Made by a program: the position numbers and the translations under genes
IMG/VR virus record: IMGVR_UViG_3300027797_000021
Span: 1 to 64,000 of that record
Source of the DNA: a virus
DNA length: 64,000 nucleotides
Reading direction: 5' to 3' (one strand)
Shown: in pieces, positions 1 through 64,000 of the stretch
How positions within the stretch are numbered: position 1 is the stretch's first letter
How the letters are laid out: each line of letters begins with the position of its first letter
Notes under the pieces: model-generated
The model's input: only the letters and a program-made list of their open reading frames with translations
Databases searched by the model: none
Told to the model about the DNA's origin: nothing

Positions 1-98
1 CCTGCTGGAGTTTTGCCAACTTTTTTAGCTTTGGCGGTGAATGCTCCAGGTCTTTTAATGGCTTTTTGAATCCACTTTTTATCCGCTGGCTTTGCCAT
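1..98 (-). CDS. Small basic phage protein, runs off the window edge (MAKPADKKWIQKAIKRPGAFTAKAKKVGKTPAG...)
   Basis: Manually translated; ATG at 98 with upstream AAGGA; absent from the ORF track. Confidence 0.7.
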   Translation of the reverse strand, partial: MAKPADKKWIQKAIKRPGAFTAKAKKVGKTPA

Positions 99-138
99 AT
101 CTTCTGATCCTTTAATTAAACATAAATATTGATATACC

Positions 139-147
139 TATAGTAAT
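139..147 (-). promoter_or_regulatory. Putative late promoter motif ATTACTATA
   Basis: The same TACTATA core occurs at 1356-1364 and 25779-25785, each about 30-40 nt upstream of a start codon. Confidence 0.5.
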
Positions 148-156
148 GATACATGC

Positions 157-196
157 AAAAAAAAGAGGGCCATGACATATAGCCATAGCCCTCTTT
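157..196 (-). terminator. Rho-independent terminator
   Basis: AAAGAGGGC...GCCCTCTTT stem followed by a T-run on the minus strand. Confidence 0.75.
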
Positions 197-212
197 AATT
201 AAAACGATTAAA

Positions 213-347
213 TTACATCTTCTTCTTTTTCTTAGCTATTGCAGCCTGGATAAAGGGGGGAAGTTTCTTTTGTGCTGCGGTAAGACCAGCTGTTTTTTTT
301 GAAGCTGTCTTCTTAGGTGCAGCTGCTTTCTTTTTCATCATTGCCAT
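213..347 (-). CDS. 44-aa Lys/Ala-rich (histone H1-like) microprotein MAMMKKKAAAPKKTASKKTAGLTAAQKKLPPFIQAAIAKKKKKM
   Basis: Manually translated; AAGGA RBS; below the ORF-track length cutoff. Confidence 0.75.
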   Translation of the reverse strand: MAMMKKKAAAPKKTASKKTAGLTAAQKKLPPFIQAAIAKKKKKM

Positions 348-388
348 AATTTTATTCCTTTGTCTTAAACTAAGACTGAAAATTAATT

Positions 389-502
389 TCAGTACATTTT
401 CTTGGCACCCATTTTCTTAGTGCTCATTTTTTTGGTACCCATTTTCTTAGTACTCATTTTCTTGGTACCACTCATTTTCTTCTTTTCGATGTGACCAGCC
501 AT
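389..502 (-). CDS. 37-aa basic microprotein with KKM(S/G)T repeats: MAGHIEKKKMSGTKKMSTKKMGTKKMSTKKMGAKKMY
   Basis: Manually translated; GGAGG RBS; starts just after the stop of 505..771. Confidence 0.7.
   Translation of the reverse strand: MAGHIEKKKMSGTKKMSTKKMGTKKMSTKKMGAKKMY
395..482. repeat. Imperfect 15-bp tandem repeat (CATTTTCTT-core, about 6 copies) encoding KKMxT
   Basis: Directly visible: cattttcttggcacc / cattttcttagtgct / catttttttggtacc / cattttcttagtact / cattttcttggtacc. Confidence 0.85.
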
Positions 503-504
503 TA

Positions 505-771
505 TTACACCTCCTCTACTTTCTTCTTTCCTTCAGTAGATTTCTTATAATGCCACATCATGTGACCCTGCATTTGGTCGTCAACCTTGTCGACCTGCTC
601 ATCTACATGATCTATCTTTAAATGGAGGTCAATGATTTGGTCCTTAACCTCTAGTAAGACAGAAGCTACTGTGTTATGATCATTTTTATTTTCTTTACGG
701 CTTCTCTGAATGAGAACAACTAGTGGCCCCAAAATTACAGCTGAAATTATTGTAGACCAGAAAGCTGACAT
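505..771 (-). CDS. Small membrane protein (N-terminal TM helix plus coiled coil)
   Basis: Hydrophobic residues ~4-21, then heptad-like segment. Confidence 0.65.
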   Translation of the reverse strand: MSAFWSTIISAVILGPLVVLIQRSRKENKNDHNTVASVLLEVKDQIIDLHLKIDHVDEQVDKVDDQMQGHMMWHYKKSTEGKKKVEEV

Positions 772-774
772 AGG

Positions 775-1062
775 TCACCACTTCACTTTGTTGGACCAGA
801 AGGCTGCAGATAGCTTGCCTTTGGCAATGTTTGCTGCGTGCCGTGCCTTAAAGGACTTTCTTCTAGCTGCGTCAGAAGAAGATTCACCCTTCTTTGCGGG
901 GGAACCAGATACGCCCTGCTGTCCAAAGCGGATAGTCTTAACTTGATCTCCAGACTTAGCCACAACTACATGTGACTTAGTAGGGTGACTGGGTGTACGC
1001 TTAGGTTTATTGTATCCGGAAACTCCAGCATTAGTTAATCGTGAATCTTTTTTCGCCGCCAT
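775..1062 (-). CDS. Conserved basic phage hypothetical protein (TIRFGQQG...ARRKSFKARH...SAAFW type)
   Basis: Motif familiar from aquatic phage proteins; start overlaps the upstream stop (TAATG). Confidence 0.75.
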   Translation of the reverse strand: MAAKKDSRLTNAGVSGYNKPKRTPSHPTKSHVVVAKSGDQVKTIRFGQQGVSGSPAKKGESSSDAARRKSFKARHAANIAKGKLSAAFWSNKVKW

Positions 1063-1172
1063 TATTTCTTCTTTCTAGCTTTGCGTTTTTTTCCTAGAAC
1101 TGGACCATTGCTTTTTTGGTTACTTGCACCCATGCGAGGACCACTAATATAAATTGACTTTTTAAAAGTCAT
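1062..1172 (-). CDS. 36-aa basic microprotein MTFKKSIYISGPRMGASNQKSNGPVLGKKRKARKKK
   Basis: Manually translated; tiles exactly between neighbours. Confidence 0.65.
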   Translation of the reverse strand: MTFKKSIYISGPRMGASNQKSNGPVLGKKRKARKKK

Positions 1173-1174
1173 GA

Positions 1175-1324
1175 TTACTTCTGCTTTTTGGCGTTTTTCC
1201 AATGATCTGAATACTTAGTATCTGTCTTTGGGAAATCTTGGATATTCATTACTGCGTCTTTGAGATATTTATATTGATTTTTTTCTGAAGAAGTTTTACT
1301 TCCCCAACCTTTATCCTTAGCCAT
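1175..1324 (-). CDS. 49-aa basic microprotein MAKDKGWGSKTSSEKNQYKYLKDAVMNIQDFPKTDTKYSDHWKNAKKQK
   Basis: Manually translated; AAGGTAGG RBS-like sequence; downstream of a TACTATA motif. Confidence 0.65.
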   Translation of the reverse strand: MAKDKGWGSKTSSEKNQYKYLKDAVMNIQDFPKTDTKYSDHWKNAKKQK

Positions 1325-1355
1325 AATGACCTACCTTGTATAATAGTGTAATATG

Positions 1356-1364
1356 TATAGTAAT
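1356..1364 (-). promoter_or_regulatory. Putative late promoter motif ATTACTATA
   Basis: Lies just after a terminator and about 30 nt before an ATG, same layout as 139-147. Confidence 0.5.
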
Positions 1365-1373
1365 CCCGTATAG

Positions 1374-1397
1374 CAAAAAAGAGAGGCAGCGCCTCTC
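1374..1397 (-). terminator. Rho-independent terminator
   Basis: GAGAGGC-gct-GCCTCTC followed by TTTTTT on the minus strand. Confidence 0.75.
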
Positions 1398-1415
1398 AAT
1401 TTTGTTTATAATATA

Positions 1416-1742
1416 TTACTTTTTATTTGGTGGAGACTTCTTAGGGGCTTGAGCCTTGCTCTTATCTGATGCTGACCCACTCTTTGGTCTTCCGGCCTTT
1501 TTCTTTTGCGGGACCTTATCTACCGAAGGTGCAGCCTTAGCGATTGGGGATGCCTTAGACGGGTCACTGGGTATGATCTTAATGTCCGCAGCCTTAGAAT
1601 TTACCGAGGTAGTAGGAGTTGTCCATATAATCGGCTTATCTTCCTTGACATTGGCTTTATCATCGAAATCATATCCACCAAGTTTTGCAGGTGACTTTTT
1701 AAATAGTATTTTTCTTGCCATTTTTTTAATTAGTTTTATCAT
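1416..1742 (-). CDS. Lys/Pro/Ala-rich basic protein with an AT-hook-like KAGRPK motif
   Basis: Composition and GRP motif; AAGGA RBS. Confidence 0.6.
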   Translation of the reverse strand: MIKLIKKMARKILFKKSPAKLGGYDFDDKANVKEDKPIIWTTPTTSVNSKAADIKIIPSDPSKASPIAKAAPSVDKVPQKKKAGRPKSGSASDKSKAQAPKKSPPNKK

Positions 1743-1783
1743 TGTTTTTGTCCTTTTTTAGTATGTTAGCTAACTTTTATTTA

Positions 1784-2104
1784 TTATTTACCTTGTTGAG
1801 ATTCTTTAATTAACTGATATCTTTCGCCAGTCTCTTTTGAGACAATCGAAAAGCCGTAAGAAGCTGCAGCTTCTATGATCTCAGTTAGTTTATCTTTATC
1901 TTCCAAGGAAACATCATTTAAGGGCAAGGTAATTCCAGCATAGACGTCTATGTTTTCAAAATTACCAATATTAATCTTTCTATTTACTCCACATATAAAT
2001 ACTGGATTAGTTGAAATAGATATTTCTGAACTCAAAATATTCACCACCTGGTCTATGGGAGAGTCAATCGACTGCTCCATTGCTGTTTTTGTTATCTTAG
2101 GCAT
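1784..2104 (-). CDS. Hypothetical protein
   Basis: ORF track 1784..2128; likely start MPKITK overlapping the upstream stop. Confidence 0.65.
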   Translation of the reverse strand: MPKITKTAMEQSIDSPIDQVVNILSSEISISTNPVFICGVNRKINIGNFENIDVYAGITLPLNDVSLEDKDKLTEIIEAAASYGFSIVSKETGERYQLIKESQQGK

Positions 2105-2882
2105 ATACATCCGTAAGGGATTGTACAATCTTAATTGTCTCTGCGGTTTGTTCTGCTATAGTCATGTTATCAGTATCTATAATTACTGATGCCATGTCCT
2201 TAATCAGGGTTATTTCTTGTTCGGATTTATGATTCATTTGAGCCGGGGTCATTTTGTATCCATCTCTTTTCATCATTCTTTCTTCTCTAACATTCTCAGA
2301 GGCTTCGTAGCACACTATCATACCATTTGGCTGTTTTAATATAGATTTTGCCTCGTTCTCAAATCTAACATCAGATATTATAACACACAATGGAGTGTCA
2401 GTATCTACGTAGTCGGGACTTTTCATGTATTCTCTATATATTTTATTTGACTTCAATATGCCCCAGCTTGAAAAACATTGTTCATCGTGCTGACGACATA
2501 GGTCACCGGCCTTCTGTAGGAAGGTTCTTGGCTTCATTCCTTCTTCTTCTATCGGAAGTTCATATATATCATTGACCAGCTTTGCGAAGTCTTCATATGA
2601 AGGGATAGAGCCAATGGCGTTAGATCCAAAGATATCATAAACAATTTCGTGTATAGAAAAAAGTTGTCTATCCTTTTGACGGATACCAAGTGTATTCTTT
2701 TTTACCGAAGCTAACTCATATAGCGGGAGAGCAAAAAAGATGTGATCCCAGACTATGTGGTTGCTAACGCTATTTATTTGCGCTTTTGGCACAATCTTTT
2801 CTGCTACTGAAGTCTTTCCAGTGGCAGCTTGGCCAGCTAAGCCTATAACTATAGGGTAATCTTTGTGATATTTTTTATTCAT
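2097..2882 (-). CDS. Deoxynucleoside monophosphate kinase (T4 gp1-like)
   Basis: IGLAGQAATGKTS P-loop, FALPL, PRTFLQ, IISDVRFENE, HKSE. Confidence 0.9.
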   Translation of the reverse strand: MNKKYHKDYPIVIGLAGQAATGKTSVAEKIVPKAQINSVSNHIVWDHIFFALPLYELASVKKNTLGIRQKDRQLFSIHEIVYDIFGSNAIGSIPSYEDFAKLVNDIYELPIEEEGMKPRTFLQKAGDLCRQHDEQCFSSWGILKSNKIYREYMKSPDYVDTDTPLCVIISDVRFENEAKSILKQPNGMIVCYEASENVREERMMKRDGYKMTPAQMNHKSEQEITLIKDMASVIIDTDNMTIAEQTAETIKIVQSLTDVYA

Positions 2883-2888
2883 ACGTAC

Positions 2889-2897
2889 ATTATAGCA
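2889..2897 (-). promoter_or_regulatory. Extended -10 promoter TGCTATAAT; leaderless transcript of dNMP kinase
   Basis: TATAAT lies 6 nt before the ATG and no Shine-Dalgarno is present. Confidence 0.65.
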
Positions 2898-2898
2898 C

Positions 2899-3333
2899 TT
2901 AGAGTTTACTAATGAGCTCTTTTCTTATCTCTAATCCATTTAAAAATGCGTTAGCTAGAGCGTCAGGCTCCCATACAAAAGATCTTTTGACCTGCACTAC
3001 CCTGAAATTAAATTCATCTCTTATTTCTTCAATGGTCATTAGTAGTGGTATCAGTGCGTCGTTCTTGCACTTCCACCTACCGTTGACCTGATTTGCCACA
3101 ACGGCAGAGTCCGTATATATTATCGGATCCACCAAATCTGCCATTGAACATATCAATAGTCCGGCTATTACGGCCTCGTACTCTGCCTCGTTGTTAGTCC
3201 TAGGACCTAGTCCTCTAGCGAACTGTGCAATCTTTTTTCTGTTCTTATATACCACAGCAGAACAAGCTGCTTCACCAAACTTTTTTTGCCCTTGTCCCCT
3301 AGATGCGCCATCGCAAAATACTTCTATGTTCAT
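2899..3333 (-). CDS. rnhA: Ribonuclease HI
   Basis: CDGASRG, TNNEAEYEA, YTDS, DALAN catalytic motifs. Confidence 0.92.
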   Translation of the reverse strand: MNIEVFCDGASRGQGQKKFGEAACSAVVYKNRKKIAQFARGLGPRTNNEAEYEAVIAGLLICSMADLVDPIIYTDSAVVANQVNGRWKCKNDALIPLLMTIEEIRDEFNFRVVQVKRSFVWEPDALANAFLNGLEIRKELISKL

Positions 3334-3369
3334 GATATTAAACACCAATCTTTTATTGATAATACTTAC

Positions 3370-3591
3370 TTAGCTGATGGTGTTTGTATCTATCTCAACG
3401 TCGCATTCTATCCCGTGCTTAGAGGCAGTTTCTTTGAGGTTTCTCTCTCCGCTTAGAGTAACCTGAATAGTCTTTCCAAGAAGATATCTATCCCCCTTGT
3501 ACTCGACTTGCATGGGGAAATTTAGATCTTCTCTTTTAATGGAATAAAATTCCTTAGAAGAATTGACACTCTTATAGTAACCGATAAACAT
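3370..3591 (-). CDS. Hypothetical protein
   Basis: ORF with AAGGA RBS. Confidence 0.6.
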   Translation of the reverse strand: MFIGYYKSVNSSKEFYSIKREDLNFPMQVEYKGDRYLLGKTIQVTLSGERNLKETASKHGIECDVEIDTNTIS

Positions 3592-3609
3592 ATAATATCC
3601 TTTTAACTT

Positions 3610-4125
3610 TTAGTAGGTGCTAAAATCTGAATCTAAATAAGATCCTTTATCTTCCCTATATGCTGCTATTTGCATTGACTGGACTTTGTCCATTATTTTT
3701 CTAGCGGACTCAGATGCTATTCTAGCAGAGGCCTCCATTGCTTCGGCCAGGGAAACGATAGCTTCGCAAGTAACTAGGGCAAAGTACTCATCCTCTGCTG
3801 CGTCCATGGCAGCAGCTTCGCGCTCAGCTTCATTCTTTCCAACTCTATTCGACTTATATATCTTTTTGTATTTGCCTTCTAGTATCTTGTACTGTGCTCT
3901 AGCTATTCCGGCAAAGCGTGCGGAGCGACCATAGACGTTGGAGGTTCTGGCAACCAGCGATGCTATTTTTTCTATACCAAGATCTACAATGTCTGTTTCT
4001 GGTATTTCAATAAAGTATCTGTAATTGTTATCGTTATTGGTGTACGCGTCTATAACTTCTTTTAATTGAGGACCAAGAAAATTTTCAAGAAGTTCCTGTA
4101 ATTTTTCTAAAGAGTATGAATTCAT
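3610..4125 (-). CDS. Helical protein, possibly UvsY-like recombination mediator
   Basis: Coiled-coil pattern with a K(N)EAEREA motif; function is a guess. Confidence 0.45.
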   Translation of the reverse strand: MNSYSLEKLQELLENFLGPQLKEVIDAYTNNDNNYRYFIEIPETDIVDLGIEKIASLVARTSNVYGRSARFAGIARAQYKILEGKYKKIYKSNRVGKNEAEREAAAMDAAEDEYFALVTCEAIVSLAEAMEASARIASESARKIMDKVQSMQIAAYREDKGSYLDSDFSTY

Positions 4126-4982
4126 TCCGTCTCCGTTTTGAATAGGAAGAAAAGTTCTTCCATGTTTTCTTCTTTCATTATTTCTTTTACTTTTTGCTTT
4201 ATTTTATTTATGTGTTCTCTTACGGTATTGGGATGCTCATTAATGATTAAGGATATTTGACTAGACCTTTTCAAGTCAGCATATCTCCACTTCAGTAACT
4301 GCCTTTCCTGCACAGACAGTCTATCAAAGGGGGGCTGTGCTTTGTCGCCTAGAACCCAAAATTCATCAATTGAATCGGTAGCCAAGAGCTCTTCCATGCT
4401 GTGCTCGATTGGGTCAGCCTTGAAGCCAATAACAAAGTTTTCATCCCCTTCGTCATTTGTTGCGTCGTCATCTAGGAGTGGGAATGTTTTTCTACCTAAC
4501 TGATCTATTAAAAATGTGTCTACGTTTTTCTTTAGCAGGTAGAAAAAATAACTATATAAAAATCCACTAAATGGAATCGGTCCTTTGGCAGAATCCTTTC
4601 TCTCATATCTATATATGCATTGAAAGAACGTCATATAAACAGTCTGCCTGATATCCTCTTCGTCTCCATATCTTTTTGTCATGTAATGAATTCCCCTCAT
4701 GCACTCATTAATAATCTTTAGATTGTGACTATTCATTTTGTTTTTCATTAGGGCAAAGCGCGTTGATGGATCCTTTATGAAAAGGGAGATAAATCTCCTG
4801 ATGTCATAGTCGTTTAAATTAAATTTTCCATAGTACAATAAGGATACATACTTAGTCAAGAAGTTGCTAAATACTTTTAATAACTCTTCTTGAGCTTTTG
4901 ATGATCCCTTTTTCGTACTGGATATTAGGTCTTGCATTTCCTGCTCCGCAAGGGAGTAGTATTGTTCTTTGTAGCTCGTCAT
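4122..4982 (-). CDS. Phage RNA polymerase sigma factor (sigma70 family)
   Basis: Region 2-like EEDIRQ...F...YE...FSGFL and region 4 HTH LSVQERQLLKWRY...SSQIS...NTVREHINKI; ATGA overlap start. Confidence 0.85.
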   Translation of the reverse strand: MTSYKEQYYSLAEQEMQDLISSTKKGSSKAQEELLKVFSNFLTKYVSLLYYGKFNLNDYDIRRFISLFIKDPSTRFALMKNKMNSHNLKIINECMRGIHYMTKRYGDEEDIRQTVYMTFFQCIYRYERKDSAKGPIPFSGFLYSYFFYLLKKNVDTFLIDQLGRKTFPLLDDDATNDEGDENFVIGFKADPIEHSMEELLATDSIDEFWVLGDKAQPPFDRLSVQERQLLKWRYADLKRSSQISLIINEHPNTVREHINKIKQKVKEIMKEENMEELFFLFKTETE

Positions 4983-5545
4983 TTTTTTCCTTCCCAATTT
5001 ATAATATATTGGCTATAATAATCTCTTATGTCTTCGTAGAAAACTATTTTAGAAACTTCTATTTCTGCCATGAAATTTTTAGCTTCGTTTGAATATTTAC
5101 TTATTACACATGTCAAATTTGCAAATTCGTCAGGATAATATCTTTTAAATCTTTTTAGTTTTATTTTACTTTTATCATCAAGATACCCTTTGATCTCTAT
5201 CCACTCATTATTTCTTGTCAAAAAGAAATCAGGAGTATAGGCTCGGGTTCCTCTTTTAATTGGGAATGGGAATACAGTTGGCTCAAACTTAAAATCTATT
5301 TTGTAAATATTTAAAACTCTAACAAAGTTAGCTTCCCAGCTAGACCTGACATTTAGCTCAATATCTTTCCTGTATCCGGTCCTTGTGTACTGATAGGCAT
5401 TGCCCTTCTTGCGAGCAATAACTCCATCATTTTCTATGACCTCAGAATTGATTGATTTATTTCTAATATTATTAAGATTGGGATGCTTCTTGAAGGAAGA
5501 TTTTTCCAAAAAAAAGTCTTCCGGCTTGACAACTTCTATGTTCAT
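4979..5545 (-). CDS. PD-(D/E)XK endonuclease, T7 endonuclease I / Holliday junction resolvase-like
   Basis: RSSWEANF, FEP, YTPDF, WIEIKG; start MNIEV after AAGGA. Confidence 0.8.
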   Translation of the reverse strand: MNIEVVKPEDFFLEKSSFKKHPNLNNIRNKSINSEVIENDGVIARKKGNAYQYTRTGYRKDIELNVRSSWEANFVRVLNIYKIDFKFEPTVFPFPIKRGTRAYTPDFFLTRNNEWIEIKGYLDDKSKIKLKRFKRYYPDEFANLTCVISKYSNEAKNFMAEIEVSKIVFYEDIRDYYSQYIINWEGKK

Positions 5546-5582
5546 TCGATATCCTTTATAGGGTAAACATGTGGTGATATAA

Positions 5583-5611
5583 ATTATACACCATAAAAAT
5601 AAAAAAAGCAA
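5583..5611 (-). promoter_or_regulatory. Sigma70-type promoter TTGCTT-N17-TATAAT
   Basis: Exact 17-nt spacing; back-to-back with the plus-strand promoter. Confidence 0.7.
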
Positions 5612-5628
5612 AATATTTGCGCTTTGTG

Positions 5629-5657
5629 TTGCAAATACAAACAGGAAGAGATATACT
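5629..5657 (+). promoter_or_regulatory. Sigma70-type promoter TTGCAA-N17-TATACT (leaderless)
   Basis: Exact 17-nt spacer; ATG 7 nt downstream at 5665. Confidence 0.75.
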
Positions 5658-5664
5658 GACTATC

Positions 5665-5841
5665 ATGAACACACTAACAACAATCATCAACAGTATCAAT
5701 CAGAACATCAATGAAGAAATCATTGAAGACTTAACCTCAACTTTGGGATTCAATCATGGAACCGCAGTCAAGATGGTTACTGAATTCGAAGATTTCAACC
5801 TTTGGTTGTCAGCTGAAGAAAATCCAGTTACTGACTTCTGA
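5665..5841 (+). CDS. 58-aa acidic protein; the only credible plus-strand gene
   Basis: Has its own promoter and terminator and occupies a gap between minus-strand genes; 10 D/E versus 1 K. Confidence 0.75.
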   Translation: MNTLTTIINSINQNINEEIIEDLTSTLGFNHGTAVKMVTEFEDFNLWLSAEENPVTDF

Positions 5842-5857
5842 TCAGTATCTAAAATAG

Positions 5858-5896
5858 AAAAGATTTGGGGCCGAGAAATCGGCCCCTTTTCTTTTA
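5858..5896. terminator. Terminator between convergent genes, probably bidirectional
   Basis: GGGGCCGA-GAAA-TCGGCCCC followed by TTTTCTTTT, with an A-rich upstream flank. Confidence 0.85.
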
Positions 5897-6694
5897 TCTA
5901 AAGTTATTCTTTTTATTTCTAAACACACCAGTTCCACAAGCTTCGCTCTTCGCGTGATCGCAATAGCTACATATTCTTGTGTTGGCAGTTGGCAAGAAGT
6001 TGGTGTCTGTGATTATGCCATTAATGGCTTTTAATATTCTAACTTTTACATTCTCTATATCATCTAGAGAAAATAGATGACCTTTTTTCTTTCCGGATCT
6101 TAAGTAATACAGCTCTGCATATACTTCTTTTTCGGGAAAGATGTTATGCATTGCCAGCGCATATATACCTAACTGAAGATTATTGTGGATGTCCTTTTGG
6201 GTAGCTTCCCATTTACCGGTCTTATAGTCGGTGATATGAACCCTATCTCCAACGAGATCGACTCTATCTATAAAGCCTATGATCCTATATATTCCAATAA
6301 TAAAACTAAAGCTCATTTCTTTTTCATAGATATTTAACTTCTTGTCAACATGCTGGTCGTAAAATTCATCTATGATTACTGATCCCACTGATAATAACTC
6401 TGAAGGAATTAAATTATCAGGATCCCAGATGGGAATATTTTTTTCATATTCATTTCTAAGATCTGTTATATCTAATGTTTTTTCGTTATCTAAGATATTC
6501 TCCAAAACAGAGTGGACTATATTACCAAGTACAGCTGGTGGATTAAATTGTCTAGGCTCCTTAAGGATATAGGAATAGAAATACTTAGCTGCGCATTGTG
6601 TATAGGTGTCTATTCTCGAATAAGAAAAGTCAACTACTCCTAATTTTTGCAAATCATTTAAACTGTCATAACTTTTAATTAATATAGAACTCAA
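5894..6694 (-). CDS. RecB/Cas4-like PD-(D/E)XK exonuclease
   Basis: SYSRIDTY..C, GNIVHSVLE, E, GFIDRVD, DYKTG, QLGIYA, CSYC...C. Confidence 0.9.
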   Translation of the reverse strand: MSSILIKSYDSLNDLQKLGVVDFSYSRIDTYTQCAAKYFYSYILKEPRQFNPPAVLGNIVHSVLENILDNEKTLDITDLRNEYEKNIPIWDPDNLIPSELLSVGSVIIDEFYDQHVDKKLNIYEKEMSFSFIIGIYRIIGFIDRVDLVGDRVHITDYKTGKWEATQKDIHNNLQLGIYALAMHNIFPEKEVYAELYYLRSGKKKGHLFSLDDIENVKVRILKAINGIITDTNFLPTANTRICSYCDHAKSEACGTGVFRNKKNNFR

Positions 6695-6702
6695 AAATAT
6701 TC

Positions 6703-6870
6703 CTACTTCTCTTCGTTTGGGTCATATATTAATTGACCATTTTCATCAAATTCTCTTCCGAGTTCGTCCATAGTGTGACTGTTGTGCCTATTCAAATAAG
6801 CGCCTTGCCCGATTGCTACCCAACCAGTCTCGCCCAGTTCCATATGATCATCTTCTTCATAGGGCCACAT
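6703..6870 (-). CDS. 55-aa acidic hypothetical protein MWPYEEDDHMELGETGWVAIGQGAYLNRHNSHTMDELGREFDENGQLIYDPNEEK
   Basis: Manually translated; fills the gap; GGCGGTGAG upstream. Confidence 0.65.
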   Translation of the reverse strand: MWPYEEDDHMELGETGWVAIGQGAYLNRHNSHTMDELGREFDENGQLIYDPNEEK

Positions 6871-7087
6871 GCTCACCGCCTATGGATACCTTGACCTCGG
6901 TTAGATCTTCTGCATTTAAATAGTAGCTGACTACCGTGTACAGGTCTTTGAGTTCCTTCTGTGTTAAGTAAAAACCAACACAGGTGCATTGCAGGAATAA
7001 CTTATCTTCATAGTTATATGTTGAATCAGCATACTCGGTTAATTTAATATTGCCTTTTTCGACCGTTGCAGGAAAATTTTGTAGCAT
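6857..7087 (-). CDS. Hypothetical protein
   Basis: GAGGAG RBS before MLQNF. Confidence 0.65.
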   Translation of the reverse strand: MLQNFPATVEKGNIKLTEYADSTYNYEDKLFLQCTCVGFYLTQKELKDLYTVVSYYLNAEDLTEVKVSIGGEHVAL

Positions 7088-7089
7088 TT

Positions 7090-7455
7090 TTACTCCTCGT
7101 AAATACCTATTGGATTCCAATTTGGATTGTCTAATTTTTCTCTTGTATCTTTAACATAAGAATCCCAGTCTCGTTCATCTTCTGTTATTCTTTCATATTT
7201 AACTTGGCCTTTGAATGGATTTGTCTTAAACTTAGTAGTTATTAAACGACCCTGTTGAGTCTTCCATCTGAGTACTCCATTTTTACAGTCGCAAAAATCA
7301 TCATTGTCAGGACTGACCTTTAGCTGAGGATCATAGCGCCCACTGCATCCATTACATTTTGTATATCGCCCTTTGTCCTGACACCTATTGCAGGACGGAC
7401 AAAAAACCCAACACCATTTTTCAGTTGGGTTCACTGACGGGTTTACGTTAGACAT
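7090..7455 (-). CDS. Cys-rich putative metal-binding protein
   Basis: C..CPSCNRC..CNGC..CDC; overlaps the dnaE stop. Confidence 0.65.
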   Translation of the reverse strand: MSNVNPSVNPTEKWCWVFCPSCNRCQDKGRYTKCNGCSGRYDPQLKVSPDNDDFCDCKNGVLRWKTQQGRLITTKFKTNPFKGQVKYERITEDERDWDSYVKDTREKLDNPNWNPIGIYEE

Positions 7456-10400
7456 TTTGTTTCTCCATTCTAATAATTTCTTCTATAATACTTTTAACTC
7501 TTTCGGATGTATTATTTTTAAAGTTATAAATAAACTTATGTACACCGTCTTCTACCTGTAAGTAGACAGGCTTATCACCTTTTGACGATTCAATTATATC
7601 ATATATTTTTTGAATAGTTAAGGGCGAGATACTTTTATCTATATCAAATACTAAAGCTTTTCCACTAGAAAATATATGTGAATCTATTTTCTCTGAATTA
7701 TTATAAAACAATCTTACAATAGAACCCTCTTCGTCACTTTCCTTATTCACGGATCCTGACATAATAAATATGTCTCCCTTAGAAAATGGTTCTTCACCCA
7801 GCTGTTTGGCGGAGTTAGGGAATATGACAATTTCTATATCTGAAGATATGTCCTCCAGTAAGACCTTATACATCTTAGTTCCCTTTTTTGTAATTATAGT
7901 TTTTACGTCTGTTACAATTCCCCCAACTCTTACTGGAGTCCCATTTGCAACTTCGACTAAATCAATAATTTCGTAATCAATCTTCTTAGACAATATATCC
8001 CATATGCCGTTAACCGGGTGATCCGTTACGTACATCCCAAGTTCTTCTTTTTCTTTTTCTAGAAGTTCTATTTCTTGTATTCTGTTAATTTCTAGATCAT
8101 CCCTATAGTCAAATAACTCATCAAAAGCTCCAGCACTTGCGAGATGTTCTAGTGTTGTTTTCTTAAGCGTTGAAGGATCACATCTTCTAAAAAAATCATA
8201 TATGCTAGTGTATGGAAGACTTAAATCTCGAGCATTAACTATTGCATCTGCAATGGAGACACCTATTCCATTTACTGCAGACAGGCCAAAAACAATTCCG
8301 CTATCTCCGTCAACTTCAAAGTCAATTCCAGAATAATTAACTGATGGAGGAAGTACATTTATTCCTAACTTTCTACAGTCTGCTAGGTAAAAGGATTGCT
8401 TTTCTTTATTGCCGACTACTGAGGACATTAGTGCTGCCATATATTCAACTGTATAGTTACTCTTTAGATAGGCAGTAACATAGCTAATCATGGCGTAGCT
8501 AGCTGCGTGCGCTCTGTTAAATCCGTATCCTCCGAAGTATTCAATATCTGAGAATATTTTATTAGCTAAAGATTCACTTAGTCCAGATGTTTTTTGACAG
8601 CCTTCTACGAATTTTGAGCGTATGCTTGCAATTTTATCCATTAGCTTTTTACCGATAACTTTTCTAAGATCGTCAGCTTCAGCTGAAGTAAAACCAGCTA
8701 GTTCTCTTGCCACTCCCAATACGTCCTCTTGATACAGCATAATGCCGAGCGAAGGCGCTAGAACCTTTTCTAGTTTTTCATGCTCGTATTTAACTTTACT
8801 ACGACCGTGCTTTCTATCGATATACTCCTTGTCCATTCCGGAACCCATTGGACCAGGTCTATATAGGGATATTAGGGCCATGATGTCTTCAACATTGCGC
8901 GGCTGTAGCTGCATCATCAGCTGTCTCATCCCAGATGATTCAAGCTGGAACACTCCTGCGCAGTTACCCTTGCAGAGCTCATCGTAAGTCCTACTGTCGT
9001 CTAAGGGAATTAGATCTATGTCTATATCTATACCCCTATGCTTAAGGACTAACTTAACGCATGAATCAATAACACCAAGATTTCTAAGTCCAAGGAAGTC
9101 AATTTTGAGAAGTCCACATTGCTCAACTCTTCCCATATCCCATTGGGTGACTAACGGATTGTCCACACCCTTTTTCATTACTGGAAGATACTCAGTGAGA
9201 GCTTCACGAGAAATAACAATTCCAGCAGCGTGAATTCCAGTTTGTCTAACCAGTCCCTCTAATCCAAAAGCTGCGTCAATAATATTTTTAGCTGTTGAAT
9301 CTTTATTGTAAAGTTGATTGAAATCTTCAACGTCCATACATTCAGATAGACTCTTGGACACACCAAGAATGGGAGGTGGAACTAACTTTGCAACTGAGTC
9401 ACCAGTATTGAAGTCATGCCCTAGAGCTCTTGCAGCATCTCTGATTGACTGTCTGGCACCGCTTCTATTGAATGTGCAGATGTGTGCAACATGGTCAGAT
9501 CCATATTTTAATCTGGCGTAGTTAATGACTTCATCTCGATGTCTATCATCAAAGTCGAGGTCGATGTCGGGCATGGACTTTCTTCCCTCAACCAAAAATC
9601 GTTCAAACATTAAACCAAATTTAATAGGATCAAGATTGGTAATTTTAAATGCGTATGACAGAATACTTCCAGCAGCCGACCCTCTACCCCATCCGACTCT
9701 AATGTGATTATCTTTAGCCCAATTTACTAAATCAGAAACAACCAAGAAATATTCTGGGAAGCCCATATCCTTTACGACTCTCATTTCATAGAGAGCTCTG
9801 TCCACAATGTGTTGCGGAAGTGGGTCGCCATATCTTTCCTTTAATCCGCTCCACGCTAATCTCTCAAAATAATCTATAGAAGATTCACTTGTCGGAATAG
9901 GAAAGTTAGGAAAATAAATATTTCCAAAATTAAGATTAACATCTACCATGTCACATACGTCCATGGTATTTTTTAGCCACTCCGAATTAAATCTTCTTTC
10001 CATATCGTCATAGGATTGCAGATAAAACTCATCGCCACTAAAGGAGAATCTATTAGGAGTGTTAACGTTTGCGTTAGTGGCTACACATAGCATGATGTCG
10101 TGTGCTCTAGCGTCATGCTGATGCACATAGTGGCAGTCGCCACTGGGAACAACTTTAGCGCCAATGATAGATGCAATTTCGATTAGTTGATTAAATACTT
10201 TTCTTTGCTCAGATAGACCATGATCCTGAATCTCAATAAAGTAATTTTCTTTTCCTACAATATCTTGCATCTTTTTAGCCGACGCTAGTGCGTAGTTAAA
10301 ATCATCTCTCAATAAAGCTTGAGACACTTCTCCATTAAGGCACCCAGACAAAACAATAATGCCGTCAGAGTGTTCCGATATGAGATCATGATCGACTCTT

Positions 10401-10783
10401 GGCTTAACATAATAGCCTTCAAGAAAAGATCTAGAAGACATTTTAATTATATTATTATACCCGGCATTATTCTTAGCCAAAATAGTTATGTGATAAGGCC
10501 CTCTTTGCTCCCACTCGTTCTTAGCTGGGCCTGATCTTTCTTCTGGGTCTTTATCAAATCTTGTTTTTCTAGCTTGATAAAATTCAGAACCTAGAATTGG
10601 CTTAACTCCAGTGGCTACTCCAGCGTCATAGAAATCTAACCATGAATGGATATTGCCATGATCGGTAGTCGCTAGACCCTTCATCCCAAGGGACTGCGCT
10701 CTATCTAAGTACTGCTCTATCCGACCATGACCATCCAACATGGAGTAAACCGTATGGTTATGTAAGTTTGTCCAATTTTTCAC
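7448..10783 (-). CDS. dnaE: DNA polymerase III alpha subunit (intact PHP domain, no intein)
   Basis: HNHTVYSMLDG, TDHGN, GRGSAAGS, MPDIDLDF, KIDFLGL, GFNRAHA, C-terminal OB fold. Confidence 0.98.
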   Translation of the reverse strand: MKNWTNLHNHTVYSMLDGHGRIEQYLDRAQSLGMKGLATTDHGNIHSWLDFYDAGVATGVKPILGSEFYQARKTRFDKDPEERSGPAKNEWEQRGPYHITILAKNNAGYNNIIKMSSRSFLEGYYVKPRVDHDLISEHSDGIIVLSGCLNGEVSQALLRDDFNYALASAKKMQDIVGKENYFIEIQDHGLSEQRKVFNQLIEIASIIGAKVVPSGDCHYVHQHDARAHDIMLCVATNANVNTPNRFSFSGDEFYLQSYDDMERRFNSEWLKNTMDVCDMVDVNLNFGNIYFPNFPIPTSESSIDYFERLAWSGLKERYGDPLPQHIVDRALYEMRVVKDMGFPEYFLVVSDLVNWAKDNHIRVGWGRGSAAGSILSYAFKITNLDPIKFGLMFERFLVEGRKSMPDIDLDFDDRHRDEVINYARLKYGSDHVAHICTFNRSGARQSIRDAARALGHDFNTGDSVAKLVPPPILGVSKSLSECMDVEDFNQLYNKDSTAKNIIDAAFGLEGLVRQTGIHAAGIVISREALTEYLPVMKKGVDNPLVTQWDMGRVEQCGLLKIDFLGLRNLGVIDSCVKLVLKHRGIDIDIDLIPLDDSRTYDELCKGNCAGVFQLESSGMRQLMMQLQPRNVEDIMALISLYRPGPMGSGMDKEYIDRKHGRSKVKYEHEKLEKVLAPSLGIMLYQEDVLGVARELAGFTSAEADDLRKVIGKKLMDKIASIRSKFVEGCQKTSGLSESLANKIFSDIEYFGGYGFNRAHAASYAMISYVTAYLKSNYTVEYMAALMSSVVGNKEKQSFYLADCRKLGINVLPPSVNYSGIDFEVDGDSGIVFGLSAVNGIGVSIADAIVNARDLSLPYTSIYDFFRRCDPSTLKKTTLEHLASAGAFDELFDYRDDLEINRIQEIELLEKEKEELGMYVTDHPVNGIWDILSKKIDYEIIDLVEVANGTPVRVGGIVTDVKTIITKKGTKMYKVLLEDISSDIEIVIFPNSAKQLGEEPFSKGDIFIMSGSVNKESDEEGSIVRLFYNNSEKIDSHIFSSGKALVFDIDKSISPLTIQKIYDIIESSKGDKPVYLQVEDGVHKFIYNFKNNTSERVKSIIEEIIRMEKQNV

Positions 10784-10989
10784 TAGATTCCTCTACTTTT
10801 ATCTGAACCATCTAAGGCTCTATTTCTTGTTTGACGATAAGTAATAATGACTACTCCACCACAAAACTTACAAGGCACTGACTTTCCCTCTTGGGCAAAT
10901 GGACTATTGTACATATACTTTTCGGGTTGATCTGATTTACATTCAGAACAAACACCAATAACTTCGTCTTCTTCATTGTTCTCTTCCAT
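10783..10989 (-). CDS. Small zinc-ribbon protein
   Basis: CSEC...CKFCGG; GGAGG RBS. Confidence 0.7.
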   Translation of the reverse strand: MEENNEEDEVIGVCSECKSDQPEKYMYNSPFAQEGKSVPCKFCGGVVIITYRQTRNRALDGSDKSRGI

Positions 10990-12184
10990 GTTCACCTCCC
11001 TTGCTGAGAGCTGTATAGGCAAATCTGATCGGGGATGGGGCAGATTGCTCTTGAGTTTCCATAAATTTGTCTCCTATTTTTACCCATTTATTTCTTTTAT
11101 CTAGAGAGCATTGGCCGCATCCTACTCCGGCTGCATTTGCTCTTTCGCAGGTATAGGGTCTTCCGCCTATTCCTAGATTTCTTCTTTTGACCCAATCATT
11201 AATATGACTGTTGGTTTTCTCCACATTATAATCGTCACAGTTACTTAGTATGCCGTGCAGAAATTCAATAGATTCCTGATTATATGTTAGAATTGAACAT
11301 AGGAATAGCCTAGCTTCATGTTCTAAGAACTTACTATCAATTGCTTGTTGCCATAGTCTCTTAATGGCGGAACAGCTTTCTAATAATCTTTTTGGAGTAA
11401 AGTCTTTTTCTTTTTCCTCTACCGTCTTAAAGGCAGATGACCCATGCCTATTAAAGTATCCAATAAAATCTTTAGATCTTTCTTTATCTATTTCTAAGTT
11501 ATATGTAAACTCCCTAAACCATTCGTTTGCTCTAGCATTAAACGATTGTTCTTGTATTATATTTTCTGACTGCTCTTTGCAGTACTCTAGCACGTCAGCA
11601 ATTCCCATATTTAATACCTCAAGTGGAATTATATTTTTGTAGAGACCAGTATCTTGGTGCCGACTTCCTTGCAGTCTCCACATTCTTCTTGCGTCATATA
11701 CGCTAAAGTCTAAAGAGGTAAGGCTAAGCTTTTCCTTTAGGGAAGTAGCAATGAATCTAAATATATTTGGAAGATTATTGGAAGGACTTATACCTAAAGT
11801 GACAGCTTCGCATTCAATGTGAAATCCCTTTTTCCCCGTAAAGTAAACTATTATTGCGGATTGCGGAATGTACTGCAAAAGGTACTTATAGAGTTTTACA
11901 CACTCTACGTAGGATATCTCTTGGTCCTTGTTGTCAATGTCAAAATATAAAGAGCCTAGTCTAACTGCTTCTTCTAGGTCTTGAGAATTGTAAGACCACA
12001 CAGATGTATATAGTCCTGTGTTTTGATTCTCTGCTCTAAAAGACTCAATATTATTGACCTCTATTAGGATTGGCTTATCACCATTCTTGGAGCGTATTAC
12101 CTTAGAGAGGGAGGGCACGTACTTGGCTATCTCTACATACTTCCAAGAAGACAAATATTTAGAGTCATCATCTGGTATTCTCAT
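10973..12184 (-). CDS. Archaeo-eukaryotic primase (PriS-like catalytic domain) fused to a PriL-like Fe-S domain
   Basis: YFDID, FTGKKGFH, DARRMWRL; C-terminal C...LEHEARLFL...YTCE...CGQC. Confidence 0.82.
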   Translation of the reverse strand: MRIPDDDSKYLSSWKYVEIAKYVPSLSKVIRSKNGDKPILIEVNNIESFRAENQNTGLYTSVWSYNSQDLEEAVRLGSLYFDIDNKDQEISYVECVKLYKYLLQYIPQSAIIVYFTGKKGFHIECEAVTLGISPSNNLPNIFRFIATSLKEKLSLTSLDFSVYDARRMWRLQGSRHQDTGLYKNIIPLEVLNMGIADVLEYCKEQSENIIQEQSFNARANEWFREFTYNLEIDKERSKDFIGYFNRHGSSAFKTVEEKEKDFTPKRLLESCSAIKRLWQQAIDSKFLEHEARLFLCSILTYNQESIEFLHGILSNCDDYNVEKTNSHINDWVKRRNLGIGGRPYTCERANAAGVGCGQCSLDKRNKWVKIGDKFMETQEQSAPSPIRFAYTALSKGGEHGREQ

Positions 12185-12333
12185 AGTATTTTAGCTTTAC
12201 CCTCTTCGCAATTAATGTCAATCGTGGCTATTTTTTCTTCTATAATACTGCCAGAATGTGACCTATAGTAAATGGACTCTTTTATTATATCATCTAGGTG
12301 CGACAGAATAAACATCCTATTAACTATTCTCAT
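12181..12333 (-). CDS. Small hypothetical protein
   Basis: Fills the gap; ATGA overlap with primase. Confidence 0.5.
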   Translation of the reverse strand: MRIVNRMFILSHLDDIIKESIYYRSHSGSIIEEKIATIDINCEEGKAKIL

Positions 12334-12337
12334 TTGT

Positions 12338-13012
12338 TTATTTCGAAGACTTTCTCCACTGCTCATTCATTAACTCGCTATCTTCAATAACATTGTGAAT
12401 TTTACTTGCAACGTTGTCTGCTATGTGAACTATATAGTCCATATATGTTATAGGGCAGGTCTCTGGAACTGGAGACCAGGGACCAAGGTGACATCTTACC
12501 AGGCGCAAAATGGTTTGCGCCACATCTTCTGCGATAAAGAGACTGGTGGACTGAGAATCATTGCCGTATTCTTTATCATGCGCTTGACACTTGGATATAA
12601 AATTACCAACCGTATAAGGATGCATCGGATCGTAATTAAATGAGGTTGAGTCCTCGGAAACAATTCCCTTTGTTATGTCATGCAGTATGCATGCTGCGAT
12701 GATTATATCTCTTTCATCCTCTGACAGTGAATACGAATCACATAATATAGAGGCCACTCTGACTACACGCTTAGTGTGAAGAACGTTGCCTCCGGCATTA
12801 TGTTCGTCCGGCGGATGATATTTCCCAGAAAAACTAGATGGTATATTCCAAAAGATCTCTGCCTTAAGTAGAATTGATCGAATAAAAGACGCTATTGAGT
12901 CATCGTTGATTAAATTAATTTCATTTAAAAGTTCAGATAAAACTTCATTCTCATTAGAGATAATATCACTTTTATCTTCTTTTAGTATTTCATCTAATAT
13001 ATTTTTTGCCAT
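12338..13012 (-). CDS. HD-domain phosphohydrolase
   Basis: KYH, LHT, ILHD, HP, CHLG, HIAD motifs. Confidence 0.88.
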   Translation of the reverse strand: MAKNILDEILKEDKSDIISNENEVLSELLNEINLINDDSIASFIRSILLKAEIFWNIPSSFSGKYHPPDEHNAGGNVLHTKRVVRVASILCDSYSLSEDERDIIIAACILHDITKGIVSEDSTSFNYDPMHPYTVGNFISKCQAHDKEYGNDSQSTSLFIAEDVAQTILRLVRCHLGPWSPVPETCPITYMDYIVHIADNVASKIHNVIEDSELMNEQWRKSSK

Positions 13013-13791
13013 TATTTCCATCCATTCCATTTTGAGCAAGGAGCATCGAATGGACACTTCTTGCAATATTGTGTTAAACCTCTTCGCGGAACAAAGACCT
13101 CTTTAGATTCTATGGAGTCACACCAGTATTCTATCGAATCTATGTCCTGTTGATTTATTTCATATTCATTAAATGATAAATTGTTAGATAATAAATCTAT
13201 ATATCCAAACTTGGTATTTTTTATTTTAGCTGGATGTAAGTTTTTAAATGCGAGATACATAGCTGCAAAATCCATTTGATATATATGTCGGTAATTATTT
13301 TTGTAATTAAACATTAATTTAACTACATAATTTTCATTGTCTTTTCTATATATAACATCAAACTTATCTTCTATTCTGACGTTATTGTTGATTGTAATAA
13401 TATAGTCATCATAGATAGACAAAGGTATTAGATCCGTTTGACTATATGTTTCATGAAATCTCAATAATAATCCGGCTGCCTGTGTTGTAAGGCTGGCTGC
13501 ATTGCCATAGGCACTCTCGTGCTTTTCTGTAGCTATATCATAGTGACTAGTATCTTTTGGAAACCAAATCTTTTCCCATCTGTTTAACAGGGAGGCGTAT
13601 GACGGAGTAATTCCACCTTGTTTCTTGAACCAAAAAAAATGTATAATGCTTTTTATTGTTGCTTCAAATTTAGTAGTGTATATATCTCTAGAGTAGATAG
13701 TTTCTGGAAGCTTTTCTACATACCTATAATCATATAGTCTTTCACATGTCTGAAAATCTTTAATCGAATTTACATTAAGGTTGATCATCAA
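13012..13791 (-). CDS. RecB/Cas4-like PD-(D/E)XK-fold protein, apparently catalytically degenerate
   Basis: N-terminal S...F..CERLY and C-terminal CKKCPF..C are kept, but the D-x-K motif is replaced by KLMF. Confidence 0.7.
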   Translation of the reverse strand: MMINLNVNSIKDFQTCERLYDYRYVEKLPETIYSRDIYTTKFEATIKSIIHFFWFKKQGGITPSYASLLNRWEKIWFPKDTSHYDIATEKHESAYGNAASLTTQAAGLLLRFHETYSQTDLIPLSIYDDYIITINNNVRIEDKFDVIYRKDNENYVVKLMFNYKNNYRHIYQMDFAAMYLAFKNLHPAKIKNTKFGYIDLLSNNLSFNEYEINQQDIDSIEYWCDSIESKEVFVPRRGLTQYCKKCPFDAPCSKWNGWK

Positions 13792-15251
13792 TCAAATCCT
13801 TCTCCACTTAATAGGTTTTGTAGGTCTGTTTCATCTGAATATGAATCCTTAGAAACGTGCTCATATTCTTCATATATTTTCTTTGCATCGTTGTATCTAA
13901 CTAGAGGCGGATCATACATAAATGCAGATCCTGTAATTCTATTCTTGGGTATCTGCAATTGCATTACGTGTTCATCTTCAGTTTCATCATTTGATGCTAA
14001 ACGTTTTTCTGTAATGAAAATAGTTACTGCGCACTTTTGCTGAATAGCGAGAGATCCACCAGTGTCTGATTGTTGAACAACTTCTCTTTTTTCTTTCATT
14101 CTATTTGAGTTTTCCTGTGCAGTAATAATTAGAGCGCAGTTCATATCTCTGGCTAGCTTTTCTAAGCGAACCATCATCTCTTCAAATTCACCCCAACGTG
14201 GCTTACCTTTTCCTGCACCTCTCGTAAACATTGATTGTATTGTGTCGATAATTAAAACATCTGGAATTTTATCCCCATGACCTATTAAGTCTCTTAGCCA
14301 AAGTTCAAGATCCTCGAAGTAAGGTGTGTCCGGATCATGGCGAACCATTAAACGATCCCCCCATTCCTCAAGCTTCGCCTTAAACTGATTTAGGTACCCT
14401 TGCTTTTCAGTCTCTGTCCATTTGTCTGATTCTGAATAAACATTCTTACCAATAATTTGGGTCATCAATATTCTTTCCCAGTGGCCAGTAGCTTCTTCAA
14501 AGTTTACAAAAAGAACCCTATGCCCAGTGTCTAACCAATGATTGGCTAGGCACTTTGCGAAGGTACTCTTACCCTTGCCGGAGGCAGCTATGATTGCGTG
14601 TACAGCGCCCTTAAAGAAGCCTCCCTCGTCAGTGTACCCCATTGCTCTATTGAGCGATTTAAACTGGGTAGACATGAAGTTCGGGATATCCAAGAGGCCA
14701 TCGACTCTTGCCAGAATATCATTGGCGGTTGTTAATTTGTCTAACGGATTATATTTAATTGAACTTTCTAGTTCTTTAATCTGAGATGTAACTTCGGAAA
14801 TTCTATCTACATCTTCTATTGACTTTAAGCCTTTTTTATTTAGAAGTAGTTGCAGCTCGTGTAAGTAATTTATTTGCTTACGCTTATTAGCCTTATGTTT
14901 AAGTAGCTCTAACACAGATTCTCTACTAGGCGTATCTACGCTTAAGATGTAATCCAGCATGATTGATATGCCAGCTCCTCCGCCTAGGGCGGAATAAATA
15001 TCTGTTTCAGTTTCTAGCCAAGATTTAAAAGCTATTGAATCAACTATGTCTAGATTGGTAGCCCTATGAAAAGATAATAAAGCTTCATAGAATTCATGAG
15101 TTCCTTTTTCACCATGTATCAGTCCAACTATATCAGTAGGTAAATTGTCGTTAAAAAAAGCTATTGCCCCATGTTCTTTTAGACATAGGGCAAAGGCCTG
15201 ATACTCTAACGGTGAATTTTCTGACTCAGAGATTTCTTCTATTGTCATCAA
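13788..15251 (-). CDS. dnaB: Replicative DNA helicase, DnaB-like (SF4)
   Basis: AASGKGKST Walker A, NFEE, IIDTIQ, TAQ, KNR. Confidence 0.88.
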   Translation of the reverse strand: MMTIEEISESENSPLEYQAFALCLKEHGAIAFFNDNLPTDIVGLIHGEKGTHEFYEALLSFHRATNLDIVDSIAFKSWLETETDIYSALGGGAGISIMLDYILSVDTPSRESVLELLKHKANKRKQINYLHELQLLLNKKGLKSIEDVDRISEVTSQIKELESSIKYNPLDKLTTANDILARVDGLLDIPNFMSTQFKSLNRAMGYTDEGGFFKGAVHAIIAASGKGKSTFAKCLANHWLDTGHRVLFVNFEEATGHWERILMTQIIGKNVYSESDKWTETEKQGYLNQFKAKLEEWGDRLMVRHDPDTPYFEDLELWLRDLIGHGDKIPDVLIIDTIQSMFTRGAGKGKPRWGEFEEMMVRLEKLARDMNCALIITAQENSNRMKEKREVVQQSDTGGSLAIQQKCAVTIFITEKRLASNDETEDEHVMQLQIPKNRITGSAFMYDPPLVRYNDAKKIYEEYEHVSKDSYSDETDLQNLLSGEGFD

Positions 15252-15882
15252 TTTTAGAACCTTTTATTTTTCTGTATAGACTTTTTCTATACTCAGAGTT
15301 TTTCTTTTTTGCTTCGTTGTAGAATGGATTATCTGTAAGTGATTTTTTTTGTTTCTTATCAGAGATATAATCACTGGACCTAATTGCCTCCAGCATTCTA
15401 TTATACACGCTGTCTTCAGTTAGGGAGTCGTTATAGCGAAAAACTATTAGAGCAATACCGTTATCTTTACAGTATTCGACTTTCTTTTCATCTCTCTTTT
15501 GGGCTTCTTCAAACTCATATTTAGATTCAAAAAATCTACTGGTGTAAAAAAAATGCTGACGTCCATGATATTCTGCCGCCAACTTATACGAGGGACAGTA
15601 AACATCAAATCTTAGCCTATCATCAATGTGATATTCATTTACTATTTCTTCACCTGGAAGGATCTTTTGCATGATCTGAGTTAGAGCTGTCTGACCTCTA
15701 GACATTTTTTTTCTAGATTCTTTCAACCAAGATAAACCTAATTGATTTATCTTTTTGTTGACTTCATTAACTGAGACATCTAGCTCTCTAGCTATTGCAC
15801 TAATTGATAAGCTTGTCTCTAGTAAGAGATCGATCAAAAACTGTACATCATCTTCTTCTAGTTTATTCTTTTTATCTTTCAT
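15226..15882 (-). CDS. HTH plus Vsr/DUF559-like endonuclease
   Basis: SISAIARELDVS HTH; LRFDVY..KLAAEYHGRQH..QKRDEKK..C..NGIALI. Confidence 0.75.
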   Translation of the reverse strand: MKDKKNKLEEDDVQFLIDLLLETSLSISAIARELDVSVNEVNKKINQLGLSWLKESRKKMSRGQTALTQIMQKILPGEEIVNEYHIDDRLRFDVYCPSYKLAAEYHGRQHFFYTSRFFESKYEFEEAQKRDEKKVEYCKDNGIALIVFRYNDSLTEDSVYNRMLEAIRSSDYISDKKQKKSLTDNPFYNEAKKKNSEYRKSLYRKIKGSKIDDNRRNL

Positions 15883-16520
15883 GCTACTGGCTGAGGATAT
15901 GTAACCTTGCTCAAACTAAGTGTTTTGCCAAAATCTATGGTTGACATATTTAAGTTCTCCCATATTTTTGACATTAAAGCTAGACCTAATACTCCACAGT
16001 CCATAATGCAATAGTCAACTCCGCCTTCAAACTCTGCGAGTTGTGCATATATGCTATCAATTTTTTCATAATAATTAGTATAAGCTACGTTGATGATGTG
16101 AGTATTGTTTCCAAAGTGTTTTTGAATTATCTTTTTATCATGAAAAGTAATAACAACACTAGGTGTATTCTTAATGTAATAATTGACTGTTGAATTATAT
16201 ATCTCTTTATTATTCATGTAATAATATTCAAAGATATTAGAATAGTAATACTCTCCATTTTTATGGAGGCCTATCTTATAATGCTTACCGTCTTCGATGT
16301 CAGATACTAGCGAATGTGAAATTGCTTTCATTACATTTGGATCTGTATTCTTTAATGATGAGACTACGCTCTTTGCAAAATGACTTGGAAAAGAATTGTC
16401 CGAGTTTTTACTTAGGGCAATTATTGCTGATTTAGGAACATTGATGTATGAAAATTTTTTCTTCTTTTCCATAGCTGATGTTAAGTTGATGATGGACTGT
16501 GCTTGATTTAAAAATGTCAT
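15879..16520 (-). CDS. GT-D-fold (DUF1792-like) glycosyltransferase domain protein
   Basis: C-terminal IMDCGVLG.AL...IW....STIDFGK resembles the GT-D signature; adjacent to a GT2 gene. Confidence 0.55.
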   Translation of the reverse strand: MTFLNQAQSIINLTSAMEKKKKFSYINVPKSAIIALSKNSDNSFPSHFAKSVVSSLKNTDPNVMKAISHSLVSDIEDGKHYKIGLHKNGEYYYSNIFEYYYMNNKEIYNSTVNYYIKNTPSVVITFHDKKIIQKHFGNNTHIINVAYTNYYEKIDSIYAQLAEFEGGVDYCIMDCGVLGLALMSKIWENLNMSTIDFGKTLSLSKVTYPQPVA

Positions 16521-16529
16521 ATTTTCCTA

Positions 16530-17222
16530 TTAAATTCCAAATGTTCCCCAGTCAATTAAGACTGGGTTACTGTCCAATATTGAGTTGATATGGCCAAGAT
16601 TATGAAACTCTCCGCCATCTATTTCTGTATATCTTTCATGCTTTATTTGCTTATCTTCATCTAAGATATAACCTAGATGTTGCATTACTAGCTTAGAGTC
16701 TTTCCAAAAGTTACCTTGTCTCATCCAATCAACTACATAGGTAGGTTCTGAACCGCAAGCCAATTTTTTATTTGCAAATCCGCCACCCTCTACAAATCTA
16801 AAAATTCTAGAGCTATTGTTTGGCGCCCAAAGCTTGTCTACTCGATATTGATTTTCATTCCACATATGATAAAATCTTACGTTAACTACATCCTGTGGAG
16901 ATTGACTCAGTACTGTTCTAATGTCAATATTTTCCAAATGAAAAAGCTTTTCATCACAGTCAATTGCAACAATCCAATCACCTTTTTTGGCGAACTTTTC
17001 CATATTGCCCCAGGCATATGCTCGAAGCTTAGCTTCGTGGACCTTAAAGAGTGGCTCTGGTGACTGAAAAACTTCTGCGTACTTTGCAGCTATTTCAGGA
17101 GTATTATCAGTAGAGCAGTCGTCTGTGAAAATAATTTTGTCAACTTGACTGCTAAGTTTTTGAAGAACATCTTCTAAAAATCTAGAAGATTCATTGCGGC
17201 CTATCATTTGTGCATAAATCAT
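16530..17222 (-). CDS. Glycosyltransferase family 2
   Basis: RNES, DDCSTDNT, IDCDE (DxD), HLGY. Confidence 0.88.
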   Translation of the reverse strand: MIYAQMIGRNESSRFLEDVLQKLSSQVDKIIFTDDCSTDNTPEIAAKYAEVFQSPEPLFKVHEAKLRAYAWGNMEKFAKKGDWIVAIDCDEKLFHLENIDIRTVLSQSPQDVVNVRFYHMWNENQYRVDKLWAPNNSSRIFRFVEGGGFANKKLACGSEPTYVVDWMRQGNFWKDSKLVMQHLGYILDEDKQIKHERYTEIDGGEFHNLGHINSILDSNPVLIDWGTFGI

Positions 17223-17237
17223 TATTGTCCTAAGGGT

Positions 17238-17273
17238 AAAAAAGATTGAGGGGAGAGATCCCCCCCTCAATCT
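17238..17273 (-). terminator. Rho-independent terminator
   Basis: AGATTGAGGGG...CCCCTCAATCT followed by a T-run on the minus strand. Confidence 0.8.
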
Positions 17274-17299
17274 AAATTGAATACGATACGAAAGTTATT

Positions 17300-17494
17300 T
17301 CAGTTGACTAGTTGTTCGCGAGCTTCAATGGCAGAAATTCGCTCGATCTCTACATCGCTGCAGATGAGTTCTCCGGAAATACCAGAAGTACGACGACCGT
17401 TGCTCATTGCAATTCTTTGAGCTTCAGCCTTATTGTTTGCTTTAACTACTGATGTTGTTGTTACTGTGAAATACTTGAACTTATTTTCTGACAT
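17300..17494 (-). CDS. Small hypothetical protein
   Basis: AAGGA RBS; V.A.N..EA...A motif typical of small phage proteins. Confidence 0.7.
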   Translation of the reverse strand: MSENKFKYFTVTTTSVVKANNKAEAQRIAMSNGRRTSGISGELICSDVEIERISAIEAREQLVN

Positions 17495-17510
17495 TTTAGT
17501 CCTTTCTAGA

Positions 17511-17915
17511 CTATTTTGATGGATAATTGACTGCGATATATTCTATCGCATCTTGCATTGATGGTGCAAGCTTTGTTGCCATGTATTTTAGATAGACTCT
17601 ATTTTTATTGGAGTCACAGCAGAAGACAACTGCTGGCTGATTGTTGAATTTAGCCCAAGCCAACTCAAAGTCAGTACCTATATACGCGCGATCTTGTAAC
17701 ATATACTCTACCAGAATGATATCTGCTCTGCGTTGCATGAACAAATTTTTCTCAACAATTTCTTCTGGTTCCTGATAGCCTACGTCTACAATACTCATTG
17801 GATCCAACACGTCATAGCCTGCAAGGTGCAAAGCTCTTGTTGCAGACTTGCGCCAAAAACGACCATAATCTTCAACGCCCTCAATTGCTCCGGAAAGAAA
17901 TACTTTAAGAGGCAT
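17511..17915 (-). CDS. Nucleoside 2-deoxyribosyltransferase / nucleotide N-hydrolase-like protein
   Basis: KVFLSGAI, VLDP, ADIILV, GTDFELAWA. Confidence 0.78.
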   Translation of the reverse strand: MPLKVFLSGAIEGVEDYGRFWRKSATRALHLAGYDVLDPMSIVDVGYQEPEEIVEKNLFMQRRADIILVEYMLQDRAYIGTDFELAWAKFNNQPAVVFCCDSNKNRVYLKYMATKLAPSMQDAIEYIAVNYPSK

Positions 17916-18324
17916 ACGCTACTCCTGGCCAATAATATTCTAAATCAATTGCTTCATCAAAATATTGAGAATAGTATCCAAAATCTTTACGTAGAAGATT
18001 CGATCTGTGCGATCTATGAAATTCATTATTACCAAACCACGTTGGCATAATTATAGAGCTTGGTTCTATTTCTTCATAAGACATATTATTATTATATCCT
18101 CTACGAACCCATTCGCGTATAGTTGTGTTTTGATATAGCTTTAGGGCGGATTCATAACCGGTCCACATTAAGGTAACCGGATGATTACGCCACCCCGTGG
18201 TCTTAGTCCTATTTAATAAAACGTTAAGAACTTGAAAACTTTCTACACGTTGTTTCCCGAGACGACGATAATCTAATACTTCTACAGACTTTTGAAAATC
18301 TGCATACGGTAGAAATGTCTGCAT
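17905..18324 (-). CDS. Pyrimidine-dimer DNA glycosylase (DenV)-like / MSMEG_6728 family protein
   Basis: MQTFLPY..F..LD.RRLGKQRVE, HP...MW.GY, SHRSNLLRKD, YYWP. Confidence 0.88.
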   Translation of the reverse strand: MQTFLPYADFQKSVEVLDYRRLGKQRVESFQVLNVLLNRTKTTGWRNHPVTLMWTGYESALKLYQNTTIREWVRRGYNNNMSYEEIEPSSIIMPTWFGNNEFHRSHRSNLLRKDFGYYSQYFDEAIDLEYYWPGVAYAS

Positions 18325-18325
18325 T

Positions 18326-18727
18326 TTAATCCTTTTTGAATTCGGTAAATGTTTTGTCGCCTACGCCAAAGTATTCTCTAGCAAGACCAGATGCTATTAT
18401 ATCGTCATTGAGACATTCTCCAACGTTATTCCAAACTTTTCCAAGGATTCTGCCATACTTTTCATTCTTGTCAAGAATTGTTTCAATTTTAATTTTATGA
18501 CCAGCCTTAGTTAACCATTGATCTGTAAATTCTTTAGCGGCTAAACCCATCTTTTTTTCTTCAAGATTAGATGTTCTGCTTTCGGGTGTATTTACACCAT
18601 ATAGCCTAATGCTTTTTGGGCCAAACTTAACTTCAAATCCCAAATCAACAATAACTTTGAGAGTATCACCGTCGACCACCTTAACGACTTCTGCGTTATA
18701 AAGGTATACATTAAATTTATCTGACAT
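18326..18727 (-). CDS. Thermonuclease (staphylococcal nuclease family), no signal peptide
   Basis: VVDGDT, IRLYGVNTPE, KYGRILG, LN..I..GLA. Confidence 0.92.
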   Translation of the reverse strand: MSDKFNVYLYNAEVVKVVDGDTLKVIVDLGFEVKFGPKSIRLYGVNTPESRTSNLEEKKMGLAAKEFTDQWLTKAGHKIKIETILDKNEKYGRILGKVWNNVGECLNDDIIASGLAREYFGVGDKTFTEFKKD

Positions 18728-18728
18728 A

Positions 18729-19520
18729 TTAATCTCTTTCTATTCCCATGTAGTCGCACGCTTTGCGAAATATTTGTTGACTTTCTTTGAACTTAGAATC
18801 TGCTTCTCCACCAACTACGGAAGACTTATGCCAGCTATGGCCAATGGAAACACTCCCGTCATAAACTACATTATATCCTAAATGTCTTGCAAAGTATGAA
18901 CACCAGGTTTCTTCGTAGTAGTGAGGAGTCGGAAGAAAAGCTCCAGTTGCACCCGGATACATTTCTTGATACTTCGGATGATTTGTCAATGCATTCCATA
19001 CTTCTCTTCGTATAAAATACGCTGAGCCTGAAACTGTTACGCAATTGACCCTATCTCTATGAAGTGAATCTTGAAGATCCAGCTCATGCCAACCACGATG
19101 CTTTGGAGCAATATTCGTACCAACAATTCCAGCGTGAGTTATGTGTCCGCTCTCGTTTCTTTGCTTGGGACCCAAGATGTGAATGTCTGGATTTTCATCA
19201 AATATATTTTGGATTTCAACTAGACTAGAAGTGCTCATCCATACGTCAGCGTTTAACAAACAGATTATATCTGCAGATCCTTTTGCAGCTAATTGATTAC
19301 ATGCTGCTGAGTAACCAATGTTGTCATTATGGTAAAATTGTTTAATTTTGTAGCGTTGATAATTATATTTTAGCCATTCAACACTATCGTCCTGAGAGTC
19401 ATTGTCTGCTATATATAGATTCCATACCTTAGGATTCTTATGCGCATCGTTGTGCAGGCAGTCTAGAAACCTATTCAGCAGAGGTCTTGTATTATAGTTA
19501 ACTATACATAGATCTATCAA
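18729..19520 (-). CDS. Glycosyltransferase family 2 (WbbL-like)
   Basis: IVNYNT, DNDSQD, NIGYSAACN, LLNAD, SGSAYFIRR, YYEET. Confidence 0.9.
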   Translation of the reverse strand: MIDLCIVNYNTRPLLNRFLDCLHNDAHKNPKVWNLYIADNDSQDDSVEWLKYNYQRYKIKQFYHNDNIGYSAACNQLAAKGSADIICLLNADVWMSTSSLVEIQNIFDENPDIHILGPKQRNESGHITHAGIVGTNIAPKHRGWHELDLQDSLHRDRVNCVTVSGSAYFIRREVWNALTNHPKYQEMYPGATGAFLPTPHYYEETWCSYFARHLGYNVVYDGSVSIGHSWHKSSVVGGEADSKFKESQQIFRKACDYMGIERD

Positions 19521-19783
19521 TTTAATTCTCCACTAAAAGTAATTGCTTCAAAAGCCATTTCCGGACTCATTCCAAAATCAATTAAACTAAAAAATTCTTG
19601 TTCAATACTTTCTAATTTATCTTCATTGAAAAATTCTTTGAATCTATTTAAATATTGATGTAGTGTTGGATTTTTTTTATGTTCTTCTGACATTTTCTTT
19701 GACCTATTCTGACCTAATGTATATCCAATTGCAAGTAAGTTGACAATGAAAAATAACCTATTACCATTCTTCATAGTCATCAT
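19517..19783 (-). CDS. Small protein with N-terminal hydrophobic segment
   Basis: LFFIVNLLAIGYTLG. Confidence 0.55.
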   Translation of the reverse strand: MMTMKNGNRLFFIVNLLAIGYTLGQNRSKKMSEEHKKNPTLHQYLNRFKEFFNEDKLESIEQEFFSLIDFGMSPEMAFEAITFSGELN

Positions 19784-19994
19784 CTATCGAATCAAAATGA
19801 TTTTCCATAGCCTGCATTCTAACAGTGTCGGCTACTCTTCTGAAAGACTCTGCATACTCGTCTTCATTCTCACTGGCAAGATAATCGTATGTTTCTGCTA
19901 TGTGCATAGCTGTTTCATAGTCTATCACTATAGCGGTTTCTCCGATTGATAGCTTAATGCTTAACTTGTTTTTACTATTCTGCTTCTTTGACAT
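19761..19994 (-). CDS. Hypothetical protein
   Basis: AAGGAAG RBS before MSKK. Confidence 0.6.
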   Translation of the reverse strand: MSKKQNSKNKLSIKLSIGETAIVIDYETAMHIAETYDYLASENEDEYAESFRRVADTVRMQAMENHFDSIDDDYEEW

Positions 19995-20193
19995 TGCTTT
20001 CTTCCTTATTATTGACTCTATGTATTGCAAGGTTGTCAGTATCTGGCTCAAATGTTACAAAAAAAATATTCTTTTCATCTAAAGAATATCCTTCCGGGGG
20101 AGGACTATCTAGCGCTATCTTCTTAGAAGAGCAACCATAGACTTGACTATGGTTTTTATATACTACCAAATAATTTAGCTTAGATGCTGGCAT
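19975..20193 (-). CDS. Hypothetical protein
   Basis: GGAGG RBS; tiles with neighbours. Confidence 0.6.
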   Translation of the reverse strand: MPASKLNYLVVYKNHSQVYGCSSKKIALDSPPPEGYSLDEKNIFFVTFEPDTDNLAIHRVNNKEESNVKEAE

Positions 20194-20635
20194 GATTTGC
20201 CTCCAAAACCTCTATGGAACACTCGGACAAAAACTTCTTCACCTTAGACCATTCCTTATAGGACTGATCCGATAAACAGTAAACTGTATCTACTGTTGAG
20301 TTAGCAATTAGTTTAGCACACGAGAAGCACGGTGGTCCATTGATATACATTTTTTTTGCTCTTGAAGAGTAGTCGGAATGCAGTAACGCATTTGCTTCTG
20401 CATGAATTGCTATGCAGTTATCATAAATGGAACCGTTTTCAGAACCCTGTGCTAGTCTCGGGCATCCGCCCTCATCACAATGCATTACCCCACTGGGCCC
20501 ACCATTGTAGCCAACTCCGACTATATGACCGTACTCATCTACTAGGATAGCGGCATATTTTCTTTTTGCGCAGGTGGAAAATATCTTAGATATGGAACTA
20601 CACAGGTCCATATATTGTTCATCTTTTCTATTCAT
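20180..20635 (-). CDS. dCMP deaminase
   Basis: STC, GYNG, HAEANAL, PCFSC. Confidence 0.93.
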   Translation of the reverse strand: MNRKDEQYMDLCSSISKIFSTCAKRKYAAILVDEYGHIVGVGYNGGPSGVMHCDEGGCPRLAQGSENGSIYDNCIAIHAEANALLHSDYSSRAKKMYINGPPCFSCAKLIANSTVDTVYCLSDQSYKEWSKVKKFLSECSIEVLEANHASI

Positions 20636-20642
20636 AAAATTA

Positions 20643-20801
20643 TTACTTTACCACCAACGCAGCCACTGCGCCTGAGACTAGACAAAGAAAGATTGCAACT
20701 GTTTTTTCTTTTCCTTTTGGAAGAGATTGGTTTAAAATTTGAAGGGAAACGCACCAATTAACAATCAGAGTAAATGCCAGGACCTTTAATATGTCAATCA
20801 T
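20643..20801 (-). CDS. 52-aa two-TM membrane protein MIDILKVLAFTLIVNWCVSLQILNQSLPKGKEKTVAIFLCLVSGAVAALVVK
   Basis: Manually translated; fills the gap between thyX and dCMP deaminase. Confidence 0.65.
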   Translation of the reverse strand: MIDILKVLAFTLIVNWCVSLQILNQSLPKGKEKTVAIFLCLVSGAVAALVVK

Positions 20802-21504
20802 GATAACCTTTAGTGAGTAGTTCTATGCAGGTCGGGAATTTGTCCAAGATCAGAGTATGTACCGCTCTTGCATATTCTTGTATTTCTTTTTGTGAATCTT
20901 CTGCCAGTCTTTGATTTAGGAAAAGAGCTACAGATTGCAAGCTAGCAGACCATCGATATATTACATGCATTCCATAAGCTGGCAAAAATAATCTAGCCTG
21001 TTCTGGTGCAACACCGTTTTGCATAGCCATAGAGTAAAGGGCTTCACCCTGAGCGATGTAATCCTGCAATTGTTGAGTTAGAAGTGATCCAGTCCAAGGA
21101 TCTATTGGTCCACCGGATCCTTGTTTTTTGTCATCTGGAGATAAACGCCACTGCTCATTGGTGGGAATATAAAACTCCGGATCCATAGTAATGTATCTTC
21201 TACTTGATTCATTCCATGAATCCATTGTATGGTCAGAACCCACTACGTATTTCCAATGCTGACGAGCGACCATAAGGGGAGCTTTTACTTCAAAAGTCAT
21301 AAATGCATGACGGAATGGTGACATATGATTTTCTCTTACCAAAAAATCTAATAGTCTTCCATCGTTAACTGTCATTTCTTTAGATTCTTTAGCAAATGAT
21401 GCTCTCGCTGCATTAACTACTGATAGGTCAGAACCCATAACGTCAACTAATCTAACGTACCCATTGTTTAATACTGTAATTAATTTATTTTCATTCTGTT
21501 CCAT
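20794..21504 (-). CDS. thyX: Flavin-dependent thymidylate synthase
   Basis: VVNAARAS, HMSPFRH, APLMVARQ, WNESSRRY, EQARLFLP, QKEIQ. Confidence 0.93.
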   Translation of the reverse strand: MEQNENKLITVLNNGYVRLVDVMGSDLSVVNAARASFAKESKEMTVNDGRLLDFLVRENHMSPFRHAFMTFEVKAPLMVARQHWKYVVGSDHTMDSWNESSRRYITMDPEFYIPTNEQWRLSPDDKKQGSGGPIDPWTGSLLTQQLQDYIAQGEALYSMAMQNGVAPEQARLFLPAYGMHVIYRWSASLQSVALFLNQRLAEDSQKEIQEYARAVHTLILDKFPTCIELLTKGYHD

Positions 21505-21847
21505 CTTCAAAATCCTCATCTTCATCGTCAGCGATTACAAAAGAGATAAAGTTATCCGTCATGCAATCATTGAAATCTTCTGATATTTTATACAGTGAAC
21601 CAAGTATATCAGACAATTCGCTATCTGGCTCGCCCAGCATATTTTCTCCGTCTAGGGAGGCTATAATTATTTCTGTAATATTCGAAATATTATCAGATAG
21701 CGCCTGTTGAATTAATAGCAGTTCTTTTGCGCCAAGTTTTACCTCTGACGCAAAAGAATCTGATATTTCTTTTAATTCATTAGAATTAACTATTTCAGAA
21801 AATTTCTTTTCAAAATCTTCATTCTCAAATTCATTTTTTTCAGACAT
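21491..21847 (-). CDS. Highly acidic hypothetical protein
   Basis: Likely start MSEKN after the RNR stop; D/E-rich tail. Confidence 0.65.
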   Translation of the reverse strand: MSEKNEFENEDFEKKFSEIVNSNELKEISDSFASEVKLGAKELLLIQQALSDNISNITEIIIASLDGENMLGEPDSELSDILGSLYKISEDFNDCMTDNFISFVIADDEDEDFEDGTE

Positions 21848-21851
21848 AGTA

Positions 21852-23786
21852 TCACTTGATTGGGCAAGCTCCGCCTTCACACTCGAGACTATCCAATAAA
21901 TCCATATTGCTAGAGTCAGTAAAGTTAATTCCATCTTTAATCTTTGACTTTAACTTGTTATATACTTCTTCAGTAATTTCCTCATACGGGGCAAGGGTAA
22001 ATCCATGCTCGCTATGTAGTAGGAACGATACTGATTTTACTTTGTTTTTATAATTCTTTTTCATCCACTCTTGAATCTCTGGAAGTTCTTCCTTCTTGTA
22101 GTAAACCGTAACGCTTACGTTATTGTCTGCCCACGTTGACTGAGCTTTAACTACCCATTCGAGTTGATTGATTGCAGTTATCTGACCTGCGAGAGTAGCA
22201 TGCTCAGGAGTCTTACATGGAAAGTCAACAACGCAGATGGTGTGATTTTCTTTACCGTCTAACCCTACGTCATACTGAACTTTGTGTCCTTTATCTCTGC
22301 AGTAATTTACGAGTGGATCGTTGCTACCCATGCGCACTCGACGTATATAGTATTTTGCGTAAGCTGGATGAATGCCCGGAGTAACTCCCGCCAACAGACT
22401 CAGGGTTCCACTGGGCTTTACTGTCGTTAATTTAATTGACTTGTTTATTCCCAGCGTAGCAGACCACTGCTCATCTATTTGCTTAAGGTTTTTATACGCT
22501 TCATCAATCCAAGATAATTGCTCTTCTGTGGATTGCAGCCACCCTGTGATACCCTGACCTAATCTTCGATTTCTCTCAATGACATCTTGACTCTTCTTGT
22601 ACGGATAGGCTAATGTTGTTATTGCCTTCTGAGTTTTATACAGCAGCATACTCACATCAAAAAGCTCTTCCTTTGAAGTGATATTAGGAAGGAAAATTTC
22701 AGCTAGATTACAAGGCTCTCCATCTTCTAGGCCAATTTCGCCACAAGGATTAGTGCCAATGACTTTTGAGTCATTGGCCTTTTCACCTAATCTACCATTT
22801 TTACGAATAAGGTTTCTATTAATCAAACCATAGGGTTCACCGGACCCATCATAACCCTTCCAGAATTCGTCAATGATCTCTTCGTACGCATCAGCATAGA
22901 TTGAATTATTTGAATTGCCACGCCAAGCGGGAATGTCACCCTTACCCCAATTCTTCGCTTTTAAGAAAAGAAAATCATCAGGGTCTCCGATAGCTATTTG
23001 GGCAGATCGTCGAGCAGAGCCCGCTACAACTATCTTTCCGATGATATTAGCTATGTCCAAGGCGTCGATTGAGCGAATCTTTTTTCCAATACGAGAATTC
23101 AAAATATCGCAAATATTCTTAATTCCCTCAATAAGAACTTCAGGGCCAGACGCTGTTCCACCAAACGTCTTCAGGGGTGCGCCATACCCTCTTACTAGAA
23201 TAGTACTATAAGTAAAGGATTCTCCAGTTTCAAAATAGCTTCTCAAAACTTTACCAAGTAACGCTGACCAACCCTTTCTTGAGTCGCCAACAATAAAGTC
23301 TGCGTCGTTAGTTTTTTCATGTCGAATAGATTGAACGTTTTGCACCTTGGGGAAATCGTGGACGCTTGCTCGCTCTACAGTAAAGCCAACGCCACCACCA
23401 ACCATTAAGTGATCCATTAAGAATTGAAAATCTTCTACTTTAGAAATTGTTGTCATCCAACAGTTCACCAGGGAGACGCCACTCATCTTCTCCACTAATG
23501 GAGTTCCCAATTGCCATAGGCAGCGCCCAGCAAAGATGCCCTTAAGATTAAAAATGTAATCAAACAGTCTTTCTGCTTCTTCTGCTGTATAGCCTGCACC
23601 TATCTTCTGAGCGCCATCTATACAACGTGCTATTGTCTCGTGCCAATATTCTTTTCTACCTAAGGACTCTATTTCTCTAGAATAGGTTCTCCGATATACT
23701 ATCTCGCCTAGACCATTAAATCCCCAAGGAGCTACCTTGTCTGCATATGAGTTTATAAAGTCTTTAGAAAGAATACTGTTTTCCAT
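21852..23786 (-). CDS. nrdJ: Class II (adenosylcobalamin-dependent) ribonucleotide reductase, RTPR type
   Basis: RTYSR, AGR.LW, LVNC, RRSA, TNPCGE, CNLAE, VKPSGT, C-terminal CEGGACP. Confidence 0.93.
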   Translation of the reverse strand: MENSILSKDFINSYADKVAPWGFNGLGEIVYRRTYSREIESLGRKEYWHETIARCIDGAQKIGAGYTAEEAERLFDYIFNLKGIFAGRCLWQLGTPLVEKMSGVSLVNCWMTTISKVEDFQFLMDHLMVGGGVGFTVERASVHDFPKVQNVQSIRHEKTNDADFIVGDSRKGWSALLGKVLRSYFETGESFTYSTILVRGYGAPLKTFGGTASGPEVLIEGIKNICDILNSRIGKKIRSIDALDIANIIGKIVVAGSARRSAQIAIGDPDDFLFLKAKNWGKGDIPAWRGNSNNSIYADAYEEIIDEFWKGYDGSGEPYGLINRNLIRKNGRLGEKANDSKVIGTNPCGEIGLEDGEPCNLAEIFLPNITSKEELFDVSMLLYKTQKAITTLAYPYKKSQDVIERNRRLGQGITGWLQSTEEQLSWIDEAYKNLKQIDEQWSATLGINKSIKLTTVKPSGTLSLLAGVTPGIHPAYAKYYIRRVRMGSNDPLVNYCRDKGHKVQYDVGLDGKENHTICVVDFPCKTPEHATLAGQITAINQLEWVVKAQSTWADNNVSVTVYYKKEELPEIQEWMKKNYKNKVKSVSFLLHSEHGFTLAPYEEITEEVYNKLKSKIKDGINFTDSSNMDLLDSLECEGGACPIK

Positions 23787-24504
23787 TTTTATCTCCTGTG
23801 TTAATTGCTATTGTTTTTATGTATTTATTATTAGTTTTAGCTAGTTCAGCTAATTTTATTTTCTTAATTTGTTCTACTGAATAAACGTTATGTATTTGCT
23901 TCTCAAAGAAGTAGCCACTTCTCCAATTGAAAACCTTATCTACATTAGACTTATGGTTCATGAATATATTACATATAACAGCCCCACCGTATGCTTTAAC
24001 TAAGTTAGTTAGTTTGTCCTTTAGTATCGATGCATCGACTTTAGACATGTCTTCAAACTCTTCAGCTTTTTGGTATAGCCAATTGTAAGCTTGTCTTGTA
24101 ATGGGAGATATATCTATCGGATCTATTATACCCAATACTATGATCTCATTTCTCATTGAATTAATTTTTACATCTTCTTTTAGAATATCTACGTAAAGAG
24201 TAAACCAATCATTTTTACTGAATTGAGCCCAGCCTGTACACCAAAATAATAGATTTGTAGCAGGGTCGGGGATAGTCGTTTTTTCCATCAGAGGAAGTAT
24301 AGTAGCACAACTGATAGCCTTCTTTACATGTTCTTTTGCAGCTTCTTGATTTTGCATTTTGTTAACGGAGTTTTTCCATAGAGTAGCAATTGAGTCCTGC
24401 CACGATATGTCAGCGACGTAGAGCTTGAGGTACTTTTCGGCAACGCTTATAGGGAGCGAGTTATTATCAATGGCCTGTTGTACTTCTTGTATAGACATCA
24501 TCAA
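23764..24504 (-). CDS. Hypothetical helical protein
   Basis: AAGGA RBS; first large gene of the early/middle block. Confidence 0.7.
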   Translation of the reverse strand: MMMSIQEVQQAIDNNSLPISVAEKYLKLYVADISWQDSIATLWKNSVNKMQNQEAAKEHVKKAISCATILPLMEKTTIPDPATNLLFWCTGWAQFSKNDWFTLYVDILKEDVKINSMRNEIIVLGIIDPIDISPITRQAYNWLYQKAEEFEDMSKVDASILKDKLTNLVKAYGGAVICNIFMNHKSNVDKVFNWRSGYFFEKQIHNVYSVEQIKKIKLAELAKTNNKYIKTIAINTGDKNGKQYSF

Positions 24505-24560
24505 TCCTTAATAGTTCCAGATAAAATTATGTAAACATATATACTTGCCCAAGAAAACAG

Positions 24561-24589
24561 ACAACCCCGCCTCATGTGGACGGGGTTGT
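24561..24589 (-). terminator. GC-rich hairpin (terminator or attenuator)
   Basis: ACAACCCCGTC-cacatga-GGCGGGGTTGT then CTGTTTTC on the minus strand. Confidence 0.65.
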
Positions 24590-24615
24590 TGTAACAATGG
24601 CTTTCTCATTCCTGC

Positions 24616-24624
24616 ATTATAGCA
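24616..24624 (-). promoter_or_regulatory. Extended -10 promoter TGCTATAAT
   Basis: Identical 9-mer to 2889-2897; ATG 6 nt downstream at 24609. Confidence 0.6.
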
Positions 24625-24652
24625 TGAGAGTGCCAGATTATGTTCTATTGAA

Positions 24653-24853
24653 TTAATTTTTTATTGTTGCTGCACTCTCGGGATCACCCATTTTTGTTGC
24701 AACCAAACCTTTAACAACACTTATTGCTGCTGCAACTGCAGCTGTAGCTGCTGACTTGATTTCATCAACACCACCTACTGTGTAAACAGCAATAAAAGCT
24801 TGCGCCGCTGTCCATATAGCTCTTTCTAAAATGTCTTTTTGTAATTTATTCAT
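24653..24853 (-). CDS. Holin (r1t-type, as in actinobacteriophages)
   Basis: LERAIWTAAQAFIA...AAAISVVK two-TM pattern; GGAGG RBS. Confidence 0.8.
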   Translation of the reverse strand: MNKLQKDILERAIWTAAQAFIAVYTVGGVDEIKSAATAAVAAAISVVKGLVATKMGDPESAATIKN

Positions 24854-24863
24854 AATGCCTCCC

Positions 24864-25112
24864 TTAGGAAAAATTCTTTCTAATTAGCTTCTCTATAAGA
24901 AGATGAAAAGTTAAACCTAGCCACACTCCTGTGAATATGCTTCCTGTTATTCTATTTTCTGTATGCCTCCAAAAAGCTCGAGTTAGTGTCTCGATTTTTT
25001 TGGACTTTATAGCATATATGTCATACGCTATAATCCCGAGGGCTAAACCGCCCCAAGCTATGGTCCCACTTTTTTTATCATCTCTTTCCAAGATGAGCGG
25101 GGTGCCAAACAT
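24864..25112 (-). CDS. Membrane protein (AW..L..GI.AYD..ETL...HL type)
   Basis: Two hydrophobic helices; adjacent to the holin. Confidence 0.65.
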   Translation of the reverse strand: MFGTPLILERDDKKSGTIAWGGLALGIIAYDIYAIKSKKIETLTRAFWRHTENRITGSIFTGVWLGLTFHLLIEKLIRKNFS

Positions 25113-25113
25113 C

Positions 25114-25746
25114 TTAGAGAGCTTTAGCGGAAGGAACTCCATTAAATTCTTGGACCTTTTCACGACCATAATCTCCAGTAGTATTTGCCTGACCATAACC
25201 GCTAGTGAATATTACAGTGCTAGTGACACCATTAAATTGAGTCGGTTGGAAGAATCCAAACGAAGCAGCTGCGCCAGCAGCATCTGTGCGCTGAGCATGG
25301 CCGGTGTTGGCAAAAATATCAGCAGAGGGTACACCGTCAAATATATTGTTATCATATAGAGCGTAATCGTTAACTCTGTTGTATGCATGTCCAAACGTTG
25401 AGGGGAATGCAGATGCGCCAGCTAAGCCCTTGTATTCATTGGGCTTAAATCTAGCTCCATCATACGTAGCAGAACCGTCAGGGAACGTTCCAGAAAGGGG
25501 ATGAACGTATAACGTAGATCCGTTAAATATCTGGGACATAAATCTATTGCCCGGGAACTGGCCGGTGCCAGGATCAAAATGATTGTCCGGAGCACCATCT
25601 AAAACATGACTTGTGCTGTATAGTGGATAAAAAGAGTAAGTGCCAGTGCCCTTAGCTTTTCCTGTCATTGATGTAAGTGGGTTGACCATTCCGGCAGTGG
25701 TTCTACCCTTTAAAACTGGTCTAGGTCCTACGTAAAACGTTGCCAT
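25114..25746 (-). CDS. Gly/Thr/aromatic-rich late protein, possibly structural
   Basis: Strong AAGGAG RBS; TACTATA about 30 nt upstream. Confidence 0.65.
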   Translation of the reverse strand: MATFYVGPRPVLKGRTTAGMVNPLTSMTGKAKGTGTYSFYPLYSTSHVLDGAPDNHFDPGTGQFPGNRFMSQIFNGSTLYVHPLSGTFPDGSATYDGARFKPNEYKGLAGASAFPSTFGHAYNRVNDYALYDNNIFDGVPSADIFANTGHAQRTDAAGAAASFGFFQPTQFNGVTSTVIFTSGYGQANTTGDYGREKVQEFNGVPSAKAL

Positions 25747-25778
25747 TTATTTTCTCCTTATAAAAAGATACGTGTCTT

Positions 25779-25785
25779 TATAGTA
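25779..25785 (-). promoter_or_regulatory. Putative late promoter motif TACTATA
   Basis: Third intergenic copy of the motif. Confidence 0.45.
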
Positions 25786-25809
25786 CACCTGAAATGTTTT
25801 TTTTAAACC

Positions 25810-27063
25810 TTAGTTGTATTGAATAATTAAATCAGACAAAACAGGTGCGGTTGTGTCGTTTGCCATATTAAGAGTAATTTCAATCCATACGTGGTTATTG
25901 GCTCCTGGATTATCCAGGCTATAGGTTCCACCATTGTCATATATAATTCTATATTCAAAAACATTGCCTATTTGACTTAGGGGTACATTATATATTTTCG
26001 GCGTAACATTAGTTATTTCTTCAATTACGTCACCAGTCTTTGGGGTATATTTTATTATAGTTCTTCCAGTGGGTAGAAATTTATCATATCTTATGTCTAG
26101 GTCCGAAAGACCATAGGTATATATGTAGTTTCCAAGTTCTGTAAAGTAATTTTTTTGATTAAATTTTATTCTTATGGCAGTAATATCTGTACTCGGGAAT
26201 TGATAACATAGGGGTCCGGAGTTCTTTACTGAGTCTGCACCTGAGGTATTCCATCCTCCGGGGGCAACTTTCCCAATTGCCGAAAGATCACCATCGTAGT
26301 ATCCCTTAGAATTGAGTGGTATCCATGTATCAGTATCTGACAGTGATGGATCTGTATTGGTAGTATATTCTATTGAGTAAATTTCTACGCCAAATGCTGG
26401 GAATGGATTGAGTTTAATTGCATTTGTTTTGCTTGATCCTGATATTTCAGGAGACACTCTTACGTAAAACATCATCTGAGCTCCAGTTATTGGATTACTA
26501 GGAGAGATTACTGTTCTTTTCCAAACCTTATCAGGAGAATCTAGAATAGCATTATACATGGGGGTTGAGTCAATGATGGCTCCATTAGTGTCAACTCCAG
26601 CAAAGCTCAGACTAAGCATAGCCTTAAAGTAGTCCGGGACGATCTGTCCGACACCCGGCTGTCCAAATTTAAGTTTTGAAAAAGATCCGCTAGAAACTTT
26701 GGGTAGAGAGATTATATTGTATGTTGGATCAAAACTTAATAGTTCAGTACCTGATACGGCAAAGCTTGTCCCGATAAAACTAGAATAATCTAGCTGAGAA
26801 AATGAGTGAATAGATAGAGTATTACTTTCAGACTCTAGTGCCTTGATTCTGTCGGAAATATCATTGATGGCGTTTGCCAAAAAGGTGTGATCCTTAAGAA
26901 CGCGCTCAAAAGCTGCAGACAACTTTGTGTCAACCATATTTGATTTATTATACAAATACACTAAGTCTTGATAGTTCTCTTCTATTCTGGAATTATAATC
27001 AGAACTATCAACAGGGCCATTGTATTTGTAATCTCTTTTTTTAGTTTTTAAAATGTCTGACAT
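25810..27063 (-). CDS. Virion structural protein (coiled coil plus beta-sandwich), paralog 1
   Basis: Shares D...W, GL.DL.I and C-terminal P.L motifs with 29031, 31172 and 33378. Confidence 0.7.
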   Translation of the reverse strand: MSDILKTKKRDYKYNGPVDSSDYNSRIEENYQDLVYLYNKSNMVDTKLSAAFERVLKDHTFLANAINDISDRIKALESESNTLSIHSFSQLDYSSFIGTSFAVSGTELLSFDPTYNIISLPKVSSGSFSKLKFGQPGVGQIVPDYFKAMLSLSFAGVDTNGAIIDSTPMYNAILDSPDKVWKRTVISPSNPITGAQMMFYVRVSPEISGSSKTNAIKLNPFPAFGVEIYSIEYTTNTDPSLSDTDTWIPLNSKGYYDGDLSAIGKVAPGGWNTSGADSVKNSGPLCYQFPSTDITAIRIKFNQKNYFTELGNYIYTYGLSDLDIRYDKFLPTGRTIIKYTPKTGDVIEEITNVTPKIYNVPLSQIGNVFEYRIIYDNGGTYSLDNPGANNHVWIEITLNMANDTTAPVLSDLIIQYN

Positions 27064-27064
27064 T

Positions 27065-29029
27065 TCAGTTACCGTTTTCTAATAGTGAAACTTTGTAAAA
27101 TAATCTAGCCAGCTTTCCGCTGAGCTTATTAGTAGTATGTATTTGTAGTGTTTTTATTGGTATTACAAAAGCCCGGACTGGACGAACATAAGCTAGAGTG
27201 CTCTTTATAGTGCTACTCTGAGTGCCAAGGGCAAAATTTTGAGCCCACGAATTAGTACCGCTGACTTCGGAGGAGTTGAAATATGTGTCTGTAAAATTAC
27301 TATTTAAAGCGGCACGGTTGATATATATTTCATTTAATTCATCTAGTGAGGGCAAAAACCAATCTGATTTGTCCCCAAAAGTTAACTCACTACAATAAAC
27401 TGCAGCTGAGGTAGCTGAGGTACTTCCTGACTCAGTTACTATGTCTATAGTATTTTGCTCTCCGGAACCAATTGCTGTTTCGTCAGCTCCAGATCTTTGC
27501 TTGATAGATACAGAATTGTCTATTGTGCCAGTCCACGAGTAGAGTGACGAGGTGCTACCGTCAAAATATGTAGTACCGTCTGACGTCTCGCCAAAAAAGA
27601 CGCTATCTATCTGATGAGAGTCACCAATGGCACCTGTGTTGGTGCTGATTAGGCGTAGGTCTGCTCTGGCTGCACCTACTGGTGCTGTACCTGAAATAGA
27701 CAGACGGGTACTCGTAGTGCAGGCATTGGCAGAACTATTTGCCAAACTAATAAAAACACCTGCGCTGTCGTACCAGTCGATACGTGCGCTGTAAGTTCGC
27801 GCACCTACAAGTCTCAAGACTTGTGCAGAGAAAGTGTAACTTGTGCCCTCCGTTATAGGGAACACGCCAGTGCCGCCGCATGAGGGACCGTACGCAGCTG
27901 TCACTAATGCAGATGACACCATTGACCATGAACCACTACCACCCGCAATAGTACCAGCCGTTTTCGTATTCGTACAAGAGGTGCTCGTCGTATTCCAGTT
28001 TGCAACATCAAACTCAAACGACGGGTTAATGATTAAGTTGGCACGTCCGACGAGTTGGGAACTACTAGCGTGTGCTGTACCTGTCCACATTTTGCCTGCC
28101 ATGCTACCGTCAAAATAACTGCCCAGTGCTGATGACTGTTCAAATAAAATATTATCAAACTTAGTTGTCCAACCAGCAGTTAAGCCAGTAGTCCCTGATG
28201 CCAAAATTATTCTTGCTTTAGTAGCAGTTGCTGGGGCAGTCCCAAAAGCAGACCTTCTCACCCAGCCAGCAAGTGTAGTTAAGTTTCCACTTCCAGCACT
28301 TGTATTGTCAGATATATAAGTACCTGCAGATGTAAACCACTGAACTCCAATATAAATGTTCCTTGTAGAACCAGAAACATTACGGCAATAAGCGCTTAGA
28401 TAATATGGTGTATTTGGTGTAACAGTAATAAAATCATGATAAGCCAAGTTGTAGTCTGTTGCGCTTGAAGTTACAAGAAGATCGCCAGAGCCAGAATAAG
28501 GAGAAACAGTGTTTCTGCTTATTGTTGCACCACTTTGTCCAAGCCAATTATTTGTACCTGTCCCAAACGACGGATTAGCTATTAAGTTCACACGAGTTTT
28601 AGACCAAGTTCTTGTAACCTGCGTTTCTATGGGGGCAACCTCGAAATACTTTCCTGTTGTATTACCCGTTGTCAAAGGAGTGATAAATATTTTTCCTCCG
28701 CCAGGACCAGTATCTCCAATTTCGTATTGTGGATAGGAATAATCGTCATAGATTTGTACACCAGGTATATCGTAAGACAGTCCATCATCCAAGTTTACAG
28801 TTAAGTTAATATCATTAATGTCTCCAATAATATATGTCAATTTTTCCAGTATACTTGCATCTGTGTTTTCTAATTCATTAAGTATTCTTGAAAAATCAGT
28901 TTTTAATAAATTACTTTCTAAGTTTTCAGACAAACTATTTCTTGGAGACTTAAATTTTATTCTATTCAATTGGAATAAAGGTTCTCTAATTCTATATTTA
29001 TTTTCAGTTTTATTAAAAGTAATAGCCAT
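27065..29029 (-). CDS. Putative receptor-binding protein: DUF1566/Lcl (CLec-fold) domain interrupted by two CBM4/9-like domains
   Basis: IGDTGPGGGKIF...WFLPSLDEL...SSE...VRPVRAF; two NLI.NPSF...YFDGS...WTGT modules. Confidence 0.75.
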   Translation of the reverse strand: MAITFNKTENKYRIREPLFQLNRIKFKSPRNSLSENLESNLLKTDFSRILNELENTDASILEKLTYIIGDINDINLTVNLDDGLSYDIPGVQIYDDYSYPQYEIGDTGPGGGKIFITPLTTGNTTGKYFEVAPIETQVTRTWSKTRVNLIANPSFGTGTNNWLGQSGATISRNTVSPYSGSGDLLVTSSATDYNLAYHDFITVTPNTPYYLSAYCRNVSGSTRNIYIGVQWFTSAGTYISDNTSAGSGNLTTLAGWVRRSAFGTAPATATKARIILASGTTGLTAGWTTKFDNILFEQSSALGSYFDGSMAGKMWTGTAHASSSQLVGRANLIINPSFEFDVANWNTTSTSCTNTKTAGTIAGGSGSWSMVSSALVTAAYGPSCGGTGVFPITEGTSYTFSAQVLRLVGARTYSARIDWYDSAGVFISLANSSANACTTSTRLSISGTAPVGAARADLRLISTNTGAIGDSHQIDSVFFGETSDGTTYFDGSTSSLYSWTGTIDNSVSIKQRSGADETAIGSGEQNTIDIVTESGSTSATSAAVYCSELTFGDKSDWFLPSLDELNEIYINRAALNSNFTDTYFNSSEVSGTNSWAQNFALGTQSSTIKSTLAYVRPVRAFVIPIKTLQIHTTNKLSGKLARLFYKVSLLENGN

Positions 29030-29030
29030 T

Positions 29031-31175
29031 TTAGCCTTCTTCGCTGTGCTTGAATTTAACTCTTATACTATCTATTGATGGAGATACTAATGGGTTACTT
29101 GACCTGTATAAATCTGCCCTATATCTAACTGCATCGATGGGTCTAGTTATCTCTGAAAAATACTTAATTTGAGACACGCCACTCAAGGATTGTGATGCAA
29201 CGATTTCCCTAGAGCCAAATACATTGTCTATGGTGAATGTAAAGGATGAATCTGATACCCGTTGCCTGAATTCGTATGGATCTAGATAGGTGAAATAATC
29301 CAAGAATAAAGTTCCATAGTCAGATATTGATTTTCCAGACATAATGTTGAAATTTATTAACCCTTGAAAATTTTTATCATACGCAATTTTTATAAAGTTT
29401 ATTCCTTTTTTAAAGTTCCATTCGACATCTCTGCTAAGTGTTCCGCTAGGAAGATCAGCTATTAGGACGTCATTAAGGTATATGGCTAAGTTAAAATCTT
29501 CTCTACTCTTTGTTACCATATGCACAGCACTGTTTTCTGAATCGCAGTTAATCTTAGCATCCAGTAGGCCTGAGCATATATCGTAAGGGCCTGGACTAAT
29601 GGAGCTTAATTGATTTACTATTGGAGAACTAACAGTTACATCTGATCCATTAACAGCGTTTACTTTTTCGCTCCATATATTTAATGCCCTATATATTTCT
29701 ACTGCATTTACGGATGAGGATCTGAATATTATATAGTTCTTAAACGAATTTATTCCAGACAAAATAAACGGTTGCTTAATGACCTCTGAGCCAACTACTG
29801 CTATTCTATAAACGCTCTTACCAAAATATACAGACGTATTGGGATTCAATTCGTTTACATTAAGGGACGTTGTATTCAAGTCAATTAGCTCAAATCCACC
29901 CTTGCTCAGTCCACCATCCTCTATGGTTTTCATAGACTTAGTTGATGATTGTAAGTTAACCGATGTTGGATTTGAATTATTATTTGCATTGATTGGATCA
30001 ATCGCTATCCAATTAAAGTTTTCGATTCCAACAGCAGATGGATTATCTACTGCTACAAAATAGCTTATGTCATAGCCGGATCCCGTTTGGTGATTTACGT
30101 CAAGCGCAACTGACTCTATTGTCAATAGTCCATTGTCAGTTACTGGAATTGATAATGGTTTAGATATCAGAGTTGCTCTTTTGTCATGATATTTTGCACC
30201 TATAAAAAGGTCCCTTAGTCCAAAATTATACATATAAGGCTTGTCAGAGTTATTGGAAGTTTCATCAGCATATGTTTTAAACATAGTTAATTTAATTCTA
30301 GAGTATTTCAATGGATTAAATGTAAAAGAAAATCTATCATAATCAGATCTTGAATTCTTTATTTTTATTTGTTCCGGAATTGAGGAATCATTTGCAGTTG
30401 CTGTTACAATTACGGTAACTGGACTTGCTGTTAACAGTGTTCCTTCAATCTTGGATATTGTAAAATTATTATTGATAGGGATATCAATATCCATTGAAGT
30501 CAAAGATGATTGTGCAGATTGATGCTTGTAGCTCCAGTATGTATCAGTTAACCCATCTAGAGCATTATCGAAATCACTGATAGAGGTATTACTGTAAACC
30601 TCTGCGCCGTTTTCAAATATTGAAACCTTTACAGATTGAATATCCACTATAGACGAAGATATCATATCAAATATACCAGAGCTAATTTTTGGAATAGTTA
30701 CATTTCCTATAGATGTATCAACAAAAGCGTTAGTTAGGGACATGTCTATGTTATCTGTGTTTGAAAAATTATCAACTAAAGAATAAAAAAATCCATCTGA
30801 ATTTAAATTAGAAAATATTAATTGATCCACCTTTCCTTCTAGTTCTCTTCTTTTTGTCTTTAAATTTGACAACCTTTTATTTAAAGAAGTTATTGTTGAC
30901 ATTAACTCATGGTTGTTTTCATTGACACATTCATATAGAATTTCTAGATTAAATAGAGAAGTTATCATTAACTCATTAAGGTCAAAATGATTAATTGTAT
31001 TAGATTGATTTAGAGAATCGTAGTCAACAGAGATAGGAATGCCAATTTTATTGCTTGAAAAATATGTATTGAATATTTTTCTTATTTCTTGCTCTGAGGG
31101 TTTATTACCAGATGAATAAAATAGTTTGTATATATTATTTAAAAATTTTCTTTTTTGTATCGTTGCTATGTTCAT
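29031..31175 (-). CDS. Virion structural protein, paralog 2
   Basis: Coiled coil; ALDGLTDTYW; FGLRDL; SPSIDSIRVK. Confidence 0.7.
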   Translation of the reverse strand: MNIATIQKRKFLNNIYKLFYSSGNKPSEQEIRKIFNTYFSSNKIGIPISVDYDSLNQSNTINHFDLNELMITSLFNLEILYECVNENNHELMSTITSLNKRLSNLKTKRRELEGKVDQLIFSNLNSDGFFYSLVDNFSNTDNIDMSLTNAFVDTSIGNVTIPKISSGIFDMISSSIVDIQSVKVSIFENGAEVYSNTSISDFDNALDGLTDTYWSYKHQSAQSSLTSMDIDIPINNNFTISKIEGTLLTASPVTVIVTATANDSSIPEQIKIKNSRSDYDRFSFTFNPLKYSRIKLTMFKTYADETSNNSDKPYMYNFGLRDLFIGAKYHDKRATLISKPLSIPVTDNGLLTIESVALDVNHQTGSGYDISYFVAVDNPSAVGIENFNWIAIDPINANNNSNPTSVNLQSSTKSMKTIEDGGLSKGGFELIDLNTTSLNVNELNPNTSVYFGKSVYRIAVVGSEVIKQPFILSGINSFKNYIIFRSSSVNAVEIYRALNIWSEKVNAVNGSDVTVSSPIVNQLSSISPGPYDICSGLLDAKINCDSENSAVHMVTKSREDFNLAIYLNDVLIADLPSGTLSRDVEWNFKKGINFIKIAYDKNFQGLINFNIMSGKSISDYGTLFLDYFTYLDPYEFRQRVSDSSFTFTIDNVFGSREIVASQSLSGVSQIKYFSEITRPIDAVRYRADLYRSSNPLVSPSIDSIRVKFKHSEEG

Positions 31176-33367
31176 GATTTTTTAACCTTAGCTATTAATT
31201 GGTAAGAATATATACTTGGAGTGAAATTTATTCTATTTTTTTTAACTATTTTTATCTTAACTAAAATATTTTTTACCTCTTTTGGTATTGTAGGATAGCT
31301 AAGGTACGATCCGCCAGATAATCTGTATTCATTCAGAACTGATTGATTAAAGAATAATACTTCCGGTATACCTGAAAAGTCTAATTGTATAGGAGATATC
31401 TGAATCCAATTACTGCCATTATCCACTGAGATATATCCTAATATAGATACATTTTTTAACATCTCCTCATCAATGTTGGAGTTAATATCTAGCATGACTG
31501 ACTCTACGGGAAAATCAAAACTGAATGGTAACGAAACCATTTCCAACTGCGAATTAAAAGTTTCTTTATAAACTTCTATATCCCTTAGCCCTATACACCA
31601 GCGCTTAGCCGGATATCTTTCCTTAGATGTTTCCAGTGGTATTGAATATTTTGTTATTCTTTCCTGAGCAGTAAAAGACTGCTCTATTACAGTTATCATA
31701 TTTACCGTACTTCCGTCATCTAGCAGTGTTGGCGTGGCCTGATTTAAAATGTAAATATCTAATAAATCATCAAAGTCGTTTTGAGCAGCGTCGATTGTGT
31801 CATAGTTTTTATTTTTTATTTCATCTTCGGTAACATCTATAGAGTCTAAGAATCTTGGAACACGTATCACTATAAAATTGCCATTTATATCCTTGTTAGG
31901 AGAATTTTCTGAAAACCATCCCTCAAAATACGCCTTCACTTGCTCATTGGATGGGTTAGTTATACTGAATTCTATAACGTAGAACTTTCTTGCAACTGGC
32001 TTCTTTTTAATAAAAACCTCAATATACTTAGAGGCTTTTCCTAATTTTGAGTATTCTGTTGGATTTGAAATCGTAGGTAGGAGATTATATCTGTTATATT
32101 CAACCTTTTCGTATATGTCCTTATTCAAGGCATCAGGATTAAAGCGTTCTAGGTTTGCAAAAGGGTTATTTATATTCGAGGAGGTTGGCTTCCAATATAC
32201 GTGTTGCATTTCTATATTGGAATATTCCTGCTGCTTAAATGAAACTTGAACTTTAAAGACTTGCCTCTCAGCAAATCTTACTGTTGCCTTACTGTAAAAG
32301 TATGATTTAGCCATTTGCAAGTTTAGCGGAACCAATGAAGACCCTATATATATTGGAGCATCAAGCACTTCTTGTGATACCCCATCTTTTCCATATACTA
32401 CTATGCTAGTAACTTCTACATATTTCATTGAACCAAAGTATGGAGTGATATCTATGCTATTAGCAACAGAGCTATTTGAGGAAGCCAATTCCAGGTCTAG
32501 CACCAGAGGGTCTGCGGTGTTGTGAGTTGACCAATCTACTAAATCACCTTCGCCAGTATTTGAACTATTAAATTCAGATTTAATATATTTAAATTCATTT
32601 TCCCTCGCCGGAATAGAGGGTTGGGGTGTTGGTTTACTCTTGTCAACGTTCAATGCTTCATATTCAAAGTAGGTTAAGGGATTAGAATCTTTTAAGCTGG
32701 TAAGATTATTTAAAGCAGAACTACGTTCAAATATGTATTGATATTCACTGCTTTCTTCCGAGTCTGTAGCCTTGATTACTTGATGACTATTGCCGATAAA
32801 GCCTCCGGAACTTAAAACTTTTACTAGGTTAGCATTCCATTTTTGGGCAGCAGATACAGACAGGCTCATTATTCCATTTTTAATTAATGGATTTAATCCA
32901 GCCTGTATTCTGGAATAGTCTATCAAGTCATCGTTATCAAAAGAATCTCCTACATAATAAATATCATCAGCTGGACTTCTGGAATACATCTGTAAGATTT
33001 TAGATTTTGATGCTATTCTTTCTGAAAATCTTTTTTCATTTTCTATTTCTGTTGAAAATAAATTAAATATACTGATCGACTTTGCATTTAAGAAGTCAAC
33101 TTGACTAGCTATAGCATTAAGGTCAGTTGAACAGCCATCGAAAAATAGATTAACTTTTGATGAGATTGGTGGCTCACCCTTAATAAACGGATAATACTGA
33201 GTTAACGGTGCACCGATTTGTTCGCGCACTTCAGTTAGAATATTTGAATACTCACTCGCTATTTCTTCTTTAGAAAAAATTCCCCTAGAATTAACTACGT
33301 TAATTAATCTAGATACTTTAATTAATAATTGCTGATATGTTAATAGATTTGCGGATAATTGTGTCAT
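31172..33367 (-). CDS. Virion structural protein, paralog 3
   Basis: LKDSNPLTYFEYE; IGLRDI; TPSIYSYQL. Confidence 0.7.
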   Translation of the reverse strand: MTQLSANLLTYQQLLIKVSRLINVVNSRGIFSKEEIASEYSNILTEVREQIGAPLTQYYPFIKGEPPISSKVNLFFDGCSTDLNAIASQVDFLNAKSISIFNLFSTEIENEKRFSERIASKSKILQMYSRSPADDIYYVGDSFDNDDLIDYSRIQAGLNPLIKNGIMSLSVSAAQKWNANLVKVLSSGGFIGNSHQVIKATDSEESSEYQYIFERSSALNNLTSLKDSNPLTYFEYEALNVDKSKPTPQPSIPARENEFKYIKSEFNSSNTGEGDLVDWSTHNTADPLVLDLELASSNSSVANSIDITPYFGSMKYVEVTSIVVYGKDGVSQEVLDAPIYIGSSLVPLNLQMAKSYFYSKATVRFAERQVFKVQVSFKQQEYSNIEMQHVYWKPTSSNINNPFANLERFNPDALNKDIYEKVEYNRYNLLPTISNPTEYSKLGKASKYIEVFIKKKPVARKFYVIEFSITNPSNEQVKAYFEGWFSENSPNKDINGNFIVIRVPRFLDSIDVTEDEIKNKNYDTIDAAQNDFDDLLDIYILNQATPTLLDDGSTVNMITVIEQSFTAQERITKYSIPLETSKERYPAKRWCIGLRDIEVYKETFNSQLEMVSLPFSFDFPVESVMLDINSNIDEEMLKNVSILGYISVDNGSNWIQISPIQLDFSGIPEVLFFNQSVLNEYRLSGGSYLSYPTIPKEVKNILVKIKIVKKNRINFTPSIYSYQLIAKVKKS

Positions 33368-33377
33368 ATAAGTCTCT

Positions 33378-35981
33378 TTATCTTAAGTAGGAATTTAATT
33401 TTCCATAATATGGATCATAGTTTATTGTTTTCATTTTTAATATTAAACTATCAATTGATATTGGATCTGTTGATTCCGTTATGTTTTTTCTTAGAATTAT
33501 CCTAAACCTTAAGTCATTTGGAATATACTGATATATTACCTTAAAAGCAGTATTTATGTTTTTATTAAAAACAATTCCTTGTCCACTGTGAATAAAAATG
33601 GTATCATTGGTATCATAAAAACTATTCGTCTGAGAAGTAGAAGTGTAGTTAGTTATATTAAGGGCATAAGATCCATCTGATAGCTGAACCCTTACGGGAG
33701 AATATCCGGCAAAGTTTCCTATAAAACTAGTACCAGTAACTTTGCTGAAAAAAGCGTTAGTTGCAGCGCCGGCGCTAATGTACGGAGTATATGATAACCT
33801 AATATAGCTATTTGAATCAGTTTGTCTGAATTGTTCACCTGGTCCATTTTCTGTCCCAAAAGATTTAACTGATTCAAGAAATATATTTTGTCTAGTAAAA
33901 TCAATTTCATCTGGTGAAGACGTGGAATAATCTAAGGAGTAGCTAGCTACGTAAGTGTCTGCCTGATTCAAGGATTCAATGGACAACGTAATTGTTTTAT
34001 TACCATTGGAATAAACATAACTAGCGTTACCTCTTGGTATCAACATGCCATTCTTGTAAACATTGATCGAATTATCTATTGCGCTAAAGCGAAGCGTTGC
34101 TTTTTTAGATGCTGGATCAAAAAATAATATTTCAGATTCTATAAAAGAAACACCATAAGGAACTATCGGAGTCCAATCTGACTCTCGGTTTGGGGCAGGC
34201 TTGTTAGAAATGGATACTTCATAAGAGGCTGCAGAGCTTAGATCTAGCCCGGAAGGTACTAGCGAGAGGGAATTGTTTGCCTGATTAATCTTTGCCTTTA
34301 GGGCAGTTACTTGCCCATCTACTGGAATTTTTTTACTAACAAAAACAGCTTTATTACTTGCTTGATCTAAAGTTTCAATTAGCTCTATAGACTTTAGTGA
34401 AAATGAATACTCGTAAGATTCTTCAGATTCTGTTATCTGAGAATTATTAACTGCATTGATGTTGGGGAAGGAAATCATTGGATCAGAGAATTGATTACGA
34501 TAATCTGCCATTGTATTAGATGAATTATACTGAGTAAATCCAGGTTGATTAATTCTACTTGTAACCCTGCTATTCATTCCCATTTCTAAATATTCTTTGT
34601 TATCAAAAATATTTAATTTACCAGAGAACCCGTCCAACATCGTATTGACTAGGTTAACAAATATTGGAGTATTAGAAAATACATTTGTGTCTTCCATAAT
34701 TAGAGAATTGAAATCTTTAATTTGTTCATTTAGGGTTGAGATATATGAACTAAACTCAGCGGGAAATCTGTAAGTATAATAATCGTTATCTAGGTAATTG
34801 TTTTTTGATAGGCCAGCTATGGTATTTTTTCTAACAAAAAACCAATAAACTATATCTTGAAATTTGCTAAACCTTTTAGCTCTATCATTAATTACTGCCT
34901 TTACAAAGGAGTCTAATACTCTTGCATTTAGCTCTGAGGACAACGCAGTCTTATTCGATCTGGTATAGTTTGATTGATTAAAAATAAATATAACTTTTTT
35001 TACACTTTTTTGATCAAATCTTAATTCGAAAACTCCATTGATTAGTCTTGGCTCATCTAGGAGGGTTGTATAATTTTCTGCGGCACTGCTATTGTTTGAC
35101 TGCTGTGGAGAACCATGAAATAGTACTACCTGAAGAAGTTGAAAGTTATTAGATTCATTTGGATTAAATCTAATAGTATCAATATTTACGCTACGTTGTA
35201 AATCGATTTCAGATAATGTGACTGCCCCTTTAATTAGAGAGTAATCATACTTGATATATTTTAAAGATTCTGTGATTTGAGAATCAAGTATAACCGGGCT
35301 CTTAACAGTTATGGTCCATGAGTCTGATAGGTTATCATTAAATAAATTAAAGAAATCATTATTAGTAGTTATGTAATTACTATAATTTGTTTTAATATTA
35401 ATATTTTTAATGTTTCTAATTATATTTTTTATATCTTGAGAGTTGCCAATTTTTAAAACCCCAAGAGATCCATCTACAAAAGCGTTGCCGTTTTCTCCAA
35501 ATTGAACATTATCTCTATCGGGAATATTAAATCTGACATTATCTGACCTGTAGTCATTAATGAAACTGTCAAATTTTTCTATATAGTTAGCGTTAAAAAG
35601 ATCATCTTTACCAGATATGAATTCGTAATTATCAATAAATAATTCTAATTTATCTAAATCATTTTGAACTTTATCTATTTCTGAAGAAAAAATATCCACC
35701 ATAGATGACAACACTAGACCATGGGCATTTGCTGCAGAAAAAAGTTGTTGCTCCCTTAGATATAGATTTCTAAATGAGTCAATTAATATTTCTTTTGAGA
35801 TTACAGAGAATGCTGGTATCCGTGACGCTGAAAAGTTTTTGTCAACTACATTAGCATTTATTTTATCTACTAGTGATGATAGTTCTACTTTAGAAATTTT
35901 CATACTTTTGATTAAAGAAGAAATACTAGTTCTAGTTGAAGAAGAGTATTGATTTATGGTTTCTGGTAAATAATTTAACAT
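33378..35981 (-). CDS. Virion structural protein, paralog 4
   Basis: LFNDNLSDSW; FSLKSI; PISIDSLILK. Confidence 0.7.
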   Translation of the reverse strand: MLNYLPETINQYSSSTRTSISSLIKSMKISKVELSSLVDKINANVVDKNFSASRIPAFSVISKEILIDSFRNLYLREQQLFSAANAHGLVLSSMVDIFSSEIDKVQNDLDKLELFIDNYEFISGKDDLFNANYIEKFDSFINDYRSDNVRFNIPDRDNVQFGENGNAFVDGSLGVLKIGNSQDIKNIIRNIKNINIKTNYSNYITTNNDFFNLFNDNLSDSWTITVKSPVILDSQITESLKYIKYDYSLIKGAVTLSEIDLQRSVNIDTIRFNPNESNNFQLLQVVLFHGSPQQSNNSSAAENYTTLLDEPRLINGVFELRFDQKSVKKVIFIFNQSNYTRSNKTALSSELNARVLDSFVKAVINDRAKRFSKFQDIVYWFFVRKNTIAGLSKNNYLDNDYYTYRFPAEFSSYISTLNEQIKDFNSLIMEDTNVFSNTPIFVNLVNTMLDGFSGKLNIFDNKEYLEMGMNSRVTSRINQPGFTQYNSSNTMADYRNQFSDPMISFPNINAVNNSQITESEESYEYSFSLKSIELIETLDQASNKAVFVSKKIPVDGQVTALKAKINQANNSLSLVPSGLDLSSAASYEVSISNKPAPNRESDWTPIVPYGVSFIESEILFFDPASKKATLRFSAIDNSINVYKNGMLIPRGNASYVYSNGNKTITLSIESLNQADTYVASYSLDYSTSSPDEIDFTRQNIFLESVKSFGTENGPGEQFRQTDSNSYIRLSYTPYISAGAATNAFFSKVTGTSFIGNFAGYSPVRVQLSDGSYALNITNYTSTSQTNSFYDTNDTIFIHSGQGIVFNKNINTAFKVIYQYIPNDLRFRIILRKNITESTDPISIDSLILKMKTINYDPYYGKLNSYLR

Positions 35982-35982
35982 T

Positions 35983-38760
35983 TTAGTTCCAGTCTTCTCC
36001 AGCTATATCCTGGAGATCAAAGACAACTCCAGCTGTAAGATTATTTTGAATTATACTATATATTTCTTTTTCATCAATAAAATTATCTTTAACTTCTTTT
36101 GGTATTCTAATTATAACATATCCACCCTTAGTATAAGTGTCTCCCTGTGCAGGATATGTGTCCCAGTAGGAAAGTATTTCATCTATACTTTCAATTATTT
36201 CCGAGTTTTGAATAGACGCCTTTACTCCGCCACCCCTTAGTCTTAGGTCTGCCAATTTTGGATTTTGCCTATTGGGATCGTTTGTTACGTATGTAATAGC
36301 TATCATTAAAGCAAATGGATCATAATTGATGGAGAGTATGTCAAAAATTGTTGGATCATAAGTAAAGTTTACACTCTGAGTATAATCGTGATCTAATATT
36401 TCTGTGTATTCAACTGATTGTGGATTCAGATTGCTATATGTTTTTTTATATATATTTTTTGGAGTTATATATATATAAAGTGGCTTATCAAATTCAATAA
36501 CATCTGCGTTTAATAGGGGGTTTAGCGGAATCGGATCTCCATCTACCTGCCTTAATAAAATGTTTCTATTTTCGGTTGTATAACAAACCTTAATAAGGGA
36601 ATTGCTTGATGGAACTAATGGACGTTTAAAAGTTATTACCCCGGTATAAGAGTTTATATCTTTAATTAATCGGTATGGTATTTCCGCCCAGTCGCTATCT
36701 ATTGTTTGTTTTGTAAATACTTTAATTTCACTCTTAATTAATCCAGATATGGATGATGAATAACTTGTTGGATGATTCCAATTTAATATTGGAGTTCTCT
36801 TTACTTTTATATTTTTACTATCTAATATTATAGGATATTCATCAGTAACATCATAGTGCCCATGACCATATATCTTTGACCAAGAAACATTTTGTTGATC
36901 CAATGTACTATATTGTGCCAGTAAAGACTGATCTTTATAATCTTTCTTCCAGTCAAACCATTGATTTCTTGGAGAAATATATATCTCTTTTGAAAAAGCG
37001 CCGGGTGAGACGGGGAGCTCCCATGAGTCAAATTTAGATAAATTCGGACTTATTTCATTAACCTTAATAGAGCTTGAGGAATTATATCTTACGGAATATA
37101 CTGGAACTAGATACTTTAGCGGTACTTTACTTGGTATGAATGTACTAGAATTATTAAGACCAAAAAACTCATTGTCACCAGGTGTTCCATCTGCATCTAG
37201 TGCGCATATTCCAATGAATATATTTTCAACATTTCTGCTTAAAGAATTTTCTGATCTTGAATAAAAGTCAAGATAGTTTAAATAATTTCCTAAGAATTCT
37301 TTTTGTCCTATATCATAGAATCCATATTTAACGCCATCATCTGGAAACTCACTAGTAATTGAAAAGTATCCATACTGAAGATCTCTCTCTTCTAGAACGT
37401 CTCTATTATGAGATGGAATATCATTGATCGCAGATTTTATTTGGGTCATAGTTGGAATACCTTTTGCAGTGCCGTCTGCGTTACAGAAAAGCAGGATCCC
37501 CTCTCCGTAATTTATAGTGTTCTTATCGATTGCTGATAATAAGGTTCCGGATACTGTCTTCATTCGATTATTAGATAAATCATTTGAAATTGTTGTCACT
37601 AATGAATCGCCGTAATAGGTTGCTGATGTTTCAACCTTAAGTATGTTATTATCCTTAGAAACGGAAACTGGGGTGCCCTCCAATGTAACTTGCCCCCTAG
37701 ATATAACATTATCCAAAGATATGTCCGATAGCACTATAGGCTGACCTGTATTTCTGTTGCTAAACGAATCGACTATTATGTCACCATTATTATAATTGAC
37801 ACTATTTAAAGTTAATTCATCTTCAGGAGTAAAAATAATAGAAGTATTTTCTCCCTCAACTTTTGAGGGATACTCAATTTTGGAAATATAGTGATTACCG
37901 TTTCTCAATGACGTTAAAGACTTAATCCTGCCTAAGTTATCTAATGGCACTAGCTTGGATGTGATTGGGGAAATATTTTGCACAGTGCCAGAAATCGATA
38001 CGGTTACCGTAATTAGCTTGGGTGGAAAGTAGTCTTTATATCTTGTCTCAGTATAAGGTTCTCCAGGCTTACTCATGCCTTTTACGTCTATTCTTGCGAT
38101 AGAGAAACCTTCAGCTTCTCCAAAACCAGGTATTTTATTTCCAATAATATTAACAAAAATATATTTAGCGTCTTCCCTACTTCTACCGTTCATGGGAATC
38201 TTTATTTCCCCCGACTGTGCCGATAAATCTAGTAATTCAATTCCGCCAAATTTGAAAATATCAGTTTGATCAGTGGACGACCATCCAATTGCTGCAGCTT
38301 TGAATTGCCTCCATTTCGGATCTGCGTCTGCTGTAATAATAATCTCATTAACTGTCAATAGACTATCTGGTATCTTAAAAAAAATGTAATCAGACGCTAT
38401 TGATGGGCCGACCGTTCCGCTAAAACTTAGTTTTTTATATGATCTATCAGAGTTAATAGAAGAGGTGGTGCCCATATTTTCTACGGCAATGATGTACTTT
38501 CTTATGTCTGGAGAGGCAAAGTTTCTCCAGCCCTCAAATACTTCTGGGGTTGACGCCTTCATATTTAACCAGAACTTAGCCAAGTACCATTTAGTTTCAC
38601 TATCTACTTTGCCGTCAATATATATTTGATTATTATTTGCCTGAAAGACCTTAACGGAAGCGTTTGTTACTGGACCATATAGCCCATCAATAGCCTTATT
38701 ATAGTATCCATTAGCCGCTAATGTATACTGTATGTATTTTACGTATTCATGTGATGACAT
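35983..38760 (-). CDS. Virion protein with N-terminal peptidoglycan-binding domain
   Basis: VKYIQYTL...GYY...IDGLYGPVT..SVKVFQ...IDGKVD.ET; C-terminal DLRLRGGG motif. Confidence 0.78.
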   Translation of the reverse strand: MSSHEYVKYIQYTLAANGYYNKAIDGLYGPVTNASVKVFQANNNQIYIDGKVDSETKWYLAKFWLNMKASTPEVFEGWRNFASPDIRKYIIAVENMGTTSSINSDRSYKKLSFSGTVGPSIASDYIFFKIPDSLLTVNEIIITADADPKWRQFKAAAIGWSSTDQTDIFKFGGIELLDLSAQSGEIKIPMNGRSREDAKYIFVNIIGNKIPGFGEAEGFSIARIDVKGMSKPGEPYTETRYKDYFPPKLITVTVSISGTVQNISPITSKLVPLDNLGRIKSLTSLRNGNHYISKIEYPSKVEGENTSIIFTPEDELTLNSVNYNNGDIIVDSFSNRNTGQPIVLSDISLDNVISRGQVTLEGTPVSVSKDNNILKVETSATYYGDSLVTTISNDLSNNRMKTVSGTLLSAIDKNTINYGEGILLFCNADGTAKGIPTMTQIKSAINDIPSHNRDVLEERDLQYGYFSITSEFPDDGVKYGFYDIGQKEFLGNYLNYLDFYSRSENSLSRNVENIFIGICALDADGTPGDNEFFGLNNSSTFIPSKVPLKYLVPVYSVRYNSSSSIKVNEISPNLSKFDSWELPVSPGAFSKEIYISPRNQWFDWKKDYKDQSLLAQYSTLDQQNVSWSKIYGHGHYDVTDEYPIILDSKNIKVKRTPILNWNHPTSYSSSISGLIKSEIKVFTKQTIDSDWAEIPYRLIKDINSYTGVITFKRPLVPSSNSLIKVCYTTENRNILLRQVDGDPIPLNPLLNADVIEFDKPLYIYITPKNIYKKTYSNLNPQSVEYTEILDHDYTQSVNFTYDPTIFDILSINYDPFALMIAITYVTNDPNRQNPKLADLRLRGGGVKASIQNSEIIESIDEILSYWDTYPAQGDTYTKGGYVIIRIPKEVKDNFIDEKEIYSIIQNNLTAGVVFDLQDIAGEDWN

Positions 38761-38789
38761 ATTTCTTAGCTCTCATGTACTAGTATTTT

Positions 38790-41700
38790 TTAGGGGTTGT
38801 AACTTATGAAGCTTGCTGGGAAAGTACCCAAGCCTAGGCTATATAGTTGCGCTTGGGTTTGATTAAATAATGTTTTTACAATAGTGGAAGACGCAAAATT
38901 TGCAGTGGAGAAAACAAAAATTATATTATATTTACCAAATTCGCCTTGATTAGCTAACTTACGTACGGAAAATTGAGTATATAATGCTAAACCGGCATCT
39001 GTTGAAATCGTTCCACCCTTGAAACGAGTAAGTGTTATTATAGCGGGATTAGTTCCAGGCGCAATGACACCAACATTTTCCACTCTTATTATATCTGGTC
39101 TACTTGCGGTTGAATCGGCAATTGGAACAACAGGCGGAACTGAAGTGGTGTCGGGTGGAAGACTGGCGATGTAAGCAGCTATCGCTGCCCAGTCTATTAC
39201 GTCTTCATCGCCAGGATCACCGCCACCATCTACTGTTTGCTTCCATATCCCTGTTATTCCGTGTATATCTATATCTCCAGTATAGGGAAAAACATTTGAA
39301 CTTTCTGAGACTTTAGTACTGCGTTGCAAGTTAAGGTCGTCAATGGCAGACTGAAAGTTTTTAGCTTCTGCAATAAAAGGTTGTGATTCTGGAATTATTG
39401 TTACAATATCAGGTATTAATTCTATACCTTTTCCGTCAATTGCTATTGTGGCAGTTAATGACAGGTCACAGTCGAACCCATAAGGTTCGTCCATTCCCTC
39501 AAATGAAGTAAACTTAGAAGATAATTTAAATGGATAGGAATTAAATCCTGAAGAAAATCCTATTCCTGAATTAAGGCTTCTGGTAGATGATGTACCAGCT
39601 GGTCTTTCCACCAATAGGTGAGGCCCAAGTCCAGCTATCCTTTGTAGTGACGGAGAATACTTCTTAGTATAGGCGAGTAGAGGTCCCCTCGCTGCGCCGG
39701 ATACCACAAATTTATAAAGTGAATAAGATGATGGTATGTTCTCGGTTATGCTTGGACTAGGAATTACCTCGGCATTGACGAACCCTACGTCTGGATTTGT
39801 GACTTCTACATAAAATGTAATATCTTCAACACTAAGTTCAGCTAATAAATTACGCTGAAACTCTGGCAGCTTTTCTAGCATTTTTGTTTTTAAATAAGTG
39901 AAAATACTAGGACTATTTGATGATGTATCTTTTGTTAAATTTCTAGCATAAACACTCTCGGAATCGACATTTTCAAATAAGATTTTTTCAGAATCTTCTA
40001 GGGCATCTGAATACATTACCCAAGATGAGTCCCAATCTGTAACAAAATTAATTAAAGATGAAGCTGTTGTTGGCTTCCTTTCTGATTGAGACTTGCAGTA
40101 TATCCCATAGGAAACCGCATTGAAAAGTAACTTGAAAGGCCCTTCAACTATTGCGGAAAAAACGTTGTTGTCATTTTCAATATTTCCATAATGAGATACA
40201 GCGTTATTGGAATCAACCACCTTATCTGGATAAGCTAAGTTATATACTGAGTTACAGTAAGCCAGTAAATTAAATGTTGTAGCAATAATATTACCCTTAG
40301 ATAGGGTGTCTACCAGATTGGTAGAAGCGGGAATAATTGCCCCTATAGGATACTGCGCAGAGGTAGTGGCTCCGGCCTTAAGGAAAACATTGTCGTTTGC
40401 TAAAGATGAAAAGTATTTATAGGTTTTTGGCGAACTAGCATTTCCGTTTATGAGTCTTGATCCAAATATTCCGTAATAGTCTTTTTCAAAAATATTATCC
40501 GAGAGAGACCATCCACCATTTTTGGTAGAGTCCACAAGATAGTTAGTGTCTATCATATCAACAGTGTTCGCAGTCGCTCCATCAGACATTGCTAACTGAG
40601 TTCCTGCATTTAACTTTGATGCATTTGGACATAGTGATAGATCTAATATTAATGTGCCAAATTTATTACCCGTAAAATCATTAATTTTTTCTGCCTGTTC
40701 ACGAGTAATCTCTGCGTCAGGAGACCAGACTAAAACATCATACCCAGAAATATCCGTTGTATCTATGTTCACTTTCCAATAGTCAGCTTGATTTTTATTT
40801 ATACCATTTTGTGCTAATGGATTGGTGAATTTTAGACGAGTAAGATTGAAGGGTGAGTTTTCAAGTCTATATATTGCGTATGGATTTGTATTTCCATTGT
40901 TTGTATTTTGGCTGTTTGAGCTCGTGCATAGCACTGCTGCTTTTACAGTTCTAGAAAAAGTTCCCGAAGATATGTCAGACTCAACACCATAGTAAACTTG
41001 ATTAAAATTGAGGCTTCTTTTAGTTCTTGCTATTATTCGCCAGTTAAAAACTTCATAAGTTCTATAATCTTTAATAGCTTTACTGGGCACTATAACCTGG
41101 TAGCCATTTTCTATTGGTTGATTATTCAAATTGATATTAGTATATTTTTGATCTATTTTTTTTATAGAAAAATTCTTTGAGCCATAGTAGTTTGGATCGA
41201 TTACAAATGACTCTTCGGGAAGTTCCTTGAAATATTTAACAGGATTTATTGTTTCGGAATATCGTAACTGAAATCCAAATACATTTCCAAGTTCATCTGA
41301 TTCAACTTTATTGTACATTAATTTTAAGTTTATTGGTTGTTGTGGGTCTAGAAATACTAAAATTCTATAAGGAATTTCCGGGAGAGAAGTGTTATTTTCT
41401 GTCCTGAATGGTTCTAGTAAAATCTTATATTTTCTTTTATTTGTAATTGGATTAATATAATCTTTTCCAAATTCATCTAATACTTTTATGCCTAGGCTAA
41501 TGATTATATCATCACTAATATAATCATCCAAAGATATTAGGGAAATAGATGATGGAGCTATCGCAAAGTATCTACTTGTATAGAAATAATGGCTAAATGA
41601 ATCTGGATTTACTTGATTTAAATCCAATAGTTCAGAGACTGTTTTCTTGTGTACGAAAGAATTACTGATTGTTATATTTTCCGTTGCAATAGAAGATGAA

Positions 41701-41936
41701 CCATTTAACCTTCTTAAAATACCTAGCTCATCTGCGTACATGATTTCTGAGGAAGATGTTTCTTTAATCTTATTTTCTATAATTATTTCTGAAACATCTG
41801 TAATAAATACATTTTTTGCCGGACTAATTGATTCCGAAGTAAACCAAGATATACCTGCGGCATGCAACGGGACCTTTGCCCCTATCTTTGTTGCTTTTTC
41901 CTTGCCAGAAGTAGTTAGATTGTCAAATATTTCCAT
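38790..41936 (-). CDS. Large virion structural protein (possibly the N-terminal half of a split gene)
   Basis: 1048 aa in the baseplate block; TAATG coupling to the upstream gene. Confidence 0.7.
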   Translation of the reverse strand: MEIFDNLTTSGKEKATKIGAKVPLHAAGISWFTSESISPAKNVFITDVSEIIIENKIKETSSSEIMYADELGILRRLNGSSSIATENITISNSFVHKKTVSELLDLNQVNPDSFSHYFYTSRYFAIAPSSISLISLDDYISDDIIISLGIKVLDEFGKDYINPITNKRKYKILLEPFRTENNTSLPEIPYRILVFLDPQQPINLKLMYNKVESDELGNVFGFQLRYSETINPVKYFKELPEESFVIDPNYYGSKNFSIKKIDQKYTNINLNNQPIENGYQVIVPSKAIKDYRTYEVFNWRIIARTKRSLNFNQVYYGVESDISSGTFSRTVKAAVLCTSSNSQNTNNGNTNPYAIYRLENSPFNLTRLKFTNPLAQNGINKNQADYWKVNIDTTDISGYDVLVWSPDAEITREQAEKINDFTGNKFGTLILDLSLCPNASKLNAGTQLAMSDGATANTVDMIDTNYLVDSTKNGGWSLSDNIFEKDYYGIFGSRLINGNASSPKTYKYFSSLANDNVFLKAGATTSAQYPIGAIIPASTNLVDTLSKGNIIATTFNLLAYCNSVYNLAYPDKVVDSNNAVSHYGNIENDNNVFSAIVEGPFKLLFNAVSYGIYCKSQSERKPTTASSLINFVTDWDSSWVMYSDALEDSEKILFENVDSESVYARNLTKDTSSNSPSIFTYLKTKMLEKLPEFQRNLLAELSVEDITFYVEVTNPDVGFVNAEVIPSPSITENIPSSYSLYKFVVSGAARGPLLAYTKKYSPSLQRIAGLGPHLLVERPAGTSSTRSLNSGIGFSSGFNSYPFKLSSKFTSFEGMDEPYGFDCDLSLTATIAIDGKGIELIPDIVTIIPESQPFIAEAKNFQSAIDDLNLQRSTKVSESSNVFPYTGDIDIHGITGIWKQTVDGGGDPGDEDVIDWAAIAAYIASLPPDTTSVPPVVPIADSTASRPDIIRVENVGVIAPGTNPAIITLTRFKGGTISTDAGLALYTQFSVRKLANQGEFGKYNIIFVFSTANFASSTIVKTLFNQTQAQLYSLGLGTFPASFISYNP

Positions 41937-44900
41937 TATTCTTCCTCATGGTCTGGATGCAATTGCGAGTAATCAGATATATAGTACGGAGTAGAGCCCA
42001 TCAAACCCATTTGATATTGATCGTATCTATTTAGCGGAATCCATTTTGGAGGTGACCAATTTGGTGTCGAATTATATGCGTAAATAATCTCTGCATTGGA
42101 GTGCTCATATGCAAAGCTGGGAGTTGCTAATATCTGTGAGTTTTGTTGCCTATTTATTGTATATATATTTGGTAGTGGGATATCATTCTCATCACTATAT
42201 TGGATAGAATCGTATGACTCATGCCAGTAAATAACATCTCCAGATATAGTAACGTCATTGGACAAAAGAACTTCTCCACTAGAAGTCAAAATAGACGTAA
42301 TAGCTTCTTCGTTAGAGATATTTACCCGAGCAAACCAGTATCCCGGCGTGCTTGAGTCACTGGCTGTAATTTCATTAGATATGGTAAATTCTCCATTTGA
42401 ATTAGTATTAATCACATAATCTGGCGTAGCTGCAAACAAGTCTTTTAACGTCCTGCCGACATTCCAGGAAAGCTGGACTTCATTATTAAAGGGTTTATTC
42501 TTCCAGTAAATTTTTCCAGATATTGATACCTTACTGATGCCATCGGCATTTATGTTAATGTCGGACGCAGCTGCCTTAACTGACAAATTAAATGGGTCAT
42601 TTCTATTTATTGCAAATGGCACCTTTAAGATGTATCCTTCGGAAGAGCTATTTTGCTCACCATTCGGGGTGGCAGATCCTATTCCAACAATATCAATTAC
42701 TCCCTCGCGATATACTGCTGGTATGTCACCATCATATCGAATGATGGCTGTTGCTAATCCATTATCGCTTGTCGTTATGAATGATGGTGTAGCTGAAATT
42801 AAATCACCAGAAATAGCAAATGTTTGACCTGGCTTTAGATTATATTGATTATCGTGAGATACCAAAGATAAATACATTAAATCTGAAGTAGAGTCAGAGA
42901 TGTATGCTGGTGATAAATGAGCTTCAACATGCGAAAATGGATAATCTTCTTTACTGACATATATGTATCCTTCATCTATCGGATTTAAGGATGAATTCAG
43001 ATGTAAATTAATTGGATATGTAATGTCGTTAATTGAATTTTCATAAGTAATATTATATGAAGAATTTGAGTTTGGAGTTGAGCTGAAATAAATTACTGAA
43101 TTATATGCGTCAGCAATAGGGTCATAAACGTCATTATCGAGATACCATGCATTATTTACCTTATACGAAACTAAGTATTCCCTATCGTATATGAATGGTG
43201 TGGCTGCACTTTGGGGTGTAGCTTCATTGGTCAGTGTAATTTGATTTTCGCTTACAAGTATAGTATCTAATACTTCTTTGCCAGTATAATTATCTAAGAC
43301 TGATACATTAGATATGTCTTTATACGCTAAATAAATTATTTCATTTGCGCTGGCATTAACTATTTCAGAGTTTTCAAAAGTTAATTTTCCAGGAGTAGCG
43401 GCGTCTTCAAATGCCATATTTCTATAGTTCTGACCATCAACATCAACAAGTACGGGGGCGCCATTCCTAGGCGTATTTAAAAGGTTGACACTGAAGAATC
43501 TTCCACTAGAAGATTCCGTAACTGGATTTGCATATATGTAATAATCATTTTCTTCCAGGTATATCCAACCCGTGTGTAGTGCTGATCGCTGTTCTTGAAT
43601 TAAAAACTTATCTTTTTTAGCATGTACGTCTATGTAAGTTTCTACATCTTGACTAAACGAAGAATTTAAATTATTTAAAAGCGCATCTTGAGATTCAACG
43701 TATGCTTGAACTGAATTTTGTGCAGTATTTAATGTAGCGTCTTTTATGATATATACATCATCTTGGAGAAGGCCGAAAGATTCTTTACTCAAATAAATTT
43801 TACTTAAAAAAGAATCAGTATTAAAATAAGAATTTAGCGGATTCTCCCCGGTCTCATATACGTTATCTAGCGAATCTATGTATCCACCAAAAAGATTAGG
43901 AGTTGTTTGGGCTGTAAACGATTCATAGGCATCAAAATATATTGGATAATAACTTGATGTAGCTGATTCGATCAGCAAGTAGTGTGGTGTTGACGCGTAA
44001 TTAATTGTTGCAGAGTTAAAATAATTAGATGATCCGAGCGATATATTTGAAGAGCTGAATGGTTTCCATTTTATGTTTGGAGAAGATGGAACTAAATACT
44101 GCGAATTGTCATCTGGATTAATGGTTCTCCCGCCAATAATATTTGTTTCTATATCTTCTGATCCAAAGTATCCAACCCCATTTGGAGCGCTGACGTCTAC
44201 ATAAAGATACTGAGGCGTTGCGTCGAATGGTAAGATTACTCTATCTAACATCTCATTTACGTAAATGGACTTTGTCGAGGTACCTAAGATGGTAGGATCA
44301 TTTTGCGGATTCAGACTAAAAGTAGATTGTAATGGGTTCGTGTTTAAGGATGCTATCTTTGTTGAGTAATCGGTAGATCCAATTTTTATATTAGCGTCTT
44401 GGGGGCGCCTATTTGGAGTGGCCATTGATATTTGAGAATTGACAGTTGGGTTAACGTAGTAACTTGGAGTACTAGTGGAAAATGAAGCACGATAGCTTGC
44501 AGTTGCAAGAGAAGTATCGTATGCTTGGGACACATAATTCCATCCGCCATTTGAGAATACTATTTTTACTGAAGAAGCGTCATTGAAGGTAATACTATTA
44601 GTTATAGGAGACGCGTGAGTATTGAGGTAGATCTGATTATATACTTTATCTTTGAATACTACATCAGGAATGGTATTGCCCTCTTGATCAAATATTCTAA
44701 TATAGTTAAATTCTGGACTAGCAGAACTTGTAGCTGGTAATCTATTGCCAACATAAAAATCTTCTCTATTAGTATAGTTTAAATTTGAATAAAATGTAGA
44801 AGGAGTGGTGTAGTTATCATGTGGTGGCATTATTATTTCATATGTCAGCCCAACTCCAACATCGGCTTTATTGACATTATTTACTTTCCCAGTGCCTGAG

Positions 44901-47404
44901 ATATGAAGACCATCGGATTTAGTTACAACTCTTAAAGCCAAGTTATTGGTGGGTGTTGTGCCACCAAGTTGTGCGCCAGGAATAGTAATTACATTACCTA
45001 CTTGGTAGTTTGAACCACCGCTGGTTACGGTAACTACAATGTTTCCAGGAACAAAACCATTAAGCGACCCAGTTTTCTGAATAGTAAATACTGCGCCAGA
45101 ACCAGCAGTGCCAGAGGATCCCCCAGTGACTGTGCCCGTTACTCCAGTAACGGTTCCCGACCAACCTGCAGTGCCAGTTCCAGTCCCAGGTCCAGTCGCA
45201 GTAAAAACAGTACCAATCGTATTATTTGCTGCGCCAATTGCGGTAAAGTCCGTTGTACCAACGGTGACTATAGTGTAACTCTGTCCACTGGCAAAATTAC
45301 CTGCAGAGGTGACATTGTTCCCCGTAAAACTTGCAGTGCCAGTTCCAGTTCCAGGTCCAGTCGCAGTAAAAACAACACCAACCGTATTGCTTGCTGCGCC
45401 AATTGCGGTAAAGGATGTATTTCCAACTGCGGAAATAGTGTAAACTCTTCCAGTCACAAAACTACCTGCAGTGACTGTAACTCCCGCAACGGTAAATGTT
45501 GTACTGCCGTTAGTATCAAGTGCAGACTTTGGGTTTTGGTTACCCGAAAAATAAAACTGAGTAGTGCTGGCTACGGTAACTGTTCTTGTAGTATCATAGG
45601 AACTCGGTATTGTACCAGTTATCGCAACGGTGTCACCGTTACTAAGGCCATGAGGTGCTGATGTAACGTAGGATGTTGTAGCAAAGGTTGTAGAGTAACT
45701 GGCGCCAGATATGTTAACAAACTTTCTTCTGCCAGCATTATAGTCTTGGACTGTTCTTAGGTATCTAACGTACCATGAATAGTCCACAAGGATTGGCGTG
45801 TAGGCATACTCTATTCCGGTCTTATGTACTCCGGCTATAGACATTGACCCATCGAATGATATAGTGGATTTCTCTAATGATTCTAGAATGAATCTTCCGT
45901 CAGAAAAATCTCCAATACCTGGCTGATAATATTCCGATAGCGGAGATGCGTCCGTATCATATATGGCAGGTATTCTAGATATACCTTCTCCGTCCATCCC
46001 AGAGTAGTCCCAAGTTCCCTCACCCCATCTAACATATCCTATATTAGATGGGTATCTATTATTTAAGTCTTCTACTAGATCTTTGAACATTTTTTCTGGC
46101 TTACCAGAAGGGGAAAAATACGGTGTTGTTTTTTCTAAATCTGAAATTTCATAAATACTTGGAAAAGCTTGAGTGCTGTCAGAGTCTACGTCTACGCCAT
46201 AAGCCTTCCATATGTCCAACTCTCTTCTTAGTGTTCTCTTTAGACCGTCACTATGGATTCCTGGAATATTCTTAGATACATCTAATATTCTTTGCTTGTA
46301 TCTTAAGTTAGTTTCTTTATATAGTCTTTCTAGGCCTACTCTTGCGCCAAATTCATCAAAGTTATTAAATATATTAACTGCATATTGCTCGTAAGGAGTT
46401 CCGTTTATGGAAAGCGTTACATACTCTCTCATGACAAGGATCTGTTTATCCATTGGATTATAATAATAAACATGATCTGTTATTCTACTTCTGTGAAAAT
46501 CTGATAAAGAATTTACAGGTGAAAGGATAACATCATCGCCTACAATGGTCTGGAGATTAGTTGGCACATCATAAGAGACATAGGCCCATGCAAGCATGTT
46601 TTCATCGGCGCTATTAATGTACGCATTAATATCCCTTAGGTCGATCTCCGAAACAATAGCATCTATGTTTTCTTGAACCAATGCTGTCAGAAATTTACCA
46701 CCTGTAGACTGAGGGATAGCTAAGGAGGGGGTAGCGGGCTCTAGGGAGTCATCAAATAACTTTGTCCACGTTGGAAATCTTCTTAAGATATTCCTTGCTG
46801 AATTTGATATTACTGGAGACGTAGGCTCGTGTATGCCTATTTCCAAATAAAATAGCAGTCCCAGCGTGGATACGTCTATATTCTCAGAGAATATTTCAAG
46901 TTCTATTTTTATCCATGGCTTAGCGTTTCTAATAAATATAATATTAGAATCAAACGATAGAGAAGACTTTAGCCATGGACCATCTTCCGTATCTGACTCA
47001 TGCATCTGGATATTGAAAGAAGGTACTTCAAATCCTGGTAAGTTTGTAAAGGTATGTTTATAGGCTAGAACGTCTATTCTTGAGCTAGTATCCAGGAAGC
47101 GTATTAAGTCAGGCGTAGCTGGCTCATAAACTATTTCACCGGCATTAGTTACGTACAGTGCATTTGCGCTAAGGGGCGTCGACATATCATTAGAATAGGA
47201 TGGTGAGGTTACTTCCGTGCCCACGTAAGTGTTGTCACCGATTAGATTAAGGCCATAGCGAGATCTGGTATATGAGTAGTTATTGTACTGACTATTGCTA
47301 TATAGGTTTACGGGATTAGTACTTGTCCATAGCGAATTTCCCGTTAAAGAGTCATATGTTTTAGTGAAATCTCCACTTTTAAAAAGTAACAAGTACTGCT
47401 TCAT
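41936..47404 (-). CDS. Baseplate wedge (gpI/gp7-like) mega-protein with an internal Thr/Gly-rich insert
   Basis: FDEFGARVGLERLYKETNLRYKQRIL resembles the wedge motif; directly downstream of baseplate J. Confidence 0.7.
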   Translation of the reverse strand: MKQYLLLFKSGDFTKTYDSLTGNSLWTSTNPVNLYSNSQYNNYSYTRSRYGLNLIGDNTYVGTEVTSPSYSNDMSTPLSANALYVTNAGEIVYEPATPDLIRFLDTSSRIDVLAYKHTFTNLPGFEVPSFNIQMHESDTEDGPWLKSSLSFDSNIIFIRNAKPWIKIELEIFSENIDVSTLGLLFYLEIGIHEPTSPVISNSARNILRRFPTWTKLFDDSLEPATPSLAIPQSTGGKFLTALVQENIDAIVSEIDLRDINAYINSADENMLAWAYVSYDVPTNLQTIVGDDVILSPVNSLSDFHRSRITDHVYYYNPMDKQILVMREYVTLSINGTPYEQYAVNIFNNFDEFGARVGLERLYKETNLRYKQRILDVSKNIPGIHSDGLKRTLRRELDIWKAYGVDVDSDSTQAFPSIYEISDLEKTTPYFSPSGKPEKMFKDLVEDLNNRYPSNIGYVRWGEGTWDYSGMDGEGISRIPAIYDTDASPLSEYYQPGIGDFSDGRFILESLEKSTISFDGSMSIAGVHKTGIEYAYTPILVDYSWYVRYLRTVQDYNAGRRKFVNISGASYSTTFATTSYVTSAPHGLSNGDTVAITGTIPSSYDTTRTVTVASTTQFYFSGNQNPKSALDTNGSTTFTVAGVTVTAGSFVTGRVYTISAVGNTSFTAIGAASNTVGVVFTATGPGTGTGTASFTGNNVTSAGNFASGQSYTIVTVGTTDFTAIGAANNTIGTVFTATGPGTGTGTAGWSGTVTGVTGTVTGGSSGTAGSGAVFTIQKTGSLNGFVPGNIVVTVTSGGSNYQVGNVITIPGAQLGGTTPTNNLALRVVTKSDGLHISGTGKVNNVNKADVGVGLTYEIIMPPHDNYTTPSTFYSNLNYTNREDFYVGNRLPATSSASPEFNYIRIFDQEGNTIPDVVFKDKVYNQIYLNTHASPITNSITFNDASSVKIVFSNGGWNYVSQAYDTSLATASYRASFSTSTPSYYVNPTVNSQISMATPNRRPQDANIKIGSTDYSTKIASLNTNPLQSTFSLNPQNDPTILGTSTKSIYVNEMLDRVILPFDATPQYLYVDVSAPNGVGYFGSEDIETNIIGGRTINPDDNSQYLVPSSPNIKWKPFSSSNISLGSSNYFNSATINYASTPHYLLIESATSSYYPIYFDAYESFTAQTTPNLFGGYIDSLDNVYETGENPLNSYFNTDSFLSKIYLSKESFGLLQDDVYIIKDATLNTAQNSVQAYVESQDALLNNLNSSFSQDVETYIDVHAKKDKFLIQEQRSALHTGWIYLEENDYYIYANPVTESSSGRFFSVNLLNTPRNGAPVLVDVDGQNYRNMAFEDAATPGKLTFENSEIVNASANEIIYLAYKDISNVSVLDNYTGKEVLDTILVSENQITLTNEATPQSAATPFIYDREYLVSYKVNNAWYLDNDVYDPIADAYNSVIYFSSTPNSNSSYNITYENSINDITYPINLHLNSSLNPIDEGYIYVSKEDYPFSHVEAHLSPAYISDSTSDLMYLSLVSHDNQYNLKPGQTFAISGDLISATPSFITTSDNGLATAIIRYDGDIPAVYREGVIDIVGIGSATPNGEQNSSSEGYILKVPFAINRNDPFNLSVKAAASDININADGISKVSISGKIYWKNKPFNNEVQLSWNVGRTLKDLFAATPDYVINTNSNGEFTISNEITASDSSTPGYWFARVNISNEEAITSILTSSGEVLLSNDVTISGDVIYWHESYDSIQYSDENDIPLPNIYTINRQQNSQILATPSFAYEHSNAEIIYAYNSTPNWSPPKWIPLNRYDQYQMGLMGSTPYYISDYSQLHPDHEEE
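45166..45480. repeat. Tandem duplication with ~165-nt period (AG.F..G..YTI..VG.T.FTAIGAA.NT.G.VFTATGPGTGTGTA x2)
   Basis: Near-identical gcagtgccagttccagtNccaggtccagtcgcagtaaaaaca and ttgctgcgccaattgcggtaaag blocks 165 nt apart. Confidence 0.9.
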
Positions 47405-47482
47405 TTAATCCTCAGTTTAACTAAAATTAATGTTTAAATAAAGTATATTATAATATATATTTTATTTATAAATAACTTATTC

Positions 47483-48652
47483 TTAATAAGTTGTCGATCC
47501 CATTATAACAGAATTTATACTAACAGTTCCAGCTGATATATACTTTTTAATGCCTTGTAACGAAAAATCTTGTAGTGGCAGCTCTTTTCCATCGGCGGTA
47601 ATGCTAGATACAATTGTATTTCTTATATAATCAGAAGATCTGTTAATTTGGTTTTCAATTTGGGTCAAGGACATGGTATCCCCTATGGTTAGTGAATTTA
47701 AATACCTCTTAACGAATAATGATGCTTGATTTGCAATGCCGGAAGCCAAGGTCGCAGATACACCCATGGGGATTCTAATGGTAGCTGCAACTGAAACTGT
47801 AACTTTTTCTGCTATTCTAACATTGAATTTAACACCTACTGGCTTGACTGCGTTAACTGCTAATAAAATATTTTGAGGAAGATTACCTAATCCACTACTT
47901 GTTTCTGGGACTACTACAATATCGCAAGATCCTATTCCATAAGAGCCTTCTCTAATTCTAACATCTCTTACGCCCCTCACTCCTAAGGCAGCAAACCTTA
48001 CTGATTCTGCACTCCCCACTGCCTTTGACTTAATCGACGCAATTATTCTTCTTCTAAAATTAGAATCAGATTCTGAATTTATATTAGAATATACTTCTTT
48101 TGGATTATTACAAAATATGATTACTCCAGCTGGGGAAAAGAAATTGTGCTTTGTCAAAGAATTAACTGGAGCTACGTACGCATTGTCCGAGAAATTTGGT
48201 TCTACCCTACCGTAGGCTCTGGTTGAACCTGTTGGAATTACTACATCACCAGCTAGTTTAAAGCCATATTGTTTTGATATAAAATTTGACACGTCATTAT
48301 AAACCAGTACATCTTTTGGAATAGTTATAGCCGAGCTATGAGCTTTATTTATGAAGAATTCTATATTGAAGGACTGTCTATCTTGAGAAGCGTAATCTGT
48401 TATACTCTTTCTTGTTATCCCATAAAGATCGCCAATCAGATCTAGATTCCTACCAGAGGCACTAGATAGGTCCCCTTGCGTTATGTTGAACCTTAGTGCT
48501 TCGTAAAGATCTGATATTTCAGAACTAAAAGCTTCCGCAAAAGCTCTAGCAATGGAACCTGGATAGACTGCCGATATTGCTGCGTCTTTTTGTAAAGAAT
48601 TCAATATACTTACTAATATATCTGATTTACTTTTAATACCATAAACGGACAT
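47483..48652 (-). CDS. Baseplate J-like (gp6) wedge protein
   Basis: PGSIARAF, ASGRNLDLIG, ESDSNFRRRI, GVRDV, KPVGV. Confidence 0.9.
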   Translation of the reverse strand: MSVYGIKSKSDILVSILNSLQKDAAISAVYPGSIARAFAEAFSSEISDLYEALRFNITQGDLSSASGRNLDLIGDLYGITRKSITDYASQDRQSFNIEFFINKAHSSAITIPKDVLVYNDVSNFISKQYGFKLAGDVVIPTGSTRAYGRVEPNFSDNAYVAPVNSLTKHNFFSPAGVIIFCNNPKEVYSNINSESDSNFRRRIIASIKSKAVGSAESVRFAALGVRGVRDVRIREGSYGIGSCDIVVVPETSSGLGNLPQNILLAVNAVKPVGVKFNVRIAEKVTVSVAATIRIPMGVSATLASGIANQASLFVKRYLNSLTIGDTMSLTQIENQINRSSDYIRNTIVSSITADGKELPLQDFSLQGIKKYISAGTVSINSVIMGSTTY

Positions 48653-48655
48653 TTA

Positions 48656-49036
48656 TTAATCTCCTAGATTTTGACTTATTGATAACATAATGGGTTCGTC
48701 TATATCGGATACTATGTGAATATCAAACTTAATAGTATCCCTGCTGGTTGGAACAGCGGTAATCTTAATGTTGCGTCCCTTGAAAAGGCCTTCTTTTTGA
48801 AGCCCAGCCATAATGAGAGCTTTACCAAATTCTGCTGTCTCTTTTGTCTGTGGCAGTCCGTAGAGTCTGGATAAATCTATTCCGAGTTGTGGATATATAT
48901 AGAAATCTCCAGGCTCTGTCATTAGCCTTAGGTAGATTTGCTGGATATCTTCATGCAAAGAGGATGGAGCCAATCCGAGATCCCTTTTTCCATCGATAAC
49001 AAAATCTCCATCTAAGGTAAAATATAGGTCACTCAT
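48656..49036 (-). CDS. Baseplate wedge gp25/GpW-like protein
   Basis: DL....GD, Q.I.LRL.TEPGDF..YPQLG.DL. Confidence 0.8.
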   Translation of the reverse strand: MSDLYFTLDGDFVIDGKRDLGLAPSSLHEDIQQIYLRLMTEPGDFYIYPQLGIDLSRLYGLPQTKETAEFGKALIMAGLQKEGLFKGRNIKITAVPTSRDTIKFDIHIVSDIDEPIMLSISQNLGD

Positions 49037-49673
49037 TTACTGCCTCTAATGCTAACTGGTGTGCCTGCTCGAAGGATATTCCCTCTTTCATAAGACTTAT
49101 CATATATACGATATGCTCTTTGGAATAATCTGATTGATATATTTCCAGTAAACCTATTTGCTCATTTGTCAATCCATCTATACTATATTCTGATTGATAA
49201 TTTTGCTTTAATTGGTCGACTACTGGAGCAAATCCATACTCACCAGTTATAGTAATGGGCTTTTGCTTTTCCTCCTGGTCATATTTCTTAGCTATATCTA
49301 AATAATAGCTAACGCCATTCTGGGCAGAATGTATCGATTTAGTATTTATTTTCACTAAAGTTGGTTCAATATAGGACGAGGCTGCATAGTTAAAATTGTA
49401 GCTATTCCACCTAAGGCCATCTTCTTTCGTATGCATTCTGACGGAGTCGCCAAAAAAGGATATTGACTTTGATCTTGCGCTAATAATTATTCCTATACCG
49501 GGAGCAGCAAATATTTCTATATCCCCTTCGTCATTTAACCTAATAAAACTAGATAAGTCGGGGTGCGTTAGTCCAACTTCTCTATCGGAAAATTCTTTTC
49601 TTTTTTTCATTTCAGAAGATACAGGTAGAGCTGGATCTTGGTAATTAATATTATTCATTGACCGTCTGCTCAT
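49029..49673 (-). CDS. Baseplate spike-associated protein (beta-rich)
   Basis: GLTHP..SSFIRLNDEGDIEI; lies between the OB-fold spike gene and gp25. Confidence 0.55.
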   Translation of the reverse strand: MSRRSMNNINYQDPALPVSSEMKKRKEFSDREVGLTHPDLSSFIRLNDEGDIEIFAAPGIGIIISARSKSISFFGDSVRMHTKEDGLRWNSYNFNYAASSYIEPTLVKINTKSIHSAQNGVSYYLDIAKKYDQEEKQKPITITGEYGFAPVVDQLKQNYQSEYSIDGLTNEQIGLLEIYQSDYSKEHIVYMISLMKEGISFEQAHQLALEAVNE

Positions 49674-50041
49674 TAGTGGACCATAAACCTTGGTATTCCG
49701 GTGTTTACCCTGTATTGATAGGCTCTATTATATCCAGAATTTGTATCGTCATAATAGTTTATTACATAAGGCTTTGCTTCATTATTATCTCTGAAACCTA
49801 TTAGACACCTAGAGCCTGGTACCGGAGCAACAATCTGGACTCCCCTAACACTGGGGCATACTACGTCTTTAACTATATTTCCTATGTTTTCTGAATGATG
49901 ATCTTCCAATACTACAACTGCAGTGTTGTTACTATTATTGTAGGACATGATTACTCCAGGCCTTGATCTTGACCTTTGCATCTGGGATAGATCAATTTGG
50001 TCTTGTATTTTCTTATCAAATTTTGGATAATTGGCTGGCAT
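49673..50041 (-). CDS. Baseplate spike N-terminal OB-fold (gp5/gpV-like)
   Basis: GVIMSYN....TAVV, P.PGSRCLIGF.....PYVI. Confidence 0.7.
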   Translation of the reverse strand: MPANYPKFDKKIQDQIDLSQMQRSRSRPGVIMSYNNSNNTAVVVLEDHHSENIGNIVKDVVCPSVRGVQIVAPVPGSRCLIGFRDNNEAKPYVINYYDDTNSGYNRAYQYRVNTGIPRFMVH

Positions 50042-50072
50042 AAAAGATCTCCTTATTTATGAATTATTGTGC

Positions 50073-52331
50073 TTAATCATTTACTAAATATTCTCCATTT
50101 AGCCATCTATCGATGTATGTGGCAGAATTCTTGCCTTGTGTACCAGCATCCTTGGCGTATACGTCTTTAACCCATTGTTTCAATGCTGCTTCAGTGCCTC
50201 CACCATTTACGTAAACTTCTACGGCGTCGCTAAACTTAACTGATCCTATCCATCCATATGGGTCTTTGTAATTATCTCCCCACGCTTGGAATTGATATCC
50301 GGTTTCTGGGATCGTTCCTAATTTTGTAAAAAGATAAGATGGAGGACCTCCCGTCCTCAAGGTGTAAAACATATATGCCTGGTTTAATGGTATCCAAACC
50401 CTACGGTCAACTAGTTCTCTGAGTTTTTCAACAGCACCGTTGTGACTGCCTGAATAAAATAATTCTAATTTATATTTTTCATTTAATTTTTCATTATAAT
50501 TATCCACAGTAGGAGGTTGTTCTCCCGGATAAACTGTAGTCCAATTCTTGCTTGCTAGCTGCCATCCTTGCATCTGTTCTTTAGTCGTTGCATCTGTTAA
50601 TTCATAGATTTTTCTACCGTGCGCTGATCCATCGCCAGAATTTCTGCTAATTGTTCCATTGCTATATTCCCTAAATCCACCAGCGCCCATATTAATTTGA
50701 AATATACCCAAAGACATAAAGTCTCCACTTAAAGTTTTCGGATTGCATGAAGTCGGATTACCTCCACCACTTTCCCTAACGGTAATTGCTGCAAAAATTG
50801 CTGCGGTTTCTTTTCCGCATACTGTGGTATGTAGCAGCTCGTAAACTGCGTCTCGCCCTATATTCTCTCCCCAACGACCATAATAATTTGTTGTAAGGTT
50901 AGAACTAGGAGCGACTACTGTCGGAATGGGAATTAAACCTCCATCGATAGGATCAATCATATACCCAGGAGGTATTTCACCATTAGTACCTTCGTCAGGA
51001 ACAATCCCTGCTGGAGTCATTGCTCCGCCGGGGCCAGTATATTTTCCTGCGCGCATTCCACTAAAGCTTAGGTGTATATGATTGGTATGGTTATTGTCTC
51101 TATTGTCGGCAAAAAAGTTTACATATTCTAGCCACGGTCGACTCAGTTTAAATGCGTTGGTACTTGCATCATTGTTGCCACTTTGGTCGACGCCATAACC
51201 AATGGCGTAGTCTTGATGAATGCACAATAGGTCTGGCAGCAAGTACGGAGCTACATCCCCTAAGGTGTCCAGTAGTAATGTTAAAGCACCGTCGTATACG
51301 TCTTTAGTAACTCCGGGACTCAGATTTATTGCATCACTATTAATGTTGCCAACTGAAAATATGTCAACGGCTCTTCCACTAGAGTGATCGCTCAGCCATA
51401 CGTTACCTTCATCATTTGGTTGCTTTGTCAACGCTCTTCCAGCACTGAATTGGCCATTAATAACTACGCCCTTTGAATGTAAAGCCAGTAGCAGCTCTAT
51501 TAAAGCAGGAGCTACATAGGCATTTATGTCCGTTGGATCTTCTAGAATAATATCTTTAGAAATGATCCTCTGTGACTCACCCACTATGGCATCTGGAAAA
51601 TATGTATCTTCTCCGTTAAATACCGTGATTCCATCGGCAGCATATGTATTTGCAATGTCAAATTTAAAACTTGTATCAGTAAAAGTACTAGGATACTTGG
51701 AACGCAATACATCTACTCTTTCTTGATACCATCCTTTTTCTTGTTCCGTCATTTGACTAAAGAGTGCTACATTTCTCATTCCTGCACTCTGGGTTTCGGT
51801 GGATGGTATGTTATCTCCGGTAGATGGATCTGCTCTAGTGCCTGAGGTCTGTGTACCGTAGTTACCAACACTTATCTGCTGCATATTGGCTATTGAACTA
51901 CTAACAAACGATCCACTAAAATTTTTTCCACTTAATGAATTTGCTATAATTCTATTGATTGCAGCTCCTCCAGTTAGTGTACTAGACGCCTCATCCTCTC
52001 GTTGACTTTCAGGATTGTTAACCTTAACATTTGGATTTTCTTGATTGCCCGCTGACGCTATTGATCCGCTACCTGTAATTAATGTATTTAGTGAAGAGGA
52101 TACACTTTTATTCATTGCGGCAACGGCATACTTTGGGCTTCTAAAGAACGCATCACCATTTATCACATCGGATAGTGTTCTCGCGCTCAATGTTTGACCA
52201 ACCATGGGTCTACTTACTGAGGCGCTAGTATTTTTTACTGGCGTTTTTCCACCCGGAAAAAAGTCTGCGTGCAACGAAGTTGCAAATGATGCTGAATCGG
52301 CTAAGGCTGCATTATTAAAACTAAAAGACAT
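50073..52331 (-). CDS. Tail-associated lysin: Zn peptidase (M15-like) plus lytic transglycosylase
   Basis: SDHSSGRAVDI...HTNHIHLSF; AAITVRESGGGNP...SLGIFQINM. Confidence 0.78.
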   Translation of the reverse strand: MSFSFNNAALADSASFATSLHADFFPGGKTPVKNTSASVSRPMVGQTLSARTLSDVINGDAFFRSPKYAVAAMNKSVSSSLNTLITGSGSIASAGNQENPNVKVNNPESQREDEASSTLTGGAAINRIIANSLSGKNFSGSFVSSSIANMQQISVGNYGTQTSGTRADPSTGDNIPSTETQSAGMRNVALFSQMTEQEKGWYQERVDVLRSKYPSTFTDTSFKFDIANTYAADGITVFNGEDTYFPDAIVGESQRIISKDIILEDPTDINAYVAPALIELLLALHSKGVVINGQFSAGRALTKQPNDEGNVWLSDHSSGRAVDIFSVGNINSDAINLSPGVTKDVYDGALTLLLDTLGDVAPYLLPDLLCIHQDYAIGYGVDQSGNNDASTNAFKLSRPWLEYVNFFADNRDNNHTNHIHLSFSGMRAGKYTGPGGAMTPAGIVPDEGTNGEIPPGYMIDPIDGGLIPIPTVVAPSSNLTTNYYGRWGENIGRDAVYELLHTTVCGKETAAIFAAITVRESGGGNPTSCNPKTLSGDFMSLGIFQINMGAGGFREYSNGTISRNSGDGSAHGRKIYELTDATTKEQMQGWQLASKNWTTVYPGEQPPTVDNYNEKLNEKYKLELFYSGSHNGAVEKLRELVDRRVWIPLNQAYMFYTLRTGGPPSYLFTKLGTIPETGYQFQAWGDNYKDPYGWIGSVKFSDAVEVYVNGGGTEAALKQWVKDVYAKDAGTQGKNSATYIDRWLNGEYLVND

Positions 52332-52340
52332 TTATTACTC

Positions 52341-55300
52341 CTACGTTCCCGGATTCAATGTGACTTGTCTTGGAATTAGTGCAGATTCTTCTGCGCTAAT
52401 AACTGATTGGGACTCCACTTGAAGCTGCTTTGCATAAACTGTTGCAAGATTATTAACAACTAGTTCCCAGTTTAGAGTAACCGGATATCCATCTTCGTAA
52501 TATTCATCCCAGAATATAGTAGGCCAATCATTAGACTTTTCATAAGTTGTTTCTAATACCTTAAAGCAAACTAGATTATTGTAAAATCTATTAAAGTCTT
52601 CTTCCGTCAGTCCATAATTTGCCATTGATTGTGCAGAAAGATCCAATGGTGGATTATATTGAATATCCAAAGTAGCAATTTTTTTCATAATATTGGATCT
52701 TTTTATATAAAGGGGAGATTCCTCGTACACTGAAGCAAAAAACTTTTTACTAACATCATCATCTGTGCCTGTATCTGATACTGTAGGAACAATTATCTTC
52801 CCCTGATTTGCAACGAAACATCCCCTGACAAAATCTTTTGCTTGATTGATGACTGATTCTGGCTGATAGTACCAGACCGTCCCTAGTGCTCTTTTCCCTT
52901 CGGCGCCGTCGAAAGAGTCTTTTGTATAGTTTTCAAATCTATTCTCAGCAGCGCCGGGTTCAAACTGAGCTTCGAATATAACATCATTACTTGAGCTATT
53001 GCTAACTTTCATTCTTAATACAAATACTTTATTAGCTATTTTACTCTGCGTATAAATCTTAGCTCTACCGCCAGGGGTTGAGGTAGATGTTAGATTCGTT
53101 GTATCCCCAAATGGATCGTTAACATCTCCACCTGGTTCACTTGGGATTTCTCCCACTCTCATGGTATTGGTTTCGCCTGTGTTCATTCCATCAAATCTGA
53201 CAGTAAAAGTTGCTCCAGAAATAACGTCCTCGACATCAAATGTGTCGCCGTCTTTAAACTTAGTAACTGTTGCTATTACCTTAAATAGGGATGTTTGCAG
53301 GGCAGTTTTCTCTGGACCAAGTCCGCTAAGACTAAGTACTCGAGCGTGTGTTAGAGCATTTTCGTAATCAGTATATCTGACTAGATCTTTTATTTCAGTT
53401 TCTTGCCATCCAAGACTCTTTAGTAGGTCGTCGCTTCTAATAAAGGCATTGCCTTCAGGCGTTTTTACTTTTGTTCTTGCTCCTAATATTCCTGGCAGTA
53501 AAGCTTTTGTATGGTACCTACCTACTACCATACCTTGATTATATGATAATCCTGCGTCCATTGGTTGACCATTTTTATTTAGATACTGAACATAGCAGCC
53601 ATGCTGATCGAGTACGTTATCCCTCAGCCATGTCCAGCCCTTCCAGGCTAATTGCCCAACGATTGGAACTGCCCTTGCCAAAGATGCTCCCACGACTGCT
53701 ATAACAGTATCTGCCCCCGGCACTTTAGCTTGCCCGGCTCTTGCTATTTCGTCTCGTGCTCTATCCGGAAGGCTTAGCGCAGTTTGATTTGCCATAATAT
53801 CTTTCATCAAAGCTGAGGATCCGTGTGTATACTGAATTCCGCCAATCATCTGTGTACTCAAGGAGTCTGCTAGTGCATCTACGGAAATGTTTCCACCCAT
53901 GTTTATACCAGAGTTCGATGCCATAATATTATCCATGTAGAATCTAGTATCATTTCTTAGATTCTGCATACTGAGCCATGAGTGCAACCATGTTGACATA
54001 AACCATCTGGAGGGATCATTAACTGTAACTAAGGCATTGGGTGTGATGCTGGTAACGTATCCCATCTCTGAAGTGAAGTGATGAACTACTTGCTCTACCT
54101 CAAATATTCCATACATTCTACTATAGACATCAGATAGATACACTAAGTCGTGCGGTCTAATATCTGGATTTCCCACTAAAGTGAGTTCTCCACCATAAAT
54201 ATCCTTAATGGATTCCTTTAGATGGGATAGTGCCACTCTTCTCGCGGACAGTTCATCTGGAGTGCCTTGTAAAGTTTTTGCATATCCCCTAAATGTTTCC
54301 AGGGGGTGCATAAAGGGGTGAAGAACTCCAAGGAATCCAGAACCAACCATATTATCATAATATAATCCGGTCTCAACTGTAGTCTCTGTTTGACGCTCTG
54401 ATGGAGCCCCTTTATCTAATGCAACCGTTACTGGATTTTTTCCATCAGAAACCGCTGTAATAACAGTTGAAACGTTATTTAAATTTTCTTGAATTTGATT
54501 GGATATAATATGAGAAAAAGAACTTAAATAATGTATTCTTTGGAATGGCTGGCGAACCTCTACTACAGGCTCTCCATATTCTCTAGTGAATGGATTGTCA
54601 ACTGCCCTTAACAGCGTTCCTGGTCTTCCGAGTGAATAGTATATTGAATCATTTAATACTTTATTAAGAATATGAGCCTGCTTACTAAAGTTCCCAACCT
54701 CAGAAAGTGCATATCCCATCTGCATCATGCTCAACTTAAACATGCCCAAGAGTGAGCTCAGGCCATCTCCAATGGCTCCAAGTATTGGACCAATATTAGC
54801 GTTGTAGAAATCTGATACGTCTTCATCTATTCCACCAATAAACGTTGAAGAGTTACTTCCCTCTCCTTTTGTCGAAACTAAAAGCTTTAGGAATTTACTA
54901 TTGTCTTTAGCGTATTGGCTATATGGATTAATGAATGCTTCAAATACTTTATCGATTGGCTTAAAGGACCACTGTCCATCTTCGCCTCCTCCGCCAGATG
55001 TAATTGCACCACGTTTTCTGTCTGGCTTAAGCACTAGCCAAGCTCTACCATATCCAGAGCTCCAAAGCTTTTGCCTGAATAACCCAACCATCAATAGGAA
55101 TAGTTGCTTAGGTGTCTTAACTGCTTCTGATAAATTTATTGCAGTTTCTGGATTATCTTTATTCTCAATTGAAATTGAAAGCGCGTTATTAATTACCTGT
55201 GTTTCAAAGAAATTTGACCTGATACCATCTAATGATTTAGAGATAACACTATTGAAATACTGTATAATTCCAGCGTCGCCTTGAACTCCTTTACTCTGAT

Positions 55301-58300
55301 AGTCTATATAGTTATTTGTAATAAACTCCACAGCATCTTTTTTATCTTGAGGTGTAGATTTAGTGGAACCGTAATTGCTTCCATATTGAGTTTCTGAATT
55401 AAAGAAATCGGAACCCAATAGAATGGCTATTTCGTCTACTCCTGTACCTTCAGTAGCAGAAAGACCAGGAATGGTTACATTGGATTGTGAGAAATTTTGA
55501 AATGAGGTAACATTGTTTCCTCCTAGTATTCTTGAGAATTCTGGAGGAAATTGATCTGTTGAATCAGCGTCCATACCATATGTCTTAGTAAATATAGCCT
55601 TAACGCTATCATAAGTATGATATCCAAATCTGAACTGATCCCATATGTCACTTGCCTGATCAAGTGTTCTTCCGTTTCCAGCTATTACCGAAACATTAGG
55701 GTCATAATTCTCATCATAAAAAGATCTAGCTTCAACTGATGTGCTATCCATTGGCGAATAGACGGCGGCAAAGCCGACTCGCCCACTGCCAGAATCCTCA
55801 TCTCCTGTCGTATAAAGCTCAGCATCGAGGCGTTCATATAGCTTACCCTTATCTAGGGCATTGTAATCCTTGTCTATAATTGCCTGAAAGTATCCTGGAT
55901 TATCTCCGCTTTTAAGAATATTTCCACCATACTCATAATTCATAGTAGTGACTCTAGCGTTCTGCGCAGAATACTCTTCTAGTGAGCTATCCTTGTCGGC
56001 ATCAATCTTAAAGTAATCTCCTACGCTAGGTTGACCAAAGTCTCCAGGACCAAAAACTTTTGGTGAAGCAATAAACTTATTACTGTCGCCATTGTCATTT
56101 ATGGCGTATGCTCCAAAGCCAATAATATATGCAGTTGCGTCATTGGTGTCGTAAAATCTTTTTGCTGGGGCTGCTTCTGCTGCAACGACTCCCAATGGGG
56201 TACCATCTGGTACGAAAGCAAAGAGGCAATCAACATCTCGTGGGAAGGTGCTTAAACCGCTTGCTTTTTCCAATTGAGCGTATGTGCTATTTGCTATGGT
56301 CATATCTAAAGTATTCGAATCATAGCTTTGCAAATTGGCCCAAGCGGGTAAAGATTCTGAGAGTTCACCAATTAAATTAGCTCCTTCATTGAACTGAGAT
56401 ACAAATGTTCCTAAGTACCATGCAGCGTCGGGCGACACAACTGCTGCAACTTCGTCATCATTATCCTCTCCCCACATAAAGTACGCCGGGGCACAAACTA
56501 CTGCTCTTCCCGTTAACGGGCTGAATACAAGTACTCTTCTTTTTTTGTAATCGCTTGCTGTTCCATATAGATCTTCATTGGGGAAGTAGGTATCTTTAAA
56601 TTTACTCAGTGATGCGTCGGGGATAGGGCCATCGGACGTGGTGGGCAAGTAGGGCCATTTCATTGCTATGTAGAATTGTTCTTCCGTTGCAGTTGCTGGA
56701 CAGCCCCATTCTTCATATGTTATTTGTTGATTTAATTCATATTCAAAACTGAAATCATCCGAATTCTCTTCCTTTTGAGCAGTAGTGCTATTGATCATTG
56801 TAAAGCCCACTAAGGGATAGTTTTCTTTCTGTAAAGAAGAGACAGACGGCAGCGGCATTCTTGCGACAGTAGTTTGATCTAGGTTCAAAAACTCCACGCC
56901 AGAAGAACTAATAGAATCCATAAGACTCGTAAAGCCTAAGGGCCTATCTAGCTCCAATATGCCAGAACTAGGCCTTACAGTAATCTCTGTCTCTTGTAGA
57001 AAACGCGATTCTAGTTGAAGAAAATATATTAAGTTTACTGCCAGCGTAGCTCCACCCTCTGTGTAGCTGGACGAATTTATGGCTTCCTTATATCTCTCCA
57101 TCATATCTGCTTGATCTTGCTCAAGATCATCAAGATCATTAGTATCAACTTCGTTTCTTGCTGAAAGAAATTCAGCGAATTCAGAAAATAAACCACCATC
57201 TCTAACTTCGTAAGATTTGCTATCTAAAACGGTAGTTTCAGATATCGTATAGTACGGGTACTTAAATCTTACTGGAAGATTATCTAGTTGTCTATGATCA
57301 TAACTAGGAGTTAAGGGTGCATAAGTTGTGGGATTAGTGCTCACTGGTAAGTGAAAGCCCATTTTAACTTTACCAGAACTAATAGGGAGTTTAGAGATAA
57401 TGATTTCATTATCATCTTCATCTTTACTAGTTCTTATTTTTGCTAGATTTGAATTAAAATTTAATAACTTTCCTGTTAGACTTTTTGTTGGAGCATATTC
57501 TCCAGTGGAAGATGCTTGGTCTTTTGCTAGTCCAGCCATGACATCACTAAGCTCTTCAGATCTCTTAAATGCCTCATAGTCTGCTAATGAGTTAGATTGT
57601 TTATTGACATTGTTCATAATTGTCTGAATATCGTCATTAGGACTTCTATCTTTTGGATAGCCTGGAAGATTTAATTCATTAGCTTTCCTTACGCTTGGAA
57701 AGCCCGTAGTCACTGGAACTACACCGGAAGTATATAACCAATGCGGCTTTCCATAAAAAATAGTAGATCTATCCTCAAAAGGTCTAACTGCTACTATATA
57801 ATTTGGCAGTAGCCTTGCGCACATTTGGAAAAGATCCCATACGGTTCGCATGTATGTTTGTGCTCGGAATGACACTTCGTCAAATCCACTTAAGTCATCA
57901 TCAGCGTTGGGGGCAATTATTCCCATTGTCCTAAATACATTAGTGCCACCCCTACCTCTCAGTAGGCCCATGAGAGCTCCACCTCCAGCTATTCCTGCTA
58001 TAACATTAACTCCCGGTATAGCAGCAATGCCTGCTGTTAGTCCACCTAGTAGGACATTCTTGACAGCCCCTGCCCGTCCTTCTGCTGAAATGAGTTTATT
58101 ACCCTCAACATAGGAATCTATGGCAGCACTAGCAGAAACTGACTCATTTTGAGCTTCTACTATTAATCTGTTCCATGATCTATCTGTTCCATTTTCTAGA
58201 TATGCTTGTCCAGCTAAAGTTTTTCCATCACCCTCAACCAAAGACGCTGCAGTCAGCCATCCATCGTCTAGATCTCCACCTAAGAATTGTGCGAATCCGG

Positions 58301-61300
58301 TTCCATTTCCAGGATAAATATTTCTTTTATATAATTCAAGATCTACTTCTGAAGAAAAATTAGACATTAGTTGACCCATACTGGTCATCACTCCTCCATT
58401 GCCAAAAAATGCGTTCTCATTTCTTGAAAATACATTTGTTGATAACTTAAAAGTTGCGGCGTTAGCTGCTCCACCAATATCTCCCTGCCCAACGTTAGAG
58501 TAGGCATTGGTGACAACGTTTCTCAATCCATCGGCTCTTTGTCTTTCAACTTCGTTGAGTGGCTCATATAGTATTGTACCAAAATGTCTAATGCCAAATC
58601 TATTTTCAGAAAAAACCGTTCCCAGAGTTGCCCTAGCTATTGCTTCGCGAACCCTAGATGCTCCCATACTTAAGAGTCTAACCATTAAGTCTCTTGGCTC
58701 CGAAAGGTACATGCCAGTATCTACTCCGCCATCAATTTTTCCAGAGTCACCTTTTTTATTTGTTGAGTTAACAACAGCGCCAAGTTCAATTGCGTCAGAT
58801 TGGGCAGTGATAGTAACTATTTCCCCTTCTTCAACATTTGTTATAACTCCATTGAATAGCGTTTGCAGTGAGTTTGGATTCGAGCCATACCCACCTCTTA
58901 AGTGAAGTCTAACTCCTGGCTTTAATCTTATATTATTAATGTCAACAACATAATCATTTCTCATTCCGGAAATAATATTTTTAGCTATATTTAAAGTTCT
59001 ATCTAAGATGGCGCTGATTCCATCGACAGCACTTAGGGGATCCTTATTCAGGTCATCATTACCTGCGTTAAATATATCTGTAGACGGGCGCGTTGTTAAC
59101 TTGGAGTACATGTTTGAAACTCTCAATATTAATGTGTCTCCTAATAAATCTTCAGATGATACAACTGAAAAATCTATAACAGACTGAAGTCCATAGAAAT
59201 TATCGAATAATTTGACACCTGCAAACATTCCACCTTCATCTATAAGCCATAGCATGTAAGTGGGGAATGCTCTAATCATGCGCCCAGATATATCTCTATA
59301 TTGGACATCGTTAAGCATTTTTTCCATATGGTTATTGAACGAGCCATCGTAAGCTTTTTGATATGCGGATAACGGCTGAGCTCCACTAATTCCAGTTAAA
59401 GAATTGGTACAACCAATATCTGGAGTTTGCATATCTTTCGTATAATTACTTTCAAACTTTTTTGCGCCATCAGATTCAACTCTAACATTAGTTCCTTCTA
59501 TTGTAAGGTAAAATCTTCCGGTGTCTTTATTGATGTAGCCGAAATGCGTTCCTAGAGCACTATACATTATTGCTGGGATTTCATTAGCGTCTTGTTCTTC
59601 GGGATTAGTCAGTGGAAGTAAGTTAATAATTTTATGGAATTCAACCTCATCTGGATCAAAGCTAACAAATTCCTCTTCTGCTAAATGGGAACTGGCTAAT
59701 ACTTGTGCAATAATATTTTCCGTTTGCGAACCAGTAATGCCAACATTTCCTACGACAAATGGTGCTCCATTAAACTCTTCAAAAATTTGGCTTCCCTCTG
59801 ATGACTGTGACGCTAAAAATATATAATCAGTTAAAAGTGCAATCTTTGAATAATTGTTAATAGTATTATTGTCTGGTTCCGATGTAACTTGTTGAAACAA
59901 TGCAATAAAGTTATGAATGCTGATTCCGGACTCATTTACATAGTCTATCATTTCATTGATTAGATCTTGATTTGTTTGTCTTCTAGATTCAATCGCAGCA
60001 ACATTAGCAGCATCCGTGAATGAGTATCTTCTCATAAAGTCTTTAATGCTATTTTTTACAGATTCAATTTTTCGTTCGATAGCTTCAGCCCCTCTAGGGC
60101 CATCAGTATTTCTTGCCCAATGATCTGAACTATCAAAAGTAAAAGCTTTAGCTAAGTCTACTTGAGTAGTATTGTTATTGATAATGTCACGATCAAACAT
60201 TTCGAAACTTCTAAAATAGAAATCTGGATCTAGGTTGCCAACAATATCTCCATTCTTATCTTTTACACCCAATGGAAGGTCAGGATAAGCGTTGAATGAG
60301 CCCCACAATTGCTTCATTCTTAAGAAAGGATTTCTCTTCGTGCCAAAATGGTCAATTAAGTCTTTTTGCTGCTTTGAAGAAATTTTCTCTCTCTGCTGCT
60401 GGAATATATCAAAGTCAACTAGGCTCAGTTGGACTGAGTAGACATGTGGGTAATTCGGTATTGTATCGACCTTATAGTTAAGTGGCAATACATATTTAAT
60501 GCCAGATAACGCAGTTATAATATTTTTAATTCCTAAGAATCCTATAACCCCAGTAGAGTGTTCTAGTCTAGCTAGACCATTAACATGGTCAAATACTGAT
60601 CTAATTTTTAATAATTCTTTTTCACCAAAGACAGTCATGGACACATTAATGTAACTATCTTTTCCGCCAATGTATTGATAGCTAGGCTCATCTTGCATTT
60701 GGATTTGTAGCTTTGCTAAATTATTACCCATGGACACACTAACGCCGTTAACTATGGCACTTTTTGGATCTAGATCCACACGATTCATTGGAACTTCCCA
60801 CTCATTAAAGTGGTAATCCCCATCTTTCAGCCTAGTTGCCTCCATCATATTCTTAACAAAGCCATCCGTAAAGAATCTTTCGTACATATTTACTTGAAAT
60901 AATTCGGTTACCTGCTGTGTAACTTTTTCTCTATCTGGTTCTACCCCGGCACTTTTAGTCTGTCTAACAATTTCTTCGTCAATCAATATATCTAATACGG
61001 ATCCAGATTCGCCGGCCTTAAGGTCAAATAGATACTTTATCTGATTCAAGCTTTTATCTGATGTTAGCACTCCGTATAAGAAATAAGACTCTTCAGTGCT
61101 AGAGTATTGATAAAAATATCCGGCTACCTCAACTCTTTCATCTGGCCCCAAATAATCCAAGAGCCACTTCTGTTGTTCTTGGTCTAGCCTAGTTGCATTA
61201 GCAATAACAAAAGATTTTGCTAAATAAAGATAAACTTTTTTCTTGGTGTCAGTAGTGGAGATGCCTGCGGTCAGGCTGTCAACTGCCTGGCTTATAAACG

Positions 61301-63608
61301 TTTTCATGCCCTTTGGAAAGTTTGATTCTAAAGACATAGATTTAATTCCATCTATATCTTTTATCAAAGGACTGTTAACAGAGCGCTCTATTCCGAATGA
61401 ATTAAGAAGCCTATCCCAAAGTCCAGACGCTGTATCATTTAATATTTTTTCTTGATCACTTCTAAATGAGGTATTGTCCGGTAGAAATATTTTTGTTTGA
61501 GTTTCTGCTGGAGTAAATAAAGTTATGTTACTTCCATCTCTCCATTGAGAAATTATGTTAGTTTCCAAGACGTCATTCCTAAAAGAGTTTAGATAAGTAA
61601 GTTGCACGTCTTCTGGCAGTACATTTATGTCAAAAATTTCAGATTGAGCTTCAAGTCCGGCAGCCGTTAATGCACCTTGATCGACCGCTGTATCAACAAC
61701 CTTATTGTCAGAAGTTTTTATTAAGAAACTTTCATTGACATACCTATGCATTTCTCCGGCTGCTTTACCCATATACTGACGATACTTACCCCAGTGTATT
61801 GCCTGGTTGAAATCTTTTAACATTGGCAAGAAAGGCTTGTGATTAAAGTGGACCATTTCTAAATCGATAACAAGAGCAAATGGATAATTGGGAGCTGTTG
61901 CAATAGACATATTTGAAAGTCCAACGGCAGTAATGCCATGTACCGAATTTAGATAATCATTCTTAATCGGCAGGATCGGAGAATATTTGAATGCAGCTAC
62001 TAGGCCTCTAAGCGATGACAAGAATTTATCTATTTTTACTTCGTCATCTCCGCCATTTTTAAAGTCAATCTTAAAACTTTCATCTAGATTTAGCGTTGCC
62101 GCATCGGAGATTGATAAGCCCCATATCTCTTCATAATTGGGAAAGAACAACCTCATAGAAATAGTAGTTTCTTTATAGCCTGCGTTAAATTTAGGTGTGT
62201 TTTTCTGTCTGATTGCTCCACCTGTTAATGATCCTGTTTTAAAATTAGAATTTACGCTAATTGAAACTGGAGGAACATAAAAGTTAGCAGCTCCCAGCCT
62301 GAGATGAAATATATCTGGTTTTCTGGGTGGAATATTTTCTCTAAATGGGAAATCTACAAGTGCTTGTTTAATTCTTTGTGCGGTATTTTCTACTCTAAAA
62401 GCTAAGGTGAATATTGCTTCGCCACCTTTAGTAATTCCAAAAGCTTTTTCTAGTGAATCCATTGCGTCAGCTTCATTGTTCAATGTATCTTCTGCGCCAC
62501 CACCCTTGCCATTATTCGAGTAGTCACCGACCGCGGCCAGTGCATCAAATACAAATGTAACTAAACTTGGGAAATAAAAATTAATTATAGAAAATGATAT
62601 TGGATCTTTTTGAAGATTATAAACTACTTCACTTAATATTGTTAGCCATGGCGTATCTATTTCAGGACTAGTATATTCATCCATTGACCTTTTGGCTGTT
62701 GCAACGCTCTGCAGTCTTTTCTTTGCAAAGTTGCTAATTTCATAAGCAAATGAGGCCAGCTGTAAAATTCCGCTTGACTCTAACCTAGCGTAGATGGATT
62801 TAGAAGTTCCAGTATCTAATTCTATCGGACCAGAGGCGCCTAAACCAAAAATTCTACTGGTTGCGCTTTTTGTCTTCTCATCAGCCTGAAACTCGGAGCC
62901 CCTGTTTGTCGAGAAGTATTTTTTTATTACTCCATCAACATCATTAGTTTGATTTATTGGATCACTGCCGTACACATTATGTAAAAATATTCTAAAGTCT
63001 GTTAGGTAATCCTTGGTGACTTCATCTTCTGTATTATTATCTTCTAGCTCTTTATCTTTTTCTGTTGTATTAATTTTTTCTTCTAGCTCAAGAGCAACTA
63101 GATCTTCATCAGTTATTCCGTCTTCACCTATGTAACTTTTCCAGATATTAAGCCTGTCAATAATAATTGACTTAGCTGTTTCCATTGTGATTTTTTTTGC
63201 ACTATAGCTGATTAAGTAGTAATTAAAAAACCAATTTAATGCTTCATCTGCTGATGGATTATCTAGAGTGGCAAATCCAAAATTAAATGCCCATGTCTGA
63301 AATGTCTCAGTTACAAATAGTAAATTTGAATCTTTATCTAAAATTTCGCAGTTTGCCAAACGGAGTGTTGACAAATAGGCGTATTTATCGCCTGTATTTT
63401 TAAAATCATTATCACTTGCAAAAATAAGGGCCCTTCCACCTTGATTACTATCGTAACCAATTATTTCTGGGTAAGCTCCTGGTAGAGTCAGGAATGCATG
63501 CATCTGCCTTTCATTGAAGCCCCTAATATCTTCAATTGTTGAATTAATACGATTTTCATTTTCGGATAGATACTGTAAGACTATTTTTGCTATTGGATTA
63601 ATTGCCAT
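52341..63608 (-). CDS. 3755-aa baseplate hub mega-protein (tube-like domains, gp27/VgrG-like hub, RlpA-like DPBB, C-terminal staphylococcal nuclease)
   Basis: LKPG.R.HLR.GYG...LFNGVIT; GELTLVGNPDIRPHD...EVEQVVHHF..MGYVTSI; YIAMKWPY..RVLV..P.TGRAVV; DGDT..VRFDGMNTGE..R.LG..LNWELV..NLA. Confidence 0.8.
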   Translation of the reverse strand: MAINPIAKIVLQYLSENENRINSTIEDIRGFNERQMHAFLTLPGAYPEIIGYDSNQGGRALIFASDNDFKNTGDKYAYLSTLRLANCEILDKDSNLLFVTETFQTWAFNFGFATLDNPSADEALNWFFNYYLISYSAKKITMETAKSIIIDRLNIWKSYIGEDGITDEDLVALELEEKINTTEKDKELEDNNTEDEVTKDYLTDFRIFLHNVYGSDPINQTNDVDGVIKKYFSTNRGSEFQADEKTKSATSRIFGLGASGPIELDTGTSKSIYARLESSGILQLASFAYEISNFAKKRLQSVATAKRSMDEYTSPEIDTPWLTILSEVVYNLQKDPISFSIINFYFPSLVTFVFDALAAVGDYSNNGKGGGAEDTLNNEADAMDSLEKAFGITKGGEAIFTLAFRVENTAQRIKQALVDFPFRENIPPRKPDIFHLRLGAANFYVPPVSISVNSNFKTGSLTGGAIRQKNTPKFNAGYKETTISMRLFFPNYEEIWGLSISDAATLNLDESFKIDFKNGGDDEVKIDKFLSSLRGLVAAFKYSPILPIKNDYLNSVHGITAVGLSNMSIATAPNYPFALVIDLEMVHFNHKPFLPMLKDFNQAIHWGKYRQYMGKAAGEMHRYVNESFLIKTSDNKVVDTAVDQGALTAAGLEAQSEIFDINVLPEDVQLTYLNSFRNDVLETNIISQWRDGSNITLFTPAETQTKIFLPDNTSFRSDQEKILNDTASGLWDRLLNSFGIERSVNSPLIKDIDGIKSMSLESNFPKGMKTFISQAVDSLTAGISTTDTKKKVYLYLAKSFVIANATRLDQEQQKWLLDYLGPDERVEVAGYFYQYSSTEESYFLYGVLTSDKSLNQIKYLFDLKAGESGSVLDILIDEEIVRQTKSAGVEPDREKVTQQVTELFQVNMYERFFTDGFVKNMMEATRLKDGDYHFNEWEVPMNRVDLDPKSAIVNGVSVSMGNNLAKLQIQMQDEPSYQYIGGKDSYINVSMTVFGEKELLKIRSVFDHVNGLARLEHSTGVIGFLGIKNIITALSGIKYVLPLNYKVDTIPNYPHVYSVQLSLVDFDIFQQQREKISSKQQKDLIDHFGTKRNPFLRMKQLWGSFNAYPDLPLGVKDKNGDIVGNLDPDFYFRSFEMFDRDIINNNTTQVDLAKAFTFDSSDHWARNTDGPRGAEAIERKIESVKNSIKDFMRRYSFTDAANVAAIESRRQTNQDLINEMIDYVNESGISIHNFIALFQQVTSEPDNNTINNYSKIALLTDYIFLASQSSEGSQIFEEFNGAPFVVGNVGITGSQTENIIAQVLASSHLAEEEFVSFDPDEVEFHKIINLLPLTNPEEQDANEIPAIMYSALGTHFGYINKDTGRFYLTIEGTNVRVESDGAKKFESNYTKDMQTPDIGCTNSLTGISGAQPLSAYQKAYDGSFNNHMEKMLNDVQYRDISGRMIRAFPTYMLWLIDEGGMFAGVKLFDNFYGLQSVIDFSVVSSEDLLGDTLILRVSNMYSKLTTRPSTDIFNAGNDDLNKDPLSAVDGISAILDRTLNIAKNIISGMRNDYVVDINNIRLKPGVRLHLRGGYGSNPNSLQTLFNGVITNVEEGEIVTITAQSDAIELGAVVNSTNKKGDSGKIDGGVDTGMYLSEPRDLMVRLLSMGASRVREAIARATLGTVFSENRFGIRHFGTILYEPLNEVERQRADGLRNVVTNAYSNVGQGDIGGAANAATFKLSTNVFSRNENAFFGNGGVMTSMGQLMSNFSSEVDLELYKRNIYPGNGTGFAQFLGGDLDDGWLTAASLVEGDGKTLAGQAYLENGTDRSWNRLIVEAQNESVSASAAIDSYVEGNKLISAEGRAGAVKNVLLGGLTAGIAAIPGVNVIAGIAGGGALMGLLRGRGGTNVFRTMGIIAPNADDDLSGFDEVSFRAQTYMRTVWDLFQMCARLLPNYIVAVRPFEDRSTIFYGKPHWLYTSGVVPVTTGFPSVRKANELNLPGYPKDRSPNDDIQTIMNNVNKQSNSLADYEAFKRSEELSDVMAGLAKDQASSTGEYAPTKSLTGKLLNFNSNLAKIRTSKDEDDNEIIISKLPISSGKVKMGFHLPVSTNPTTYAPLTPSYDHRQLDNLPVRFKYPYYTISETTVLDSKSYEVRDGGLFSEFAEFLSARNEVDTNDLDDLEQDQADMMERYKEAINSSSYTEGGATLAVNLIYFLQLESRFLQETEITVRPSSGILELDRPLGFTSLMDSISSSGVEFLNLDQTTVARMPLPSVSSLQKENYPLVGFTMINSTTAQKEENSDDFSFEYELNQQITYEEWGCPATATEEQFYIAMKWPYLPTTSDGPIPDASLSKFKDTYFPNEDLYGTASDYKKRRVLVFSPLTGRAVVCAPAYFMWGEDNDDEVAAVVSPDAAWYLGTFVSQFNEGANLIGELSESLPAWANLQSYDSNTLDMTIANSTYAQLEKASGLSTFPRDVDCLFAFVPDGTPLGVVAAEAAPAKRFYDTNDATAYIIGFGAYAINDNGDSNKFIASPKVFGPGDFGQPSVGDYFKIDADKDSSLEEYSAQNARVTTMNYEYGGNILKSGDNPGYFQAIIDKDYNALDKGKLYERLDAELYTTGDEDSGSGRVGFAAVYSPMDSTSVEARSFYDENYDPNVSVIAGNGRTLDQASDIWDQFRFGYHTYDSVKAIFTKTYGMDADSTDQFPPEFSRILGGNNVTSFQNFSQSNVTIPGLSATEGTGVDEIAILLGSDFFNSETQYGSNYGSTKSTPQDKKDAVEFITNNYIDYQSKGVQGDAGIIQYFNSVISKSLDGIRSNFFETQVINNALSISIENKDNPETAINLSEAVKTPKQLFLLMVGLFRQKLWSSGYGRAWLVLKPDRKRGAITSGGGGEDGQWSFKPIDKVFEAFINPYSQYAKDNSKFLKLLVSTKGEGSNSSTFIGGIDEDVSDFYNANIGPILGAIGDGLSSLLGMFKLSMMQMGYALSEVGNFSKQAHILNKVLNDSIYYSLGRPGTLLRAVDNPFTREYGEPVVEVRQPFQRIHYLSSFSHIISNQIQENLNNVSTVITAVSDGKNPVTVALDKGAPSERQTETTVETGLYYDNMVGSGFLGVLHPFMHPLETFRGYAKTLQGTPDELSARRVALSHLKESIKDIYGGELTLVGNPDIRPHDLVYLSDVYSRMYGIFEVEQVVHHFTSEMGYVTSITPNALVTVNDPSRWFMSTWLHSWLSMQNLRNDTRFYMDNIMASNSGINMGGNISVDALADSLSTQMIGGIQYTHGSSALMKDIMANQTALSLPDRARDEIARAGQAKVPGADTVIAVVGASLARAVPIVGQLAWKGWTWLRDNVLDQHGCYVQYLNKNGQPMDAGLSYNQGMVVGRYHTKALLPGILGARTKVKTPEGNAFIRSDDLLKSLGWQETEIKDLVRYTDYENALTHARVLSLSGLGPEKTALQTSLFKVIATVTKFKDGDTFDVEDVISGATFTVRFDGMNTGETNTMRVGEIPSEPGGDVNDPFGDTTNLTSTSTPGGRAKIYTQSKIANKVFVLRMKVSNSSSNDVIFEAQFEPGAAENRFENYTKDSFDGAEGKRALGTVWYYQPESVINQAKDFVRGCFVANQGKIIVPTVSDTGTDDDVSKKFFASVYEESPLYIKRSNIMKKIATLDIQYNPPLDLSAQSMANYGLTEEDFNRFYNNLVCFKVLETTYEKSNDWPTIFWDEYYEDGYPVTLNWELVVNNLATVYAKQLQVESQSVISAEESALIPRQVTLNPGT

Positions 63609-63617
63609 TATATTTTC

Positions 63618-64000
63618 CTACTTAAACATCATATTATTGCGAACAATAGTTCTAAGTCTATCACTTGAAGAATCTTTCATTGTAACAGAAGTATAATTAT
63701 TCATTATACTAGACTTTGTTTCTTTCTTGAATGAATCTAGAGTAAAATTTTGCTTTTTTGTTTGCGGGTCTTTATTGTACCTAGCCTGCTGGTGTCTTTT
63801 GCCACTGTATCCGCTGCCATTCATCTGAAGACGCGTAGTTGGGGCGTCATCTAAGCCCTCTTTAGAGTATTTAATTTTATCAGATTTCCCTGATGCCTGT
63901 ATTTTTTGGCGTGATTCGCCTACAACATTTTGGGTCGGACTCTTACTGGAAGCTATTTTTGCTGCATACTTGTTTGCTGTTAAGGATCTATGAGATGTGT
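63618..64000 (-). CDS. Basic hypothetical protein, 5'-truncated by the window end
   Basis: The frame of ORF 63618..63824 stays open to the window end. Confidence 0.65.
   Translation of the reverse strand, partial: TSHRSLTANKYAAKIASSKSPTQNVVGESRQKIQASGKSDKIKYSKEGLDDAPTTRLQMNGSGYSGKRHQQARYNKDPQTKKQNFTLDSFKKETKSSIMNNYTSVTMKDSSSDRLRTIVRNNMMFK

What the first reader, a model, noticed from the sequence alone, without database searches (positions are those of the whole stretch)
41936..47404. One virion protein studded with (A/S/T)-T-P motifs, in a phage encoding three glycosyltransferases: candidate sequon-directed virion modification system
Seen: by manual count the 1822-aa wedge protein has 11 ATP (EPATPD, EPATPS, SMATPN, FDATPQ, DAATPG, NEATPQ, SAATPF, ISATPS, GSATPN, FAATPD, ILATPS), 7 STP and 4 TTP, plus several ASP/TSP. 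They are dispersed in unrelated contexts and use varied codons, so this is not a DNA repeat. From rough residue frequencies fewer than one ATP would be expected, and neighbouring large virion proteins show almost none. The window also encodes two GT2 enzymes and a GT-D-like protein (15879-19520). Established: Thr near Pro is a typical actinobacterial O-glycosylation context, and some actinobacteriophages glycosylate virion proteins with their own GTs. Inference: xTP is a selected recognition motif for glycosylation (or phosphorylation, or docking of an accessory protein) that decorates the baseplate.
Basis: partly seen in the sequence, partly recalled or inferred. Interest (0 to 1): 0.8.

Follow-up and report, generated by a model that had tools for sequence, protein, structure and literature searches.

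The report
Ala/Ser-Thr-Pro tag on phage baseplate arm
One 1822-residue baseplate arm protein of an uncultured ~200-kb water phage carries 22 scattered copies of the tag Ala/Ser/Thr-Thr-Pro where chance gives about two. The way the tag is kept, shared and lost across relatives suggests an enzyme reads it, most likely one of the phage's own sugar-adding enzymes, but no chemistry has been done.

Summary
The ORF at 41936-47404 (minus strand) has 11 ATP, 7 STP and 4 TTP. That is 22 [AST]TP against 2.3 expected (Poisson 8e-15), and 20,000 shuffles never exceeded 9. All 22 sites use different 9-mers.

About 200 homologues carry 14-30 tags each. Around 15 positions are conserved down to 28% identity, and other positions turn over. 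Tags lie in loops of different kinds. Split homologues in Bacillus phage 0305phi8-36 and a Moorella phage have none. Several tagless lineages nest inside tagged clades. There, Ala and Pro persist at background rates, but the tag Thr survives in only 3 of 40 cells (background 52%). So Thr is constrained only where something reads it.

ATP is also 2.5-4.6 times enriched, and unusually conserved, in other virion-module proteins, but not in non-structural ones.

Two soluble GT2 genes are syntenic in every tagged genome whose GT genes I could place by orthology, and absent from tagless outgroups. The closest solved relative of one is GmaR, the Listeria flagellin O-GlcNAc transferase.

O-glycosylation of Thr is the best reading (about 0.5) but is circumstantial. 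The GTs sit among nucleotide-metabolism genes and could modify DNA instead. The host is unknown, and the phage is not an actinophage. This scan has already noted the same tag on more than ten related genomes.

The parts
41936..47404 (-). Gene of the 1822-aa tagged baseplate arm protein (P0001). The 22 [AST]TP tags have their Thr at residues 76, 97, 225, 427, 817, 867, 979, 996, 1063, 1139, 1168, 1337, 1396, 1402, 1443, 1539, 1579, 1660, 1686, 1761, 1780 and 1805.
45755..47404 (-). Residues 1-550: N-terminal region homologous to the separate small virion proteins ORF162 of phage 0305phi8-36 and CDS49 of the Moorella phage. It lies directly downstream of the Baseplate_J gene, so it is probably the baseplate attachment part. 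Its tags lie in strand-strand and helix-helix loops.
   Evidence: no significant fold match
44855..45754 (-). Residues 551-850: lineage-specific insert with Gly/Thr-rich repeats. It is covered by only 7-27% of homologues and carries one tag (TTP, Thr 817).
   Evidence: (coverage profile)
41939..44854 (-). Residues 851-1822: a string of Ig-like beta-sandwich domains, homologous to the C-terminal part of the 0305phi8-36 tail fibre protein ORF163. It carries 17 tags, all in coil at strand boundaries.
   Evidence: AF2 model with pLDDT 78; Foldseek top matches are intimin/invasin-type Ig arrays
47483..48652 (-). Baseplate_J (gpJ/gp6-like wedge) gene immediately upstream.
   Evidence: PF04865 E 4e-9; phrog_6 E 2.5e-34
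16530..17270 (-). GT2a: a soluble family-2 glycosyltransferase and the candidate reader of the tag. The likely true start is Met17 (230 aa). It has DDxxD and DCD motifs.
   Evidence: PF00535. The profile's best PDB match is the GmaR GT domain at E 1.3e-9, with the next match at 6e-5. Orthologue found in all 8 tagged genomes tested. No TM segment. Start.
18729..19520 (-). GT2b: a second soluble family-2 glycosyltransferase. It is core and syntenic with GT2a.
   Evidence: PF00535 E 2.5e-14; orthologues in G001, G002, G005, G011 and G012
15879..16520 (-). GT-D-like protein, found only in the first major clade. It is a possible glycan-elongating enzyme.
   Evidence: PF22882 at 36 bits against a cut-off of 27. 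Orthologues in G001, G002 and G005. The Pfam model found it in only 2 of 5 genomes. BLAST found none in G011 or G012.
25810..27063 (-). 417-aa virion structural protein with one xTP site, conserved in all four genomes compared.

Best explanation
[Ala/Ser]-Thr-Pro is an acceptor tag. I propose that its Thr is O-glycosylated in the cytoplasm by the phage's own soluble family-2 glycosyltransferases before or during virion assembly. GT2a, which resembles GmaR, is the likely initiating enzyme. GT2b and, in this clade, the GT-D-like protein would extend the glycan. The main substrate is the long Ig-like baseplate arm, with about 20 sites in exposed loops. Minor substrates are a 257-aa protein encoded next to the capsid gene, the sheath and a few other virion proteins.

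Shown: the excess of the tag; its conservation and turnover; its location in loops; its absence from outgroups; block loss in nested lineages with specific decay of Thr; enrichment of ATP in the virion module; and co-occurrence with GT2a and GT2b.

Inferred: What the glycan would do (shielding, solubility, adhesion) is not addressed by any data here.
For: (1) Excess: 22 tags against 2.3 expected. The same holds in 83 of the 85 proteins of the first homology search, in 72 of 77 IMG/VR loci, where the 5 low counts were neighbouring ORFs picked as longest, and in most of the 127 representative clusters.

(2) Selection acts on the tripeptide. About 15 positions are kept in at least 70% of 29 non-redundant members at 28-50% identity. 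T1443 and P1444 are invariant. A, S and T interchange at position -1, whereas the GTP, YTP and NTP sites are poorly kept. There are 65 site clusters in all and about 20 per protein, so sites also turn over.

(3) The fold does not require the tag. ORF162 and ORF163 of phage 0305phi8-36 and CDS49 and CDS50 of the Moorella phage align across tag positions without TP and have 0-1 tags.

(4) Tagless full-length members (0-3 tags) nest inside tagged clades. P0168 is sister to P0169 and P0163 with support 1.00, and P0172, P0152, P0144, P0194 and P0131 form a grade. At 7 core tag columns these proteins keep a small residue at -1 in 55% of cells and Pro in 52%, which is near background. They keep Thr in only 3 of 40 cells, against 165 of 316 for other consensus Thr (Fisher 1.5e-8).

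(5) Tags sit in different structural contexts: before beta strands, after strands, and between helices.

(6) ATP is 2.5-4.6 times enriched in other structural-module proteins of four genomes (P 0.007 to 2e-7) and not in non-structural ones. Of 24 xTP sites in other core proteins, 11 are kept in all genomes, against 2.6-4.3 expected. The 257-aa protein next to the capsid gene has three invariant ATP.

(7) GT2a and GT2b are core and syntenic, about 22-27 kb from the arm gene, in G000, G001, G002, G005, G011 and G012. GT2a is also present in G013:C28 and G014:C1. Both are absent from the complete genomes of 0305phi8-36 and the Moorella phage and from the tagless G008.

(8) The GT2a profile's best solved relative is the GT domain of GmaR, a flagellin O-GlcNAc transferase, at E 1.3e-9. 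The next match is four orders of magnitude weaker (function from PMC9638930). All three GTs lack TM segments, and GT2a keeps DDxxD and DCD motifs.

(9) No other protein-modifying enzyme turned up among the 20 core non-structural proteins I scanned.
Against: No glycan has been measured.

The GT genes lie in the replication and nucleotide-metabolism block (helicase, NDT-like protein, nuclease, dCMP deaminase, ThyX, RNR). In other phages, DNA-sugar genes sit in just such a place (PMC12838424).

The GT-tag co-occurrence rests on deep splits only. I could not test it in the nested tagless lineages.

The match to GmaR covers only the roughly 120-residue nucleotide-binding half, and GT2a has no TPR domain.

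Where tagged proteins keep Pro but lose Thr, the replacements are mostly S (26), N (15) and D (10). That is the pattern of an ST/Asx-Pro capping turn, so part of the conservation may be structural.

Most tag positions are fixed rather than shifting.

G008 has two other GT2 genes and no tags, so GT2 genes alone do not predict tags.
Confidence: 0.5

Rival explanations
1. Something reads the tag, but not the phage GT2s and not with sugar. Candidates are a host enzyme, another modification of Thr or Pro (phosphorylation, hydroxylation), or a binding partner or chaperone that docks on A-T-P loops during assembly. On this reading the GT cluster glycosylates DNA or a host polymer.
For: The GTs lie among nucleotide-metabolism genes. 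Block loss could follow a host switch rather than a lost phage gene. P4H-type 2OG oxygenases are abundant in some relatives, with 7 copies each in G003-G005.
Against: The oxygenases are an accessory island. They are absent from the complete, fully tagged G002 and from the part of G000 that is held. No Pkinase was found in 5 genomes. GT2a and GT2b are the only recognisable candidate modifiers in the core set scanned, and GT2a is nearest to a protein O-GlcNAc transferase. SP is not enriched overall (10 observed against 10.3 expected), which does not fit a proline-directed enzyme that accepts Ser and Thr alike.
Confidence: 0.27
2. The tag is purely structural. It would be an ST-Pro capping turn with a small residue before it, favoured at loop-strand junctions of this protein family, and nothing reads it.
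For: Every tag lies in coil, most of them 1-3 residues before a strand. Positions +2 to +6 show a strand-like alternation of hydrophobic residues. Most positions are fixed. Pro is kept more often than Thr, and the substitutes for Thr are mainly S, N and D.
Against: Outgroup homologues with the same domains lack the tag. Nested tagless lineages keep A-x-P but put E, V, R, D, N, K or Y in place of Thr. Tags also occur between helices and in unrelated folds such as the sheath and the capsid-neighbour protein. Gly, which is common before caps, is 5 times depleted at -1, and K/R never occur at -3 in 570 sites. Other Ig-like arrays in the same genomes and in ORF163 are not enriched.
Confidence: 0.15
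3. The excess is a by-product of composition, a DNA-level repeat, or common descent of a few sequences.
For: The protein is rich in S and T (11% and 9%). Many homologues are close relatives.
Against: The expectation from composition is 2.3 and the shuffle maximum is 9. The 22 sites use 22 different 9-mers. The excess persists in 29 members that share less than 60% identity with each other, and at 24-30% identity to the query.
Confidence: 0.01

Closest known systems
Virion O-glycosylation of mycobacteriophages (Che8 and relatives) by phage-encoded glycosyltransferases (Freeman et al. 2023, Cell Host Microbe; cited from my own knowledge, since only citing papers appeared)
   Same: Phage-encoded cytoplasmic GTs are proposed to put O-glycans on Ser/Thr of virion proteins.
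   Different: In those phages glycans were measured on capsid and tail-tube subunits of actinophages, and as far as I know no short sequon was defined. Here nothing has been measured. The phage is an aquatic ~200-kb myovirus-like relative of 0305phi8-36. The main target is one baseplate arm, and a three-residue tag is defined by sequence statistics.
GmaR of Listeria monocytogenes, a GT2-type O-GlcNAc transferase of flagellin (PMC9638930)
   Same: It is the closest solved relative of GT2a by profile search (E 1.3e-9). It is a soluble GT2 that glycosylates Ser/Thr on surface loops of a protein destined for an extracellular assembly.
   Different: The match covers only about 120 residues. GmaR has TPR and anti-repressor domains. 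GT2a is a 230-aa protein with a different conserved C-terminal half. No A-T-P sequon is known for GmaR.
Glycosylation of serine-rich repeat adhesins (GtfA/B and later enzymes, including the GT-D enzyme dGT1/DUF1792); from my own knowledge
   Same: GT-D folds are known from stepwise cytoplasmic O-glycosylation of a long adhesin. This window encodes a GT-D-like protein next to GT2a.
   Different: The GT-D-like gene is limited to one sub-clade. There is no GtfA/B-type GT4, and the substrate is not a Ser-rich repeat.
Sequon-directed cytoplasmic glycosylation of adhesins (HMW1C/NGT on N-x-S/T) and the preference of mucin-type GalNAc transferases for Thr followed by Pro; from my own knowledge
   Same: A short acceptor motif scattered over a long surface protein. 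Thr-Pro is a favoured O-glycosylation context.
   Different: The enzyme families and linkage chemistry differ, and there is no homology claim.
ORF162 plus ORF163 (tail fibre) of Bacillus phage 0305phi8-36, and CDS49 plus CDS50 of Moorella phage MTATph1
   Same: Homologous virion proteins, with BLASTP E from 2e-12 to 3e-8 over the N-terminal region and part of the arm.
   Different: In those phages the protein is split into two genes, has 0-1 tags, and the genomes have no GT2 gene.

Membership tests
Phage-encoded virion O-glycosylation system | The phage encodes glycosyltransferases. | tested here: met
   Two PF00535 hits and one PF22882 hit above the cut-off. They are core and syntenic in relatives.
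Phage-encoded virion O-glycosylation system | Virion proteins carry covalently bound glycans. | not testable with these tools
   The phage is uncultured and no proteomic data are held.
Phage-encoded virion O-glycosylation system | Modification depends on the phage GTs. | tested here: inconclusive
   A GT2a orthologue is present in 8 of 8 tagged genomes and absent from 3 tagless outgroups.
GmaR-type GT2 protein O-GlcNAc transferases | A GT-A (GT2) catalytic domain with Asp motifs. | tested here: met
   PF00535. D50, D51 and D55 and the DCD at 104-106 are invariant in 4 orthologues.
GmaR-type GT2 protein O-GlcNAc transferases | Closer to GmaR than to polysaccharide GT2s. | tested here: met
   The profile search of the PDB gives GmaR at 1.3e-9 and heparosan synthase at 5.8e-5. 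Only about 120 residues are matched.
GmaR-type GT2 protein O-GlcNAc transferases | A TPR domain for substrate recognition. | tested here: not met
   GT2a is 230-246 aa, and Pfam reports no domain other than GT2.
GT-D fold glycosyltransferases (DUF1792 type) | A match to the family model above the curated cut-off. | tested here: inconclusive
   Pfam PF22882 gives 36.1 bits against a cut-off of 27. NCBIfam GT-D_rel gives 29 bits against a cut-off of 75. There is no DxD/DxE check and no PDB sequence match.
Structural ST/Asx-Pro capping turn | Ser, Asn or Asp can replace Thr. | tested here: met
   Where Pro is kept, the replacements are S 26, N 15 and D 10 out of 94.
Structural ST/Asx-Pro capping turn | The motif is needed wherever the fold is kept. 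| tested here: not met
   Tagless outgroups and nested tagless lineages keep the fold. There, E, V, R, K and Y replace Thr.
0305phi8-36-type baseplate/fibre module | Homology to ORF162 and ORF163 and a position next to the Baseplate_J gene. | tested here: met

The most novel reading that the evidence does not exclude
A widespread clade of uncultured aquatic ~200-kb phages uses a defined three-residue O-glycosylation sequon, [Ala/Ser]-Thr-Pro, read by a minimal GmaR-like GT2. The sequon is written about 20 times onto the baseplate arm and a few times onto head and tail proteins. Whole lineages switch it off as a block. I know of no earlier defined protein-glycosylation sequon in a bacteriophage.
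Probability: 0.45. Interest if true: 0.85.

Novelty: new variant of a known kind. Interest (0 to 1): 0.72.

Why it matters
Phage virion glycosylation has so far been shown in only a few actinophages, and as far as I know without a sequon. A short, predictable tag together with a small soluble transferase would have three uses. It would let glycosylated virion proteins be predicted from sequence in hundreds of uncultured phages. It would give a simple pair to test in E. coli (a tagged fragment plus GT2a). And it could serve as a compact O-glycosylation tag for protein engineering. The block loss in nested lineages also offers a natural experiment on what virion glycans are for. If the tag proves to be structural, or read by something else, it is still one of the strongest tripeptide biases I have seen confined to a single protein family.

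Tried and rejected
(1) DNA repeat or composition effect: rejected.

(2) Proline hydroxylation by phage P4H-type 2OG oxygenases. There are 7 copies in G003-G005 and 2 in G001, but none in the complete, tagged G002 or in the held part of G000. They form an accessory island, so they are not coupled to the tag.

(3) Phage Ser/Thr kinase: no Pkinase match in 5 near-complete genomes.

(4) GT2 as a Pfam family predicting tags: rejected, because the tagless G008 and G009 have two other GT2 genes each. Only the GT2a and GT2b orthologues track the tag.

(5) The GT-D-like gene as a universal partner: rejected.

(6) Sequence search of P0001 against the PDB gave nothing. Fold search of residues 1-550 gave no significant match.

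(7) Fetching genomes of the nested tagless lineages failed. The single metagenome scan found only a tagged relative, on a record that is not searchable.

(8) Host identity: two mis-binned phage contigs sit in a Cyclobacteriaceae MAG and an Iamiaceae MAG. These hints conflict, so the host stays unknown.

(9) Solvent exposure of the tags could not be computed, because the tools return no model coordinates. Only secondary structure was used.

(10) No complex prediction was run, since enzyme-substrate pairs are a poor use of that tool.

(11) The first Atlas call failed. The second showed only virus-specific GT2 clusters.

Full report
WHAT IS THERE

The ORF at 41936-47404 on the minus strand encodes 1822 residues. 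That makes 22 [AST]TP where composition predicts 2.28, and 22 of the protein's 25 Thr-Pro dipeptides follow Ala, Ser or Thr. The Poisson probability is 8e-15. In 20,000 shuffles the maximum was 9. ATP is the most over-represented tripeptide in the protein. The 22 sites use 22 different nine-base words.

No other ORF of the 91.6-kb record comes near this excess. The record is an IMG/VR contig, estimated 43% complete, with about 38% G+C. Its cultured relatives are distant: Bacillus phage 0305phi8-36 and Moorella phage MTATph1. It is therefore not an actinobacteriophage, and the host is unknown. The only hints are two mis-binned phage contigs, one in a Cyclobacteriaceae MAG and one in an Iamiaceae MAG, and they conflict.

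THE PROTEIN

The gene follows a Baseplate_J gene. Residues 1-550 are homologous to the small virion proteins ORF162 of 0305phi8-36 and CDS49 of MTATph1. Part of the C-terminal half is homologous to the tail fibre protein ORF163 and to CDS50. So it is a fused baseplate-attached arm rather than a classical wedge subunit.

AlphaFold models built with family alignments give a string of Ig-like beta sandwiches for residues 851-1822 (pLDDT 78). Foldseek's best matches are intimin and invasin arrays. Residues 1-450 give a beta-sandwich plus helical region (pLDDT 71 over residues 1-550) with no significant fold match. Residues 551-850 are a lineage-specific insert.

THE TAG IN THE FAMILY

Of the 85 proteins from the first homology search, 83 carry 13-26 tags against 1-3 expected. 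The other two share only the insert. In 77 IMG/VR loci, 72 of the longest ORFs carry 14-30 tags. The five low counts were neighbouring ORFs that happened to be longest. Most of the 127 representative clusters found by phmmer in 1.8 billion proteins also carry the tag.

In 29 members that share less than 60% identity with each other, about 15 positions keep the tag in at least 70% of sequences. T1443 and P1444 are invariant. Ala, Ser and Thr interchange at position -1. The three Thr-Pro sites of the query that do not follow A, S or T are poorly conserved. There is also turnover: 65 site clusters in all, about 20 per protein, and two family-wide sites (near residues 405 and 414) that the query has lost.

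The logo of 570 sites is as follows:
- Position -3: D, E, F or L, and never K or R.
- Position -2: G or S.
- Position -1: A much more than S, and S more than T. Gly is 5 times depleted.
- Then Thr and Pro.
- Position +2: N, S, G or D.
- After that, a strand-like pattern of hydrophobic residues.

STRUCTURAL MOTIF OR READ TAG?

Several points favour structure. All tags lie in coil, mostly one to three residues before a strand. Pro is kept more often than Thr. Where Thr is replaced in tagged proteins, the substitutes are chiefly Ser, Asn and Asp, as in an ST/Asx-Pro cap.

Five points weigh against a purely structural role.

1. The outgroup homologues align across tag positions without Thr-Pro and carry 0-1 tags.

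2. Full-length tagless members (0-3 tags) nest inside tagged clades on a tree of 106 family members. P0168 is sister to P0169 and P0163 with support 1.00. P0172, P0152, P0144, P0194 and P0131 form a grade around the tagged P0130, P0153 and P0127.

3. At seven core tag columns these tagless proteins keep a small residue at -1 in 55% of cells and Pro in 52%. Both are close to the retention of other consensus Ala (59%) and Pro (65%). Thr is kept in only 3 of 40 cells, against 52% for other consensus Thr (Fisher 1.5e-8). It is replaced by E, V, R, D, N, K and Y. So Ala-x-Pro has a lasting structural role, while Thr is constrained only in lineages that 'use' the tag. The cells are not independent: six related sequences across seven columns.

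4. In the N-terminal region, tags lie between helices as well as between strands.

5. The tag recurs in unrelated virion proteins. ATP is 2.5-4.6 times enriched in the rest of the structural module of four genomes (10-18 observed against about 4 expected). In non-structural proteins it is not enriched: 7-9 against 6-8.5 in the three complete genomes, and 0 against 0.6 in the held part of G000. Of 24 xTP sites in other core proteins, 11 are kept in all genomes compared, against 2.6-4.3 expected. That is 46%, against 19% for other Thr-Pro sites. A 257-aa protein encoded next to the major capsid gene has three invariant ATP. The sheath and a 288-aa virion protein, which ends in G-A-T-P-N-S, also have conserved ATP.

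WHO COULD READ IT

All three lack membrane segments.

GT2a (16530-17270) and GT2b (18729-19520) are core genes. Their order is conserved, 22-27 kb from the arm gene, in both major clades of the family: G000, G001, G002, G005, G011 and G012. GT2a is also on the same contig as the arm gene in two further tagged phage contigs. Neither is found in the complete genomes of 0305phi8-36 and MTATph1, or in the tagless G008, which is 73% complete and has two other GT2 genes.

GT2a is far better conserved than the arm. It is 66-69% identical between G000 and the genomes (G002, G005) whose arm is 29-32% identical to it.

The best solved relative of the GT2a profile is the GT domain of GmaR, which adds O-GlcNAc to Listeria flagellin, at E 1.3e-9. 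The next match is heparosan synthase at 6e-5. The match covers only the nucleotide-binding half, and GT2a has no TPR domain.

The GT-D-like gene is confined to the first major clade. In G011 and G012 a variable set of genes takes its place next to GT2a. That arrangement would suit a variable glycan built on a constant first step.

Other candidate readers did not hold up. P4H-type oxygenases form an accessory island that is missing from the complete, tagged G002. No protein kinase was found. Twenty further core proteins gave terminase, RecA, helicase, AAA ATPases and a ThiF-family protein, but no evident protein-modifying enzyme.

WHAT REMAINS OPEN

No modification has been measured.

The GT genes lie among helicase, NDT-like, nuclease, dCMP deaminase, ThyX and RNR genes. 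Phage DNA-sugar genes also sit in such a neighbourhood (PMC12838424). The GTs may therefore act on DNA.

The GT-tag link rests on deep phylogenetic splits. The decisive test is whether the nested tagless lineages have lost GT2a and GT2b. I could not run it.

Earlier notes of this scan report the same tag on more than ten related genomes. They say that one tagless lineage lacked two GT genes. I treat that as an unverified lead.

VERDICT

The tag is under selection and behaves as if something reads its Thr. O-glycosylation by the phage's GT2a and GT2b is the best-supported mechanism (about 0.5). Next come another reader (about 0.27) and a purely structural motif (about 0.15). Relative to published knowledge this would be a new variant of phage virion glycosylation, with a defined sequon.

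Noticed in passing
window 44855-45754 (residues 551-850 of P0001): A lineage-specific insert with two ~46-residue Gly/Thr-rich repeats (pattern ...FTAIGA..NT.G.VFTATGPGTGTGTA). At this position, homologues carry other modules, such as DUF1566, FG-GAP or CBM_4_9. This looks like a swappable receptor-binding cassette inside the arm.
   Followed up: partly
G005 184.7-198 kb (loci L106-L107); also G003, G004, G001: An accessory island with up to seven paralogous P4H-type 2OG-Fe(II) oxygenases (PF13640) is inserted in the structural module of some relatives. It is absent from G002 and from the held part of this genome. Its targets are unknown.
   Followed up: partly
L146 (G011 73.2-79.0 kb) and L147 (G012 117.9-123.6 kb): Between the HNH-like gene and GT2a, the second major clade carries a variable block of 6-8 genes, including an extra GT2. 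This window has the GT-D-like gene there. The layout resembles a variable glycan island beside a constant GT.
   Followed up: no
window 16530-17270: The longest ORF of GT2a starts at a TTG. Homologues and the ESM Atlas record start at Met17, giving 230 aa, so the real start is probably near 17222.
   Followed up: partly
L130 and L131: Phage contigs of this family (106 kb and 211 kb) are binned into a Cyclobacteriaceae MAG and an Iamiaceae MAG. They are probably mis-binned, and they give conflicting host hints.
   Followed up: partly
window 35983-38760: A 925-aa virion-module protein begins with a peptidoglycan-binding domain (PG_binding_1). It may be a tail-associated cell-wall-binding or lytic protein.
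   Followed up: no
L095:1093-1860 and L095:2237-3835 (G002): Core non-structural genes of the clade include a ThiF-family (E1-like) protein near an AAA+ ATPase. Their function in a phage is unclear.
   Followed up: no
L144-L145 (G008 78.7-90.6 kb): The tagless outgroup phage G008 has its own block of about 13 genes, including two GT2 genes, just upstream of its structural module. None of them has a homologue in this genome.
   Followed up: no
G000 80686-81552 (L129:5687-6553): A 288-aa virion protein ends in G-A-T-P-N-S. Its G005 orthologue ends in S-A-T-P-D-C. A tag at the very C-terminus is therefore conserved.
   Followed up: partly

Follow-up and report, generated by a model that had tools for sequence, protein, structure and literature searches.

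The giant baseplate hub protein encoded in the window analysed here (a 64,000-nucleotide stretch of a virus record; all features for which coordinates are given below lie on its minus strand and carry window coordinates) ends in a domain of the staphylococcal nuclease (SNase) type. Judged from a structural model and from sequence profiles, the last ~320 residues of the hub are a real but divergent SNase-type (OB-fold) domain, and the most likely function of this domain would be that of a virion-borne, Ca2+-dependent nuclease. The reading that best explains the observations as a whole, to which we give a probability of roughly 0.4, is that the hub ends in a virion-borne nuclease that acts outside the cytoplasm and sits behind a conserved hydrophobic helix. 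The source record, a virus contig of 91.6 kb, includes genes for capsid, sheath and baseplate, and the phage itself is uncultured, from freshwater, contractile-tailed and about 200 kb in size.

The hub gene is an uninterrupted open reading frame of 3,755 amino acids plus stop (52,341..63,608), of which the stretch 52,341-54,250 is the 3' end. The protein matches phrog_20474, the family of gp147 from phage 0305phi8-36, with E 2.9e-118, and it aligns with gp147 itself, annotated as 'baseplate hub protein', in five collinear BLASTP blocks, the best two of which have E-values of 3e-23 and 2e-19. The latter is the C-terminal half of the hub scaffold (53,520..54,560; residues 3017-3363 against gp147 1191-1567), which is 61-98% identical across 57 relatives and has a dN/dS of 0.02-0.07. 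This half contains the gpD/gp27-type motif GELTLVGNPDIRPHD ... EVEQVVHHF ... GYVTSI (54,024..54,257, residues 3118-3195), with its three elements at residues 3140-3154 (window 54,147-54,191), 3170-3178 and 3183-3188 (window 54,045-54,062). The motif region matches phrog_8809 (E 2.9e-13), and residues 3118-3189 match phrog_52 (E 6.3e-4), which is the P2 gpD family (E 1.3e-187). When the hub-half alignment was compared with P2 gpD by hhalign, the register was that of the phrog_52 match, at a non-significant level (E 0.11, probability 0.5%). Pfam matched no hub model in the whole protein, an HMM of the hub half found among PDB sequences a chance match to RimP alone (E 0.71), and the AF2 model of residues 2990-3400 (pLDDT 37.6, pTM 0.19) was unusable for a fold search.

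The neighbourhood of the gene is that of a tail module. On its 5' side are the sheath gene, two tube-like genes and giant open reading frames of 2,201 and 1,611 amino acids. Downstream lie a gpV-like spike gene of 122 amino acids (49,673..50,041; BLASTP E 7e-7 to 0305phi8-36 gp148, which is annotated as 'P2 gpV-like protein'), a gp25/gpW-like baseplate wedge gene (48,656-49,036; phrog_975 and phrog_120) and a gpJ-like baseplate wedge gene (47,483-48,652; phrog_6, E 2.5e-34). The order, from tube and tape-measure genes through the hub to spike and wedge, is the same as in 0305phi8-36. As gp147 has been assigned to gp27/gpD via HMM comparisons (PMC2147016), transitive homology to gp147 and gene order together support the identification of the 3,755-residue protein as a gp27/gpD-type hub, a gp27-type hub having been proposed in the first-pass annotation.

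Among the closest known systems is the 0305phi8-36 lineage, which comprises gp147 and the BtI1/BwK1 prophage-like homologues. It shares a giant, 'hyperplastic' gp27/gpD-type hub, the placement of the hub gene after giant virion or tape-measure-type genes and before the gpV-, gpW- and gpJ-like genes, and enzymatic domains at the termini; the five blocks shared with gp147 take in the hub motif as well as the hydrophobic helix and Trp-rich motif described below. In contrast, gp147 has 1,903 amino acids and ends in NlpC/P60 and M23 wall hydrolases, whereas the hub described here is twice as long, with ~1,060 additional residues between the blocks (1957-3017), and comes from freshwater metagenomes instead of the Bacillus source of 0305phi8-36. 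The first-pass annotation had also called the protein 'evolved VgrG'-like. Evolved VgrG proteins and T4 gp27-gp5 do combine a gp27-type hub at a contractile tip with an enzyme domain directed at the target cell, which in T4 is the lysozyme on gp5. The hub described here, however, carries no fused gp5-type OB/beta-helix spike, and the analogy is a loose one because the gpV-like spike is encoded by a gene of its own. In addition, the enzyme is preceded by a hydrophobic helix and a Trp-rich motif rather than by a beta-helix, and the locus belongs to a phage and not to a T6SS, so that the description holds as an analogy only.

Translation of the hub frame contains every motif that had been quoted in the first-pass annotation, and at the positions given there. 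The first part of the SNase core (52,866..53,291, residues 3440-3581) is delimited by AF2 (pLDDT mostly 83-94), Foldseek and VIA, hhalign and conservation. It holds the beta-barrel strands, the DGDT motif (D3453, D3455) in ATVTKFKDGDTF (residues 3446-3457, window 53,238-53,273), the series R3471..N3476-T3477-x-E3479 in VRFDGMNTGE (residues 3470-3479), helix 1 (PGGRAKIY, with GGRAKIY at residues 3513-3519) and the strand with R3573 in KRALGTVWY (residues 3572-3580). Helix 2 and the next strand (52,410..52,475, residues 3712-3733) begin with LNWELVVNNLATVY (residues 3712-3725, window 52,434-52,475) and lie inside the span of the VIA alignment, which pairs model positions 40..332 with SNase 7..118 and thus covers the helix 2 element. 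The AF2 model of the C-terminal domain, made from a 65-sequence alignment, has a pLDDT of 76.7 and a pTM of 0.73; the third SNase helix is absent from it and the last ~25 residues have low confidence. Nearly all of the best 50 Foldseek matches in the PDB are staphylococcal nuclease, and rank 49 is SND1 (probability 1.00, TM to target ~0.5). The VIA all-against-all comparison aligned 112 of the 137 residues of SNase 1sta_A at Z 10.2 (rmsd 3.4 A, 23% identity), the SN domains of Tudor-SN reached Z 10.2-10.6, and the first non-SN fold followed at Z 4.6. The SNase fold that had been proposed for the C-terminus by eye is therefore borne out by the model, against Z ≤ 4.6 for unrelated OB folds.

Profile searches point in the same direction. 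A profile of 65 homologues, run against 1.84 billion representative proteins, returned 104 matches at E ≤ 1e-3, mostly the C-termini of proteins of 2,300-3,900 amino acids and short proteins or fragments covering parts of the domain, but also small proteins. The small proteins have library-wide E-values of 1.9e-6 to 6e-4, and ten of them were checked; all ten match PF00565, nine of them above the Pfam cut-off. Several fragments are named 'endonuclease YncB (thermonuclease family)' by JGI, and the named neighbours of the domain in the ESM Atlas are SNase clusters. The phage also has a stand-alone thermonuclease (18,326..18,727; PF00565, E 3.6e-13), which is the one PF00565 match in the 91.6-kb record and lies among nucleotide-metabolism genes. 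Alignment of the C-terminal domain with this protein by hhalign (E 3.4e-5) puts DGDT and R..NT.E in register, which upholds the motif parallel that the first reading had drawn between the two. On the hub protein itself, Pfam gave no PF00565 match even at E 10, for the whole protein or for residues 3401-3755, and just two of 65 relatives have a weak match (best E 0.004). Neither a tblastn search of 50,697 phage records with the C-terminus nor a search of PDB sequences with an HMM of 14 relatives gave a match.

Across 121 relatives, the equivalents of the catalytic residues are largely retained. The D19 and D21 equivalents are present in 98% (D3453) and 99% (D3455), the R35 equivalent R3471 in 98% and the E43 equivalent E3479 in 82%; at the R87 equivalent, R3573, 82% have Arg and another 17% Lys. 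The T41 equivalent T3477 is present in the hub. At the D40 position the hub has Asn (N3476), as does the stand-alone, Pfam-positive SNase of the phage, and the relatives have Asn (69%), Asp (12%) or Ile (16%). The pattern D-D-R-(N/D)-(T/A/S)-E-R as a whole is kept in ~83% of the homologues at an overall identity of 30-40%. The remaining subfamily of ~17% (DGDE ... RLEGIIASS ... K) lacks counterparts of E43, D40 and T41, and Lys takes the place of Arg at the R87 position. The set of residues singled out in the first-pass annotation (D19, D21, R35, E43 and R87) is thus conserved in most of the family but not in this subfamily, from which it follows that canonical catalysis is dispensable in at least some members. 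In the helix 2 element, N3713 does not vary, and conservation reaches 98-99% at E3715, L3716 and A3722. The dN/dS of the C-terminal domain is 0.08-0.16, and purifying selection acts on it.

A helical insertion domain (52,476..52,865, residues 3582-3711), which ends in WPxxxWDEYYxDG, separates strand 5 of the SNase from helix 2. An insert had been noted at this place with a length of ~135 amino acids; it is real, and the measured gap is 131. AF2 predicts helices at model positions 184-292 (pLDDT 73-94), and W3695, P3696, W3700 and G3707 are invariant in the 121 relatives. Fold searches with the insert gave helical look-alikes at Z ≤ 4.3 in VIA and scores ≤ 0.85 in the ESM Atlas, none of them convincing. 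Compared with S. aureus nuclease A (PF00565), the domain has the OB-fold barrel, helices 1 and 2, and the motifs DGDT, R-x4-(N/D)-T-x-E, the R87 strand and N..LV...LA.V in the same order and spacing. It differs in having Asn for the Ca2+ ligand D40, the 131-residue insert before helix 2, a third helix that was not recovered, and the additional family-specific invariants D3461, N3556, Y3561 and WDEYY. It is also tethered to a structural protein of 3,400 amino acids, and its activity is a predicted one.

These departures from the canonical enzyme bear on the strongest of the rival readings, in which the domain would be a structural or binding module that is no longer a nuclease. The SNase-type OB fold would then have a scaffold role, like that of the eukaryotic Tudor-SN and extended-Tudor domains; it might, for example, close off the hub, keep hold of the tape measure or of a DNA end, or attach to a surface polymer. 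Among the best structural neighbours in VIA are the SN-like halves of extended Tudor domains, which are non-catalytic (Z 7-9.4). In addition, ~17% of relatives keep the domain without the E43, D40 and T41 equivalents, the fold has gained a large helical insert, and the strongest conserved block (WPxxxWDEYYxDG together with D3461, G3552, N3556 and Y3561) lies outside the canonical SNase active site. However, retention of the active-site pattern in 83% of homologues at 30-40% identity is difficult to account for unless an active site is under selection. In hmmalign, several distant hub lineages have canonical DGDT / R..GINTxE motifs, with R..G(I/V)(N/D)(T/A)PE even more canonical than here, one relative has a complete SNase of Pfam grade at the same position, and others carry an unrelated nuclease instead. 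We consider the loss of nuclease function somewhat unlikely.

A hydrophobic, transmembrane-like helix (53,646..53,717, residues 3298-3321; Kyte-Doolittle 19-residue peak 1.77) stands ahead of the domain; the hydrophobic segment noticed there in the first-pass annotation covers residues 3301-3328 (window 53,625-53,708). In 108 of 114 relatives a hydrophobic stretch (≥1.4) lies directly N-terminal to the W(K/R)GWxW motif, so that the property is kept and the sequence is variable. The Trp-rich motif itself, WKGWTW ... HGCYVQYLNKNGQPMDAGLS ... GRYH (53,478..53,645, residues 3322-3377), has invariant columns in the hub-half alignment. It is the final portion in common with gp147 ahead of the cargo, the alignment reaching gp147 residue 1567, and the slot that follows it in gp147 holds the NlpC/P60 and M23 hydrolases. 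A second hydrophobic segment, Gly/Ala-rich and glycine-zipper-like, occurs further upstream in the hub (57,960..58,073, residues 1846-1883; Kyte-Doolittle peak 1.87). A similar combination is found in the tape measure pb2 of phage T5, which has hydrophobic segments and a terminal muralytic domain, is housed in the tail and is released at infection. By description, pb2 resembles the hub in pairing hydrophobic segments with a terminal hydrolytic domain, and it is unlike the hub in being a muralytic tape measure.

More than 240 relatives in freshwater metagenomes retain the nuclease domain. Among the matches listed, it is present in all of 120 relatives and reaches to within 25 residues of the chain end, which rules out a sporadic add-on within the clade; matches with an apparent '48% coverage' have a loop insertion of 100-200 amino acids after the E43 equivalent. 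In some relatives the hydrophobic segment, Trp-rich motif and SNase are called as a separate protein of ~475-500 amino acids (P0226, P0227, P0232 and P0239). In the wider hub family, the metagenome hubs P0305 and P0320 (3,105 and 3,165 amino acids) have a collinear scaffold with an SNase at the extreme C-terminus, which in P0305 is a canonical PF00565 domain at 2986-3094 (E 8.3e-19). Their SNase differs from the one described here in being canonical, uninterrupted and ~350 residues further from the Trp-rich motif, and the two are related at the profile level only (hhalign E 1.5e-4). P0345 and P0351 have an internal Endonuclea_NS_2 domain at about 800-930, wall hydrolases are numerous among the relatives, and in the more distant P0388, P0389 and P0390 Pfam found no SNase match. 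The family has therefore recruited two unrelated non-specific nucleases of the secreted type, and the comparison supports the view that its terminal slot holds exchangeable enzymes, in keeping with the 'cargo' idea.

It is worth noting that the first-pass annotation had known of no characterised phage hub with such an architecture, but a staphylococcal-nuclease domain was described in the BtI1 hub homologue in 2007 (Hardies, Thomas and Serwer 2007, Virol J 4:97, PMC2147016). There the domain is reported to be N-terminal, whereas the one described here sits at the C-terminus, is not matched by Pfam and is interrupted by the 131-residue insert. In the literature on hub or tail proteins with a thermonuclease this was the only report found, and a survey of jumbo phages (PMC7824862) mentions neither SNase nor gp27. 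The nuclease-on-hub architecture is thus already on record, which weakens any claim to novelty.

In the favoured reading, that of an extracytoplasmic nuclease carried by the virion, the SNase domain would ride on the particle, in three copies if the hub is trimeric like gp27. We infer this location by analogy only: the domain occupies the slot that in the Bacillus-phage relatives holds peptidoglycan hydrolases. Tail firing would expose the domain, and the hydrophobic helix may anchor it in the envelope, where a Ca2+-dependent, sugar-non-specific nuclease could act outside the cytoplasm on extracellular or envelope-associated DNA or RNA, as tail lysins act on the wall. Against this reading, a non-specific nuclease beside the site of DNA exit would put the phage genome at risk. 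The missing PF00565 match of the hub, the Asn at the D40 position, the ~17% subfamily without the E43, D40 and T41 equivalents and the third helix missing from the model also count against it. Dependence on Ca2+ would keep the enzyme harmless to that genome once in the low-Ca2+ cytoplasm.

Alternatively, the C-terminus of the hub might follow the tape measure through the envelope and the SNase might cut host DNA or RNA in the cytoplasm, with the hydrophobic helix helping to form or cross a channel; the outcome would be host shut-off or a supply of nucleotides before phage genes are expressed. The conserved catalytic residues suit this reading, the two hydrophobic segments (1846-1883 and 3298-3321) are typical of ejected, membrane-active tail proteins, and the separately called modules suggest an autonomous, releasable unit. 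However, canonical SNases are secreted enzymes that require roughly millimolar Ca2+, and free Ca2+ in the bacterial cytoplasm is very low. The phage already has a stand-alone SNase among its nucleotide-metabolism genes, and the phage genome, on arriving in the cytoplasm, would encounter a non-specific nuclease there. We regard an injected effector as unlikely. The module may also be absent from the mature virion, having been removed by proteolysis during tail assembly to act as an intracellular chaperone or second nuclease. Maturation cleavage of hub and spike proteins is known, T4 gp5 being the precedent, and separately encoded versions of the module exist. In the gp147-type relatives, however, the same slot holds wall hydrolases that make sense only at the virion tip (PMC2147016), and the hydrophobic helix argues for an encounter with a membrane at entry, which leaves a cleaved module quite improbable. 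Finally, a chance resemblance or an artefact of picking out motifs by eye, which would fit the missing Pfam match on the hub and the empty PDB search with the 14-relative HMM, is effectively refuted by the VIA fold match (Z 10.2 against a background of 4.6), the library-wide profile search returning canonical SNases with E down to 1.9e-6 and the PF00565 check, with the hhalign alignment and the ESM Atlas neighbours also against it; fold, profile and residue conservation together put the likeness to SNase far beyond chance.

The persistence of the domain in more than 240 relatives, together with the recruitment of an unrelated nuclease by related hubs, makes it likely that its function is selected and not incidental. 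We propose, tentatively, that a large group of uncultured jumbo myophages may share tail-tip nucleases as a general means of entry. A non-specific nuclease would be presented by the hub, or released from it on a membrane-anchoring helix; recruitment would have placed SNase at several positions and would have brought in Endonuclease_NS independently; and the enzyme could clear extracellular or envelope-bound nucleic acid, for instance surface DNA or the matrix of a biofilm, or attack the host ahead of phage expression. The enzymes known from phage tail tips are wall or capsule degraders. If the proposal is true, these nucleases would be the nucleic-acid counterpart of tail lysins and depolymerases. 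Should the domain be active, it would also offer a compact DNase with a natural tether, possibly useful against biofilms rich in DNA. The value of the observation lies in the biology of a tail-tip nuclease and not in the discovery of the fusion, which was mentioned in 2007. A nuclease in this position would imply a little-explored step of infection, in which extracellular DNA is cleared or host nucleic acid is attacked on contact.

The 3' end of a single minus-strand ORF (52341..63608 (-), 3,755 aa) encodes the C-terminus of the baseplate hub mega-protein, and structure modelling indicates that this C-terminus is a staphylococcal nuclease (SNase)-type domain, despite negative standard annotation. 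The motifs quoted in the first-pass annotation were all found by translation in the frame of this ORF, at the positions assigned to them there. Pfam searches with the whole hub protein and with residues 3401-3755 returned nothing, even at E 10; tblastn of the C-terminus against 50,697 phage records gave no match, and neither did a 14-sequence HMM against PDB sequences. Relatives were gathered from IMG/VR and JGI metagenomes, and 65 non-redundant C-termini were aligned (alignment A3). The AlphaFold2 model of the C-terminus (pLDDT 76.7, pTM 0.73) runs from a beta-barrel through a helix, a further strand and a long helical block to a last helix and strand. Among the best 50 PDB matches from Foldseek, staphylococcal nuclease accounts for nearly every one, and the SN-domain protein SND1 is at rank 49 (probability 1.00). 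A Foldseek-independent aligner (VIA) gives Z 10.6 for Tudor-SN, Z 10.2 for SNase 1sta_A (rmsd 3.4 A over 112 residues, 23% identity, model 40-332 on chain 7-118) and Z 5.7-9.4 for extended-Tudor SN-like scaffolds; the first unrelated OB fold reaches only Z 4.6. ESM Atlas neighbours of the domain are SNase clusters, and a BFVD search returns thermonuclease-like viral proteins, the top entry being named 'Baseplate hub protein [uncultured Caudovirales phage]' in UniProt (E 5.3e-24). When the A3 profile was run against 1.84 billion representative proteins, 104 matched at E 1e-3 or better, mostly C-termini of 2,300-3,900-aa proteins, or short proteins and fragments covering parts of the domain; the rest are small proteins, and all ten of these that were checked match Pfam SNase (nine above the gathering score). 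Several fragments had been labelled 'endonuclease YncB (thermonuclease family)' by the JGI pipeline. The phage also has a stand-alone thermonuclease (PF00565, E 3.6e-13), to which the first-pass annotation had drawn a parallel; hhalign aligns A3 with it at E 3.4e-5, with DGDT, R..NT.E and the first helix in register. The earlier claim of a C-terminal SNase is thus borne out by fold match, profile search and register alike.

Conservation of the active site was counted over 121 relatives. The equivalents of SNase D19 (D3453; D in 98%), D21 (D3455; D in 99%) and R35 (R3471; R in 98%) are kept almost throughout, while those of E43 (E3479; E in 82%) and R87 (R3573; R 82%, K 17%) are not, so that the proposed check on these five residues comes out well for the first three and less so for the other two, which diverge in one subfamily. 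D40 corresponds to N3476 (N 69%, D 12%, I 16%) and T41 to T3477 (T 57%, A 41%), and the R-x4-(N/D)-T-x-E spacing is identical to R35...D40-T41-x-E43 of SNase. The phage's own Pfam-positive stand-alone enzyme likewise has Asn at the D40 position, as do several distant hub lineages whose R..GINTPE motifs are very canonical. In the divergent subfamily (DGDE ... RLEGIIASS ... (E/D)K(S/A)LG; ~17% of the 121, including metagenomic relatives P0071, P0075 and P0080-P0105), the D40, T41 and E43 equivalents are gone together, R87 is Lys and T22 is Glu, the divergent residues corresponding to window 53172-53250. These sequences suggest that the subfamily may be inactivated, or may have a re-modelled metal site using other acidic residues. 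Position 3473 is Asp/Glu in 93% of the relatives and D3461 is invariant; both lie outside the canonical SNase site. A reading of the SNase-type domain as a non-catalytic scaffold can draw on this subfamily and has the retention of the active-site pattern in most relatives against it; we consider it rather unlikely.

Strand 5 is separated from helix 2 by a 131-aa insert (residues 3582-3711). The AlphaFold2 model shows this insert as helical with good confidence; neither VIA nor ESM Atlas assigns it a fold, and it terminates in an invariant WPxxxWDEYYxDG block. Values of dN/dS are 0.08-0.16 in the SNase domain versus 0.02-0.07 in the hub part, indicating that purifying selection acts on the domain, with weaker constraint than on the hub. 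Identity among relatives is 61-98% in the hub half (window 53409-54641) and only 30-93% in the nuclease-like domain (window 52344-53408); the cargo domain evolves several times faster than its scaffold.

The assignment of the remainder of the protein as a baseplate hub is also supported, via transitive homology and gene order. It matches phrog_20474 (E 2.9e-118), the family of gp147 of Bacillus phage 0305phi8-36, and BLASTP against gp147 gives five collinear blocks, including 1428-1679 (E 3e-23) and 3017-3363 (E 2e-19); the latter spans the hub motif of the first reading, the hydrophobic helix (residues 3298-3321) and a Trp-rich motif (3322-3377). Hardies, Thomas and Serwer (PMC2147016) put gp147 in the T4 gp27 / P2 gpD family by HMM-HMM comparison and termed it a 'hyperplastic homologue' of the hub. 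Residues 3118-3189 match phrog_52 (E 6.3e-4), determined here to be the P2 gpD family; hhalign against gpD finds the same register, but not significantly, and an AlphaFold model of residues 2990-3400 (pLDDT 37.6) is too low in confidence for fold assessment. The identity therefore rests on homology through gp147 and on gene order rather than on a demonstrated fold. Some 1,060 residues (~1957-3017, window 54561-57740) are without counterpart in gp147, sitting between two blocks that adjoin there (1118-1169; 1191 onward), and have no Pfam or PHROG match. A second, stronger hydrophobic segment, Gly/Ala-rich and glycine-zipper-like, lies mid-hub (residues 1846-1883, window 57960-58073; Kyte-Doolittle 1.87).

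Judged from the genes around the hub, this is a contractile-tailed phage. The window makes up the first 64 kb of a 91.6-kb IMG/VR record that is 43% complete according to CheckV, which puts the genome at ~200 kb. Upstream of the hub ORF are the sheath, two tube-like proteins and two giant ORFs of 1,611 aa (L107:1074-5909 in a later piece of the record, = record 64074-68909) and 2,201 aa (L107:5909-12514, = record 68909-75514), neither with a PHROG match at E 1e-3 or better. One of these should be the tape measure, to judge from their position and from gp145 and gp146 of 0305phi8-36. A paralogous ORF pair adjoining the sheath gene (L107:14753-15538 and L107:15611-16273) matches phrog_9206 (E 2.9e-42 and 3.5e-51), a family that bears the label 'major head protein'; their position makes tail-tube proteins more likely, so the head label may mislead. 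Downstream follow a 752-aa ORF, a 122-aa gpV-like spike (E 7e-7 to 0305phi8-36 gp148), a gp25/W-like protein and a gpJ-like protein (phrog_6, E 2.5e-34). The 752-aa ORF (window 50073-52331), between hub and gpV-like gene, has no Pfam or PHROG match, and 0305phi8-36 lacks a counterpart at that position.

In gp147 the common hydrophobic helix and Trp-rich motif are followed by NlpC/P60 (1633-1741) and peptidase M23 (1796-1880), and such domains have been suggested to hold the place of the T4 tail lysozyme (PMC2147016). Relatives found from the gp147 scaffold as query bear a wide range of wall hydrolases: M23, NlpC/P60, 3D, amidases, glucosaminidase, SLT and lysozymes. PF00565 occurs in two ~3,100-aa relatives; in the one scanned, P0305, which is collinear with the window's hub protein, it is at the extreme C-terminus (2986-3094, E 8.3e-19). 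Four ~3,000-aa relatives have Endonuclease_NS-type domains, and the two scanned (P0345, residues 799-929; P0351, 793-922) carry an internal DNA/RNA non-specific endonuclease (PF13930/PF01223) and no SNase. This variety makes the hub-family termini a docking place for exchangeable enzymes, and the nucleases recruited there belong to two unrelated folds. Within the window's clade the SNase domain is fixed (120/120 relatives among the matches listed, kept to within 25 residues of the end), and the preceding helix, which the first-pass annotation had noted as a hydrophobic segment, is conserved in hydrophobicity rather than sequence in 108/114 relatives. In a few lineages (P0226, P0227, P0232, P0239; contigs up to 104 kb) a Gly/Ala-rich hydrophobic segment, Trp-rich motif and SNase are called as a separate Met-start protein of 475-500 aa. 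Further split points lie near residues 2779-2848 (P0153, P0154) and ~3014 (L088); the mega-protein resembles a fusion whose component units can also occur as genes of their own.

Among known systems, the 0305phi8-36 / BtI1 hub family and S. aureus nuclease A come closest. The label 'evolved VgrG' holds only by analogy: the spike is encoded by a gene of its own, and the SNase domain is not preceded by a beta-helix. Nor is the architecture unrecorded: a staphylococcal-nuclease domain was reported in 2007 on the BtI1 homologue of this hub, at the N-terminus (PMC2147016). The present case differs in that the domain lies at the C-terminus, after a hydrophobic helix, and is split and invisible to Pfam. 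New are the subfamily without catalytic residues, the relatives with Endonuclease_NS domains, the canonical SNase at the C-terminus of P0305, the dN/dS values for domain versus hub, and the modules encoded as separate proteins.

The hub thus ends in a domain of SNase fold whose active site is mostly intact and which is under selection, in a slot that elsewhere holds entry enzymes. Such a domain would sit on the virion (as three copies, should the hub form a trimer as gp27 does), would be exposed on tail firing, and is predicted to cut nucleic acid. We consider injection of the predicted nuclease for host shut-off unlikely, and removal of the domain before virion maturation very unlikely. We tentatively favour (at a probability of roughly 0.4) a predicted nuclease that would work outside the cytoplasm: enzymes of the SNase and Endonuclease_NS types are as a rule secreted, depend on metal and cut without specificity, the envelope is the target of the neighbouring cargo types, and Ca2+ dependence would leave the phage genome in the cytoplasm unharmed.
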